From assembly GCF_046119375.1 (NCBI RefSeq), contig NW_027362769.1, positions 393,142,001 to 393,206,000 on the forward strand: 64,000 bases of DNA, read 5' to 3'. Position 1 is the stretch's first letter; each line of letters opens with the position of its first letter. The position numbers and the translations under genes were made by a program. Below are positions 1 to 64,000 of the stretch, one piece after another. Below the pieces are notes generated by a model. The model saw only the letters and a list, made by a program, of their open reading frames with translations, was not told the DNA's origin and did no database searches. Source of the stretch: Phyllobates terribilis. Its lineage: Eukaryota.

Positions 1-120
1 GTCTTCACCCACTAGTCAGACACAACTGAAAATAAGAGACAGGGCCCGCAGAGCGGAAAAACTGAGAAAATTGCATGATGCAAGGCCATCTGCGTATTCT
101 AAAAAGTTATCTGAAATTAA

Positions 121-2997
<2,877 letters not shown>

Positions 2998-3674
2998 AGT
3001 AATTCGAGAACACTTTACACTCTCAGCCGGGCCGTGGACGGTCTAAAAAGAGCGTGGAGTGATAGGAAGCCAAAACACTTAACCAATTGGTGCTCCTACA
3101 TCTGAGTATAGGAGGAGTCGTACAGTTACCATAGACATCAGACTAAATTTGATGAAAAACCACATTCGACGATAGTAGGATGAAACTTACCTATAAGCGA
3201 CTAACACACTCAGCTCATCTGGAAAGAAGTTGGCTACATCTGAATTTTTGGAGCATAGTCAGAATAAATATTTTTCGTTGTAATGAAAGATCTTTTATCC
3301 AACACGTTCCCAGAAAGAGCTTTTTTCTATCACTCGTCGTCAGTAATAATGTATGACCAGGTTTAATGACCAATGGGGACTAAGAAGGGTATGGACATCA
3401 GCAAACTGATCCAATCGCTCATTCAACCATCGTCTGACTTGTACCTTATGTATATGGCTACCTTTAGAAAAGTTACACCGCATATATCCTGCAAGATGAG
3501 GGGCTTCACGAATCTATGACAACTCAATATGAGCTAAGATATCAAGACACTCCCGTCCATCAAAGCCCCATAAGGAATCGTACGTGGAAAACCAATGTGT
3601 CGCACTATTTATCAACTACAATTAATGTCCAAATATTTGGTCAGTTTTTCTTTATTAGGGACTTGGAGTCAATG

Positions 3675-4202
3675 TTAAAGAAGTTGTCCACTACTTCATA
3701 TGAACCCCCCAATGTATCCCCCCGGGGCCCATAAGTGTTTTTGTAAATACTTTGCTGTACTTTTTCTGCCACAGAGAGGCTCTATCGCTGGCTGCTCAGA
3801 GGCATCACGTGACCCGTCACTGATGTCACGTCAAGTAAGGAGTGACATCAGTGACGAACTCCTCGCGGTGGACCACGTGTGTCACACCCTGCGTTTTCCC
3901 AGTGAATGAGGAGAGGGAGAAAGCGCGGTGGATGCCAGGTGTGACCTCCGGGGTAACCTCGCCCACAACCCAGCAGCCACCGGTGGAACACGGAAGAGGG
4001 ACCCTCGGCTGCAGCCTGGACTTGTTGTGACGTCAGCGGATGTCAGAGCCGGCTGCAGCCGGGGGTCACATGATGCCTGGGAGCGGCCAGTGATAGTGCC
4101 GCTCACAGCCAGAAAAGGCACCACAAGGTATTTAGAGAAACACTTATGGGCCCTGGGGGAATACATTGGGGGATCATATAAAGCAGTGGACAACCCCTTT
4201 AA
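3675..4202. mobile_element. Non-autonomous DNA transposon (MITE), TTAA-flanked, Kolobok/T2-type
   Basis: TTAA at 3675-3678 and 4199-4202. About 90-bp imperfect terminal inverted repeats (aagttgtccactac..cccccaatgtat..gggcccataagtgttt vs its reverse complement). ORFs 3700+ and 3882- translate alike because of this symmetry. Confidence 0.8.
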
Positions 4203-5291
4203 GGAAGGGATGATCTGGTGTACATGAGTGACAATGGGTAGGGAAAAAAAAGTGCCGCAGATTTACACCACTAGAGAGGGACCGTTCTAGAAATGGCTAG
4301 ACATTATGAGGACTGATAGTATTTTCATGACCAAGTACAATTAGATATATAGTTGTTTTTTTTCACTTAATAAAGATACCGGTATGGCGTTGACATGTGT
4401 TGAGAATAAAAGAAAACCTTTTTATCATCTTTATTGAATCTATTTTCTCCAGCAGCGCAGCCCACCTAATGTGTTTCATCCCACTGGATATATAGTTGAA
4501 CACTATTTGGACCATCATCAAAGCTTCAACACAACTTTTCAAGATATTTGGATGGCAAACTTCCTCCTTATATGTACTAAAATAGTGTAGGAGTTCCCAG
4601 CCCGGTGTACTGGATACAGATCAGCCTCTATGCTGTAAGTCAGGGCACAGGTGAACTATGCGGTTATATAAGCTTCTGAGCCAGACACAACACTAAATAT
4701 ACCGATGTCTCTGAGAGACTGAGGAACTGGAAACCCCTTTATGGAGGAAAATCCCCTCTCTCTTTCCTTGTGAATTCCAGTTAGAAAATAAATGTTTTTA
4801 GTAAAATTAAATTATTCACCAAATTTGTAAGTATTACTACAATTAATAATTTTATTTCCATTTTCGCTCCTTCAACATGTTGGTTAAATAATACAATATA
4901 TATTTATACATATTACTTAGTAAACTATATATAATTCTCACCAAAATTATCTCATGCACATCGCTGTATAGGCAAAGTTCTAACAAAGATTAAAAATGGG
5001 ACATTTGTGAAATCCGTGACCACGAGAAGCAGAGTTAGCTAAATAAAGAAGATAATACATGGAAAATAAACTTATCATAGGCTGATGGAGTCAAATTCCA
5101 TTTTTTTGTCATGACTGTGCACAAACCACAGCAGTTTTGCAGCAAATATACGGTAATCCACAAATTGTTTTGCAGGCACAAGAAAAAAAGCAAGGGCTTT
5201 CACCTGTACAAACCACATAGTAAAAACATCATCACAAAACCACAGTAAGGTCGAATTCACACATCAGTTTATTTTCTCATGTGCAAAAAAA

Positions 5292-5324
<33 letters not shown>

Positions 5325-6115
5325 TCACAAAAAAACATGTGAACAAGCCCAAACAAACAAGGCTATGCAGTAAAAAATGCAGACAAAGATTAGACGTGTG
5401 AATGGGGCCTTACTCTGAATAAGCGCTCATTCAGACGTCCAATTTCTCCACGTATGAGAGAAATGGACCGATTATTCAGATCAGACTCTGATCTGATCCA
5501 ATTTTCTTGTACGTGGAGAGATTGAAAAAAAAAAAAATTCTTCACCTTCTCTATTCTGACAGATTGTGAAAATCAGACCGCCCGTCCGATTTTTTCACGG
5601 ACTTGCCTTGCCGATTTAGATCTAACCCACGGATCAAAAAATTGGACATATCTTCGCGATTTTCCGCCAACCACTCGGTTTGAGGAAAGAGTCCGATATG
5701 TAATTGGCCCCTTAAACTATCACACGTACGAATGCCATCATGAAAATCAAGGATAGCACTTGTACTCAAAAATCGAATGTCTGAAAGAGGAGTAAAACGC
5801 ACCACACTGTCACTTTATTACCAGAATTTGGGTAGAGCATCAATGGTTACAAAAATCAATGGTTAGAAAAGTGAATAAATAGTAAGGTCTTAGAAATCGA
5901 TACAAATACGCATGAACGAGACTGTTCTCATCAATATAATAAGCTATTACAAGGCTAAGCTCACATGTCGAGATATGGCGGAAAAGAGTAAAGTGCAAGT
6001 TAAATCATAAATAAATGGCTTTGCTCCTGAGTTCCATTGAAGAAACATGATGGTACAAAATGATATAGCCCCTTTTAGAATGGTATTACTGAATGATTCG
6101 TCATACGTTCAGGTA

Positions 6116-7600
6116 CTAACTTCTTATCTTTATCCAGGCATCATCTTCCACCCAAAAGGCAGCATGAAGAGGGGAGTTGAAGGTGGTCTTGTAGGTGTAG
6201 AGGTGGCATATAGGGTCACTGAGTTGATAGAAGGACAGCTGACCGACCTCATGGTCCAGGTATATTAAATATCTCTGACAGGAATACTCTACATCTATGT
6301 GAATCACTTCTGAGTTATGCTTCACTGAATACCTATTGTTTGATCTCCTGAGGACCCAGGAGTGATCATTGATGCCGAGGAAGGAGAGAGTACCTTTCCT
6401 TTCGATGGTAGAATAGGCCACCCCTATCATCCAGTCCCCCCAGTCACTTGCTTCCACCTCCCACGAATGCCGTCCGGAAGGAAAGCTTTTGGTGCTAAGG
6501 ACCTGAACGCAGTAAAATTTTTCCGGTCTTTCTGGCCGTCGTAAGTTAAGCTTTGATTTGCAAGCGGTTTTCAGGTCTCCAGAGATCAAAACGTAATCTC
6601 CAGCTGTCTTTTCATCCAGTAATATCTCAGAGGCCTCCAACAAGTGAAGTTCTTTCATTGCACTGACATTAGACACTATTTTACCCAGATTTGTGTGCAA
6701 AGTCATAGAAATAAGAACTTCATCCAAACTTTTTACTTGGTCGAAAGGTTCATCGCTCATCTTTCTGCCATAGCCATCTGCTACAGTCAGAGATCCAGGT
6801 AGACAACCTATTAGGATAGATAACGGATCGGTCATTTGACACAGTTTCTCAAAATTGGATATCTGCTTAGATATATTTTCCACTTTTATTTCCAGTTCTT
6901 TAACCTGTTCAGAAAGGGAATGCAAAACTTGTTCTTCCTGCCTTGAGACCTCTTTTAAGACACGTCTTTCTAGGGCATTTAACTGTGCCCTCATATCAGT
7001 AAAGAGAAGGTCTACTTGGTCCTTTATGGCTTTCGCTTTGTCTTTCGTGCTGCCCATTTCTGACTCCAAGTCCTTGACTCTATTTTGAGTCTTTTCCTTC
7101 CTTAGGATTCGTCTTCTCAACAAGCCCACAAGTTTCTCCTTCTTCTTCTCAGAAGCACTTTGTAGGAGTTCCACAGGGTGTCCCTTATGGCCTCCAATTA
7201 AAAAGCAGGAAACACAGATAACGGAGTCATCCTCGGGGCAGTAGTACTTGAGTACCTCGTTGTGAATGGTACATTTTTGGCACCGTAATGATGAGGTGGG
7301 CTCTATTAAGACGTGATCTGGTGAATTATTGTGGACAGTCAGGTGCGTTTCACACAGCGAAGCTTCACAAAGACGGCACGACTTCACAGCAGGGACAGAG
7401 AGATTCACACAGTAAGTGCACAAAACCTCGCCCTCATGCCCTGTTTTTGCCTTACATTCGAAGCATTGTTCATCTTCCTGAGATGACTCCTTCATGCAAT
7501 CTTGACAGACAACATGTCCACATCTTAGAGTCACAAGACTGGAACAAAGGTATAGGCAGGTGAAACAGGTCTGGTCTTCAGCGATCGCAGCAGATGCCAT
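6116..7600 (-). CDS. TRIM E3 ligase (RING, B-box1, B-box2, coiled coil, PRY/SPRY), single coding exon, about 494 aa
   Basis: CFTC..CGH..CQDC..CFEC RING; CTYC..CRLCEASLCETH B-box1; CTIH..YYC..C..C..GHKGH B-box2; LSTKSFPSGRHSWEV..W.IGVAY..IYLDHEVGQLSFY SPRY. The true ATG (MASA..) is at 7600; the track's 7624 start is a GTG. A possible 72-bp 5'UTR intron lies at 7602-7673. Confidence 0.93.
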   Translation of the reverse strand: MASAAIAEDQTCFTCLYLCSSLVTLRCGHVVCQDCMKESSQEDEQCFECKAKTGHEGEVLCTYCVNLSVPAVKSCRLCEASLCETHLTVHNNSPDHVLIEPTSSLRCQKCTIHNEVLKYYCPEDDSVICVSCFLIGGHKGHPVELLQSASEKKKEKLVGLLRRRILRKEKTQNRVKDLESEMGSTKDKAKAIKDQVDLLFTDMRAQLNALERRVLKEVSRQEEQVLHSLSEQVKELEIKVENISKQISNFEKLCQMTDPLSILIGCLPGSLTVADGYGRKMSDEPFDQVKSLDEVLISMTLHTNLGKIVSNVSAMKELHLLEASEILLDEKTAGDYVLISGDLKTACKSKLNLRRPERPEKFYCVQVLSTKSFPSGRHSWEVEASDWGDWMIGVAYSTIERKGTLSFLGINDHSWVLRRSNNRYSVKHNSEVIHIDVEYSCQRYLIYLDHEVGQLSFYQLSDPICHLYTYKTTFNSPLHAAFWVEDDAWIKIRS

Positions 7601-8661
7601 CCTTGAAGAGAACAGGCGACTCACAGAGTGATTTTCTGTTTTGTTGCTAGAAATACACTCAAACTTGTTTTACCTGATTCCCCAGGAAACTTCTAAGACA
7701 GTCCAATAAACAGCTAAACTCTATTTCTGTCCTGTAAATCATAAAAAGGTGCATTACGTACATGTAGCTTTATGCAATATTTGCATAAAGTCTTATGCAA
7801 TATTTGCATAAAGTCACAGGTTTTTATCAGGAAAATTAGCCGTTTCTAAAGGCTGTTTCCTTAAAACTTTGTCCTTCATTGCTAAATACGTAAGCTAAAA
7901 TGCTGATCTAAGCAAAAACAGCAAATTGGGGGGGGGGGGGGGGGTCTGCCATGATTTGGATTTACATTTGTGGGATGCAATTGTCTTGATATCCATTGAT
8001 GGGTATCAGTTGGTTGGGACTGCCACTGATAATATAGGAAATATCACAACAGTTCCTAGTTGACGTGAAGAATTTATTGAGGCGTCAGCATGTCATGGTT
8101 ACTTTGCAAGATGACCAACGCTTCAATCTACCCAGACATCGGTCACAGCCTGTTAAGGGCAGTGTAAAGAACATTTTGTGGAACATTTTACTGATTTCTG
8201 GGAACATTCAATGTATATATTACTGTACATATCATTGTTCACTGTATATGTTGCACAATCTTTTAGGAGTTTTCACATTTTCGGCAGCGACTATGTGATA
8301 AAGACCTGGGAAGGGTCGAAACGTCTTACCGTAGCATATTTCTCCATGCATTTTGACACATTGTTTGTGCCTGCTACGATATTAAAATCACACTGGATTC
8401 AAGACTCTGTGAGAGTGCGGCCGTTTCCTCTCTATGGTCTAGGTTTCGGACAGCCTTTATCTTTAGCCTGTTAGACCCTCCACAGAACCAGGGCTGTAGA
8501 GTCTGTGTCCATTTTGGTGGAGTCGGAATCGGAGTCGGTATAAAATGGACCGACTCCAACCCCTAAGATATATAATTAACTGGGTACAGTAGTTCAATGC
8601 AGTTTGTGGGTAATATTTTTTTCATAAAAAATTGGGAAAGTTATGAAATGTCCTATAAATA

Positions 8662-10252
8662 CAGTTATATGAAAAAGTTTGGGCACCCCTATTAATCTTA
8701 ATGTTTTATAAAAATTGGTGTTTTTGCAACAGCTATTTCAGCTTGATATATGTAATAACTGTTGGACACGGTAATGTTTCTGCCTTGAAATGAGGTTTAT
8801 TGTACTAACAGAAAATGTGCAATCTGTATTCAAACAAAATTTGACAGGTGCATAAGTATGGGCACCCTTATCATTTTCTTGTTTTAAATACTCCTACCTA
8901 CTTTTTACTGACTTACTAAAGCACTTTTTCTGGTTTTGTAACCTCATTGAGCTTTGAACTTCATAGCCAGGTGTATGCAATCATGAGAAAAGCTACTTAA
9001 AGTGGCCACTTGCAAGTTGTTCTCCTGTTTGAATCTCCTCTGAAGAGTGGCATCATGGGCTCCTCAAAACAACTGTCAAATGATCTGAAAACAAAGATTA
9101 TTCAACATAGTTGTTCAGGGGAAGGATACAAAAAACTGTTTCAGAGATTTAACCTGTCAGTTTCCACTGTGAGGAACATAGTAAGGAAATGGAAGAACAC
9201 AGGGACAGTTCTTGTTAAGGCCAGAAGTGGCAGGCCAAGAAAAACATCAGAAAGGCAGAGAAGAAGAATGGTGAGATCAGTCAAGGACAATCCTCAGACC
9301 ACCTCCAGAGAGCTGCAGCATCAACTTGCTGCAGATGGTGTCACTGTGCATCGGTCAACTATACAACGCACTTTGCACAAGGAGAAGCTGTATGGGAGAG
9401 TGATGCGAAAGAAGCCGTTTCTGCAAGCACGCCACAAACAGAGTCGGCTGAGGTATGCAAAAGCACATTTGGAGAAGCCAATTTCTTTTTGGAAGAAGGT
9501 CCTGTGGACTGATGAAAAACACAGCATTCCAAGAAAAACACTTGCTACCCACAGTAAAATTTGGTGGAGGTTCCATCATGCTTTGGGGCTGTGTGGCCAA
9601 TGACGGCACCAGGAATCTTGTTAAAGTTGAGGGACGCATGGATTCCACTCAGTATCAGCAGATTCTTGACAATAATGTTCAAGAATCAGTGATAAAGTTG
9701 AAGTTACGCAGGGGATGGATCTTTCAGCAAGACAATGATCCAAAACACCGCTCCAAATCTACTCAGGCATTCATGCAGAGGAACAATTACAATGTTCTGG
9801 AATGGCCATCCCAGTCCCCAGACCTGAATATCATTGAACATCTGTGGGATCATTTGAAGAGGGCTGTCCATGCTCGGCGACCATCAAACTTAACTGAACT
9901 GGAATTGTTTTGTAAAGAGGAATGGTCAAAAATACCTTCATCCAGGATCCAGGAACTCATTAAAAGCTACAGGAAGCGACTAGAGGCTGTTATTTTTGCA
10001 AAAGGAGGATCTACTAAATATTAATGTCACTTTTCTGGTGGGGTGCCCATACTTATGCACCTGTCAAATTTTGTTTGAATGCAGATTGCACATTTTCTGT
10101 TAGTACAATAAACCTCCTTTCAAGGCAGAAACATTACTGTGTCCAACAGTTATTACATATATCAAGCTGAAATAGCTGTTGCAAAAACACCAATTTTTAT
10201 AAAACATTAAGCTTAAGATTAATAGGGGTGCCCAAACTTTTTCATATAACTG
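8662..10252 (+). mobile_element. Tc1/mariner DNA transposon, IR/DR type, near full length
   Basis: TA TSD at 8660-8661 and 10253-10254. About 210-bp TIRs beginning CAGTTATATGAAAAAGTTTGGGCACCCCT, each with an inner direct repeat (AAGTATGGGCACCC). Internal transposase. Confidence 0.95.
9055..10024 (+). pseudogene. Tc1 transposase (DD34E), frameshifted by an internal deletion near 9516
   Basis: MGSSKQLS..GRPRK..WTDE then a frame change to KNTAFQEKHLLPTVKFGGGSIMLWGC..FQQDNDPKH..SPDLNIIEHLW. Exactly 34 residues lie between the second D and E. Confidence 0.93.
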
Positions 10253-11767
10253 TATCTGTCCTATTCCTGATCTAAGGGTCTAGACTTTTAGCTGAGATTA
10301 AATTGTGCTACAGTAAATTTATCACTTAAACACGAGCCATGTATGAGGGAGTCGGAGTTGTGGTCACTGAAATTGAGGAGTCGGAGTTGGAGGTTTGGCT
10401 TACTGACTCCACAGCCCTGCACAGAACGTCCACTATGCTGCTCTTAATAGGCCAAGGTCCAGGTGGACTGAAATGTAGGCCATGACAGACCACTATCAGC
10501 CTCTCCACAGAAAATCTAGTACACTGCTCCTAACAGGCCATAACCAAGGTCCGGTCAGACCGAAATGTTGGCCATCTTTTCAGCTATGAACATGACCTGC
10601 GAAGATATCAATAAATGTGATTTTCTTCAACACAACTAAGGAAAGCTGTGGTCTTTCCTATATTAATGTCGGGATATTCATCCTACCACTGAGCACCACC
10701 ATCAGCCAGTCCAGAGTGATGACCATAAACGCTTTATTGGACTTCTACTGATGCCATGCAGAACTGTCATTTTGCCCAAATGATTTTTCCACAACAGCAC
10801 CCAACAACAAAAAATTACAAAACAGATAATCTTTTTTGACATGGATCGGCACCCATCAGGGTGTCGCAACAAGGTACAGATGTCTGGTAGAAAAGTCTAA
10901 ATAGACAGTCTCATCTGTCCAAAATCACCAGAGTACGAGGATCGGGGTTACGTTTAGATTTTAGTTTGTGATTAACAAATGAAGTTGATCTGGTGAAAGA
11001 GGGGGATTTCCATTAGGACAATAACGGGGCATCTGCCAAAAACGCATTTGTAGGGTGTACCGTACAACAAGCTGTAATAACCCTTTCCTCTAAGGTAGCT
11101 TCACACATCCGTTTGTTACCATCCGTGAGAAACGGACTGATTTTTTTTCTCATTTATCATCCGTTTTGTTTTCTTTTTTTTTTTTAAATCGTTGGAGAAG
11201 GTAGCTTGAACTTTTTTTTATCCATTGGCTCTTATCAATGTGGTTAAAAATGGATGAAGCGCAGATGGAAAACTGAAGTAAAAAATCAGTCTTCCTAGTT
11301 TCATCCATGTCTCATGGGTCCCCATAAACTTTATGATCTAAGAAAAATCATAACAGGACCTGCTCTGAGTCATACGAACCCTGTTTTTAAAACCGACGAG
11401 TGTATGAATCAATGAGACTCTATGGGTCAAGACGCAGTTCGAAAAATAAAATGGCCAGCACTGGGATGTGTCACATGGATTTGGGAATGAGTCCTCTTAT
11501 ATTAGTAAAATGTCTCGTTTTCCCACTTCTCCCATCACATCGACAAGACGGATGTTTTGGGACTCTGCATCGGTCATCATTAGCCATAAAGATCTTAGGC
11601 TAGATTCATAGTAAGGTTATGATCGGTCATAACTGCCAAAAACGAAGGCCGTTGCATGTCATGGGGTCTGTTGAGTTAGCATTAGGTTGTCAATCATAGT
11701 GCAGTCTACTGTGACTTTTCTTGCCGTTGCAACGGAGACGGTGTGAGTGAAGCTTAGAAATGACCCA

Positions 11768-14303
11768 TTAAAGGGATTGTCCATGTCCTACCCTGGGTCT
11801 ATCAGTTACTTCACTGAAAGCTGAGCTGCAGTATCGGAGAACGGCCACTACGTGGTGTACAGCACTGTTCTGGCTTCGTATCTTGTGTACCAGACCTGAT
11901 TGCTGGGGGTGCCGGGTTTAGGACTCCACCTTACAGCGCTGTTCTGGCTTTATACCTTGTGTACCTGACCTGATTGCTGGAGGTGCTGGGCTTTGGACTC
12001 CACCTTACAGCGCTGTTCTGGCTTCGTATCTTGTGTACCTGACCTGATTGCTGGGTTTAGGACTCCACCTTACAGCGCTGTTCTGGCTTCGTATCTTGTG
12101 TACCTGACCTGATTGCTGGGGGTGCCGGGTTTAGGACTCCACCTTACAGCGTTGTTCTGGCTTCGTATCTTGTGTACCTGACCTGATTGCTGGAGGTGCT
12201 GGGTTTTGGACTCCACCTTACAGCGCTGTTCTGGCTTCGTATCTTGTGTACCTGACCTGATTGCTGGAGGTGCTGGGTTTTGGACTCCACCTTACAGCGC
12301 TGTTCTGGCTTCGTATCTTGTGTACCTGACCTGATTGCTGGAGGTGCCGGGTTTAGGACTCCACCTTACAGCGCTGTTCTGGCTTCGTATCTTGTGTACC
12401 TGACCTGATTGCTGGGGGTGCCGGGTTTAGGACTCCACCTTACAGCGCTGTTCTGGCTTCGTATCTTGTGTACCTGACCTGATTGCTGGAGGTGCTGGGT
12501 TTTGGACTCCACCTTACAGCGCTGTTCTGGCTTCGTATCTTGTGTACCTGACCTGATTGCTGGGGGTGCTGGGTTTTGGACTCCACCTTACAGCACTGTT
12601 CTGGCTTTATACCTTGTGTACGGGACCTGATTGCTGGGGGTGCCGGGTTTAGGACTCCACCTTACAGCGCTGTTCTGGCTTTGTATCTTGTGTACCAGAC
12701 CTGATTGCTGGGGGTGCCGGGTTTAGGACTCCACCTTACAGCGCTGTTCTGGCTTTATACCTTGTGTACGGGACCTGATTGCTGGGGGTGCCGGGTTTAG
12801 GACTCCACCTTACAGCGCTGTTCTGGCTTTGTATCTTGTGTACCAGACCTGATTGCTGGGGGTGCCGGGTTTAGGACTCCACCTTACAGCGCTGTTCTGG
12901 CTTTATACCTTGTGTACCTGACCTGATTGCTGGAGGTGCTGGGCTTTGGACTCCACCTTACAGCGCTGTTCTGGCTTCGTATCTTGTGTACCTGACCTGA
13001 TTGCTGGGTTTAGGACTCCACCTTACAGCGCTGTTCTGGCTTCGTATCTTGTGTACCTGACCTGATTGCTGGGGGTGCCGGGTTTAGGACTCCACCTTAC
13101 AGCGTTGTTCTGGCTTCGTATCTTGTGTACCTGACCTGATTGCTGGAGGTGCTGGGTTTTGGACTCCACCTTACAGCGCTGTTCTGGCTTCGTATCTTGT
13201 GTACCTGACCTGATTGCTGGAGGTGCTGGGTTTTGGACTCCACCTTACAGCGCTGTTCTGGCTTCGTATCTTGTGTACCTGACCTGATTGCTGGAGGTGC
13301 CGGGTTTAGGACTCCACCTTACAGCGCTGTTCTGGCTTCGTATCTTGTGTACCTGACCTGATTGCTGGGGGTGCCGGGTTTAGGACTCCACCTTACAGCG
13401 CTGTTCTGGCTTCGTATCTTGTGTACCTGACCTGATTGCTGGAGGTGCTGGGTTTTGGACTCCACCTTACAGCGCTGTTCTGGCTTCGTATCTTGTGTAC
13501 CTGACCTGATTGCTGGGGGTGCTGGGTTTTGGACTCCACCTTACAGCACTGTTCTGGCTTTATACCTTGTGTACGGGACCTGATTGCTGGGGGTGCCGGG
13601 TTTAGGACTCCACCTTACAGCGCTGTTCTGGCTTTGTATCTTGTGTACCAGACCTGATTGCTGGGGGTGCCGGGTTTTGGACTCCACCTTGCAGCGTTGT
13701 TATGGCTTCGTACTCTGTGTACAGAACCTGATCATTGGGGGTGCCGGGTTTAAGACCCCACCTTACAGCGCTGTTATGGCTTTGTACCCCTGATCCAGGA
13801 CCTGATCGTTGGGGGCGCCAGTTTAGGACACCACTGTATGGCATGGCTTTGTACCCTGTATACGGGACATGACCATTGGGGATACCGAGTTTAGGACCCC
13901 ACAGTACAGAATGGCTTTGTACCCTGTGTACAGGATGTGGCTATTGGGGGTGCCAGGTTTAGGACCCCACCATACAGCATAGCTTCGTACCATGTGTAGG
14001 GGACCTGATCGTGGGGGGTGCCAGGTTTAGGACACCACCATACGGCATGGCTTCGTACTGTGAACGAGACCAGATCATTGGGTATGCCGGATTTAGGACC
14101 GCACTGTACAACATGACTTCATACCTTATGTACGGGACGTGACCGTTGGGTATACCGGGTTTAGGACCCCACCATACAGCATGGCTTCGTACCCTGTGTA
14201 CGGGACCTGATCGTTGGGGGTGCCGGGTTTACGACCCCACCAATATATCGGTGACATGTACTAAGGATAGACTGTCTATCTGGGCCCTGGACAACCCCTT
14301 TAA
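11768..14303. mobile_element. TTAA-flanked Kolobok/T2-type MITE inflated by an internal 74-bp minisatellite
   Basis: TTAAAGGGATTGTCCA at 11768 and TGGACAACCCCTTTAA ending at 14303 are inverted termini. The interior is a tandem array. Confidence 0.75.
11859..14240. repeat. 74-bp tandem array (about 32 units), homogeneous to about 13700 then degenerate
   Basis: Unit acagcgctgttctggcttcgtatcttgtgtacctgacctgattgctggaggtgctgggttttggactccacctt read directly. Confidence 0.95.
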
Positions 14304-14869
14304 GGTCTTCTTACAACAGTGATCTTTGCTTCCATCTTGGTAAGCGTTAACAATCGAATATCTTGATGTTCCCGTAAACAAATGGTCGCGATCATGCGAT
14401 CTCTCGCCAGCCATTTCTCCTCGTCACATTACGCGAGCGGCCATCACGTTCTCAGGCTCGGTATCGAAGGTTCTTGTTTTCTTCAGGGTCATCTTCTATC
14501 TGTTTCTACCACTGATGGCGATGACCGTACAGGACGTCGTGTGAGCTCCACGGCGTATCTGCTGGGGGTATCATCCATTGTTGACGCTGTGGGATGAGGA
14601 GATCTGACCGGCCTGTCCAGCACCTGTCGCCACCATGACGGCGCAGACATACAATACACAAAACCACTAAGTGATATGTGCGTTACTTTACTGTAGTTTT
14701 GACAGGAGAAGGTGACTGATAACTAGTAAGGTGGAGTATACATAAATTACCTCCCTCTATATACGCCCTCCTGGTCCTGGTACGTGTAACTCCCCGCTCA
14801 CAGCTCCCTCAGCAGCCGCCTCCTCTCACATTTACCTCAGAACAAGTTCCTGTCAGCGGAGAACTCGAC

Positions 14870-15090
14870 GCCTCTATAAAAGCCCGCGCAGAAGCTACGA
14901 CGCCCCGCCCACTGCGTCAACAGGCCGTTACCATGGAAGCAGCAGGCGTAGCCGTCTGGTTTGCGCCTGCGCAGTATGTCGCCTCGGCTAACCGCTTGCT
15001 CCAGTCACCTGCTCAGGGCCGGGCGCGTAGTGTTCGGGCTCCGCTCTCAGCACCGGCTGCTCCCGACCAATCACAGCGCTCCTGGCAGGT
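14870..15090 (+). promoter_or_regulatory. CpG-rich promoter / non-coding first exon of NUDT9
   Basis: TATAAAA at about 14875, GC-box-like CCCCGCCC, RFX-like GTTACCATGGAAGC, NRF1-like GCGCCTGCGCA, CCAAT at about 15067, and a strong donor CAG|GTAAGT at 15088/15089. TSS not determinable. Confidence 0.55.
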
Positions 15091-15650
15091 AAGTCCTGCG
15101 GTGCCCTCCAGCGAATCAAAACCGCGCCCCGCTTGATTGACATTTATTTGAACCAATCACCCCGGGGAATTGTTGGTAGTGGCTTTATAGCCCCCCCTCT
15201 CAGAGTATATATCCGGGCCCCTCTGTCTGCTGCCATCATCCAGTCACCATGGTGATTACTCACTGCACTCCTAGGCCATGGTGAGGAAACATCTGACAGC
15301 CATGGGACAACATGGTCATTTTCACCTGTTTAAACCTCCCCCGCCCACCTCTGTAATGGTCTCTTCCAGTCATTGTTTACAGAGATCATGTGACCACAGC
15401 AGCCAATCCCTGGTCTCATGTCTCAACCATAAAGTCTTGTGATTGGCTGAAGCGGTCACATGGGTATCTGTGATGTCATCACTATGGGGAAGTAAACACA
15501 GACCGACCGATCTGTGGACAAGATGAGCTGATTATCTGCGGTTGTACAGCAGCACAGAGTATTTCAGTGTGCATGTTTTATGATGCTGTACTGATCCTGT
15601 CGCATCTTCCCGCCTGCGTCTAGGGGTGAGGTGTGTGTCCAGACGCGCGG

Positions 15651-18600
15651 ATGCCGGGTAGTGCCCTGACTCCAGTTGTCACCGCGGCCTCCGTCACTGC
15701 TGCGCTCGTCAGGTGCGCACACCTTTACTGTTATTGTGCCGCCGCTGTGCTTTCCCTGTGTGTCAGACTGTACCGTGTTTCTGGAATTGTATTCATGCAC
15801 TAGGAGGCTCAGGATGAGCAGGCCCCGTCCAGATGGTGTTTTCTGAGGGATCAGGTGCTGACTTGGTTCTTTCTCCCTCAGTGTCCTGTTGTCGTACTGG
15901 TCCGGCAGCCACCCCCCTGCGATGGCGACTCACGTCAAGGCGCTGACGTCTCCGTACCCGGGCTCCCGGGTGGAGAGGTGGCCGGTTCCCCAGGAGAAGG
16001 TCAGCTGGTCTGTAAAGTGGCCGGAGTATCAGCCCGTAGATTACACCGCCCCCTCGGTTCTCGCCCGACCTCCGTGGGCCGACCCTCCGCAAAGGTGAGA
16101 GGTGCATGGAAACCGCCAGACCTGTCCGGCTAGTCTCGTGTAGTGATAGCCCCGAGGCTGGGTGGGGATTTTGGCTCTGGGTCCTTAGTGTTCACACCCG
16201 GGTAGGGGGCTTCGTCCAACAAAACATCACAGCGTCCCTTACCTGTAAAGTCACTACCGTGTTCAGATCGACTGGGACCTCTAGTGGAGAACAGTGGAAC
16301 AGCCACCAGGGAGAAGCTGTCGGCACCAGGCCGGCCGTCTCCTGCAGCAGTCTGTCCAAATATTATCCCAAACTGGAGCAGGATCCCTAGAAATATTTAA
16401 AGGGCTTATACCAAGATTGCAAATTATTCCCTACTCACAGATCCTGAGAAAGGGGCCTTGGTGTTGACTCTTTGAATGGGTCGTACATGCTGGTCACCAG
16501 TCCATTCGTTCTCTATGGCACTGAGCTGTATCAGGCTGTCTCCAGTCCTCTCATATTTAAGGGGGCTGTCTCATGTTTTGTCCCCCTAGCAGATAAGAAG
16601 CTGGGGGGCAGAAGAGGAGTACGCTCCTGAACATAGACCATGAGACAATCCCTTTAAATCTGTGAGTGCCGGAGTCCAGGAGTACAGTGCCGCTCTGCCC
16701 TCCAGCTTCCTGCTGCCCAGGGGGCGGTGTGCTCCTGATGATTGACAGCTCATCCCTGCGGCATTGTCACACGCTGCCCCAGACTGTGCCCTCTCTTATG
16801 CTGCATGCAGGGACGGCGGCATCAGGCGGGCACTAGAAGGCATGAAGGTGGCTGGATACCGCAGTCCTGCCAGTTATACAGCAGCGATTACAATCTCCCT
16901 AGAAAACGCTTGTAAGTGCTGAACTCCTTGCTTAGGAGACCAACCACCACTGATAGACTGCAGAGGTGGCCGGTAACCTTGGCAATAAGGAGAAAGCTAT
17001 AACATTAAAAATTACCCCTGTTCTTGAGAACAGTGAAGATTTTTAGTAAGAGCTAAATTGCAAAGTTGCTTATTTTTTCACCAGCACTTCGCAATTTTAC
17101 CCATTTAACAAAATGAGACAACCCCTGTTATTAACGGAGCAAGGTGGGGGGCATGCAGGACCATCGATCTATTCAGTAGGAGAACACCGGAGACCGTTCT
17201 CAGGGTGGGTGGGGGTCCCAGTAACCAGCAGGTTATTATCTCTTGTGGATGGGCAATAGAGGCTAAACCATGAATGCAACTTTACAGAATTAGTATTTTT
17301 TATTAATACTGAGTTACACCCAGAGCTGCAATCACAATTCTTCCGGCTGCTGCACTTGCTCGCTTGGATCACGTCTCCATTACTACATGCTCTGTACTGA
17401 CACTAATAAAGGCCACAGGCATCCTGAGAGCCAACAGAAAAGCAGCAGGAAAGTGCATGCAGCTTTGGATGTGACTGGAGTACAATGAAAGATGGATCTC
17501 CATGTGATTCTCAGCAATGAAGACTTCTGCCCCAAGTACAACGCTCTCGACGGACAAGTAGAGAGAACCAGCTTTGAAGGGACGTACGAAGTGATGGACG
17601 GATGGCCGAGGTGAGTGCGGGCGACGTAGAGCGGGGCGTCCTGTCGCCTCTACAGCAAGATCTGACTACGAGCATTGCCCTCCATTCTCAGGAACCCCAC
17701 GGGGCGGACAGGGATAACAGGGAGAGGACTATTGGGGCGATGGGGGCCTAACCATGCTGCGGACCCCATCATAACCAGGTGAGCTCTACTACTACTACTC
17801 TCAACAGGTAATATGCCAGGATGTGTTTTACATTTTGCTCCCCCTACAGGTGGAAACGAGTTTCTGCAGGGGAGAAGGTGGAGCACCCCGAGACTGGAAA
17901 ACCTGTACTACAGTTTGTATCTATACAGAGGAAGGACTGCGGGCAGTGGGCGATCCCGGGGGTGAGTGCAGAGCACAATACAGCCCCGGTATGAAGGATC
18001 TGTGCGGCGGGTACAAATCAGACACACGGGTCACCCCAGGAAGGATTACACAATATGTGATCGATCTCACAGGGGCGCTGACAGTCACCGCTCCGAGCAG
18101 ATCAGAACTACACCTCGTGTTACTACTACTTCACAGACAAGACAGAACCTGAGCACCAGGGCGTTCATGGGAAATGTCACTGAGAGAAGCTGGAGACGTA
18201 CGACCGCTGTGTATCCAGCAATAACTACTATAATACTGCTCCTATGTACAGGATTATAGCTACTATAATACTGCCCTATGTACAAGAATATAACTCCTAT
18301 AATACTGCCCCCTATGTACAAGAATATAACTACTATAATACTGCTCCTATGTACAAGAATATAACTACTATAATACTGCTCCCTATGTATAAGAATATAA
18401 CTTCTATAATACTGCCCCCTATGTACAAGAATATAACTACTGTAATACTGCCCCCTATGTACAAGAATATAACTACTATAATACTGCTCCTATGTACAAG
18501 AATAAAACTACTATAATACTGCCCCCTATGTACAAGAATATAACTACTATAATACTGCCCCAATGTACAACAATATAACTACTATAATACTGCTCCCTAT

Positions 18601-19568
18601 GTACAAGAATATAACTACTGTAATACTGCTCCTATGTACAAGAATAAAACTACTATAATACTGCCCCCTATGTACAAGAATATAACTACTATAATACTGC
18701 TCCTATGTACAAGAATATAACTACTATAATACTGCCCCAATGTACAACAATATAACTTCTATAATACTGCCCCCTATGTACAAGAATATAACTACTATAA
18801 TACTGCTCCTATGTACAGGAATATAACTGCTATAATACTGCCCCCTATGTGTGTATCTTCCCCTTTCTGCGTCTTGCAGGGGATGGTGGATCCGGGGGAG
18901 CTGGTGACAGCGACGCTGCGCAGGGAGTTCTGTGAGGAAGCGTTGAACTCTCTGGAGAGCTCTGGAGAAGAGCCGGACACTGAGCAGAGAATCCAGAGCC
19001 TCTTCTCTCAGGAGCACTTGCCGGTAATGGTCGCCGGGTGGTGGTCTCTGGCTCCCAGTAATGCGGTCATTCTCGGGAGGGTGGGGTGGGGCGTGCTCAC
19101 TGGATATAGGGGGTTGTCCTGATCTTACAAACCTCAGGCTCTTTCCTTGCTGTTGGGGAATGTGAATACCCCCTTTCTCCTGCATGTCAGTCTTTCTTGT
19201 TTCACGAACATCATACGATTACATTAATCTGAATTCTATGTGTGGCCGTCCATTGCAGGTATACAGGGGGTATGTGGACGACCCTCGTAACACGGACAAC
19301 GCCTGGATGGAGACCCAGGCTGTGAATTACCACGACGAGACAGGTGGGTGTAGCGGGGGGCAGTCTGATAACCTGCCCTGGTGTTATATCCTCTGATGCC
19401 AGTGTTTGCCCTCTCCCCTCAGGGCTCATCCTGGACAAGTTGGCCTTACAAGCTGGGGACGACGCGGGCAAGGTGCGGTGGGTGGACATCAGCGGCAGCT
19501 TAAACCTGTACGCCAACCATGCCCAGTTCATTCAAATAGTGGCAGAGAAGAGGGGCGCCCACTGGTAA
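15651..19568 (+). CDS. NUDT9: ADP-ribose pyrophosphatase NUDT9. Coding exons 15651-15712, 15882-16094, 17515-17610, 17692-17778, 17850-17961, 18880-19023, 19259-19343, 19423-19568
   Basis: [47 protein letters not shown], Nudix box [42 protein letters not shown]-terminal KRGAHW. All junctions are GT-AG and in phase. AATAAA at 19728. The first coding exon (hydrophobic N-terminus [15 protein letters not shown]..) is less certain. Confidence 0.95.
16557..16657. mobile_element. 101-bp TTAA-flanked mini-MITE in NUDT9 intron 2
   Basis: TTAAGGGGGCTGTCTCATG ... CATGAGACAATCCCTTTAA inverted termini. Confidence 0.65.
18224..18850. repeat. 36-bp minisatellite in NUDT9 intron 5
   Basis: Unit tactataatactgccccctatgtacaagaatataac, about 17 copies, ending at the polypyrimidine tract. 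Confidence 0.95.
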
Positions 19569-19794
19569 TCGGTCGTACTCCACCCATCAGGAACCTGCCC
19601 TTGTCCGGCGGGCATCAGAGACTCTGCCCAACCTGTGGGTATTTCAGGCGTCTCCAGCACTCCCGTGACCTCGGCAGCGGGATCTGCCCTCGGAGCAGAC
19701 ATCCATCATCGCCAACCTTTGGAATGTAATAAAAGCCGTTTCCTGATTGGCGCCGTGTTCATTCTCTGCGAAAAAGAAAGATTGTGCAACCGCT

Positions 19795-20725
19795 GGCCGG
19801 GAGTCCGCTGCCCGGGAGAGGCGATGCCACCCAAGTACACTGCACCCCTCAGCTGCCCGTGCTGCCCCCTGGAGTCCACTACCCGGGAGAGGTGACGCCA
19901 CCCAAGTACACTGCCCCCCTCAGCTACCCGTGCTGCCCCCCGGAGTCTGCTGCCCAGGAGAGGCGACGCCACCCAAGTACACAGCCCCCCTCAGCTGCCC
20001 GTGCTGCCCCCTGGAGTCCACTACCCGGGAGAGGTGACGCCACCCAAGTACACTGCCCCCCTCAGCTACCCATCCTGACCCCTGGAGTCCGTTGCCTGGG
20101 AGAGGCGACTCCACCCTAGTACACTGCCCCCCTCAGCTGCCCATGCTGCCCCCTGGAGTCCGCTGCCCGGGAGAGGCGACGCCACCCAAGTACACTGCCC
20201 CCCTCAGCTGCCCGTCCTGACCCCTGGAGTCCGTTGCCTGGGAGAGGCGATGCCACCCAAGTACACTGCCCCCCTCAACTACCCGTCCTGACCCAGCGAG
20301 TCCGCTGCCCGGGAGAGGTGATGCCACCCAAGTACATTGCCCCTTCAGCTACCCATCCTGACCCCCCGGAGTCCGCTGCCGGGAAGAGGCGACGCTACCC
20401 AAGTACACTGCACCCCTCAGCTACCCATGCTGCCCCCCATAGTCCGCTGCCCGTGAGATGGGAAGCCACCCAAGGACACTGCACCCCTCAGCTGCCCGTG
20501 CTGCCCCCCGGTGGCCACTGCCCGGAAGAGGCAACACCACCCAAGTACACTGCACCCCTCAACTACCCGTGCTGTACCCCAGAGTCTGCTTTCCAGAAGA
20601 GGCGACGCCACCCAAGTACACTGCCCCTCTCAGCTGCCCGTGCTGCCACCTGGAGTCCACAGTCCGGGAGAGGCAACGGCACCCAAGTACACTGCCCTCC
20701 TAGAGTCCACTGTCCGGGAGAGGTA
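19795..20725. repeat. 71-bp GC-rich minisatellite downstream of NUDT9
   Basis: Unit ggagtccgctgcccgggagaggcgacgccacccaagtacactgccccctcagctgcccgtgctgccccct, period 71, about 13 copies. Confidence 0.92.
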
Positions 20726-21374
20726 ACGTTACATATACTCCAGAGCTGCAATCATGAATCTGCCACTTCTGAGCTCCCGGCATTCCCTGCTTGTCCTGAT
20801 AATCACACCTGTCGTCATTAAAACTGGGTAAGTGGTGAAGGGCTGTGTGACGACATGCATGCTGACTGTTTCCAATAATAGCTAGAGGTATAGCGAGTGC
20901 AGCTCTGGAGCACAGTGAAGGCTGTAAGTTAGTGATGCACTGTGTTGTATGTTAGATCCGCACTGTTCATAAAATAGTGGTAAAACTTTGTGCTTTTTGG
21001 GAAAAAATAGTGAGAACACGGCCCTAGGCGAGCATCGGAGTCCCCTAACTGCCGAGATGGCATGACCTCTAAGGCCCGTGGCATCTATGGGGTTAGATGG
21101 TCAGGATCAGGGTTATCTCTGATCTCGTACATTGCTGTTACCGCACCTTCTGCCCTCGGGCCATCAAATGAGCCACAGAGCCGACATTACTGGCGGCTGT
21201 CGCCAAGAGTATACAGGCCTATACCCAGGTGATCGCTCGCCGGGAGCTGTATACATCCTTGTCAGTCTCTACTGCAGTTTTCTCGTTGTATTCATGAGCT
21301 GAAGAGCAGCTCCCACCCCGACAGGTGCATCCGCACTACTGAGCGAGGCTCCTCACATGTCTCCTTATATATGA

Positions 21375-21518
21375 TCACAGCAGCCAATCAGCAGACGTCT
21401 TCTAAGCTGCAGAGAGATTAAACCTGACTTTGGTTGGCTGTTATGTGCAGCCAATCAGATCTCTGCTAAATAGAGAGTGAAGCGCTGGTTGCTAGGGGCG
21501 ACGCAGGCGAGGGTGAGA
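21375..21518 (+). promoter_or_regulatory. Candidate promoter / non-coding first exon for GDPD3
   Basis: Two CAGCCAATCAG boxes, GGTTGCTAGG, and a donor GG|GTGAGA at 21513. The GDPD3 ATG exon has an upstream acceptor (CTCAG|30169), so a 5'UTR exon is expected somewhere. These motifs also occur in frog repeats, so support is weak. Confidence 0.3.
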
Positions 21519-21583
21519 CCTCACAGGGGGGTCGTTATCATCGGGCCTGGATGATATAATGTACGGCCCGATATATCCCCCAC

Positions 21584-23420
21584 TAGATACACGGCTCAGC
21601 AGACGGTATCACACAGGATAGGATTAGATACACGGCTCAGCAGACGGTATCACACAGGAGAGGATTAGATACACGGCTCAGCAGACAGTATCACACAGGA
21701 GAGGATTAGATACACAGCTCAGCAGACAGTATCACACGGGAGAGGATTAGATACACGGCTCAGCAGACAGTATCACACAGGATAGGATTAGATACAGCTC
21801 AGCAGACGGTATCACACAGGATAGGATTAGATACACGGCTCAGCAGACAGTATCACACAGGAGAGGATTAGATACACACCTCAGCAAACAGTATCACACA
21901 GGATAGGATTAGATACACGGCTCAGCAGACGGTATCACACAGGAGAGGATTAGATACACGGCTCAGCAGACAGTATCACACAGGAGAGGATTAGATACAC
22001 ACCTCAGCAAACAGTATCACACAGGAGAGGATTAGATACACGGCTCAGCAGACAGTATCACACAGGAGAGGATTAGATACACAGCTCAGCAGACAGTATC
22101 ACACGGGAGAGGATTAGATACACGGCTCAGCAGACAGTATCACACAGGATAGGATTAGATACAGCTCAGCAGACGGTATCACACAGGATAGGATTAGATA
22201 CACGGCTCAGCAGACAGTATCACACAGGAGAGGATTAGATACACACCTCAGCAAACAGTATCACACAGGAGAGGATTAGATACACGGCTCAGCAGACGGT
22301 ATCACACAGGATAGGATTAGATACACGGCTCAGCAGACGGTATCACACAGGAGAGGATTAGATACACGGCTCAGCAGTCAGTATCACACAGGAGAGGATT
22401 AGATACACAGCTCAGCAGACAGTATCACACGGGAGAGGATTAGATACACGGCTCAGCAGACAGTATCACACAGGATAGGATTAGATACAGCTCAGCAGAC
22501 GGTATCACACAGGATAGGATTAGATACACGGCTCAGCAGACAGTATCACACAGGAGAGGATTAGATACACACCTCAGCAAACAGTATCACACAGGATAGG
22601 ATTAGATACACGGCTCAGCAGACGGTATCACACAGGAGAGGATTAGATACACGGCTCAGCAGTCAGTATCACACAGGATAGGATTAGATACACAGCTCAG
22701 AGACAGTATCACACAGGATAGGATTAGATACACGGCTCAGAGACAGTATCACACAGGATAGGATTAGATACACAGCTCAGCAGACAGTATCACACAGGAT
22801 AGGATTAGATACATGGCTCAGCAGACAGTATCACACAGGATAGGATTAGATACATGACTCAGCAGACAGTACCACACAGGAGAGGATTAGATACACGGCT
22901 CAGCAGACGGTATCACACAGGATAGGATTAGATACATGGCTCAGCAGACAGTATCACACAGGAGAGGATTAGATACACAGCTCAGCAGACAGTATCACAC
23001 AGGATAGGATTAGATACATGGCTCAGCAGACAGTATCACACAGGATAGGATTAGATACACGGCGCAGCAGACAGGATCACACAGGAGAGGATTAGATACA
23101 CGGCTCAGCAGACAGTATCACACAGGAGAGGATTAGATACATGGCTCAGCAGACAGTATCACACAGGATAGGATTAGATACACGGCTCAGCAGACAGTAT
23201 CACACAGGATAGGATTGGATACACGGCTCAGCAGACAGTATCACACAGGATAGGATTAGATACACGGCTCAGCAGACAGTATCACACAGGAGAGGATTAG
23301 ATACACGGCTCAGCAGACAGTATCACACAGGAGAGGATTAGATACACGGTTCAGCAGACAGTATCACATAAGATTAGATACACGGCTCAGCAGATAGTTT
23401 CACATAGGATTAGATACACT
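21584..23420. repeat. 41-bp minisatellite
   Basis: Unit tagatacacggctcagcagacagtatcacacaggagaggat, about 45 copies. Confidence 0.97.
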
Positions 23421-24034
23421 GACATTCTGTAACAATAAATGGCGGGGAGTGTGCCCTGGATGGTATCGCAGGAGAGGCTTAGATACCTCGGCACGGTACC
23501 CGCTGGGCATGACATAGAGCTGGTAGCTGGAGGACATGTGGTTGGGGGGTCCGGCCTCCCGTCCCCGGTCACTGCCCAAACAGGTTGTGGTCCTGGGCGG
23601 CTGCCGGTATGTACCTGCCTGGAATGTGTACAGGTGTGTCAGGGCGGAATTAACCTCTCAGCTGCCAGGACGGCTTGGTGCAGTCAGGGATTACATGCCC
23701 TTCTCTGGGGACCCGTTTCTGTCATGCCAGGGGCACCACCTGCACCCCCCTCCTGATCAGGGGCCGCCGCTCATCAGAAACTGCTGATTGTCGGCTTCTA
23801 TCTGCTGATCTGCAGCATTCCCTTCCAATCCACAGAGCAGGTAGAAAGAGGGCGCAGCTGTGGGCACGGTGCCAGCTACCGACAGGCTGGTGTATCCATA
23901 GTGTGCCAGGGGAGAAGACGATTGTGCCCACATACCGTCCGCACGACCGACTACACTGTGCCAGGCGAGAGGATCCATCAGTCTGCGGCAGGTGTGGAGA
24001 CTGTGCCAAACCGAGGGGCAAGGACTGTGCCAGA

Positions 24035-24545
24035 ACAGGAGGAGAGGCGGTGTGCCAGGTGAGGGGCAGACTATGTGTGCCAGGTGAGGGGCAGACTGTG
24101 TGTGCCAGGTGAGGGGCAGACTATGTGTGCCAGGTGAGGGGCAGACTATCTGTGCCAGGTAAGGGGCAGACTATCTGTGCCAGGTGAGGGGCAGAATATC
24201 TGTGCCAGGTAAGGGGCAGACTTTCTGTGGCTAGAGGGGGGGGGGGTGACAGGTGAGGGGCAGACTATCTGTGCCAGGTGAGGGGCAGACTATCTGTGCC
24301 AGGTGAGGGGCAGACTGTGTGTGCCAGGTGAGGGGCAGACTGTGTGTGCCAGGTGAGGGGCAGACTATCTGTGCCAGGTGAGGGGCAGACTGTGTGTGCC
24401 AGGTGAGGGGCAGACTGTGTGTGCCAGGTGAGGGGCAGACTATCTGTGCCAGGTAAGGGGCAGACTTTCTGTGGCTAGAGGGGGGGGGGGGGGTGACAGG
24501 TGAGGGGCAGACTATCTGTGCCAGGTCAGGGGCAGAATATCTGTG
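24035..24545. repeat. 25-bp minisatellite
   Basis: Unit ctatgtgtgccaggtgaggggcaga. Confidence 0.9.
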
Positions 24546-24899
24546 GCTGGAGGGGGTGCCAGTAAAAAATGCCTAAACCCTGAGCTGGCATTGTGATGGG
24601 TACATGGGTCCAGGAAACAAACCGAGAGGAGGATAGATGGTGTGCCAGGAGCAGGACATAACCAGGTAGGTGCCCGCTGCCCAAGGATAGGCAAGAAAAG
24701 CCTGTGCCAGAGGAATAGCTGTCATTATGTACCAGGGCAGGAATAGGTGGTATGGATCAGGGTGAGATATCCGATGCCACCTACCTGTAGGCTAACAGTA
24801 ATCCTGTGCCAGGATAGCCACACATGGAACGAACCAATAGACGCAATGTGGCGGTGACGGGTAGAAGATGCCCCGTGGCAGTAAAGCAGCAAATGCCCT

Positions 24900-25563
24900 T
24901 ATTATAAATAAGCGCTCTATAATTGATACAATTGTTTCTGGGTTATATATTAGCAGCTTATGGAAAAGTATCACAGCCAAAGAGATGTGGGTCCCCGATC
25001 TGAGGAACAATGGGAAGAGGTGCTGGATCCAATTCCTAAATGATCCCTGTCCGAATCACAAAGACTGTCCCAAAGCTTTCTTATTCATAGAGTATATAAG
25101 ACCCCGAATATCCTATTTAAAATTGGTATAATGGTGAACAACGTGTCCAAGATGCGGGAAAAACGACGCTCACTTGTCATAAACCTGTAGAATCTCCTAA
25201 CTCATCTCAAGCCCCCAACTCACCTCAAGCCCCCAACTCACATACCCAAAGGGTCCTAGATAATTCTATGTACATGCTGTAATTCTCTGTGTTTTAATGC
25301 CATACACAAGCCGTCAGATGGGATTCATTGATATTTGTATTCATATATGTAAATGGTAGTAAGTGAATGATACCTACGATGACGCTGATATGAACCGCTT
25401 TGTATTTGCTTCGCAGTGACTTGTATATGAGACTTGTAGGATTTCTTATTTGTTTTCTTGTTTTTGCTTAGTTTTGATAGTTTCTAAAAACAAAATGATA
25501 ATGTGAAGGTATCTTGATATCTTTCACAATAAAAAAAATGATCTGATTAAAAAAAAAAAAAAA
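24900..25563 (+). mobile_element. 5'-truncated, degraded L1-type LINE fragment (ORF2 C-terminus, 3'UTR, poly-A)
   Basis: The frame from about 24954 reads EEQWEEVLDPIPK*SLSESQRLSQSFLIHRVYKTPNILFKIG, then after a frameshift CPRCGKNDAHL, typical of the L1 ORF2 C-terminal cysteine-rich region. AATAAA at about 25528 and an A-tail at 25548-25563. Confidence 0.72.
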
Positions 25564-25809
25564 GGAGCTAATTAATGCCCCTTGGAATAAGAGGAGAACT
25601 TGAATCAGAAAAGTAGAGAACGCCGTCAGGCAGTAATGGATCCTCTGTGACTGCAAAGTACAAGATAGCCTACCGCATCAGAGGAGAAGCAGACCCTAAT
25701 AGCTAATGGAAGAAAAGCCGATGATACCCCGACATGAGAGGATGCCCCGGCCTGGGACACTAGAGGATGTCCTTTAAAAATAGAGGCTACCCAGTGACAG
25801 CAGAGTAGT

Positions 25810-28800
25810 GATTGCCCTATGGCAGTAGAGGATGCCCCGTGGTAGTAGAGGATACCCTGTGACAGTAGAGGATACTCTGTGGCAGTAGAGGATGCCCTGT
25901 GGCAGTAGAATAGAGGATACCCTGTGACAGTAGAGGATACCCTGTGACAGTAGAGGATACCCTGTGGCAGTAGAATAGAGGATACCCTGTGGCAGTAGAG
26001 GATACTCTGTGGCAGTAGAGGATGCCCTGTGGCAGTAGAATAGAGGATACCCTGTGACAGTAGAGGATACTCTGTGGCAGTAGAAGATGCACTGCTGCAG
26101 TAGAGGATAACCTGTGGCAGTAGAATAGAGGATACCCTGTGGCAGTAGATGATACCCTGTGGCAGTAGAGGATGCCCTGTGGCAGTAGAATAGAGGATAC
26201 CCTGTGGTAGTAGAGGATGTCCTGTGGTAGAAGAGGATGCCTTGTGGTAGTAGAGGATGCCCTGTGGCAGTAGAGGATATCCTGTGGTAGTAGAGGATGC
26301 CCTGTGGCAGTAGAGGATGCCCTGTGACAGTAGAGGATGCCCTGTGGCAGTAGAATAGAGGATACCCTGTGGCAGTAGAAGATGCACTGTGGCAGTAGAG
26401 GATAACCTGTGGCAGTAGAATAGAGGATACCCTGTGGCAGTAGAATAGAGGATACCCTGTGGTAGTAGAGGATGTCCTGTGGTAGAAGAGAATGCCTTGT
26501 GGTAGTAGAGAATGCCCTGTGGCAGTAGAGGATGCCCTGTGGCAGTAGAGGATGCCCCGTGGCAGTAGAATAGAGGATACCCTGTGGCAGTAGAAGACGC
26601 ACTGTGGCAGTAGAGGATAACCTGTGGCAGTAGAATAGAGGATGCCCTGTGGCAGTAGAAGATGCACTGTGGCAGTAGACGATAACCTGTGGCAGTAGAA
26701 TAGAGGATGCCCTGTGGCAGTAGCTGATACCCTGTGGCAGTAGAGGATGCCCTGTGGCAGTAGAATAGAGTATACCCTGTGGTAGTAGAGGATGTCCTGT
26801 GGTAGAAGAGGATGCCCTGTGGCAGTAGAGGATGCCCTGTGGCAGTAGAGGATGCCCTGTGACAGTAGAGGATGCCCTGTGACAGTAGAGGATACCCTGT
26901 GGCAGTAGAATAGAGGATACCCTGTGACAGTAGAGGATACTCTGTGGCAGTAGAGGATGCCATGTGGCAGTAGAATAGAGGATACCCTGTGGCAGTAGAG
27001 GATACTCTGTGGCAGTAGAGGATGCCCTGTGCCAGTAGAGGATGCCATGTGGCAGAAGAATAGAGGATACCCTGTGGCAGCAGATGATACCCTGTGGCAG
27101 TAGAGGATGCCCTGTGGCAGTAGAATAGAGGATACCCTGTCGCAGTAGAAGATGCACTGTGGCAGTAGAGGATAACCTGTGGCAGTAGAATAGAGGATGC
27201 CCTGTGGCAGTAGAATAGAGGATACCCTGTCGCAGTACAAGATGCACTGTGGCAGTAGAGGATAACCTGTGGCAGTAGAATAGAGGATGCCCTGTGGCAG
27301 TAGATGATACCCTGTGGCAGTAGAGGATGCCCTGTGGCAGTAGAATAGAGGATACCCTGTGGTAGTAGAGGATGTCCTGTGGTAGTAGAGGATGCCCTGT
27401 GACAGTAGAGGATGCCCTATGGTAGTAGAGGATACCCTGTGGCAGTAGAGGATGTCTTGTGGCAGTAGAGGATGTCCTGTGGTAGTAGAGGATGCCCTGT
27501 GGTAGTAGAGGATGTCCTGTGACAGTAGAGGATGCCCTGTGGTAGTAGAGGATGTCCTGTGGTAGTAGAGGATGTCCTGTGACAGTAGAGGATGCCCTGT
27601 GGTAGTAGAGGATGCCCTGTGACAGTAGAGGATGCCCTGTGGTAGTAGAGGATGTCCTGTGACAGTAGAGGATGCCCTGTGGTAGTAGAGGATTCCCTGT
27701 GGTAGTAGAGGATGCCCTGTGGTAGTAGAGGATGCCCTGTGCTTGTAGAGGATGCCCTGTGGCAGTAGAGGATGCCCTGTGACAGTAGAGGATACCCTGT
27801 GGCAGTAGAATAGAGGATACCCTGTGACAGTAGAGGATGCCATGTGGCAGTAGAGGATGCCATGTGGCAGAAGAATAGAGGATACCCTGTGGCAGCAGAT
27901 GATACCCTGTGGCAGTAGAGGATGCCCTGTGGCAGTAGAATAGAGGATACCCTGTGGCAGTAGAAGATGCACTGTGGCAGTAGAGGATAACCTGTGGCAG
28001 TAGAATAGAGGATACCCTGTGGCAGTAGATGATACCCTGTGGCAGTAGATGATACCCTGTGGCAGTAGAGGATGCCCTGTGGCAGTAGAATAGAGGATAC
28101 CCTGTGGTAGTAGAGGATGTCCTGTGGTAGAAGAGGATGCCTTGTGGTAGTAGAGGATGCCCTGTGGCAGTAGAGGATGCCCTGTGGCAGTAGAAGATGC
28201 CGTGTGGTAGTAGAGGATGTCCTGTGACAGTAGAGGATGCCCTGTGGTAGTAGAGGATGCCCTGTGACAGTAGAGGATGCCCTGTGGTAGTAGAGGATGT
28301 CCTGTGACAGTAGAGGATGTCCTGTGGTAGTAGAGGATGTCCTGTGGTAATAGAGGATGCCCTGTGTTAGTAGAGAATGCCCTGTGGTAGTAGAGGATGC
28401 CCTGTGGTAGTAGAGGATGCCCCGTGGTAGTAGAGGATGCCCTGTGGTAGTAGAGGATGCCCTGTGAAAGTAGAGGATGCCCTGTGGCAGTAGAGGATGC
28501 CCTGTGGCAGTAGAATAGAGGATACCCTGTGGTAGTAGAGGATGTCCTGTGGTAGAAGAGGATGCCTTGTGGTAGTAGAGGATGCCCTGTGGTAGTAGAG
28601 GATGTCCTGTGTCAGTAGAGGATGTCCTGTGACAGTAGAGGATGTCCTGTGACAGTAGAGGATGTCCTGTGGTAGTAGAGGATGTCCTGTGGTAGTAGAG
28701 GATGTCCTGTGACAGTAGAGGATGCCCTGTGGTAGTAGAGGATGCCCTGTGGTAGTAGAGGATGTCCTGTGACAGTAGAGGATGCCCTGTGGTAGTAGAG

Positions 28801-29975
28801 GATGCCCTGTGACAGTAGAGGATGCTCTGTGGTAGTAGAGGATGTCCTGTGGTAGTAGAGGATGCCCTGTGACAGTAGAGGATGCCCTGTGGTAGTAGAG
28901 GATGCCCTGTGGCAGTAGAGGATGCCCTGTGGCAGTAGAGGATGTCCTGTGTTAGTAGAGGATGCCCTGTGGTATTAGAGGATGCCCTGTGGTAGAAGAG
29001 GATGCCCTGTGTTAGTAGAGGATGCCCTGTGGTAGTAGAGGATGCCCTGTGACAGTAGAGGATGCCCTGTGACAGTAGAGGATGTCCTGTGACAGTAGAG
29101 GATGTCCTGTGACAGTAGAGGATGCCCTGTGACAGTAGAGGATGTCCTGTGACAGTAGAGGATGCCCTGTGGTAGTAGAGGATGTCCTGTGTTAGTAGAG
29201 GATGCCCTGTGGTAGTAGAGGATGCCCTGTGACAGTAGAGGATGTCCTGTGACAGTAGAGGATGTCCTGTGGTAGTAGAGGATGTCCTGTGGTAGTAGAG
29301 GATGTCCTGTGGTAGTAGAGGATGCCCTGTGGTAGTAGAGGATGTCCTGTGGTAGTAGAGGATGCCCTGTGGTAGTAGAGGATGTCCTGTGACAGTAGAG
29401 GATGCCCTATGGCAGTAGAGGATGCCCTGTGGTAGTAGAGGATGTCCTGTGACAGTAGAGGATGCCCTGTGGCAGTAGAGGATGCCCTGTGGTAGTAGAG
29501 GATGTCCTGTGACAGTAGAGGATGCCCTGTGGTAGTGGAGGATGCCCTGTGGCAGTGGAGGATGTCCTGTAACAGTAGAGGATGTACTGTGGTAGTAGAG
29601 GATGCCCTGTGGTAGTAGAGGATGCCCTGTGGTAGTAGAGGATGCCCTGTGGCAGTAGAGGATGCCCTGTAACAGTAGAGGATGCCCTGTGGTAGTAGAG
29701 GATGCCCTGTGGTAGTAGAGGATGCCTGTAACAGTAGAGGATGCCCTGTGGTAGTAGAGGATGCCCTGTAACAGTAGAGGATGCCCTGTAACAGTAGAGG
29801 ATGCCCTGTAGTAGTAGAGGATGCCCTGTGACAGTAGAGGATGCCCTGTGGTAGTAGAGGATGCCCTGTGACAGTAGAGGATGCCCTGTAGTAGTAGAGG
29901 ATGCCCTGTGACAGTAGAGGATGCCCTGTGACAGTAGAGGATGCCCTGTAGTAGTAGAGGATGTCCTGTGGCAGC
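25810..29975. repeat. 20-bp minisatellite, about 4.2 kb (with 25-bp variants)
   Basis: Unit gtagtagaggatgccctgtg. Source of the spurious 445/732/476-aa ORFs. Confidence 0.97.
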
Positions 29976-30197
29976 ACATTCCCCTGTACAGCAGACATTT
30001 TACCGTGCAGAAATTAATCCTGGGCACTGAGAAGAGATTTTCCCGGCAGTGCCCATGGCAGACACAGTGAGGAGGCGGCTGCTGTAGTAGAGGAGCATCA
30101 CTCCTCCCATCCTCTGTGTCCTTCACATCCTGCAGCTGGATGATGACTCTTGGGGCTCTTCTCCTCAGGTCCTGCTGCTCGGCCCTATCTCCTCATC

Positions 30198-33100
30198 ATG
30201 GTGCGCCCCTTATATTACCTGGTGCCAGTCCTGGGGGGCTACGCTGCCTCCTCTTATTACTTACTGAAGAATCCCCACATCCTGCAGAAGAGGAAGAGAC
30301 TGGCCTTCCACTGCCGCCACATCTCCCACCGAGGGGGTAAGTCATGGCACCTGTGGTGCCCGGACCCCAGGGACGACCCCGACACCCCAACATGTAACCC
30401 CTGGGCCCTTACTATAGGAGGGATGGGGCACCCACCCTATAATTAGTAATGTCACTAACACTGCTGACTTTCTGGGGAAGTTAGGTGACAACTGACGCTG
30501 GAATTACACCTGCTGTTGTCAGACACCTTCTCATACTTCAGAATGTAAAACGCCAGAGGGGGAGAGTCGCCAGTCAGGAGTCCGGGAAAGCTGGGGTGAT
30601 ATTCACAATGACCTTATCATAATATTCCCCCTGTCCTCCAGGAGCCGGAGAGAAGATAGAAAACACCATGGAGGCATTTGATAAGTAAGTGGGGGTCTGC
30701 ATTGTTTTGTGGGGAGTGGGGGCAACATTCATCTACGAGGGGCAGAGTTGTTATATGGGGCGTTGTTGTTCTGTGGGGGGCAGCGTTGATCTGTTGGGGG
30801 CAGCGTTGATCTGTTGGGGGCAGCGTTGATCTGCGGGGGGCAGTGTTGATCTATGGAGGGCAGCGTTGATCTGTGGAGGGCAGCGTTGATCTGTAGGGGA
30901 GCAGTGTTGATCTGCGGGGGGCAGTGTTGATCTGTGGAGGGCAGTGTTGATCTGCGAGGGGGCAGCGTTGATTTGTGGAGGGCAGCATTGATCTATAGGG
31001 GGGCACTGTTAATCTGTAGGGTGCAGTGTTGATCTGCGGGGGGGAAGTGTTGATCTGTAGGGGGCAGTGTTGATCTGTGAAGGGCAGCGTTGATCTGTAG
31101 AGGGGAAGTGTTGATCTGAGGGGGCAGTGTTGATCTGTGGAGGGCAGAGTTGATCTGTAGGGGGCAGCGTTGATCTGTAGGGGGCAGCGTTGATCTGTAG
31201 GGGACAGCATTGATCTGTAGGGGACAGCATTGATCTGTAGGGGGCAGTGTTGATCTGTGGGGGCAGTGTTGATCTGTGGGGGACAGCGTTTATCTATGGG
31301 GCAACAATGATCTATGGGGCAATGTTGATCTGTGGGGGGCAGCGTTGCTCTGTGGGGGCAGTGGTGATCTGTAGGGGGCAGTGGTGATCTGTAGGGCGGC
31401 AGCATTGATCTGTAGGGGGGCAGCATTTATCTGTGGGGGGCAGCGTTGATCTGTAGTCTGTAGGGGGCAGTATTGATCTTTTGGGCCAGCATTGATCTGT
31501 AGGGGGCAGCGTTGATCTTTTGGGTGCAGTGTTGATCTGTGGGGGACAGCGTTGATCTATGGGGCAATGTTGATCTGTGGGGGGCAGCGTTGATCTATGG
31601 GGCAACGTTGATCTATGGGGGCAATGCAATGTTGATCTATAAGGGCAGCGTTGATCTGTGGGGGCAATGTTGATCAATGGGGGCAACGTTGAACTGTGAG
31701 GGGCAGCATTGATTTGTGGAGGGCAGCGTTGATCTGTAGGGGTCAGTGTTGATCTGAGGGGGGCAGCGTTGATCTGTGGAGGGCAGCGTTGATCTGTGGA
31801 GGGCAGCGTTGATTTGTAGAGGGCAGCGTTGATTTGTAGAGGGCAGCGTTGATTTGTAGAGGGCAGCGTTGATCTGTAGGGGGCAGCGTTGATCTGTGGG
31901 GGCAGTGTTGATCTGTGGGGGACAGCTTTGATCTATGGGGCAACAATGATCTATGGGGGAAGCGTTGATCTGTGGGGGGCAGCCTTGATCTCTGGGGGCA
32001 GTCTTGATCTGTAGGGGGCAGTGGTGATCTGTAGGGCGGCAGCGTTGACCTATAGGGGGGCAGCATTTATCTGTGGGGGGCAGCGTTGATCTGTTGGGTG
32101 CAGTGTTAATCTGTGGGGGGCAGCGTTGATCTATGGGGCAACGTTGATCTATGGGGGCAACGTTGATCTATGGGGGCAATGTTGATCTATGGGGGCAGCG
32201 TTGATCTGTGGGGGGCAGCGTTGATCTGTGGGGGCAGTGTTGATCTGTGGGGGGTCGCTTTGATCTGTGGGGGCAGTGTTGATCTTTGGGGGACAGCGTT
32301 GATCTGTAGGGGGCAGTGGTGATTTGTAGGGGGCAGCATTGATCTGTTGGGGGCAGTGTTGATCTGTGGAGGGCAGAGTTGATCTGTGGAGGGCAGCGTT
32401 GATCTGTAGGGGGGCAGTGTTGATCTGCAGGGGGCAGTGTTGATCTGTGGAGGGCAGTGTTGATCTGCGGGGGGCAGCGTTGATCTGTGGAGGGCAGCGT
32501 TGATCTGTAGGGGGGCAGCGTTGATCTGTAGGGGGGCAGCGTTGATCTGTAGGGGGCAGCGTTGATCTGTAGGGGGCAGTGTTAATTTGTGGAGGGCAGC
32601 GTTGATCTGTAGGGGACAGCATTAATCTGTAGGGGACAGCGTTGATCTGTAGGGGTCAGCGTTGATCTGTTGGGGGCAGTGTTGATCTGTGGGGGACAGT
32701 GTTGATCTATGGGGCAACGTTGATCTATGGAAGCAATATTGATCTGTGGGGGGCAGCGTTGATCTGTGGGGGCAGTGTTGATCTGTGTGGGACAGCGTTG
32801 ATCTGTAGGGGGCAGTGGTGATCTGTAGGGGGCAGCGTTGAACTGTTGGGGGCAGTGTTGATCTGTGGAGGGCAGTGTTGATCTGTGGAGGGCAGCATTG
32901 ATCTGTGGAGGGCAGCATTGATCTGTGGAGGGCAGCGTTGATCTATGGAGGGCAGTGTTGATCTGTGGGGGGCAGCGTTGATCTGTGGGGGGCAATGTTG
33001 ATCTATGGGGGGCAGCGTTGATCTATGGGGGCAGTGTTGATCTGTGGGGGACAGCGTTGATCTGTAGGGGGCAGTGGTGATCTGTAGGGGGCAGTGTTGA

Positions 33101-36100
33101 TCTGTAGGGGGCAGCGTTGATCTGTAGGGGGGCAGCATTTATCTGTGGGGGGCAGCATTGATCTGTAGTCTGTAGGGGGCAGTATTGATCTTTGGGGCCA
33201 GCATTGATCTGTAGGGGGCAGCGTTGATCTGTTGGATGCAGTGTTGATCTGTGGGGGGCAGCGTTGATCTATGGGGCAACGTTGATCTATGGGGGCAAGG
33301 TTGATCTATGGGGGCAACGTGGATCTGTGGGGGGCTGTGTTGATCTGTGGGGGGCAGCGTTGATCTATGGGGCAACGTTGATCTATGGGGGCAACGTTGA
33401 TCTATGGGGGCAATGTTGATCTATGGGGGCAGCGTTGATCTATGGGGGGCAGCGTTGATCTGTGGGGGCAGTGTTGATCTGTGGGGGGTCGCTTTGATCT
33501 GTGGGGGCAGTGTTGATCTTTGGGGGACAGCGTTGATCTGTAGGGGGCAGTGGTGATTTGTAGGGGGCAGCATTGATCTGTTGGGGGCAGTGTTGATCTG
33601 TGGAGGGCAGAGTTGATCTGTGGAGGGCAGCGTTGATCTGTAGGGGGGCAGTGTTGATCTGCAGGGGGCAGTGTTGATCTGTGGAGGGCAGTGTTGATCT
33701 GCGGGGGGCAGCGTTGATCTGTGGAGGGCAGCGTTGATCTGTAGGGGGGCAGCGTTGATCTGTAGGGGGCAGCGTTGATCTGTAGGGGGCAGTGTTAATT
33801 TGTGGAGGGCAGCGTTGATCTGTAGGGGACAGCATTAATCTGTAGGGGACAGCGTTGATCTGTAGGGGTCAGCGTTGATCTGTTGGGGGCAGTGTTGATC
33901 TGTGGGGGACAGCGTTGATCTATGGGGCAACGTTGATCTATGGAAGCAATGTTGATCTGTGGGGGGCAGCGTTGATCTGTGGGGGCAGTGTTGATCTGTG
34001 TGGGACAGCGTTGATCTGTAGGGGGCAGTGGTGATCTGTAGGGGGCAGCGTTGAACTGTTGGGGGCAGTGTTGATCTGTGGAGGGCAGCGTTGATCTGTG
34101 GAGGGCAGCATTGATCTGTGGAGGGCAGCGTTGATCTATGGAGGGCAGTGTTGATCTGTGGGGGGCAGCGTTGATCTGTGGGGGGCAATGTTGATCTATG
34201 GGGGGCAGCGTTGATCTGTGGGGGCAGTGTTGATCTGTGGGGGACAGCGTTGATCTGTAGGGGGCAGTGGTGATCTGTAGGGGGCAGTGTTGATCTGTAG
34301 GGGGCAGCGTTGATCTGTAGGGGGGCAGCATTTATCTGTGGGGGGCAGCATTGATCTGTAGTCTGTAGGGGGCAGTATTGATCTTTGGGGCCAGCATTGA
34401 TCTGTAGGGGGCAGCGTTGATCTGTTGGATGCAGTGTTGATCTGTGGGGGGCAGCGTTGATCTATGGGGCAACGTTGATCTATGGGGGCAACGTTGATCT
34501 ATGGGGGCAACGTGGATCTGTGGGGGGCTGTGTTGATCTGTGGGGGGCAGCGTTGATCTATGGGGCAACGTTGATCTATGGGGGCAACGTTGATCTATGG
34601 GGGCAATGTTGATCTATGGGGGCAGCGTTGATCTGTGGGGGGCAGCGTTGATCTGTGGGGGCAGTGTTGATCTGTGGGGGGTCGCTTTGATCTGTGGGGG
34701 CAGTGTTGATCTTTGGGGGACAGCGTTGATCTGTAGGGGGCAGTGGTGATTTGTAGGGGGCAGCATTGATCTGTTGGGGGCAGTGTTGATCTGTGGAGGG
34801 CAGAGTTGATCTGTGGAGGGCAGCGTTGATCTGTAGGGGGGCAGTGTTGATCTGCAGGGGGCAGTGTTGATCTGTGGAGGGCAGTGTTGATCTGCGGGGG
34901 GCAGCGTTGATCTGTGGAGGGCAGCGTTGATCTGTAGGGGGGCAGCGTTGATCTGTAGGGGGCAGCGTTGATCTGTAGGGGGCAGTGTTAATTTGTGGAG
35001 GGCAGCGTTGATCTGTAGGGGACAGCATTAATCTGTAGGGGACAGCGTTGATCTGTAGGGGTCAGCGTTGATCTGTTGGGGGCAGTGTTGATCTGTGGGG
35101 GACAGCGTTGATCTATGGGGCAACGTTGATCTATGGAAGCAATGTTGATCTGTGGGGGGCAGCGTTGATCTGTGGGGGCAGTGTTGATCTGTGTGGGACA
35201 GCGTTGATCTGTAGGGGGCAGTGGTGATCTGTAGGGGGCAGCGTTGAACTGTTGGGGGCAGTGTTGATCTGTGGAGGGCAGCGTTGATCTGTGGAGGGCA
35301 GCATTGATCTGTGGAGGGCAGCGTTGATCTATGGAGGGCAGTGTTGATCTGTAGGGAGCAGCGTTGATCTGTTGAGTGCAGTGTTGATCTGTGGGGGGCA
35401 GCGTTGATCTATGGGGCAACGTTGATCTATGGGGGCAACGTTGATCTATGGGGGCAACGTTGATCTATGGGGGCAATGTTGATCTATGGGGCAACGTTGA
35501 TCTGCAGGGGGGCAGCGTTGATTTGTGGAGGGCAGCGTTGATCTGTAGGGGGGGCACTATTAATCTGTAGGGTGCAGTGTTGATCTGTGAAGGGCAGCGT
35601 TGATCTGTAGGGGGGCAGTGTTGATCTGTGGGGGGCAGTGTTGATCTGTGGGGGGCAGTGTTGATCTGTGGGGGGCAGCGTTGATCTGCGGGGGGCAGCG
35701 TTGATCTGCAGGAGGCAGTGTTGATCTGTAGGGGGCAGTCTTGATCTGTGGAGGCCAGTGTTGATCTGCGGGAGGCAGCGTTGATCTGTAGGGGGGCAGT
35801 GTTGATCTGTAGGGGGGCAGGGTTGATCTGTAGGGGGGCAGCGTTGATCTGTAGGGGGGCAGCGTTGATCTGTAGGGGGCAGCTTTGATCTGTAGGGGAC
35901 AGCGTTGATCTGTAGGGGACAGCATTGATCTGTGGGGGCAACGTTGATCTGTAGGAGGCAGCATTGATCTGTAGGGGGCTGCGTTGATCAGTTGGGGGCA
36001 GTGTTGATCTGTGGGGGACAGCGTTGATCTATGGGGCAACAATGATCTATGGGGCAATGTTGATCTATGGGGCAGCGTGGATCTGTGGGGGGCAGTGGTG

Positions 36101-39100
36101 ATCTGTAGGGGGCAGTGGTGATCTGTAGGGGGCAGTGGTGATCTGTAGGGGGCAGTGGTGATCTGTAGGGGGGCAGCATTTATCTGTGGGGGGCAGCATT
36201 GATCTGTAGTCTGTAGAGGGCAGTATTGATCTTTGGGGCCAGCATTGATCTGTAGGGGGCAGCGTTGATCTGTTGGGTGCAGTGTTGATCTGTGGGGGGC
36301 AACGTTGATCTATGGGGAAATGTTGATCTATGGGAGCAACGTTGATCTATGGGGGCAAAGTTGATTTGTAGTGGGCAGTGGTGATCTGTAGGGGGCAGCA
36401 TTGATCTGTGGGGGGCAGCGTTGATTGGTTAGTCCGTAGGGAGCAGTATTGATCTGTGGGGGCAGTGTTGATCTGTGGGGGACAGCGTTGAATTGTGGGG
36501 GCAGTGTTGATCTGTGGGGGACAGCGTTGATCTGTAGGGGGCAGTGGTGATGTGTAGGGAGGCAGCGTTCATCTGTAGGGGGCAGTGGTGATCTGTAGGG
36601 AGGCAGCTTTGATTTGTAGGGGGGCAGTGTTGATCTGTAGTCTGTAGGGGGCAGTATTGATCTTTGGGGGCAGCACTGATCTGTGGGGGACAGCGTTGAT
36701 CTATAGGGGTCAGTGGTGATCTGTAGGGGGCAGCGTTGATCTGTAGGGGGCAGTGTTGATCTGTGGGGGACAGCGTTGATCTGTAGGGGGCAGCGTTGAT
36801 CTGTAGGGAGGCAGCGTTGATTTGTAGGGGGGCAGCGTTGATCTGTAGGGGGGTAGCGTTGATCTGTTGTCTGTAGGGGGCAGTATTGATCTTTGGGGGC
36901 AGCATTGATCTGTAGGGGGCAGTGTTGTTGTAATCCCCAATACCTACTGGACAACCCCTTTAAATGTTCTTTTTCTTGCAGCGCTGTCACCCATCACTCT
37001 GACCTCCTGGAGTTGGACTGTCATATGACTAAAGACGGACGCGTCGTGGTGTCACATGACGGCAATTTATTACGGCAAACAGGACACGATGTGAACATAA
37101 AGGACGTGACGTACAAGGTGACGGCAGTGACGTGTGTGGATATATATACAGTATATCTACAGTGTAATGAGACGCTCTGCAGGTCTCGGCTCCTTTCCAT
37201 TTCTATTGCTCTTCTTGCTCTCAGTGAATTGAATTATTTTAGAAAACCCATTCTGAGCTTTCACTGTCACAGCGGAGGGTTTGCTACACTGTATCTAATC
37301 TACAGATCCTCAGTCCATGTGCAGGACCATGTCTCTGGGGTCCTGAGCGGCGGCCGTGTGCTTTATATGTGTTTTCTGCCCCCAGGAGCTGCCGCGTTAT
37401 CTGGAGCATCTGGAGGTCACCTTCTTCCCAGGTAGGCTGGAGTCGAGGATCTGGTAGTCTCCAGGCAGTTGGAGAACTATAAGTCCCAGCTTTCCCTCTG
37501 ACCTTTGTGTCCCAGGTCACATCTCGTCAGGCGCAGACCACCGTATCCCTCTGCTGGAGGAGGTCTTCCAGAGACACCCGGAGAAACCCATCAATGTGGA
37601 GATCAAGGAGGACAGCGATGAACTGATAAGAAAGGTAACTACTGCCGGGGGGTGGGCAGTGTCGCCGTGTGCCCCCCATGTACCCGCCGTGTACACCCAT
37701 GAGCCTGCCGTATGCCCCCATGTACCCGCTGTATTCCCCCATGTGCCCCCCGTGTCCTACCTGTATGCCCGCTGTGTGTCTGCCATGTATGTTCTCCAAT
37801 GCGCCCCCGTATGCTCTCATTTGCTGCCTTGTGCCCCCATGTGCCCCCTATGTACCCACCGTATTCCCCTCCCATATGACCCCAGTATACCCCCTATGTA
37901 CCCGCCATGTGCCCCCCCGTATGACCCCAGTATGCCCCCTATATACCTGCCATGTGCCTCCCATATGGCCCCAGTATGCCCCCTATGTACTCGCTATGTG
38001 ACCCCAGTATTCCCCCTATGTACCCGCCGTGTGCCCCCCCGTATGACCCCAGTATGCCCCCTATGTATCCACCATGTGCCCCCCCGTATGACCCCAGTAT
38101 TCCCCCTATGTACTCGCTGTCTGCCCCCCCATGTGACCCCAGTATTCCCCCTATGTACTTGCTGTGTGCCCCCGTATGACCCCAGTATTCCCCCTATGTA
38201 CCCGCTGTGTGCCCCTGTATAACCCCAGTATGCCCCCTATGTACCTGCCGTGTGCCCCTCGTATGACCCCAGTATGCCCCCTATGTACTTGCTGTGTGCC
38301 CCCCCATGTGACCCCAGTATTCCCCCTATGTACTCGCTGTGTGCCCCCCGTATGACCCCAGTATGCCCCCTATGTACCCACCATGTGCCCCCGTATGACC
38401 CCAGTATTCCCCCTATGTACCCGCTGTGTGCCTCCGTATGACCCCAGTATGCCCCCTATGTACCAGCCATGTGCCCCCCATGTGCCCCTTATGTACTCGC
38501 CGTGTGACCCCGGTATGCTCCCATGCGCCCCCTATGTACCTGCCGTGTGCCTGCAGATAGTAGTCTTATCATTATATGCAGGTGTCGGAGCTTGTGAAGA
38601 AATACCAGCGCACGGAGAGAACCATCTGGGCCAGCACCAGCGACAAGGTCATGAAGAAATGTCGGAAGGAGGTACTACTACTACTACTCTCCTCAGTGGA
38701 CAGTGGACATTACTACTACTACTCTCCTCAGTGGACAGTGGACATTACTACTACTACTCTCCTCAGTGGACAGTGGACATTACTACTACTACTAATCTCC
38801 TCAGTGGACATTACTACTACCCCATCGTCCGCCTTTGTGCCATCATCCTCTGTTCTTTGACTTCTCACTCTTTACTACTGCATGATCCTATATACTGAAA
38901 CTACCTCAGACTACTACTCCTCTCATTCTGCGCTCTACATCTTCTTCATGCTGCTTCTAGTATTACTCCATCATCCTCCTCAGTACTACTATCCTATCAT
39001 CCTTTTGTCTATTACCCCATCATTCTCCTATTCACCCCTCCTTGGTACTACTACTCTCATCTTTCTTGACACAGATAGCATTGCTCTGTTCTCCTGTCAC

Positions 39101-42100
39101 CACTGTCACATCTCTTCCCAACTACTACTCCATCATTCTCAACTGCTCACCAGGTTTCAGTTTTTCCATTATCTTCCTCTGTAGCACCACTACTACTCTC
39201 ATCCTCCACCCACTACTTTATTATTATTATTTATTATTATAAGCGCTATTTATTCCATGGCGCTTTACATGTGAAAAAACAATCGAGGACCCTGCCCGTG
39301 AGGACCCCGCCCGCGAGGACCCTGCCCGCGAGGACCCTGCCCGCGAGGACCCTGCCCGTGTGGACCCTGCCCGCGAGGACCCTGCCTGCGAGGACCCTGC
39401 CCGCGAGGACCCTGCCCGTGTGGACCCTGCCCGCGAGGACCCTGCCCGCGAGGACCCTGCCTGCGAGGACCCTGCCCGTGAGGACCCTGCCCGCGAGGAC
39501 CCTGCCCACAAGGACCCTGCCCGTGAGGACCCTGCCCGCGAGGACCCTGCCCACAAGGACCCTGCCCGTGAGGACCCTGCCCACAAGGACCCTGCCCGTG
39601 AGGACCCTGCCCGCGAGGACCCTGCCCGCGAGGACCCTGCCCGCGAGGGCTCACAGTCTACAATTTCTCCCTGTTCATTATAGTCATAGTCTTCTCTCCA
39701 TCTGACTGTACGATGCTCCTCGTGTCGCCTCTCATCCTCCTGGCACTACGACTACTACTTTCTCATCATCTTCCCTCAGAACCCAGAGATGCCGTTCATG
39801 TTCACCCCCCGCCGGGGCGTCACCCTCCTCCTCCTCTATTACACAGGGCTGCTGCCGTTCGTGGATTTGCCAGAGTCAGTGGTGGAGACGTACATGCCGT
39901 CCCTTATAAACAGGTCAGACTGTAGTATATACAGGTTGTGGGCGGGGCCTCGGCTGTATACAGGGTGTGGGCGGGGTCTCGGCTATATCCAGGGTGTGGG
40001 CGGGATCTCGGCTGTATCCAGGGTGTGGGCGGGATCTCGGCTGTATCCAGGGTGTGGGCGGGGTCTCGGCTGTATCCAGGGTGTGGGCGGGGTCTCGGCT
40101 GTATCCAGGGTGTGGGCGTGATCTCGGCTGTATCCAGAGTGTGGACGGGGTCTCGGCTGTATCCAGGGTGTGGGCGGGGTCTCGGCTGTATCCAGGGTGT
40201 GGGCGTGGTCTCGGCTGTATCCAGGGTGTGGGCGGGGCCTTGGCTGTATCCAGGGTGTGGGCGTGATCTCGGCTGTATCCAGGGTGTGGGTGGGCTCTCG
40301 GCTGTATCCTGGGTGTGGGCGGGGTCTCGGCTGTATCCAGGGTGTGGGCGGGGTCTCGGCTGTATCCAGGGTGTGGGCGTGATCTCGGCTGTATCCAGGG
40401 TGTGGGCGGGGTCTCGGCTGTATCCAGGGTGTGGGCGTGGTCTCGGCTGTATCCAGGGTGTGGGCGGGGCCTTGGCTGTATACAGGGTGTGGGCGGGGTC
40501 TCGGCTGTATCCAGGGAGTGGGCGGGGTCTCGGCTGTATCCAGGGTGTGGGCGGGGCCTTGGCTGTATACAGGGTGTGGGCGGGGTCTCGGCTGTATCCA
40601 GGGTGTGGGCGGGGTCTCGGCTGTATCCAGGGTGTGGACGGGGTCTCGGCTGTATCCAGGGTGTGGGCGTGATCTCGGCTGTATACAGGGTGTGGGCGTG
40701 GTCTCGGTTGTATCCAGGGTGTGGGCGGGGCCTTGGCTGTATACAGGGTGTGGGCGTGGTCTCGGTTGTATCCAGGGTGTGGGCGGGGTCTCTGCTGTAT
40801 CCAGGGTGTGGACGGGGTCTCGGCTGTATCCAGGGTGTGGGCGTGATCTCGGCTGTATACAGGGTGTGGGCGTGGTCTCGGTTGTATCCAGGGTGTGGGC
40901 GGGGCCTTGGCTGTATACAGGGTGTGGGCGTGGTCTCGGTTGTATCCAGGGTGTGGGCGGGGTCTCTGCTGTATCCAGGGTGTGGGCGGGGTCTCAGCTG
41001 TATACAGGGTGCAGGGGGTCTCGGTTGTATCCAGGGTGTGGGCGGGGTCTCGGCTGTATACAGGGTGCAGGGGGTCTTGGCTGCATACAGGGTGCAGGGG
41101 GTCTTGGCTGCATACAGGGTGCATGGGGTCTTGGCTGCATACAGGGTGCAGGGGGTCTTGGCTGTATACAGGGTGTACGGGGGTTTAGGTTGTATATAGG
41201 GAGTGGACGGAGTCTCGGCTGTATACAGGGTGCAGGGGGTCTTGGCTGTATACAGGGTGCAGGGGGTCTAGGCTGTATACAGGGTGCAGGGGGTCTTGGC
41301 TGCATACAGGGTGCAGGGGGTCTTGGCTGCATACAGGGTGCAGGGGGGTTTAGGTTGTATATAGGGAGTGGACGGAGTCTCGGCTGTATACAGGGTGCAG
41401 GGGGTCTAGGCTGTATACAGGGTGTACGGGGGTTTAGGTTGTATATAGGGAGAGGTCGGAGTCTCGGCTGTATACAGGGTGCAGGGGTTCTTGGCTGTAT
41501 ACAGGGTGCAGGGGGTCTAGGCTGTATACAGGGTGCAGGGGGTCTAGGCTGTATACAGGTTGCAGGGGGTCTAGGCTGTATACAGGGTGCAGGGGGTCTT
41601 GGCTGTATACGGGGGTTTAGGTTGTATATAGGGAGTGGACGGAGTCTCGGCTGTATACAGGGTGCAGGGGGTCTAGGCTGTATACAGGGTGCAGGGGGTC
41701 TAGGCTGTATACAGGGTGCAGGGGTTCTTGGCTGTATACAGGGGTTTAGGTTGTATATAGGGAGTGGACGGAGTCTCGGCTGTATACAGGGTGCAGGGGG
41801 TCTTGGCTGTATACAGGGTGTACGGGGGTTTAGGTTGTATATAGGGAGTGGACGGAGTCTCGGCTGTATACAGGGTGCAGGGGGTCTTGGCTGTATACAG
41901 GGTGCAGGGGGTCTAGGCTGTATACAGGGTGCAGGGGGTCTTGGCTGTATACAGGGTGCAGGGGGTCTTGGCTGTATACAGGGTGTACGGGGGTTTAGGT
42001 TGTATATAGGGAGTGGGCGGGGTCTCAGCTGTACACAGGGTGCAGGGGGTCTTGGCTGTATACAGGGTGCAGGGGGTCTTGGCTGTTTACCGGGTGTGGG

Positions 42101-43509
42101 CAGGGTCTCGGCTGTATACATGGAGTGGACGGGGTCTCGGCTGTATACAGGGGTCTCACCTCTTCTCTCTCTATAGGACGTATTTTCCTAATCACTCTCT
42201 GATGAGGAGTCGCTTCCTGGTTTATCTACAGGACAAGTAAGATCTTCCCTCTGTGTTACTTCTTCAAGGGGAACTCCACATGGCACAGTATGTTCCAGCA
42301 TGTCATGGGTTAAACCTCCATGTACGGCTGAGACCCCCTTATAGCCACCTGGTGCTCATACTGAGATATCTCATGTCTTCTCCAGTCACAACCAAAGTGA
42401 AAGTGATAACTGACCCCTGAGAACAGGACAGTCATGTGACCTGACAGCCTGAGCTCCCACAATGCACTGCTCTGTGGACTCAGGAAGCCGGTTATATACA
42501 GTGGTGTGAAAAAGTGTTTGCCCCCTTCCTGATTTCTTATTCTTTTGCATGTTTGTCACTTAAATCTTTCAGATCACAAAACAAATGTAAATATTAGACG
42601 AATATAACACAAGTAACACAAAATGCAGTTTATAAATGAAGGTCTTTATTACTAAGGAAAAAAGAAATCCAAACCTACAGGGCCCTGTGTGAAAAAGTGA
42701 TTGCCACTCACTTAAAACATGAATTAACTGTGGTTTATCACATCTTTGGGAAGCTGAGTTCACTTTCCCCTTCCACACACAACATGAAACATTTAAGTGA
42801 CAAACATGCAAAAAAGTAAGAAATCAGGAAGGGGTCAAACACTTCTTCACACCACTGTATGTGGCTGTGACCCCGCACTATTATATTATATTACGTCACG
42901 CCCTCGGCCTCTTCTGTGATGTCACCGGGTATAATGAGACGATTCATTTTTCTTACAGACTGATTATGAGGAAAAGTCTATTCCAGCACCTCCAGGCCAG
43001 AGGCATCCAGGTAACCGACCCAGTCATATAGCGGATGTGATACTCTGCAGAGGTCTTATGGACAGTCTGCAGCGGTTCTATAATGGATGTGATAGTGTGC
43101 AGCGGTCATTTGATGAATGTGATAGTGTGCAGCGGTCATATGATGGATGTGATAGTGTGCAGCGGTCATATGATGGATGTGATAGTGTGCAGCGGTCATA
43201 TGATGGATGTGATAGTGTGCAGCGGTCATATGATGGATGTGATAGTCTGTAGTAGTCATATGATGGGTGTGATACTCTGCATACCTATTCTTGTGTCCTC
43301 TGTTGCGCCCCCTACAGGTTTACCTTTGGGTACTGAACCAGGACTCTGATTTCCGGCGAGCCTTTGACTGTGGGGTCACCGGGGTTATGACCGATTACCC
43401 CTCGAAGCTTCGCACCTTCCTGCAGGAATATGAGGGGGAGCAGAGCACACGGGGGGCCGAGGCCCTGGCCACCTCCTCAGGAGGAGAGCAGCAGAGGACG
43501 CACATGTGA
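30198..43509 (+). CDS. GDPD3: Lysophospholipase D GDPD3 (GDE7; GDPD1/GDPD3 family). Exons 30198-30336, 30642-30684, 36982-37117, 37386-37431, 37516-37634, 38582-38671, 39780-39913, 42177-42236, 42959-43010, 43318-43509
   Basis: N-terminal TM segment, ISHRGG|AGEKIENTMEAF, SDLLELDCHMTKDGRVVVSHD, PINVEIK, TIWAS, LLYYTGLLPF, LIMRKSL, GVTGVMTDYPSKL. All junctions are GT-AG and in phase. GDPD3 is preferred over GDPD1 because it adjoins a Tbx6-class gene, as in human 16p11.2. Confidence 0.92.
30770..36925. repeat. About 19-21-bp G-rich minisatellite, 6.1 kb, GDPD3 intron 2, with about 1.2-kb higher-order repeats
   Basis: Unit gggggcagcgttgatctgt(a/g). Near-identical peptides recur at offsets of 1193-1213 bp in the ORF track. 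Confidence 0.97.
37870..38545. repeat. About 40-45-bp C-rich minisatellite, GDPD3 intron 5
   Basis: Unit atgaccccagtat(g/t)ccccctatgtacccgc(c/t)gtgtgccccc(c)gt. Confidence 0.9.
39286..39647. repeat. 15-bp minisatellite, GDPD3 intron 6
   Basis: Unit gaggaccctgcccgc, about 24 copies. Confidence 0.95.
39935..42150. repeat. 29-bp then 27-bp G-rich minisatellite filling GDPD3 intron 7
   Basis: gggtgtgggcggggtctcggctgtatcca grading into gggtgcagggggtcttggctgtataca near 41000. Confidence 0.95.
42499..42857. mobile_element. Non-autonomous Tc1-type deletion derivative (359 bp), GDPD3 intron 8
   Basis: TA|CAGTGGTGTGAAAAAGTGTTTGCCCCCTTCCTGATTTCTT ... AAGAAATCAGGAAGGGGTCAAACACTTCTTCACACCACTG|TA. Confidence 0.85.
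43036..43265. repeat. 30-bp minisatellite, GDPD3 intron 9
   Basis: Unit gatagtgtgcagcggtcatatgatggatgt, about 7 copies. Confidence 0.9.
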
Positions 43510-43525
43510 CTTATGTAACGATGTA

Positions 43526-43539
43526 AATAAAGCTTTATT
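43526..43539. terminator. Back-to-back polyadenylation signals of convergent GDPD3 (+) and T-box gene (-)
   Basis: AATAAAGCTTTATT is a perfect palindrome carrying AATAAA on each strand. It lies 17 bp after the GDPD3 stop and about 400 bp after the T-box stop. Confidence 0.7.
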
Positions 43540-43935
43540 ATACAGTATTGTACAGCTCGTGGGGTGGCGGCGGCCATCATAGTGGAGACCACACATGTCA
43601 AGCACCAAGACCCCAGAGACGTCTCACCTCTGCGGGGGTACAATGTGCTCCTCAGTCATCTCTGCAGAGCCTCCCCGGCCTCTGTGCTGCAGAGAATTCC
43701 CCGACGTCTCTGCTGCAGAGAATTCCCCGACGTCTCTGCTGCAGAACATCTTCCGCTTCACCCCTCGTGGCTTCACCCCTCGGCCATTATCTTCCTGGAC
43801 ATTCTGCTCTGCCGGTCACTCGGCTCCGCTCAGGCCAGGCACTCGGCTCCGCTCAGGCCGGGCACTCGGCTCCGCTCAGGCCGGGCACTGTAGTCCTCTG
43901 TGCTGCTGTGCAGGCCCCATATCGTGCTCGTGTCA

Positions 43936-46900
43936 TCAGAGGCCTCCGGAGGAGGTATGAGGGGGCAGATACCAGGGCGGCGTACACACCTGCTGCAGGA
44001 AGGGGGCGTGCAGGGCAGAAAGGGGGTAACTCAGTCTGACTGGCGGAGAGGCCCAGGAGCCCATAAAATAGGAGGGAACGGGGGGCAAATTAGAGGCCGA
44101 GGGAGGAAACGGCGCCAAAGCGGAAGGAGGCGGATGAGCCAACCTGTAAATGAAGAGGAGCGGTGAGAGAGCGGCGAAGCAGGAGGGAGGCGACAAGTGC
44201 AGAGACAACGACCTACCTGTGACCTCCAGGGCAGGAGCGGGGGCTGTAGGCCGTCACTGACTGCGCAGAGGGGGCTGCCCACATTGGTCTCTGTGTTATG
44301 GGGTCCCACTGTACAAGACTGTCCGTCCGGTGTGCCCGCTCCTCTCTGTCCTCTGTAGCTTCCCTGTGTGTCAAGTCTCTGCCCTGGGCCGTTCGTGGGG
44401 TGTCTCTGGGACTCTCTTTTCCTGGTGTCTGTCTCATTTCTCTTTCCTCCTCTCTCTTTACTGTGACCTCCCGCCTCTCCTCTTCCTCCGCTGCGCTCTT
44501 CTCTGCTGATACAAGACGTCGCTCCACAACCTCATCTACTGGACTCTCCACTCTGCTGTCTCTCTGAGCGACTGTCAGCTCCTCTGCACTCTCTCTATGT
44601 CTCTTCATAACTGAAAAAAGACAGAAAACATAATCACTGTATATTATATATAGCCGAGCGTCCCCGCAATATAATAATGTAATGTAGGTACACAGTGACT
44701 GCACCGGCAGAATAGAGAGTGCAGCTCTGGAGTATAATGCAGGATGTAACTCAGGATCAGTAATGTAATGTATGTACACAGTGACAGCACAAGCAGAATA
44801 GTGAGTGCTGCTCTGGGGTATAATACAGGATGTAACTCAGGATCAGTAATGTAATGTATGTACACAGTGACTGCACAAGCAGAATAGTGAGTGCAGCTCT
44901 GGAGTATAATACAGGATGTAACTAAGGATCAGTAATGTAATGTATGTACACAGTGACTGCACCAGCAGAATAGTGAGTGCAGCTCTGGAGTATAATACAG
45001 GATGTATCTCAGGATCAGTAATGTATGTACACAGTGACTGCACCAGCAGAATAGTGAGTGCAGCTCTGGAGTATAATACAGGATGTAACTCAGGATCAGT
45101 AATGTAATGTATGTACACAGTGACTGCACCAGCAGAATAGTGAGTGCAGCTCTGGAGTATAATACAGGATATAACTCAGGATCAGTAATGTAATGTATGT
45201 ACATAGTGACTGCACCAGCAGAATAGTGAGTGCAGCTCTGGAGTATAATACAGGATATAACTCAGGATCAGTAATGTAATGTATGTACATAGTGACTGCA
45301 CCAGCAGAATAGTGAGTGCAGCTCTGGAGAGTAATACAGGATGTAACTCAGGATCAGTAATGTAATGCATGTACACAGAGACTCCACCAGCAGAATAGTG
45401 AGTGCAGCTCCGGAGTATAATACAGGATGTAACTCAGGATCAGTAATGTAATGTATGTACACAGTGACTGCACCAGCAGAATAGTGAGTGCAGCTCTGGA
45501 GTATAATACAGGATGTAACTCAGGATCAGTAATGTAATGTATGTACACAGTGACTGCACCAGCAGAATAGTGAGTGCAGCTCTGGAGAGTAATACAGGAT
45601 GTAACTCAGGATCAGTAATGTAATGTATGTACACAGTGACTGCACCAGCAGAATAGTGAGTGCAGCTCTGGAGTATAATACAGGATGTAACTCAGGATCA
45701 GTAATGTAATGTATGTACACAGTGACTCCACCAGCAGAATAGTGAGTGCAGCTCTGGAGTATAATACAGGATGTAACTCAGGATAAGTAATGTAATGTAT
45801 GTACACAGTGACTGCACCAGCAGAATAGTGAGTGCAGCTCTGGAGTATAATACAGGATGTAACTAAGGATCAGTAATGTAATGTATGTACACAGTGACTG
45901 CACCAGCAGAATAGTGAGTGCAGCTCTGGAGTATAATACAGGATGTAACTCAGGATCAGTAATGTAATGTATGTACACAGTGACTGCAGCAGCAGAATAG
46001 TGAGTGCAGCTCTGGAGTATAATACAGGATGTAACTCAGGATCAGTAATGTAATGTATGTACACAGTGACTGCACCAGCAGAATAGTGAGTGCAGCTCTG
46101 GAGTATAATAAAGGATGTATCTCAGGATTAGTAATGTAATGTATGTACACAGTGACTGCACCAGCAGAATAGTGAGTGCAGCTCTGGGGTATAATACAGG
46201 AGGTAACTCAGGATCACTAATGTAATGTATGTACACAGTGACTGCACCAGCAGAATAGTGAGTGCAGCTCTGGAGGATAATACAGGAGGTAACTCAGGAT
46301 CAGTAATGTAATGTATGTACACAGTGACTGCACCAGCAGAATAGTGAGTGCAGCTCTGGAGTATAATACAGGATGTAACTCAGGATTAGTAATGTATGTA
46401 CACAATGACTGCACCAGCAGAATAGTGAGTGCAGCTCTGGAGTATAATACAGGATGTAACTCAGGATCAGTAATGTAATGTATGTACACAGTGACTGCAC
46501 CAGCAGAACAGTGAGTGCAGCTCTGAAGTATAATACAGGATGTAACTCAGGATTAGTAATGTATGTACACAGTGACTGCACCAGCAGAATAGTGAGTGCA
46601 GCTCTGGAGTATAATACCGATGTAAGTCAGGATCAGTAATGTAATGTATGTACTGTAAGGTAGCGGTATTGATCATGTTGAGGGGGCACTCACTTCACCG
46701 GGTCAATTAAAGCACTCAAGCCACGTTTTCCAGTAAACTAAAGTCCAGCAGTTTATTACACGTCATAAACTGCTTATAACACAGTCCATCTCAGTGGCTC
46801 GCAGGCATGTTACACATGTAATGTCCTAGAGCCTTTCCAGTGGCAGCTATGCCCGCTTGGCTTTAGATATAGACTTCAGCAAGGTACAACATCAGTGTCC

Positions 46901-49900
46901 ATATAAAGAACCATTTTTACCTTTGCTGGGTCTTAGCTGCTTCTCTCAGCTCGGTTCTGCCACAGCTGTGGCTTTAAGGCTTCCCAGCCGTGGTCTTCAA
47001 GCCACGTGCCTTCCAGGGCAACTGCGTCCCAAACACAGGGATTTAGCCTCTTGCCTCTCCAGGCCTCTCTCTTCCAGCCTCTCCAGGCTAATGGTGTCCC
47101 ACACACAGGGATCAGGCCTCACGCCTTTCACACCTGTTTCAAAACTACCAAGGTTTATATATCAGTCTGTGCGCACAGGACCTGTGATGATGTCACAGTC
47201 ATGTGATCAGTCACCTGAGGGGATGTACATGGTCAGCCAGAACACACCCCCTGGACATTTTAGCAATGCAGTAAGTTGCTGCATTACATATCCCCCCCCT
47301 CTGTTCAAACTTGTGGGGTTGAACACATAATATACACAATCACCTTATAACCCACAGTTCACACAGAGACCATGTACTTGACACTTGCGTTGTCCAGCCC
47401 CTGGAATATTAGTCATCGACATTAACCCATTCCTTAGGGACCTACCATCTGTCATTGTCACTGACTTCGTCAAGTCACCTTTCCGGGTCGTAACCTTGTC
47501 AGACCTCCCCCGCTCCCAGCGGTCAGTCGTAACCTTGTCAGACCTTCCCCGCTCCCAGCGGTCAGTCGTAACCTTGTCAGACCTCCCCCGCTCCCAGCGG
47601 TCAGTCATACAGCGGTGTGACTCACATGCCCTGGTATCTAAGGTCCGGTTCGACTCCGTACTGTCCCGTACTCTATTGGGTCGTTTGTATGGGCCACTTA
47701 GACGTGAGTTACTGGAGGTCTCACTACCTCTAAACCCACGTCCACTACTCTCAGGACATCTTGAAAGGTCCCTAACTCCAGCTATAGCTGTTCTGTTATT
47801 TAGGGGGCCCTTTCTCTGTCTGGTCTCACAATTTCTAGACGGCTGCCACCTTCTGCCGCTCAGGCGATGCTGTCTATCCACTCGCAGTCTGGCGAGATTC
47901 AACTGTTCTACCTCTCGCAGGTAGATCACTCGGTACTCCATCAGCATGCGTATATATGCAAGATTTTCTTCCGTTTCTACAGCGGAGAATGACACCATGC
48001 CATCTTCATCTGGTATCCAGTCCTGATGATCACGTGGACTGCTTACTTTCACCACACCCGACATCTTTACCATCATCTGCATGGCTCGACCATTTCTCCC
48101 AATGAGCTTTCTCACCAGAGCCTGAGGCACCCGGATGACTTCTTCCCGCAGACTGTGAGCTTTTCTCATAAGCTCCAGTTGTCTAATGGCTTGTTCCGTC
48201 TTCAACCGGAGAAACCGCTTTGTGCGAATACATCGCCAGTGCATTTCACTTAGGATCGCCACCCTCTTCACTGTGACTTCGGTTGTGGACAGGACCACCA
48301 GCCGTTTAGCTTCTGAGGTCGAGTACACCTTTCAGGCTCCCACGGCCTTCTTAAACTCTTCATGCACGGACTCACTGGTGCATTCTGCTCTCAAATCCTC
48401 GGGTACATCTATGAGGCACTTGTACCGAGAGGTTTCTGTCTCACCAGTGGTCTCCAAACGATCATCTGGCTCAGGTTTCAGGGGCAACTGACTTTCAGCT
48501 TCTTCACCCTGTATGCTTCCCCTGAGCTGACTCACAGCTACAAATTCAAGAATTTTCGTCTTGACCACTTCCATTTCATACTTATCTTCTGTTAACACTC
48601 TCTTAGCTCTCCTCAGGTCCACCTTCTCATGGTATAAGGGAGTGAGTGCAACTTGTTTGCCCTTTTCCTTCTCCAAGGAGGCCTCGTTCACTGAGTGATA
48701 CTTTGCCAGGCGACCTTTGAGCTCGACAATTTCTTCCTCTAGTTCAGCTACTCGCCTCTCAGCAGCCCATCTCTGAAGCTCTTCCTGATTCAACTGCTCC
48801 TTTAACAGTAGAGTTCTCTCAGACCTCTCTGTCTCCAATGCGCCCTCTCGGCTCTCAACAGCCAGTCTCTCAAACTTCTCTTGCTTCCAATGGGCTTGTA
48901 GCGACTCCTTGAGCTCCTTGATCTCGGCTCTTACATCCACCGAATCATCCGAGCTCGCCTTATTCGAGGAAGTATCTGTTTCATATCTCCCATCTCCAGT
49001 GGCCAACTCCTGACCCTGGTCTGTGGCTTCTCCGATAGACTCCTCCATCTTTTTCCGCCCAGCTTCCATCTTGCTGATTCTTTCCTTAAGGCACGTCTCT
49101 GCCCTCTGGAGATTATCACTGAATGTCTGTAGCTCCTTCACCTGAGCTTCCAGACCTAGGGTCTTTCTGCGGAGATCATAATTTACATCACGGGTGTCCT
49201 GCAGAGTGGTCTCAACCACTTGGCGCCTGTGCTCTGCATCCGCCTTATCATCCTCTAGTTTTTCCTTAACCTTGAGGAGATCCTCATAGTCTCTCTTAGT
49301 TTGTTGCAGTTCCCTATTGAACTTTTCATGCCTCATTTCTGCCTCTTTCAGGGTGGATAGCTCCCGGTCTCGCTGGTACAGAGAGTCCACCAGCCGCTCC
49401 TTCTCCTGAATTAGAGGCTTTACTTGGTCCTGGAATTGCTGCAGCTCCCTCATTAGTTCACCATGCTCCTTCTTGGATTCACACAGCTCACGGTTGAACT
49501 GTTCGCGCAGTCGTTCTAGGTCTTGATCACGTCCAGAAACTTCATCCTGCAGCGCCCCTTTTAAGGCAGACAGCTCTCTATCCCTCTGGAGTAGACCCTC
49601 ATCCAGCCTTTGCTTCTCCTGCATCAGCTCTAACTGTACCAGGGAGAAATGATCTTTCATCTCGCATAGCTCATCTTCAGACATCGCTTTGTCAAACTGC
49701 AACCGAACAACCTCCTCTTGGGTTCTGCGGAGGTCCTCTTTAATTTTCTGGAACATCTCCTTCCATTTGTTGATTTCCTCGCTGCTTTCCTCCAGTTTTT
49801 GCTGCCCATCACTCTGACGCTGCTGCCTGATAGGCTCCAGCTCTTGGTCATGACTGGCCACCTCCTCTTTCAGGGCTGTCAGATCCTGATCCTCCTGTCT

Positions 49901-52900
49901 CAGTACTGTACCGGAGGTTGCTACTGGCAAGGTCACCTCTTCTTCTGCCTCTAAAGGAGGTTCCACACTTGGAACAAAGGCACACAGCAATACATTTTTT
50001 TTATTTTCACTTTTAGCAAAGACTACAGGAGCAACCTTTTTGTGGCCCTTATGACGTCGACGACGAGAGGGGGACTCTCTCCCCTCATCTAGCCCCTCCT
50101 GACTGAACTCTCTTTCTACTTTCATAGCGTCACCATCAGTTGTGGGGTCTGTGTCACTCCCCATGGTGTCGTGGACCAGCATATCACCTCCCACCTTGAC
50201 GTCAACCCCTTCTACTGGAGCTACCCCGTTATCAACGGTCAAATTGTCATTTTTAGGCCGTACCAACCCACAATCAGTAACAAATTTTGGTTTTCTATAC
50301 TCCACGCTCTTTTGAAAATCCGCCCCCTTTTTAGACTCCGCCCTCTTTTGGACAACCAAACCTAAAGGGGGTACTTTAACAAAAAAAAACGCAACAGTCT
50401 TAGGACCCAGTTCACAACATGTCTTACCACCTCCCTGGGCACTCTGGGATAGTACCGGCGCCACAGGAGAACTCAAGGAATGGTCCGCTGCCACCATTCT
50501 GTAAGGTGCCAACAGCTCCTGCCGTTCCTGCACCAAGTCCTGTTGCCGTTTCTCAAATACCTGCTGTTGTTTTTCAAATACCTGCTGCAGGCACTTTAAT
50601 CGCTCAACAGCTTCAGTCTCATTTGCTGCTCCCTTCACAGCCATCTTTATCAGCTCCTGCATTTCTTCAGGATACTCTATTTTGTTGAAGAGCATTTGCA
50701 GCCGGTCATTTAACCCCTTCTCCATTCCGTCTGGGGATACTGCTCACACCGCTCTCCCCGGAAAAATTTTCGTGGCCACACCAAGCCACAGCAAACCAGG
50801 TTTGAGTGCGACAACAATTTTCGTAACCCCGCCGAGTTACAGCCAGATGCTTTAATCTTCATGGCCCCGCCGAGCCACAGCAAACCAGGTTTGAGTGCGA
50901 CGACAATTTTCGTAACCCCGCCGAGTTACAGCCAGATGCTTTACTCTTCGTGACCCCACCGAGCCACAGCAAGATGCTTGCATCCACGTTCGTCGTCCTG
51001 TGCCATTACCCCTTGCAACCAGGCTGCAGTTGCCCACGTTCTCTAACCAATTGTAAGGTAGCGGTATTGATCATGTTGAGGGGGCACTCACTTCACCGGG
51101 TCAATTAAAGCACGCAAGCCACGTTTTCCAGTAAACTAAAGTCCAGCAGTTTATTACACGTCATAAACTGCTTATAACACAGTCCATCTCAGTGGCTCGC
51201 AGGCATGTTACACATGTAATGTCCTAGAGCCTTTCCAGTGGCAGCTATGCCCGCTTGGCTTTAGACAAGACTTCAGCAAGGTACAACATCAATGTCCATA
51301 TAAAGAACCATTTTTACCTTTGCTGGGTCTTAGCTGCTTCTCTCAGCTCGGTTCTGCCACAGCTGTGGCTTTAAGGCTTCCCAGCCGTGGTCTTCAAGCC
51401 ACGTGCCTTCCAGGGCAACTGCGTCCCAAACACAGGAATTTAGCCTCTTGCCTCTCCAGGCCTCTCTCTTCCAGCCTCTCCAGGCTAATGGTGTCCCACA
51501 CACAGGGATCAGGCCTCACGCCTTTCACACCTGTTTCAAAACTACCAAGGTTTATATATCAGTCTGTGCACATAGGACCTGTGATGATGTCACAGTCATG
51601 TGATCAGTCACCTGAGGGGATGTACATGGTCAGCCAGAACACACCTCCTGGACATTTTAGCAATGCAGCAAGGCGCTGCATTACAGTACACAATGACTGA
51701 AAAAGCAGAATAGTGAGTGCAGCTCTGGAGTATAATACAGGATGTAACTCAGGATCAGTAATGTAATGTATGTACACAGTGACTGAAAAAGCAGAATAGT
51801 GAGTGCAGCTCTGAAGTATAATACAGGATGTAACTCAGGATCAGTAATGTATGTACACAGTGACTGCACCAGCAGAATAGTGAGTGCAGCTCTGGAGTAT
51901 AATACAGGATGTAACTCAGGATCAGTAATGTAATGTATGTACACAGTGACTGCACCAGCAGAATAGTGAGTGCAGCTCCGGAGTATAATCCAGGATGTAA
52001 CTCAGGATCAGTAATGTAATGTATGTACACAGTGACTGCACCAGCAGAATAGTGAGTGCAGCTCTGGAGGATAATACAGGAGGTAACTCAGGATCAGTAC
52101 AGGATCAGTAATGTAATGTATGTACACAGTGACTGCACCAGCAGAATAGTGATTGCAGCTCTGGAGTATAATACAGGATGTAACTCAGGATCAGTAATGT
52201 AATGTATGTACACAGTGACTGCACCAGCAGAATAGTGAGTGCAGCTCTGGAGTATAATACAGGATGTAACTCAGGATCAGTAATGTAATGTATGTACACA
52301 GTGACTGAAAAAGCAGAATAGTGAGTGCAGCTCTGGAGTATAATACAGGATGTAACTCAGGATCAGTAATGTATGTACACAGTGACTGCACCAGCAGAAT
52401 AGTGAGTGCAGCTCTGGAGTATAATACAGGATGTAACTCAGGATCAGTAATGTAATGTATGTACACAGTGACTGCACCAGCAGAATAGTGAGTGCAGCTC
52501 CGGAGTATAATCCAGGATGTAACTCAGGATCAGTAATGTAATGTATGTACACAGTGACTGCACCAGCAGAATAGTGAGTGCAGCTCTGGAGGATAATACA
52601 GGAGGTAACTCAGGATCAGTACAGGATCAGTAATGTAATGTATGTACACAGTGACTGCACCAGCAGAATAGTGATTGCAGCTCTGGAGTATAATACAGGA
52701 TGTAACTCAGGATCAGTAATGCAATGTATGTACACAGTGACTGCACCAGCAGAATAGTGAGTGCAGCTCTGGAGTATAATACAGGATGTAACTCAGGATC
52801 AGTAATGTAATGTATGTACACAGTGACTGCACCAGCAGAATAGTGAGTGCAGCTCTGGAGTATAATACAGGATGTAACTCAGGATCAGTAATGTAATGTA

Positions 52901-55900
52901 TGTACACAGTGACTGCACCAGCAGAATAGTGAGTGCAGCTCCGGAGTATAATCCAGGATGTAACTCAGGATCAGTAATGTAATGTATGTACACAGTGACT
53001 GCACCAGCAGAATAGTGATTGCAGCTCTGGAGTATAATACAGGATGTAACTCAGGATCAGTAATGTAATGTATGTACACAGTGACTGCACCAGCAGAATA
53101 GTGATTGCAGCTCTGGAGTATAATACAGGATGTAACTCAGCATGAGTTTAAGTGTGAAATAAGGGAATCATGTTGTAATGTCCGGTCATTTAGTGCAGAT
53201 GATCTCGCGCTCTCGGACTGACCTGTTGATCCATCTCCGTCCGGTCTCAGCCTTTGGTGTCTCTTTCTTGGATTGCTGCTAAAATATAGAATTTTTTTTA
53301 CTGTTATTTTGTGTAAAGTTTCTCCTTAATAAACGATTCCGCAATCTAAACATTATAGGGGCAGTCACATTAGGGGGCAGACACCACCCAGAGACTGATA
53401 TTGATTGTTGGTCCAGTCTGTTTCATCCTATCGTGTCAGTAGGGGGCGACACTTACTTTTCCTGCTGACTCTTGAAATATTTGATTCCTTTTGCGAATGG
53501 ATTTTCTTCTATTTTCAGCAAGGAGAGCTGCAGAGGAGAGGGAGAACAGGTGAGAGGAGGGGCTAATGGTAGTGGGAGGAGACAGTGATAGAGGGAGGAG
53601 CCATGAAACTTGGATTTTATAGGAGCCCAAAGCACTCTAAGGGACTGTTCCCATCGTCAGAAACGGGTGTTGTTAAATAGAGCTTATAAATACAAGCGAT
53701 TTTGCAATTTACAGCTTATTAATATTTCCAGCCGTTCTGGAGATATGAACACTTTAGTTTACAGCTCGTTGCTATGGAGACCGACCACCGATTGTGCACA
53801 AGCTCTTTTATTCTGAGCTTGTAAGCGCTGTTTTAAAGCTGGACAGCATTTCTGGAGCGCGCTGTGACCTCCTATTCTCGGCCAGCTTCAGCACAGTGCT
53901 TACAAGCTCGTCAGCAGTGGTGGTCGGTCTCCTAGGCAACAAACTATAAACAAAAGTGTTAATATCTCATGAACGGCTGCAAATTTTAACAAACTGTAAA
54001 TTGCAAAAGTGGTTGTCCGACAATATCCATCTATGAAGACACAAATAACCTCTTAAAGGGGGAGTCCATACACAAGTAAGGAACCCAGCTGACCTTTGGA
54101 TTCTGGTAGCTGGTGACCGCTATGAAGGACGTCTCTGGGAAGGAGATGGAGGAGGCAGGCCGGGCGCGGGGTCCATTATTAGATGTGGGGATGATGAATA
54201 ATCGCAGGTAGTAACGGTGCATGGACTGCAGGACGATCTGAGGAGGAAAGATCATTAGAGATCATGATGGCCACCATGAGGGTATCAGGTCCGTCCTGGT
54301 GGGGGCACCCTGCCGGCACAATAGTTATCAATTTTTAACGATTTTACGACACTAGGTGGCGCCACCCCCGTCATCTCTATGGACACATCTCCGCCATACC
54401 TGTCCTCCCTGGCTCAGGGTGTTGTTGGTCAGTCGGATCCTGTTGAAGCAGATGGGCCTCTCCATCCATCGGTGACCAGGGGCTGGGGATTCAGGGTGGA
54501 GGTAGAGGCGGGTGGGGGGTCCTGGCTCTGCCCTGCCGCTCATACTCCAGGTCCCGTCACGCCACTTGTAGCGGTTCTCACCGTCAGGAACGGCCTGGAC
54601 GCAGAGACAGTAGAGACCATGCGGGTCCAGGCCGGTCAAAGAGACCGAAAACTCCGGGAACATCCGCCTGTCGGGACAAGACGGACAGTCAGTCTCGTCC
54701 CCCCGAACTGGGAGGCTCAACACAGCAGGTTCCAGTCCGATGCGGAGTGACAGCCATTACCGGCCACAATTACTGTGCCTGCATGGGTTGCAATCACTGC
54801 AATGTCAGTCTTCACTGTGGTTCCGGCATTCTGTTCATGAAACAGGAAGCTCAGGATGAACATCACACACTTACCGCCCATTTTTGGTCAGTATCATTTC
54901 TGTACCCACAGTATTAAACTTCTCCCATAATTCCCTGTTCTCCAATTGGGCAGAGATTTGTGGAGCGGCCGTTGCTGGCGATCCCGGAGGAGAACAATAT
55001 GGCAGAGAGAGATAATATCCAGTGGGATGAGGAAACTTTGCACCTGAATGAAGCAGAAGAGACGTCCAATGTCACTAATGGAGTCGGCGAAACACCCGGC
55101 TAAATATTGACACAAGGAGAAGGTGACCTGAGGTTACCCGCAATTCACACATCGCTGCCATGTTTGCCCAGGAATCGACCTGTCCCGAGCTGAGCACTAC
55201 AACTCCCAGCATAACACACCTGTCAGGACTTGTAGTGACAACTGGACAGAAGAGACCTGCAGACAGCCGGGGAGGTGACACATATGGCCGCTTTTACAAC
55301 TTCTCAAATGGTTCTCAAAGTCCCAAGCAAATACTAAGCTGACACCACACAACAATGTGGAGGGGCAGAGAGTTTTATATTTTGTCACAAAATCTCATTT
55401 TCATCCATCGCTGCGATACAGATCAGCACTTTATGGCACCTAGGCCTCAACTGCCAAAAAGGACTAAAAAGAAGACGTTGCCCCTAGCAACCAGTCACAG
55501 CGCAGCTTTCATTCTGTAAACAGCTCTGGTGAAATGAAAGCTGCGCTATGATTGGTCGCTAACGGGCAAGAAAGACATCTCCGCATTTAGTCAGTTTTCA
55601 TAAGTTACGCCCAATATTTTGGTGTTAAGTCTTCTCAGAAAGCTGTGCGCCCTGACATCCGAGGTAAAGAAGTATATACAGTATACACAGTATATATACA
55701 GACAATACTACATTCTGTGGTGTTACATAGGACTGCAGGTGACATCTACTACATTATCTGTACTCAGAGAGTTATCACTGTGTTATCTGTGGTGTTACAT
55801 AGGACTGCAGGTGACATCTACTACATTATCTGTACTCAGAGAGTTATCACTGTGTTATCTGTGGTGTTACAAAGGACTGCAGGTGACATCTACTATATTA

Positions 55901-58900
55901 TCTGTGCTCAGAGAGTTATCACTATGTTATCTGTGGTGTTACATAGGACTGCAGGTGACATCTACTATATTATCTGTACTCAGAGAGTTATCACTGTGTT
56001 ATCTGTGGTGTTACATAGGACTGCAGGTGACATCTACTATATTATCTGTACTCAGAGAGTTATCACTGTGTTATCTGTGGAGTTACATAGGACTGCAGGT
56101 GACATCTACTACATTATCTGTACTCAGAGTTATCACTGTGTTATCTGTGGTGTTACATAGGACTGCAGGTGACATCTACTACATTATCTGTACTCAGAGA
56201 GTTATCACTGTGTTATCTGTGGTGTTACATAGGACTGCAGGTGACATCTACATTATCTGTACTCAGAGAGTTATCACTGTGTTATCTGTGGTGTTACATA
56301 GGACTGCAGGTGACATCTACTACATTATCTGTACTCAGAGAGTTATCACTGTGTTATCTGTGGTGTTACATAGGACTGCAGGTGACATCTACATTATCTG
56401 TACTCAGAGAGCTATCACTGTGTTATCTGTGGTGTTACATAGGACTGCAGGTGACATCTACTACATTATCTGTACTCAGAGTTATCACTGTGTTATCTGT
56501 GGAGTTACATAGGACTGCAGGTGACATCTACTACATTATCTGTACTCAGAGTTATCACTGTGTTATCTGTGGTGTTACATAGGACTGCAGGTGACATCTA
56601 CTACATTATCTGTACTCAGAGAGTTATCACTGTGTTATCTGTGGTGTTACATAGGACTGCAGGTGACATCTACTACATTATCTGTACTCAGAGAGATATC
56701 ACTGTGCTATCTGTGGTGTTACATAGGACTGCAGGTGACATCTACTACATTATCTGTACTCAGAGAGTTATCACTGTGTTATCTGTGGTGTTACATAGGA
56801 CTGCAGGTGACATTTACTACATTATCTGTACTCAGAGTTATCACTGTGTTATATGTGGAGTTACATAGGACTGCAGGTGACATCTACTACATTATCTGTA
56901 CTCAGAGAGTTATCACTGTGTTATCTGTGGTGTTACATAGGACTGCAGGAGACATCTACTACATTATCTGTACTCAGAGAGTTATCACTGTGTTATCTGT
57001 GGTGTTACATAGGACTGCAGGTGACATCTACATTATCTGTACTCAGAGAGTTATCACTGTGTTATCTGTGGTGTTACATAGGACTGCAGGTGACATCTAC
57101 TACATTATCTGTACTCAGAGAGATATCACTGTGTTATCTGTGGTGTTACATAGGACTGCAGGTGACATCTACATTATCTGTACTCAGAGAGCTATCACTG
57201 TGTTATCTGTGGTGTTACATAGGACTGCAGGTGACATCTACTACATTATCTGTACTCAGAGTTATCACTGTGTTATCTGTGGAGTTACATAGGACTGCAG
57301 GTGACATCTACTACATTATCTGTACTCAGAGTTATCACTGTGTTATCTGTGGTGTTACATAGGACTGCAGGTGACATCTACTACATTATCTGTACTCAGA
57401 GAGTTATCACTGTGTTATCTGTGGTGTTACATAGGACTGCAGGTGACATCTACTACATTATCTGTACTCAGAGAGATATCACTGTGCTATCTGTGGTGTT
57501 ACATAGGACTGCAGGTGACATCTACTACATTATCTGTACTCAGAGAGTTATCACTGTGTTATCTGTGGTGTTACATAGGACTGCAGGTGACATTTACTAC
57601 ATTATCTGTACTCAGAGTTATCACTGTGTTATCTGTGGTGTTACATAGGACTGCAGGTGACATCTACTACATTATCTGTACTCAGAGAGTTATCACTGTG
57701 TTATCTGTGGTGTTACATAGGACTGCAGGTGACATTTACTACATTATCTGTACTCAGAGTTATCACTGTGTTATCTGTGGTGTTACATAGGACTGCAGGT
57801 GACATCTACTACATTATCTGTACTCAGAGAGTTATCACTGTGTTATCTGTGGTGTTACATAGGACTGCAGGTGACATCTACTACATTATCTGTACTCAGA
57901 GTTATCACTGTGCTATCTGTGGTGTTACATAGGACTGCAGGTGACATCTACTACATTATCTGTACTCAGAGAGTTATCACTGTGTGATCTGTGGTGTTAC
58001 ATAGGACTGCAGGTGACATCTACATTATCTGTACTCAGAGAGTTATCACTGTGTTATCTGTGGTGTTACATAGGACTGCAGGTGACATCTACTACATTAT
58101 CTGTACTCAGAGTTATCACTGTGCTATCTGTGGTGTTACATAGGACTGCAGGTGACATCTACTACATTATCTGTACTCAGAGAGTTATCACTGTGTGATC
58201 TGTGGTGTTACATAGGACTGCAGGTGACATCTACATTATCTGTACTCAGAGAGTTATCACTGTGTTATCTGTGGTGTTACATAGGACTGCAGGTGACATC
58301 TACTACATTATCTGTAATCAGAGAGTTATCACTGTGTATCTGTGGTGATACATAGGACTGCAGGTGACATCTACTACATTATCTGTACTCAGAGAGTTAT
58401 CACTGTGTTATCTGTGGTGTTACATAGGACTGCAGGTGACATCTACTACATTATCTGTACTCAGAGAGCTATCACTGTGTTATCTTTGGTGTTACATAGG
58501 ACTGCAGGTGACATCTACATTATCTGTACTCAGAGAGTTATCACTGTGTTATCTGTGGTGTTACATAGGACTGCAGGTGACACCTACTACATTATCTATA
58601 CTCAGAGAGTTATCACTGTGTTATCTGTGGTGTTACATAGGACTGCAGGTGACATCTACTACATTATCTGTAATCAGAGAGTTATCACTGTGTTATCTGT
58701 GGTGTTACCTAGGACTGCAGGTGACATCTACTACATTATCTGTACTCAGAGAGTTATCACTGTGTTATCTGTGGTGTTACATAGGACTGCAGGGGACATC
58801 TACTACATTATCTGTACTCAGGGAGTTATCACTGTGTTATCTGTGGTGTTACATAGGACTGCAGGGGACATCTACTACATTATCTGTAATCAGAGAGTTA

Positions 58901-60354
58901 TCACTGTGTTATCTGTGGTGTTACATAGGACTGCAGGTGACATCCACTACATTATCTGTACTCAGAGAGTTATCACTGTGTTATCTGTGGTGTTACATAG
59001 GACTGCAGGTGACATCTACTACATTATCTGTACTCAGAGAGTTATCACTGTGTTATCTGTGGTGTTACATAGGACTGCAGGTGACATCTATCACATTATC
59101 TGTACTCAGAGAGTTATCACTGTGTTATCTGTGGTATTACATAGGACTGCAGGTGACATCTACTACATTATCTGTACTCAGAGTTATCACTGTGTTATCT
59201 GTGGTGTTACATAGGACTGCAGGTGACATCTACTACATTATCTGTACCCAGAGAGTTATCATTGTGTTATCTGTGGTGTTACATAGGACTGCAGGTGACA
59301 TCTACATTATCTGTACTCAGAGTTATCACTGTGTTATCTGTGGTGTTACATAGGACTGCAGGTGTCATCTACTACATTATCTGTACTCAGAGTTATCACT
59401 GTGTTATCTGTGGTGTTACATAGGACTGCAGGTGACATCTATCACATTATCTGTACTCAGAGAGTTATCACTGTGTTATCTGTGGTATTACATAGGACTG
59501 CAGGTGACATCTACTACATTATCTGTACTCAGAGAGTTATCACTGTGTTATCTGTGGTGTTACATAGGACTGCAGGTGACATCTACTACATTATCTGTAC
59601 TCAGAGAGCTATCACTGTGTTATCTGTGGTGTTACATAGGACTGCAAGTGACATCTACTACATTATCTGTACTCAGAGAGTTATCACTGTGTTACCTGTG
59701 GTATTACATAGGACTGCAGGTGACATCTACTACATTATCTGTATTCAGAGAGTTATCACTGTGTTATCTGTGGTGTTACATAGGACTGCAAGTGACATCT
59801 ACTACATTATCTGTACTCAGAGAGTTATCACTGTGTTATCTGTGGTATTACATAGGACTGCAGGTGACATCTACTACATTATCTGTACTCAGAGAGTTAT
59901 CACTGTGTTATCTGTGGTGTTACATAGGACTGCAGGTGACATCTACTACATTATCTGTATTCAGAGAGTTATCACTGTGTTATCTGTCGTGTTACATAGG
60001 ACTGCAAGTGACATCTACTACATTATCTGTACTCAGAGAGTTATCACTGTGCTATCTGTGGTGTTACATAGGACTGCAGGTGACATCTACTACATTATCT
60101 GTACTCAGAGAGTTATCACTGTGTTATCTGTGGTGTTACATAGGACTGCAGGTGACATCTACTACATTATCTGTACTCTGTGATCATAGGACACCATACA
60201 GTTTAGTGCCCCTTCCCTTGTGCCACACCTGTACACACATAGCACACACATAGCGCACACATATACCGCGGCGGTGTCCTGGGTACTCACCTATGTCTCT
60301 CCTGAGCTCGGGTGGGGTGGGCAGGCAGCAGCCCAGTATTCCTGTTGAGTGCAT
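43936..60354 (-). CDS. Divergent Tbx6-subfamily T-box transcription factor (probably Tbx6r-like). Exons 60354-60291 (tentative), 55043-54875, 54667-54400, 54237-54094, 53527-53457, 53278-53223, 44610-44217, 44143-43936
   Basis: [24 protein letters not shown]|[35 protein letters not shown]|[23 protein letters not shown]|..[11 protein letters not shown], followed by a basic (RKR), an acidic and a Pro-rich tail. All junctions are GT-AG and in phase. The T-box exons are certain; exon 1 and the 3' exons are less so. Confidence 0.85.
44680..46653. repeat. 86-bp satellite array, left of the LTR insertion
   Basis: Unit gtaatgtaatgtatgtacacagtgactgcaccagcagaatagtgagtgcagctctggagtataatacaggatgtaactcaggatca. 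The 64-aa ORFs recur every 86 bp. Confidence 0.97.
46654..47288 (-). repeat. 3' LTR (635 bp)
   Basis: Adjacent to the PPT. Carries a sense-strand AATAAA at 46757-46752. Confidence 0.95.
47345..50725 (-). CDS. Chimeric LTR-element ORF (about 1126 codons, one in-frame TGA at 48334-48332): unknown or gag-remnant N-terminus + cingulin-derived coiled coil + unidentified coiled coil + FXR1-derived KH0/KH2/NES/C-terminal region
   Basis: Track ORFs 48332-50725 and 47345-48328 are in the same frame (..KKAVGA*KVYSTSE..). Cingulin-like: [79 protein letters not shown]1-like: [67 protein letters not shown]. Confidence 0.8.
51052..51685 (-). repeat. 5' LTR (634 bp)
   Basis: Followed on the minus strand by a 2-nt spacer and the TGG-initiated PBS-like sequence. 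Confidence 0.95.
51686..53140. repeat. 86-bp satellite array, right of the LTR insertion
   Basis: Same unit as 44680-46653, resuming in register after the TSD. Contains a 522-bp higher-order duplication, marked by ggatcagtacaggatcagt at about 52092 and about 52614. Confidence 0.97.
53637..54056. mobile_element. Palindromic MITE in T-box intron
   Basis: Long internal inverted repeat (ttgcaatttacag..gttgctatggagaccgaccacc vs ggtggtcggtctcctaggcaac..ctgtaaattgcaa). (C/T)TAA-like ends. Confidence 0.65.
55478..55572. mobile_element. Short palindromic MITE core
   Basis: ttgccc.tagcaaccagtcacagcgcagctttcatt ... aatgaaagctgcgctatgattggtcgcta.cgggcaa inverted arms. Confidence 0.55.
55715..60182. repeat. 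72-bp satellite array (69/70-bp variants), about 4.5 kb
   Basis: Unit gtgttacataggactgcaggtgacatctactacattatctgtactcagagagttatcactgtgttatctgtg. The period is divisible by 3, which explains the long ORFs. Confidence 0.97.
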
Positions 60355-60389
60355 GATGTGATCTGACACCCAGGACATGGGGGGAGAGC

Positions 60390-60395
60390 TTTATA
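60390..60395 (-). promoter_or_regulatory. Candidate TATA box for the T-box gene
   Basis: TATAAA on the minus strand about 36 bp before the ATG at 60354, in an exon ending at a strong AG|GTGAGT donor (60291/60290) in the phase needed for exon 55043. Confidence 0.45.
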
Positions 60396-61399
60396 CAGTG
60401 GGAGGAGAGACCCCATACTGCTCAGAGGGGGCGAGCAGAAGTCCCATCATTGTCTCTTTTCACTTACACATGGGGCCATAGAGTGCAAGCTCCTATGACA
60501 AGATCCTTATGTCACACCCTGAAGCTCCCACTAATTATAAATGTGCGGGTCATTAGTGTATCATTGTGACCCTGCACATGGGGGGCTGTCTGTACACAGG
60601 GTAATTCTATGTTTAGATTCACCTAATCTCCATCATTACTCAATTAACACCTTGTTGCCCGCCCCCCTTATAAGACTGCGACCCTTCCCCAGCTGTTGTC
60701 ACCACATCTGCTATGAGGTCTCCTTGTGTCTGCACTGATGCATCCTATTTCCTAGAAGTCCCACTGTTCCAAAAAAGGTTTAGGAATTCCCATTTTTTGG
60801 ATTGGGCAGGTGGGGGGGATAGTGACTACCAGTTTACCCGGAGCAATAAATAGTGCAATGATATCATGAGGGGGTCTATTCTACATGGCTGGACCACTAA
60901 GTGGTCATCAGAAGGTCGATGATGTCCTAGGGGACAGAATTGGACACTATCACAATGGACCGCTAGGGACTATATGGATCTTATTAGACCACCATGGACT
61001 GTATGGGACCAGTAGAATTAAAGATTATCTTACTGGGCCACAAAGGATTATATCAAACCACTGAATGGGACACTATCTCACTAGTCCACCATGGACTATT
61101 TAGAAACACAAGAGTTTAGACACCATCTTAGTGGACCACTAGGGACTGGATTGGACTGGTCGAATTTAGAGACTATCTCACTGAGCCAACGGGAGCTGGG
61201 TAGTATCTCAGTGGATCAACACAATGATAGATTAGGAGTAGATTGGGTCACCATACAAAAATTAGATAGTCAATGGGTTCCATGTTACACAAGATGGTTT
61301 ACCAGCAGGTCAGTAGGCATTACTAGATCACCAGGGAGCAGGTGAAGCTCACTTATCTCTGGTCACAGGGACACATTCTGGACATCTCAGGGCTATTAT

Positions 61400-64000
61400 C
61401 GGTGCTGGTCATGGAGGCATGGTCTGAGTATCTTAGGGCTATGGACAGAGATAGTCACGGCTGGTCATTTATCTGTGGTCATGGAGGCATGGTCTGGGCA
61501 TTTTGGGGCTATGATTAGGACTGGTCACTGAGCTGTGATCATAGAGGCATGGTCTGGGCATTTCGAGGCTATAGTCAGTGCTGGTCACTGAACTGTGGTC
61601 ATGGTGGCATGGTCTGGGCATTTGGAGGCTATAGTCGGGGATGGTCATTGAGCTGTGGTCATGGAGGCATAGTCTGGGCACTTTGGGGCTATTGCCAGGT
61701 CTGGTCACTGAGTTGTGGTCATGGAGGCATTGTCTGGGCACCTTGGGTCTATCAGGGATGATCACTGAGCTGTGGTCATGGAGGCATTGTCTGGGCACCT
61801 TTAGCTATAATCAGGGCTAGTCACTGAGTGTGGTCATGGAGGCATGGTCTGGACACCTGGGTCTATCAGGAATGATCACTGAGCAGTGGTCATGGAAGCA
61901 TGGTCTGGGCACTTTGGGGCTATAGTCAGGGATGGTCACTGACTTGTGGTCATGGAGGCATGGTCTGGGCACCTTCGGTCTATCAGGGATGATCACTGAG
62001 CTGTGGTCATGGAGGCATGGTCTGGGCACCTTGAGCTATAATCAGGGCTAGTCACTGAGTGTGGTCATGGAGACATGGTCTGGGCACCTGGGTCTATCAG
62101 GAATGATCACTGAGCTGGTGTCATGGAGGCATGGTCTGGGCACCTTGGGTCTATCAGGGATGATCACTGAGTGTGGTCATGGAGGCATGGTCTGGGCACC
62201 TTGGGTCTATCAGGGATGGTCACTGAGTGTGGTCATGGAGGCATGGTCTGGGCACCTTGAGCTATAATCAGGGCTGGTCACTGCGTGTGGTCATGGAGGC
62301 ATGGTCTGGGCACCTTGGGTCTATCAGGGATGATCACTGAGTGTGGTCATGGAGGCATGGTCTGGGCACCTTCGGTCTATCAGGGATGGTCACTGAGTGT
62401 GGTCATGGAGGCATGGTCTGGGCACCTTGAGCTATAATCAGGGCTGGTCACTGCGTGTGGTCATGGAGGCATGGTCTGGGCACCTGGGTCTATCAGGAAT
62501 GATCACTGAGCTGTGGTCATGGAAGCATGGTCTGGGCACCTTGAGCTATAATCAGGGATGGTCACTGACTTGTGGTCATGGAGGCATTGTCTGGGCACCA
62601 GGGTCTTTCAGGGATGATCACTGAGCTGTGGTCATGGAAGCATGGTCTGGGCACTTTGGGGCTATAGTCAGGGATGGTCACTGACTTGTGGTCATGGAGG
62701 CATTGTCTGGGCCCCTTCGGTCTATCAGGGATGATCACTGAGCTGTGGTCATGGAGGCATGGTCTGGGCACCTGGGTCTATCAGGAATGATCACTGAGCT
62801 GTGGTCATGGAGGCATGGTCTGGGCACCTTGAGCTATAATCAGGGCTGGTCACTGCGTGTGGTCATGGAGGCATGGTCTGGACACCTTGGGTCTATCAGG
62901 GATGATCACTGAGTGTGGTCATGGAGGCATGGTCTGGGCACCTTGGGTCTATCAGGGATGGTCACTGAGTGTGGTCATGGAGGCATGGTCTGGGCACCTT
63001 GGGTCTATCAGGGATGGTCACTGAGTGTGGTAATGGAGGCATGGTCTGGGCACCTTGAGCTATAATCAGGGCTGGTCACTGCGTGTGGTCATGGAGGCAT
63101 GGTCTGGGCACCTTGAGCTATAATCAGGGCTGGTCACTGCGTGTGGTCATGGAGGCATGGTCTGGGCACCTGGGTCTATCAGGAATGATCACTGAGCTGT
63201 GGTCATGGAAGCATGGTCTGGGCACCTTGAGCTATAATCAGGGATGGTCACTGACTTGTGGTCATGGAGGCATTGTCTGGGCACCAGGGTCTTTCAGGGA
63301 TGATCACTGAGCTGTGGTCATGGAAGCATGGTCTGGGCACTTTGGGGCTATAGTCAGGGATGGTCACTGACTTGTGGTCATGGAGGCATTGTCTGGGCAC
63401 CTTCGGTCTATCAGGGATGATCACTGAGCTGTGGTCATGGAAGCATGGTCTTGGCACCTTGAGCTATAATCAGGGATGGTCACTGACTTGTGGTCATGGA
63501 GGCATTGTCTGGGCACCAGGGTCTTTCAGGGATGATCACTGAGCTGTGGTCATGGAAGCATGGTCTGGGCACTTTGGGGCTATAGTCAGGGATGGTCACT
63601 GACTTGTGGTCATGGAGGCATTGTCTGGGCACCTTCGGTCTATCAGGGATGATCACTGAGCTGTGGTCATGGAAGCATGGTCTGGGCACCATGAGCTATA
63701 ATCAGGGCTAGTTACTGAGTGTGGTCATGGAGGCATGGTCTGGGCACCATGAGCTATAATCAGGGCTAGTCACTGAGTGTGGTCATGGAGGCATGGTCTG
63801 GGCACCTTCAGTCTATCAGGAATGATCACTGAGCTGTGGTCATGGAGGCATGGTCTGGGCACCTGGGTCTATCAGGAATGATCACTGAGCTGTGGTCATG
63901 GAGGCATGGTCTGGGCACCTGGGTCTATCAGGAATGATCACTGAGCTGTGATCATGGAGGCATGGTCTGGGCACCATGAGCTATAATCAGGGCTAGTCAC
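61400..64000. repeat. 57-59-bp satellite array running off the window end
   Basis: Unit gtcactgagctgtggtcatggaggcatggtctgggcaccttgggtctatcagggatg. About 230-bp higher-order repeats after about 63200. Confidence 0.95.

What the first reader, a model, noticed from the sequence alone, without database searches (positions are those of the whole stretch)
46654..51685. Young LTR retroelement whose cargo is a cingulin-FXR1 fusion gene instead of gag-pol
Seen in sequence: two 635/634-bp LTRs about 98% identical, GTAC TSD, PPT, PBS-like site, and one intronless 3.38-kb frame filling the interior, with no frameshift and only one stop. No YxDD RT, protease, RNase H or integrase motif is visible. Known-family comparison (from memory): aa about 276-575 match cingulin rod motifs (TALK..EEV.S.DQE, W..MFQK.KEDLR, VETTL...LRR..LGLE.Q.KE); the region from about 48424 to about 47423 matches FXR1 (KH0, KH2, export-signal helix, TESxxTxDTxAxESH and NGL tail). 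Inference: the fragments are much more diverged from the host proteins than the LTRs are from each other, yet the frame stayed open. That implies an old capture of at least two host mRNAs and protein-level selection within a mobile, trans-mobilised family. This may be an undescribed cargo-carrying retroelement encoding a coiled-coil-oligomerised RNA-binding protein, for example one that packages its RNA or interferes with FXR/Argonaute silencing (speculative).
Basis: partly seen in the sequence, partly recalled or inferred. Interest (0 to 1): 0.95.

Follow-up and report, generated by a model that had tools for sequence, protein, structure and literature searches.

The report
Frog LTR retroelement carrying host-gene mosaic
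This is a real, recently inserted poison-frog LTR retroelement in which gag-pol is replaced by one long reading frame stitched from pieces of host genes (cingulin, Lon protease, a fragile-X-family RNA-binding protein); it belongs to a small mobile family that has kept the frame open, a vertebrate counterpart of the maize Bs1 element.

Summary
Two LTRs (635/634 bp, 11 differences) flank a 3.76-kb interior on the minus strand, with TG..CA ends, a GTAC duplication, PBS and PPT. The element sits in an 86-bp satellite whose unit closes exactly once it is removed. The interior is one 3,381-nt frame with a single TGA and no gag/pol domain.

The cargo is a mosaic:
- an orphan N-terminus of 273 aa;
- cingulin rod, from spliced mRNA (six exon junctions, no introns);
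- an orphan coiled-coil segment;
- FMR1/FXR-family KH0, KH2 and C-terminus (Agenet and KH1 absent).

Three more full copies and a solo LTR lie at other Phyllobates terribilis loci, with different 4-bp duplications. The capture happened in the Phyllobates lineage.

The two youngest copies differ at about 13.5% of coding sites, yet show one stop where 15-17 are expected, and only in-frame indels. Amino-acid constraint is confined to the FXR part (omega 0.47; KH region 0.375). The rest evolves at omega about 1.

Verdict: a non-autonomous chimeric LTR element made by LTR-mediated retroposition. It is a new member of a known kind (maize Bs1; Tan et al. 2016). Protein function, helper element and FXR paralogue remain unresolved.

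The parts
44675..46653 (.). Left part of the 86-bp satellite array into which the element inserted; it ends with the left GTAC copy of the target-site duplication (46650-46653).
   Evidence: TRF period 86, 94% matches; sequence.
46654..47288 (-). 3' LTR in element orientation (635 bp), with TG..CA ends, TATATAA at 47155-47161 and AATAAA at 46752-46757.
   Evidence: 98.27% identical to the other LTR; motifs.
47292..47302 (-). Polypurine tract (AGAGGGGGGGG on the minus strand), 3 nt upstream of the 3' LTR. It is conserved in the three P. terribilis copies.
47345..48331 (-). Second part of the frame (328 sense codons plus TAA at 47345-47347). It holds the rest of KH0, then KH2 (47915-48157), a sub-threshold match to the FXR/FMR C-terminal core (47663-47929), and an RG-containing tail.
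   Evidence: Pfam KH_9, KH_1, FXMRP1_C_core; FMR1 KH2 E 8e-14.
47487..47606 (-). 39-bp tandem repeat (3.1 copies) encoding a 13-aa unit in the FXR-derived tail. Copy number varies among family members: 3 here, 2 in L001, 1 in L002 and L003.
48332..48334 (-). The single internal stop (TGA), inside KH0. The intact P. terribilis copy has a cysteine codon at this position.
48167..48439 (-). FMRP-type KH0 domain, interrupted by the stop. The same domain in the intact copy P0001 scores E 1e-25.
48503..48637 (-). Fragment of mitochondrial Lon protease (LONP1), aa 697-741 of the first ORF piece, about 70% identical to frog LONP1.
   Evidence: PDB LONP1 E 5e-8; frog LONP1 proteins.
48638..48994 (-). 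Orphan, probably coiled-coil segment (aa 578-696) with no identifiable source.
   Evidence: Only family copies match it; no Pfam family.
48995..49906 (-). Cingulin rod fragment (aa 274-577). It equals host cingulin aa 571-951 with four in-frame internal deletions, and it derives from spliced mRNA.
49907..50725 (-). Orphan N-terminal 273 aa, with the ATG at 50723-50725 in a good Kozak context. It has no homologue outside the family.
   Evidence: 0 hits in 1.84 billion representative proteins; no Pfam family in any frame; start context.
50765..50972 (-). 89-bp tandem repeat (2.3 copies) in the untranslated leader between the PBS and the ATG.
51032..51049 (-). Primer-binding-site-like sequence (TGGTTAGAGAACGTGGGC on the minus strand), 2 nt after the 5' LTR. 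The L001 variant is TGGTGGAGAATGCGGGCA.
   Evidence: The tRNA identity was not tested.
51052..51685 (-). 5' LTR (634 bp), with TATATAA at 51552-51558 and AATAAA at 51150-51155.
51686..53147 (.). Right part of the same 86-bp satellite array, beginning with the right GTAC copy (51686-51689).

Best explanation
The locus is a non-autonomous LTR retroelement of a small family specific to the Phyllobates lineage.

Origin (inferred from anatomy and established mechanism): reverse transcriptase of an autonomous LTR element or endogenous retrovirus switched templates onto co-packaged host mRNAs. This replaced gag-pol with pieces of cingulin, mitochondrial Lon protease and an FMR1/FXR-family gene, plus two segments of unknown source. 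All pieces are fused in one frame behind an LTR promoter.

Mobility (shown): the chimera kept its LTRs, PBS and PPT, and was mobilised repeatedly to new sites with 4-bp duplications. No polymerase is encoded, so a helper must act in trans (inferred).

Selection (shown): lineages that went on transposing kept the 3.4-kb frame free of stops and frameshifts. They also constrained the amino-acid sequence of the KH0-KH2 RNA-binding part, while the upstream 760 codons drifted at omega about 1. Copies decay neutrally after insertion. The window copy carries one such stop and is probably no longer able to make the full protein.

Function (inferred, low confidence): the fusion protein is a coiled-coil-multimerised KH RNA-binding protein that is translated from the element's own RNA and acts on it. 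It would aid the stability, translation or recruitment of that RNA to the helper's particles, in effect a host-derived substitute for Gag's RNA-binding role.
For: - Structure: LTR pair, TSD, PBS, PPT, satellite empty-site logic.
- No gag/pol.
- Host pieces: cingulin, LONP1, KH0/KH2 of the FMR1 family.
- mRNA origin: the captured cingulin spans six host exon junctions.
- Family: L001, L002 and L003 are full copies with LTR identities of 98.8, 94.3 and 90.8%. Their TSDs are CTAC, TCCC/TGCC and ATAT. There is also a solo LTR with TSD ATAC.
- Timing: the element's cingulin clade is sister to P. terribilis cingulin, inside Dendrobatidae (95/92 support). DNA identity to the host CDS is 83.7-95.2%, against 91.6% between P. 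terribilis and D. tinctorius.
- Frame maintenance: WIN and L001 differ at 408 of about 2,990 coding sites with 1 internal stop, against 15-17 expected (minimum 5 of 2000). In the pre-FXR part there are 0 stops against about 11 expected (minimum 2 of 3000). All 12 or so indels between them are multiples of 3.
- The older copies have 2-3 frameshifts and 1-2 stops each.
- Codon model: FXR part omega 0.47 (2dlnL 22.1), KH region 0.375 (17.9), pre-FXR 0.96 (0.18).
- The N:S deficit sits on the internal branch (15:13, P 0.026) and on the long pre-insertion L001 branch (26:26, P 0.002), not on the terminal branches of WIN, L002 and L003.
- dS is similar in both regions, so refreshment from host mRNA does not explain it.
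- The KH2 GxxG loop is retained (GRNG / GRSG).
- The mechanism is documented in animals, including multi-gene chimeras and secondary retroposition (PMC5131818), and in maize Bs1 (PMC13317346).
Against: - No helper element was found, so trans-mobilisation is inferred only from the absence of pol.
- Microhomology at the capture junctions could not be examined, because the parental element and two source sequences are unknown.
- Only four copies were available, and selection tests on four sequences with mixed pre- and post-insertion branches are coarse.
- L001's long branch has a strand-asymmetric A>G excess (74 against 25 T>C). This may reflect RNA editing bursts rather than time, and it complicates rate arguments.
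- No expression, translation or RNA-binding data exist.
- The upstream three quarters of the protein show no amino-acid constraint. Any role for the cingulin coiled coil is therefore unproven, and stop avoidance there might serve only to let ribosomes reach the KH part.
- L001 could alternatively be a host-retained gene.
Confidence: 0.8

Rival explanations
1. Neutral cargo. The mosaic is a dead chimeric retrocopy that merely rides inside a non-autonomous LTR element, and the frame is open only because the element is young.
For: The pre-FXR three quarters of the frame evolve at omega 0.96. The window copy already has a stop, and the older copies have frameshifts. Most LTR-mediated retrocopies described are not known to be functional.
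Against: The two youngest copies differ at about 13.5% of coding sites yet have 1 stop against 15-17 expected, and all their indels are in frame. The KH region has omega 0.375 (2dlnL 17.9). The deficit of non-synonymous changes lies on the branches that predate insertion.
Confidence: 0.07
2. Host-domesticated gene. One locus (for example the intact L001 gene, annotated by NCBI as a 998-aa protein) is kept by the frog for its own benefit. The apparent constraint reflects host-level selection on that locus, and its LTRs have been homogenised by gene conversion.
For: L001 is intact and carries the strongest N:S deficit on its own long branch (26:26). Its LTRs are 98.8% identical although its interior is the most diverged.
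Against: The internal branch shared by WIN and L001 also shows the deficit (15:13, P 0.026). WIN is a separate recent insertion from the same sub-lineage that had an open frame until a single stop arose. L001 keeps a complete LTR-PBS-PPT structure and a TSD. The pre-FXR part of L001 drifts at the neutral N:S ratio yet has no stop against about 7 expected. This fits read-through selection in either scenario.
Confidence: 0.1
3. Defective endogenous retrovirus with a gag-host fusion, as in acutely transforming retroviruses. The orphan N-terminal 273 aa would be a diverged remnant of the parental gag, so the protein still enters helper particles through Gag-Gag contacts.
For: The architecture is retrovirus-like: a 2-nt spacer before the PBS, a G-rich PPT, a 4-bp TSD, and TATA and AATAAA motifs in the LTR. 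The orphan N-terminus starts the ORF just after the leader, where gag would be.
Against: There is no gag family in Pfam. There is no homologue at all among 1.84 billion representative proteins. The segment evolves at omega about 1.0, which is not expected for a part needed for particle entry.
Confidence: 0.12
4. Assembly artefact or chimera joining unrelated sequences.
For: The element lies in a satellite-rich, hard-to-assemble region.
Against: There is an exact 4-bp duplication, and the 86-bp satellite unit is restored on excision. The same mosaic in the same order, with LTRs, occurs at three other loci of an independent public assembly.
Confidence: 0.01

Closest known systems
Bs1 of maize (LTR retroelement with a hybrid ORF made of three transduced host gene fragments)
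   Same: It is an LTR element lacking pol. Its interior is a single hybrid reading frame assembled from fragments of three host genes captured from mRNA. It has a low copy number, and there is evidence that the hybrid ORF is maintained (review PMC13317346; cited in PMC5131818).
   Different: Bs1 is a plant element that retains a recognisable gag-like part. Its captured genes are a proton ATPase, a xylanase and a glucanase. Here the host is an amphibian and no gag is detectable. The constrained module is an RNA-binding KH pair, which suggests a role in the element's own RNA biology.
LTR-mediated retrocopies / pseudo-LTR retrotransposons in animals (Tan et al. 2016, PMC5131818)
   Same: Host mRNA segments replace the internal ORFs between two LTRs. 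Duplication of the parent gene is partial. [quoted passage not shown] All of these are seen here.
   Different: The reported animal cases are mostly single, young, often polymorphic retrocopies. Here there is a diversified family (up to about 19% DNA divergence among copies in the cingulin segment) with demonstrable maintenance of the frame. Junction microsimilarity, a hallmark in that paper, could not be examined.
Acutely transforming retroviruses (helper-dependent, with gag-host gene fusions)
   Same: They are replication-defective and helper-dependent, with a spliced host gene inserted by template switching and expressed as a fusion from the LTR (general knowledge; mechanism cited).
   Different: Those are exogenous, somatic, short-lived and selected for cell proliferation. 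This is a germline, endogenous family with no detectable gag part and no growth-control gene.
LARD / TRIM non-autonomous LTR elements
   Same: They have LTRs, a PBS and a PPT without pol, and are mobilised in trans (general knowledge; TRIMs).
   Different: LARDs and TRIMs have non-coding interiors. Here 90% of the interior is one long frame kept open by selection.
FMR1/FXR1/FXR2 proteins
   Same: It has the KH0 fold signature, KH2 with an intact GxxG loop, the following helix, and an RG-containing tail.
   Different: It lacks both Agenet/Tudor domains and KH1, and the N-terminus is replaced by about 760 aa of unrelated, mostly coiled-coil sequence. The paralogue of origin is not resolved.

Membership tests
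LTR retrotransposon / endogenous retrovirus (structural class) | Two direct long terminal repeats with TG..CA termini | tested here: met
   635/634 bp, 98.27% identical, TGTAATG..CCTTACA.
LTR retrotransposon / endogenous retrovirus (structural class) | Short target-site duplication created on insertion | tested here: met
   GTAC on both sides, with the satellite unit restored on excision. Other copies have CTAC, ATAT and ATAC; L002 has TCCC/TGCC, with 1 mismatch.
LTR retrotransposon / endogenous retrovirus (structural class) | PBS next to the 5' LTR and PPT next to the 3' LTR | tested here: met
   TGG.. starts 2 nt after the LTR, and a G-run lies 3 nt before the LTR. Both are conserved in all four copies. 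The match to a specific tRNA was not tested; no tRNA gene is present in the sequences at hand.
Autonomous LTR retrotransposon | Encodes gag and pol (protease, RT, RNase H, integrase) | tested here: not met
   There are no such Pfam domains in the frame or in other frames. The interior is only 3.76 kb, and 3.38 kb of that is the mosaic frame.
LTR-mediated chimeric retrocopy (Bs1-like / Tan et al. 2016) | Intronless host mRNA segment(s) replacing the internal ORFs between both LTRs | tested here: met
   Cingulin aa 571-951 spans six exon junctions of the P. terribilis gene with no intron sequence.
LTR-mediated chimeric retrocopy (Bs1-like / Tan et al. 2016) | Partial copies of more than one parental gene joined together | tested here: met
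   Cingulin, LONP1, FMR1/FXR family.
LTR-mediated chimeric retrocopy (Bs1-like / Tan et al. 2016) | Microsimilarity at the switch points | not testable with these tools
   The parental element and the sources of the two orphan segments are unknown, and no frog genome search was available.
LTR-mediated chimeric retrocopy (Bs1-like / Tan et al. 2016) | Secondary retroposition as a non-autonomous element | tested here: met
   Four full copies at different loci, with different TSDs and LTR identities of 90.8-98.8%.
LTR-mediated chimeric retrocopy (Bs1-like / Tan et al. 2016) | Transcription from the LTR | not testable with these tools
   Only TATATAA and AATAAA motifs in the LTR were seen. No expression data were available.
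FMR1/FXR protein family | Tandem Agenet (Tudor) domains at the N-terminus | tested here: not met
   No Agenet hit. Similarity starts at the beginning of KH0.
FMR1/FXR protein family | KH0 domain | tested here: met
   PF17904 covers profile positions 5-85 across the stop here. E is 1e-25 in the intact copy P0001. FMRP 4QVZ matches at E 1e-20.
FMR1/FXR protein family | KH1 and KH2 tandem | tested here: not met
   Only KH2 is present, aligning to residues 64-144 of the KH1-KH2 structure 2QND. KH0 is followed within about 4 residues by KH2, so KH1 is deleted.
FMR1/FXR protein family | C-terminal core and RG-rich region; assignment to FXR1 rather than FMR1 or FXR2 | tested here: inconclusive
   PF12235 scores 19-23 bits, below its cut-off of 29.6. 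No frog FXR sequences could be retrieved, and PDB holds only FMR1 for these domains.
Cingulin | Head domain, full rod and tail | tested here: not met
   Only rod residues 571-951 are present, with four internal deletions.
Gag-host fusion of a defective retrovirus | Recognisable gag sequence at the N-terminus of the fusion | tested here: not met
   There is no Pfam gag family, and there are no hits in 1.84 billion representatives. A very diverged gag cannot be excluded.
LARD / TRIM | Non-coding interior | tested here: not met
   A 3.38-kb frame is maintained against the neutral expectation.

The most novel reading that the evidence does not exclude
A vertebrate retroelement has swapped its capsid gene for a host RNA-granule module. 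On this reading the KH0-KH2 fusion protein is made from the element's own RNA, binds it in cis and is required for mobilisation by a helper. Selection acts on the parasite's borrowed host domain, not on the host. This would be a host-derived functional replacement of Gag's RNA-binding role, or alternatively a dominant-negative FXR decoy that blunts germline silencing.
Probability: 0.2. Interest if true: 0.85.

Novelty: new member of a known kind. Interest (0 to 1): 0.6.

Why it matters
Chimeric LTR elements that shuffle host exons are well documented in plants, and as isolated young retrocopies in animals. A vertebrate family that kept a multi-gene hybrid frame open through many rounds of transposition is unusual, especially with amino-acid constraint focused on an RNA-binding KH pair.

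It offers a tractable case for asking whether a non-autonomous retroelement can profit from a captured host protein. It is also a natural example of exon shuffling by reverse-transcriptase template switching in an amphibian giant genome.

There is a practical annotation point too. Public annotation lists copies of this element as 'cingulin-like' or 'uncharacterized protein' genes.

Tried and rejected
- FXR paralogue: a word-indexed search with the 327-aa FXR piece found nothing, because FXR proteins fall outside the length window. A search of region 578-797 returned only LONP1 and the family copy. PDB holds only FMR1 for KH0/KH2. A metagenome scan found no relative. The paralogue therefore stays unresolved.
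- Orphan N-terminus: an exhaustive phmmer search against 1.84 billion representatives gave 0 hits. Pfam on the segment and on eight other-frame stretches of it and the leader, plus one of the middle orphan, gave nothing.
- Structure: AlphaFold2 on the KH0-KH2 region of the intact copy, from a single sequence, gave pLDDT 53. This is too poor for a fold search, so none was run.
- Structured RNA: Rfam found no match in the element.
- PBS identity: there are no tRNA genes in the window or in the five loci to compare. From memory the L001 PBS resembles the 3' end of a vertebrate tRNA-Ala. This is a lead only.
- Helper element: large ORFs in the 66-kb locus L003 are a LINE, a Copia-type element and a Tc1/mariner. 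None shares the LTR.
- Nei-Gojobori dN/dS gave 0.55-0.6 overall. This was superseded by the ML codon model with kappa about 3, which gave 0.77 overall and showed the pre-FXR part to be neutral.
- P0002, a fourth annotated 'cingulin-like' copy, could not be fetched because its gene model spans 110 kb.

Full report
OBSERVATION

The repeats are real. Positions 46654-47288 and 51052-51685 are direct repeats with 11 differences in 635 aligned positions, 98.27% identity. The coding frame, PBS and PPT show that the element lies on the minus strand. In that orientation each LTR begins TGTAATG and ends CCTTACA.

GTAC flanks both ends. The element interrupts an 86-bp satellite array, at 44675-46653 and 51686-53147. 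The array's consensus has one GTAC at that point. Excising the element and one GTAC restores the unit, which is the equivalent of an empty site and rules out a chance 4-mer or an assembly join.

A TGG-initiated PBS-like site starts 2 nt inside the 5' LTR. An AGAGGGGGGGG tract ends 3 nt before the 3' LTR. Each LTR carries TATATAA at position 128 and AATAAA at about 531.

The interior is 3,763 bp. Of this, 3,381 nt (50725 to 47345, minus strand) form one frame with a single internal TGA at 48332-48334, a terminal TAA and no frameshift. The window contains no N runs and no second copy of the element.

WHAT THE FRAME IS MADE OF

Pfam finds no gag, protease, RT, RNase H or integrase. Other-frame stretches of the leader and the orphan parts give nothing either. 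The frame is a mosaic, described below using residue numbers of the 797-aa first piece.

- aa 1-273: no homologue outside the family, with 0 hits among 1.84 billion representative proteins.
- aa 274-577: cingulin rod. BLASTP gives E 1e-131 to P. terribilis cingulin residues 571-951, with about 80% identity in aligned columns and four in-frame internal deletions.
- aa 578-696: an orphan, probably coiled-coil stretch.
- aa 697-741: a fragment of mitochondrial Lon protease. It matches human LONP1 structures at E 5e-8 and is about 70% identical to frog LONP1.
- From aa 763 to the end of the 327-aa second piece: an FMR1/FXR-family segment. KH0 (PF17904) is split by the stop; in the intact relative it scores E 1e-25. 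KH2 follows directly (E 8e-14 to FMR1 2QND residues 64-144). Then come the helix, a sub-threshold match to the FXR/FMR C-terminal core, and an RG-containing tail with a 39-bp tandem repeat.

Both Agenet domains and KH1 are absent. The KH2 GxxG loop is kept (GRNG here, GRSG in L001).

ORIGIN FROM mRNA

I mapped the exons of the P. terribilis cingulin gene (locus L004). The captured part runs from the middle of the exon encoding aa 550-620 to the middle of the exon encoding aa 929-1014. It therefore crosses six exon junctions with no intron sequence. This is the signature of capture from a processed transcript.

A MOBILE FAMILY

The protein search returned four P. terribilis proteins that are copies of this mosaic. 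One is annotated 'uncharacterized protein' (P0001, 998 aa, with KH0). The other three are annotated 'cingulin-like'. Three loci could be fetched, and each holds a full LTR-interior-LTR element with the same segment order.

| Copy | LTR length | LTR identity | TSD | Frame |
|---|---|---|---|---|
| L001 | 909 bp | 98.8% | CTAC | intact, 1004 codons |
| L002 | about 560 bp | 94.3% | TCCC/TGCC | two frameshifts, one in a T-run, plus stops |
| L003 | about 800-840 bp | 90.8% | ATAT | three frameshifts plus stops |

L003 also carries a solo LTR (60241-60996, minus strand) with TSD ATAC. All copies share the PBS and PPT design.

No 'cingulin-like' mosaic proteins appeared from Dendrobates or Ranitomeya, whose true cingulins were found.

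A 36-bp satellite in the window (18221-18850) matches the flank of L001 at 90-94%. With the tree below, this places the window in Phyllobates.

WHEN THE CAPTURE HAPPENED

In a protein tree of the cingulin segment, the four element copies form a clade (100/98 support). That clade is sister to P. terribilis cingulin (95/92), inside Dendrobatidae (100/100), after the split from Dendrobates and Ranitomeya.

At the DNA level, identity to the P. terribilis CDS is 95.2% for L002, 90.0% for L003, 89.2% for the window copy and 83.7% for L001. P. terribilis and D. tinctorius are 91.6% identical over the same codons. Rooted on D. tinctorius, the element clade leaves the P. terribilis lineage 0.016 substitutions per site before the present, out of about 0.045 per lineage. 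That is roughly a third of the time since the two genera split.

On a frog time scale, however, it is recent.

The window copy's own age, taken as half the LTR divergence (about 0.9%), is about 5-6% of the per-lineage synonymous divergence between the two genera (dS 0.31 / 2). This is a rough yardstick that assumes similar rates.

SELECTION

The window copy and L001 are both recent insertions, but they differ at 408 of about 2,990 aligned coding sites (86.5% identity). Most of that divergence must predate their insertion.

Placing the observed substitutions at random while keeping their spectrum yields 15-17 stops, and never fewer than 5 in 2000 trials. One is observed. In the 637 shared codons upstream of the FXR part, 0 stops are observed against about 11 expected, with a minimum of 2-3 in 3000 trials. 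All 12 or so indels separating the two copies are multiples of three.

A GY94+F3X4 codon model on the four copies gives these estimates:

| Region | omega | 2dlnL against omega = 1 |
|---|---|---|
| Whole frame | 0.77 | 10.1 |
| Upstream of the FXR part | 0.96 | 0.18 |
| N-terminus | 1.00 | 0.0 |
| Cingulin | 0.89 | 0.45 |
| Middle segment plus Lon | 1.04 | 0.04 |
| FXR part | 0.47 | 22.1 |
| KH0-KH2 | 0.375 | 17.9 |
| FXR C-terminal part | 0.64 | 4.05 |

Synonymous divergence is similar in both regions, so repeated refreshment from host mRNA does not explain the low omega.

Parsimony counts by branch, tested against branch-specific spectrum-preserving permutations, place the non-synonymous deficit on two branches. 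One is the internal branch (15 N: 13 S, P 0.026). The other is L001's long pre-insertion branch (26: 26, P 0.002). The terminal branches of WIN, L002 and L003 look neutral, and the upstream part looks neutral everywhere.

The pattern is what one expects if transposing lineages must make a protein whose C-terminal KH module matters. The upstream 760 codons must merely be translated through, and copies decay after insertion. The window copy's single stop falls where the intact relative has a cysteine codon. This fits the roughly one stop expected from its post-insertion divergence.

HOW IT MOST LIKELY WORKS

Shown:
- It is a non-autonomous LTR element.
- The cargo comes from at least three host mRNAs.
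- Transposition to new sites was repeated.
- The frame is maintained and the KH part is constrained.

Inferred from established mechanism (template switching of reverse transcriptase onto co-packaged mRNAs; PMC5131818):
- Capture happened inside the particles of an autonomous LTR element or endogenous retrovirus.
- That helper, or a relative, still supplies Gag-Pol in trans.
- The 4-bp duplication and the 2-nt spacer before the PBS are compatible with a retrovirus-like or Ty3/gypsy-like helper, but none was found.

Inferred with low confidence: the fusion protein, with long coiled coils followed by KH0-KH2 and an RG-rich tail, binds the element's own RNA. It would promote that RNA's stability, translation or entry into helper particles. 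A decoy effect on host FXR-dependent silencing is an alternative.

Rivals considered were neutral cargo, host domestication of one locus, a hidden gag fusion and an assembly artefact. They are weighed in their own section. The first and last are contradicted by the tests above.

COMPARISON WITH WHAT IS KNOWN

The closest described system is maize Bs1, an LTR element whose hybrid ORF was built from three host gene fragments (PMC13317346). Tan et al. 2016 (PMC5131818) showed the same process in Drosophila, mosquito, zebrafish, chicken and mammals. Their cases include chimeras of several parental genes and further retroposition as pseudo-LTR elements.

The present family meets the testable defining features of that class: both LTRs, intronless partial host copies, multiple parents and secondary retroposition. 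Junction microsimilarity and transcription could not be tested.

It is not a LARD or TRIM, because its interior codes. It is not an autonomous element. It is not a full member of the cingulin or FMR1/FXR protein families.

No paper combining FXR1, cingulin and retrotransposon exists in the searchable library. I also found no mention of such a family in the titles and abstracts returned for poison-frog genome papers.

VERDICT

The element is a new member of a known kind, not a new kind. It has two features of more than routine interest: a diversified vertebrate family, and selection focused on a captured RNA-binding module. Interest 0.6.

Noticed in passing
window 6116-7624 (-): An intronless 502-aa ORF with the full TRIM architecture: RING, B-box, TRIM coiled coil, PRY and SPRY. 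It probably belongs to the expanded TRIM/B30.2 families of fish and amphibians. It lies 39 kb from the element.
   Followed up: partly
window 11858-46653 and 51686-64000: Much of the window is tandem arrays of many unrelated units: 15, 20, 25, 29, 30, 35, 36, 41, 45, 56/114, 71, 72, 74 and 86 bp. Two 20-bp arrays are 4.2 and 6.2 kb long. This is a satellite-rich, probably heterochromatic region. The long 'ORFs' listed there are repeat artefacts.
   Followed up: partly
window 18221-18850; L001 1-540 and 12557-14643: A 35/36-bp satellite is shared between the window and the flanks of the L001 copy in P. terribilis at 90-94% identity. At least two family members therefore sit in or next to satellite DNA.
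   Followed up: partly
L001 4774-10007: This copy has 300 private substitutions in 3,154 ungapped interior columns, against 86-102 in the others, although its LTRs are 98.8% identical. The spectrum is strand-asymmetric, with A>G 74 against T>C 25. This could be A-to-I editing of the RNA before reverse transcription, or LTR homogenisation of an older insertion.
   Followed up: partly
L003 60241-60996 (-): A solo LTR of the L001-like subtype with its own TSD (ATAC). It is evidence of LTR-LTR recombination in the family, or in its unknown helper.
   Followed up: yes
LTRs of all copies (window 46654-47288; L001 4774-5682; L002 5424-5988; L003 5156-5994): LTR length ranges from 555 to 909 bp, apparently through internal tandem duplications of roughly 75-190 bp. 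LTRs are much more diverged between sub-lineages (70-89%) than the coding interior (about 86%).
   Followed up: partly
window 47487-47606 and homologous sites in L001-L003: The 39-bp repeat encoding a 13-aa RG-containing unit is present in 3, 2, 1 and 1 copies in WIN, L001, L002 and L003. This is an in-frame expansion in the younger sub-lineage.
   Followed up: partly
P0001, P0002, P0004, P0009 (P. terribilis, GCA_046119375.1): Public annotation names copies of this retroelement 'cingulin-like' or 'uncharacterized protein'. It builds multi-exon gene models of up to 110 kb around broken copies. L002 lies inside an integrin alpha gene model on the opposite strand.
   Followed up: partly
L003 1038-3962, 32793-33665, 47662-51509: Other transposons are near the L003 copy: a LINE ORF2 (endonuclease plus RT), a Tc1/mariner transposase, and a Copia-type gag and pol. 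None shares LTR sequence with the family.
   Followed up: yes
L003 20445-22292 (-) and 12858-14165 (+): There is a 615-aa ORF with a cold-shock domain and a 435-aa ORF with a BED zinc finger. Neither was examined further.
   Followed up: no
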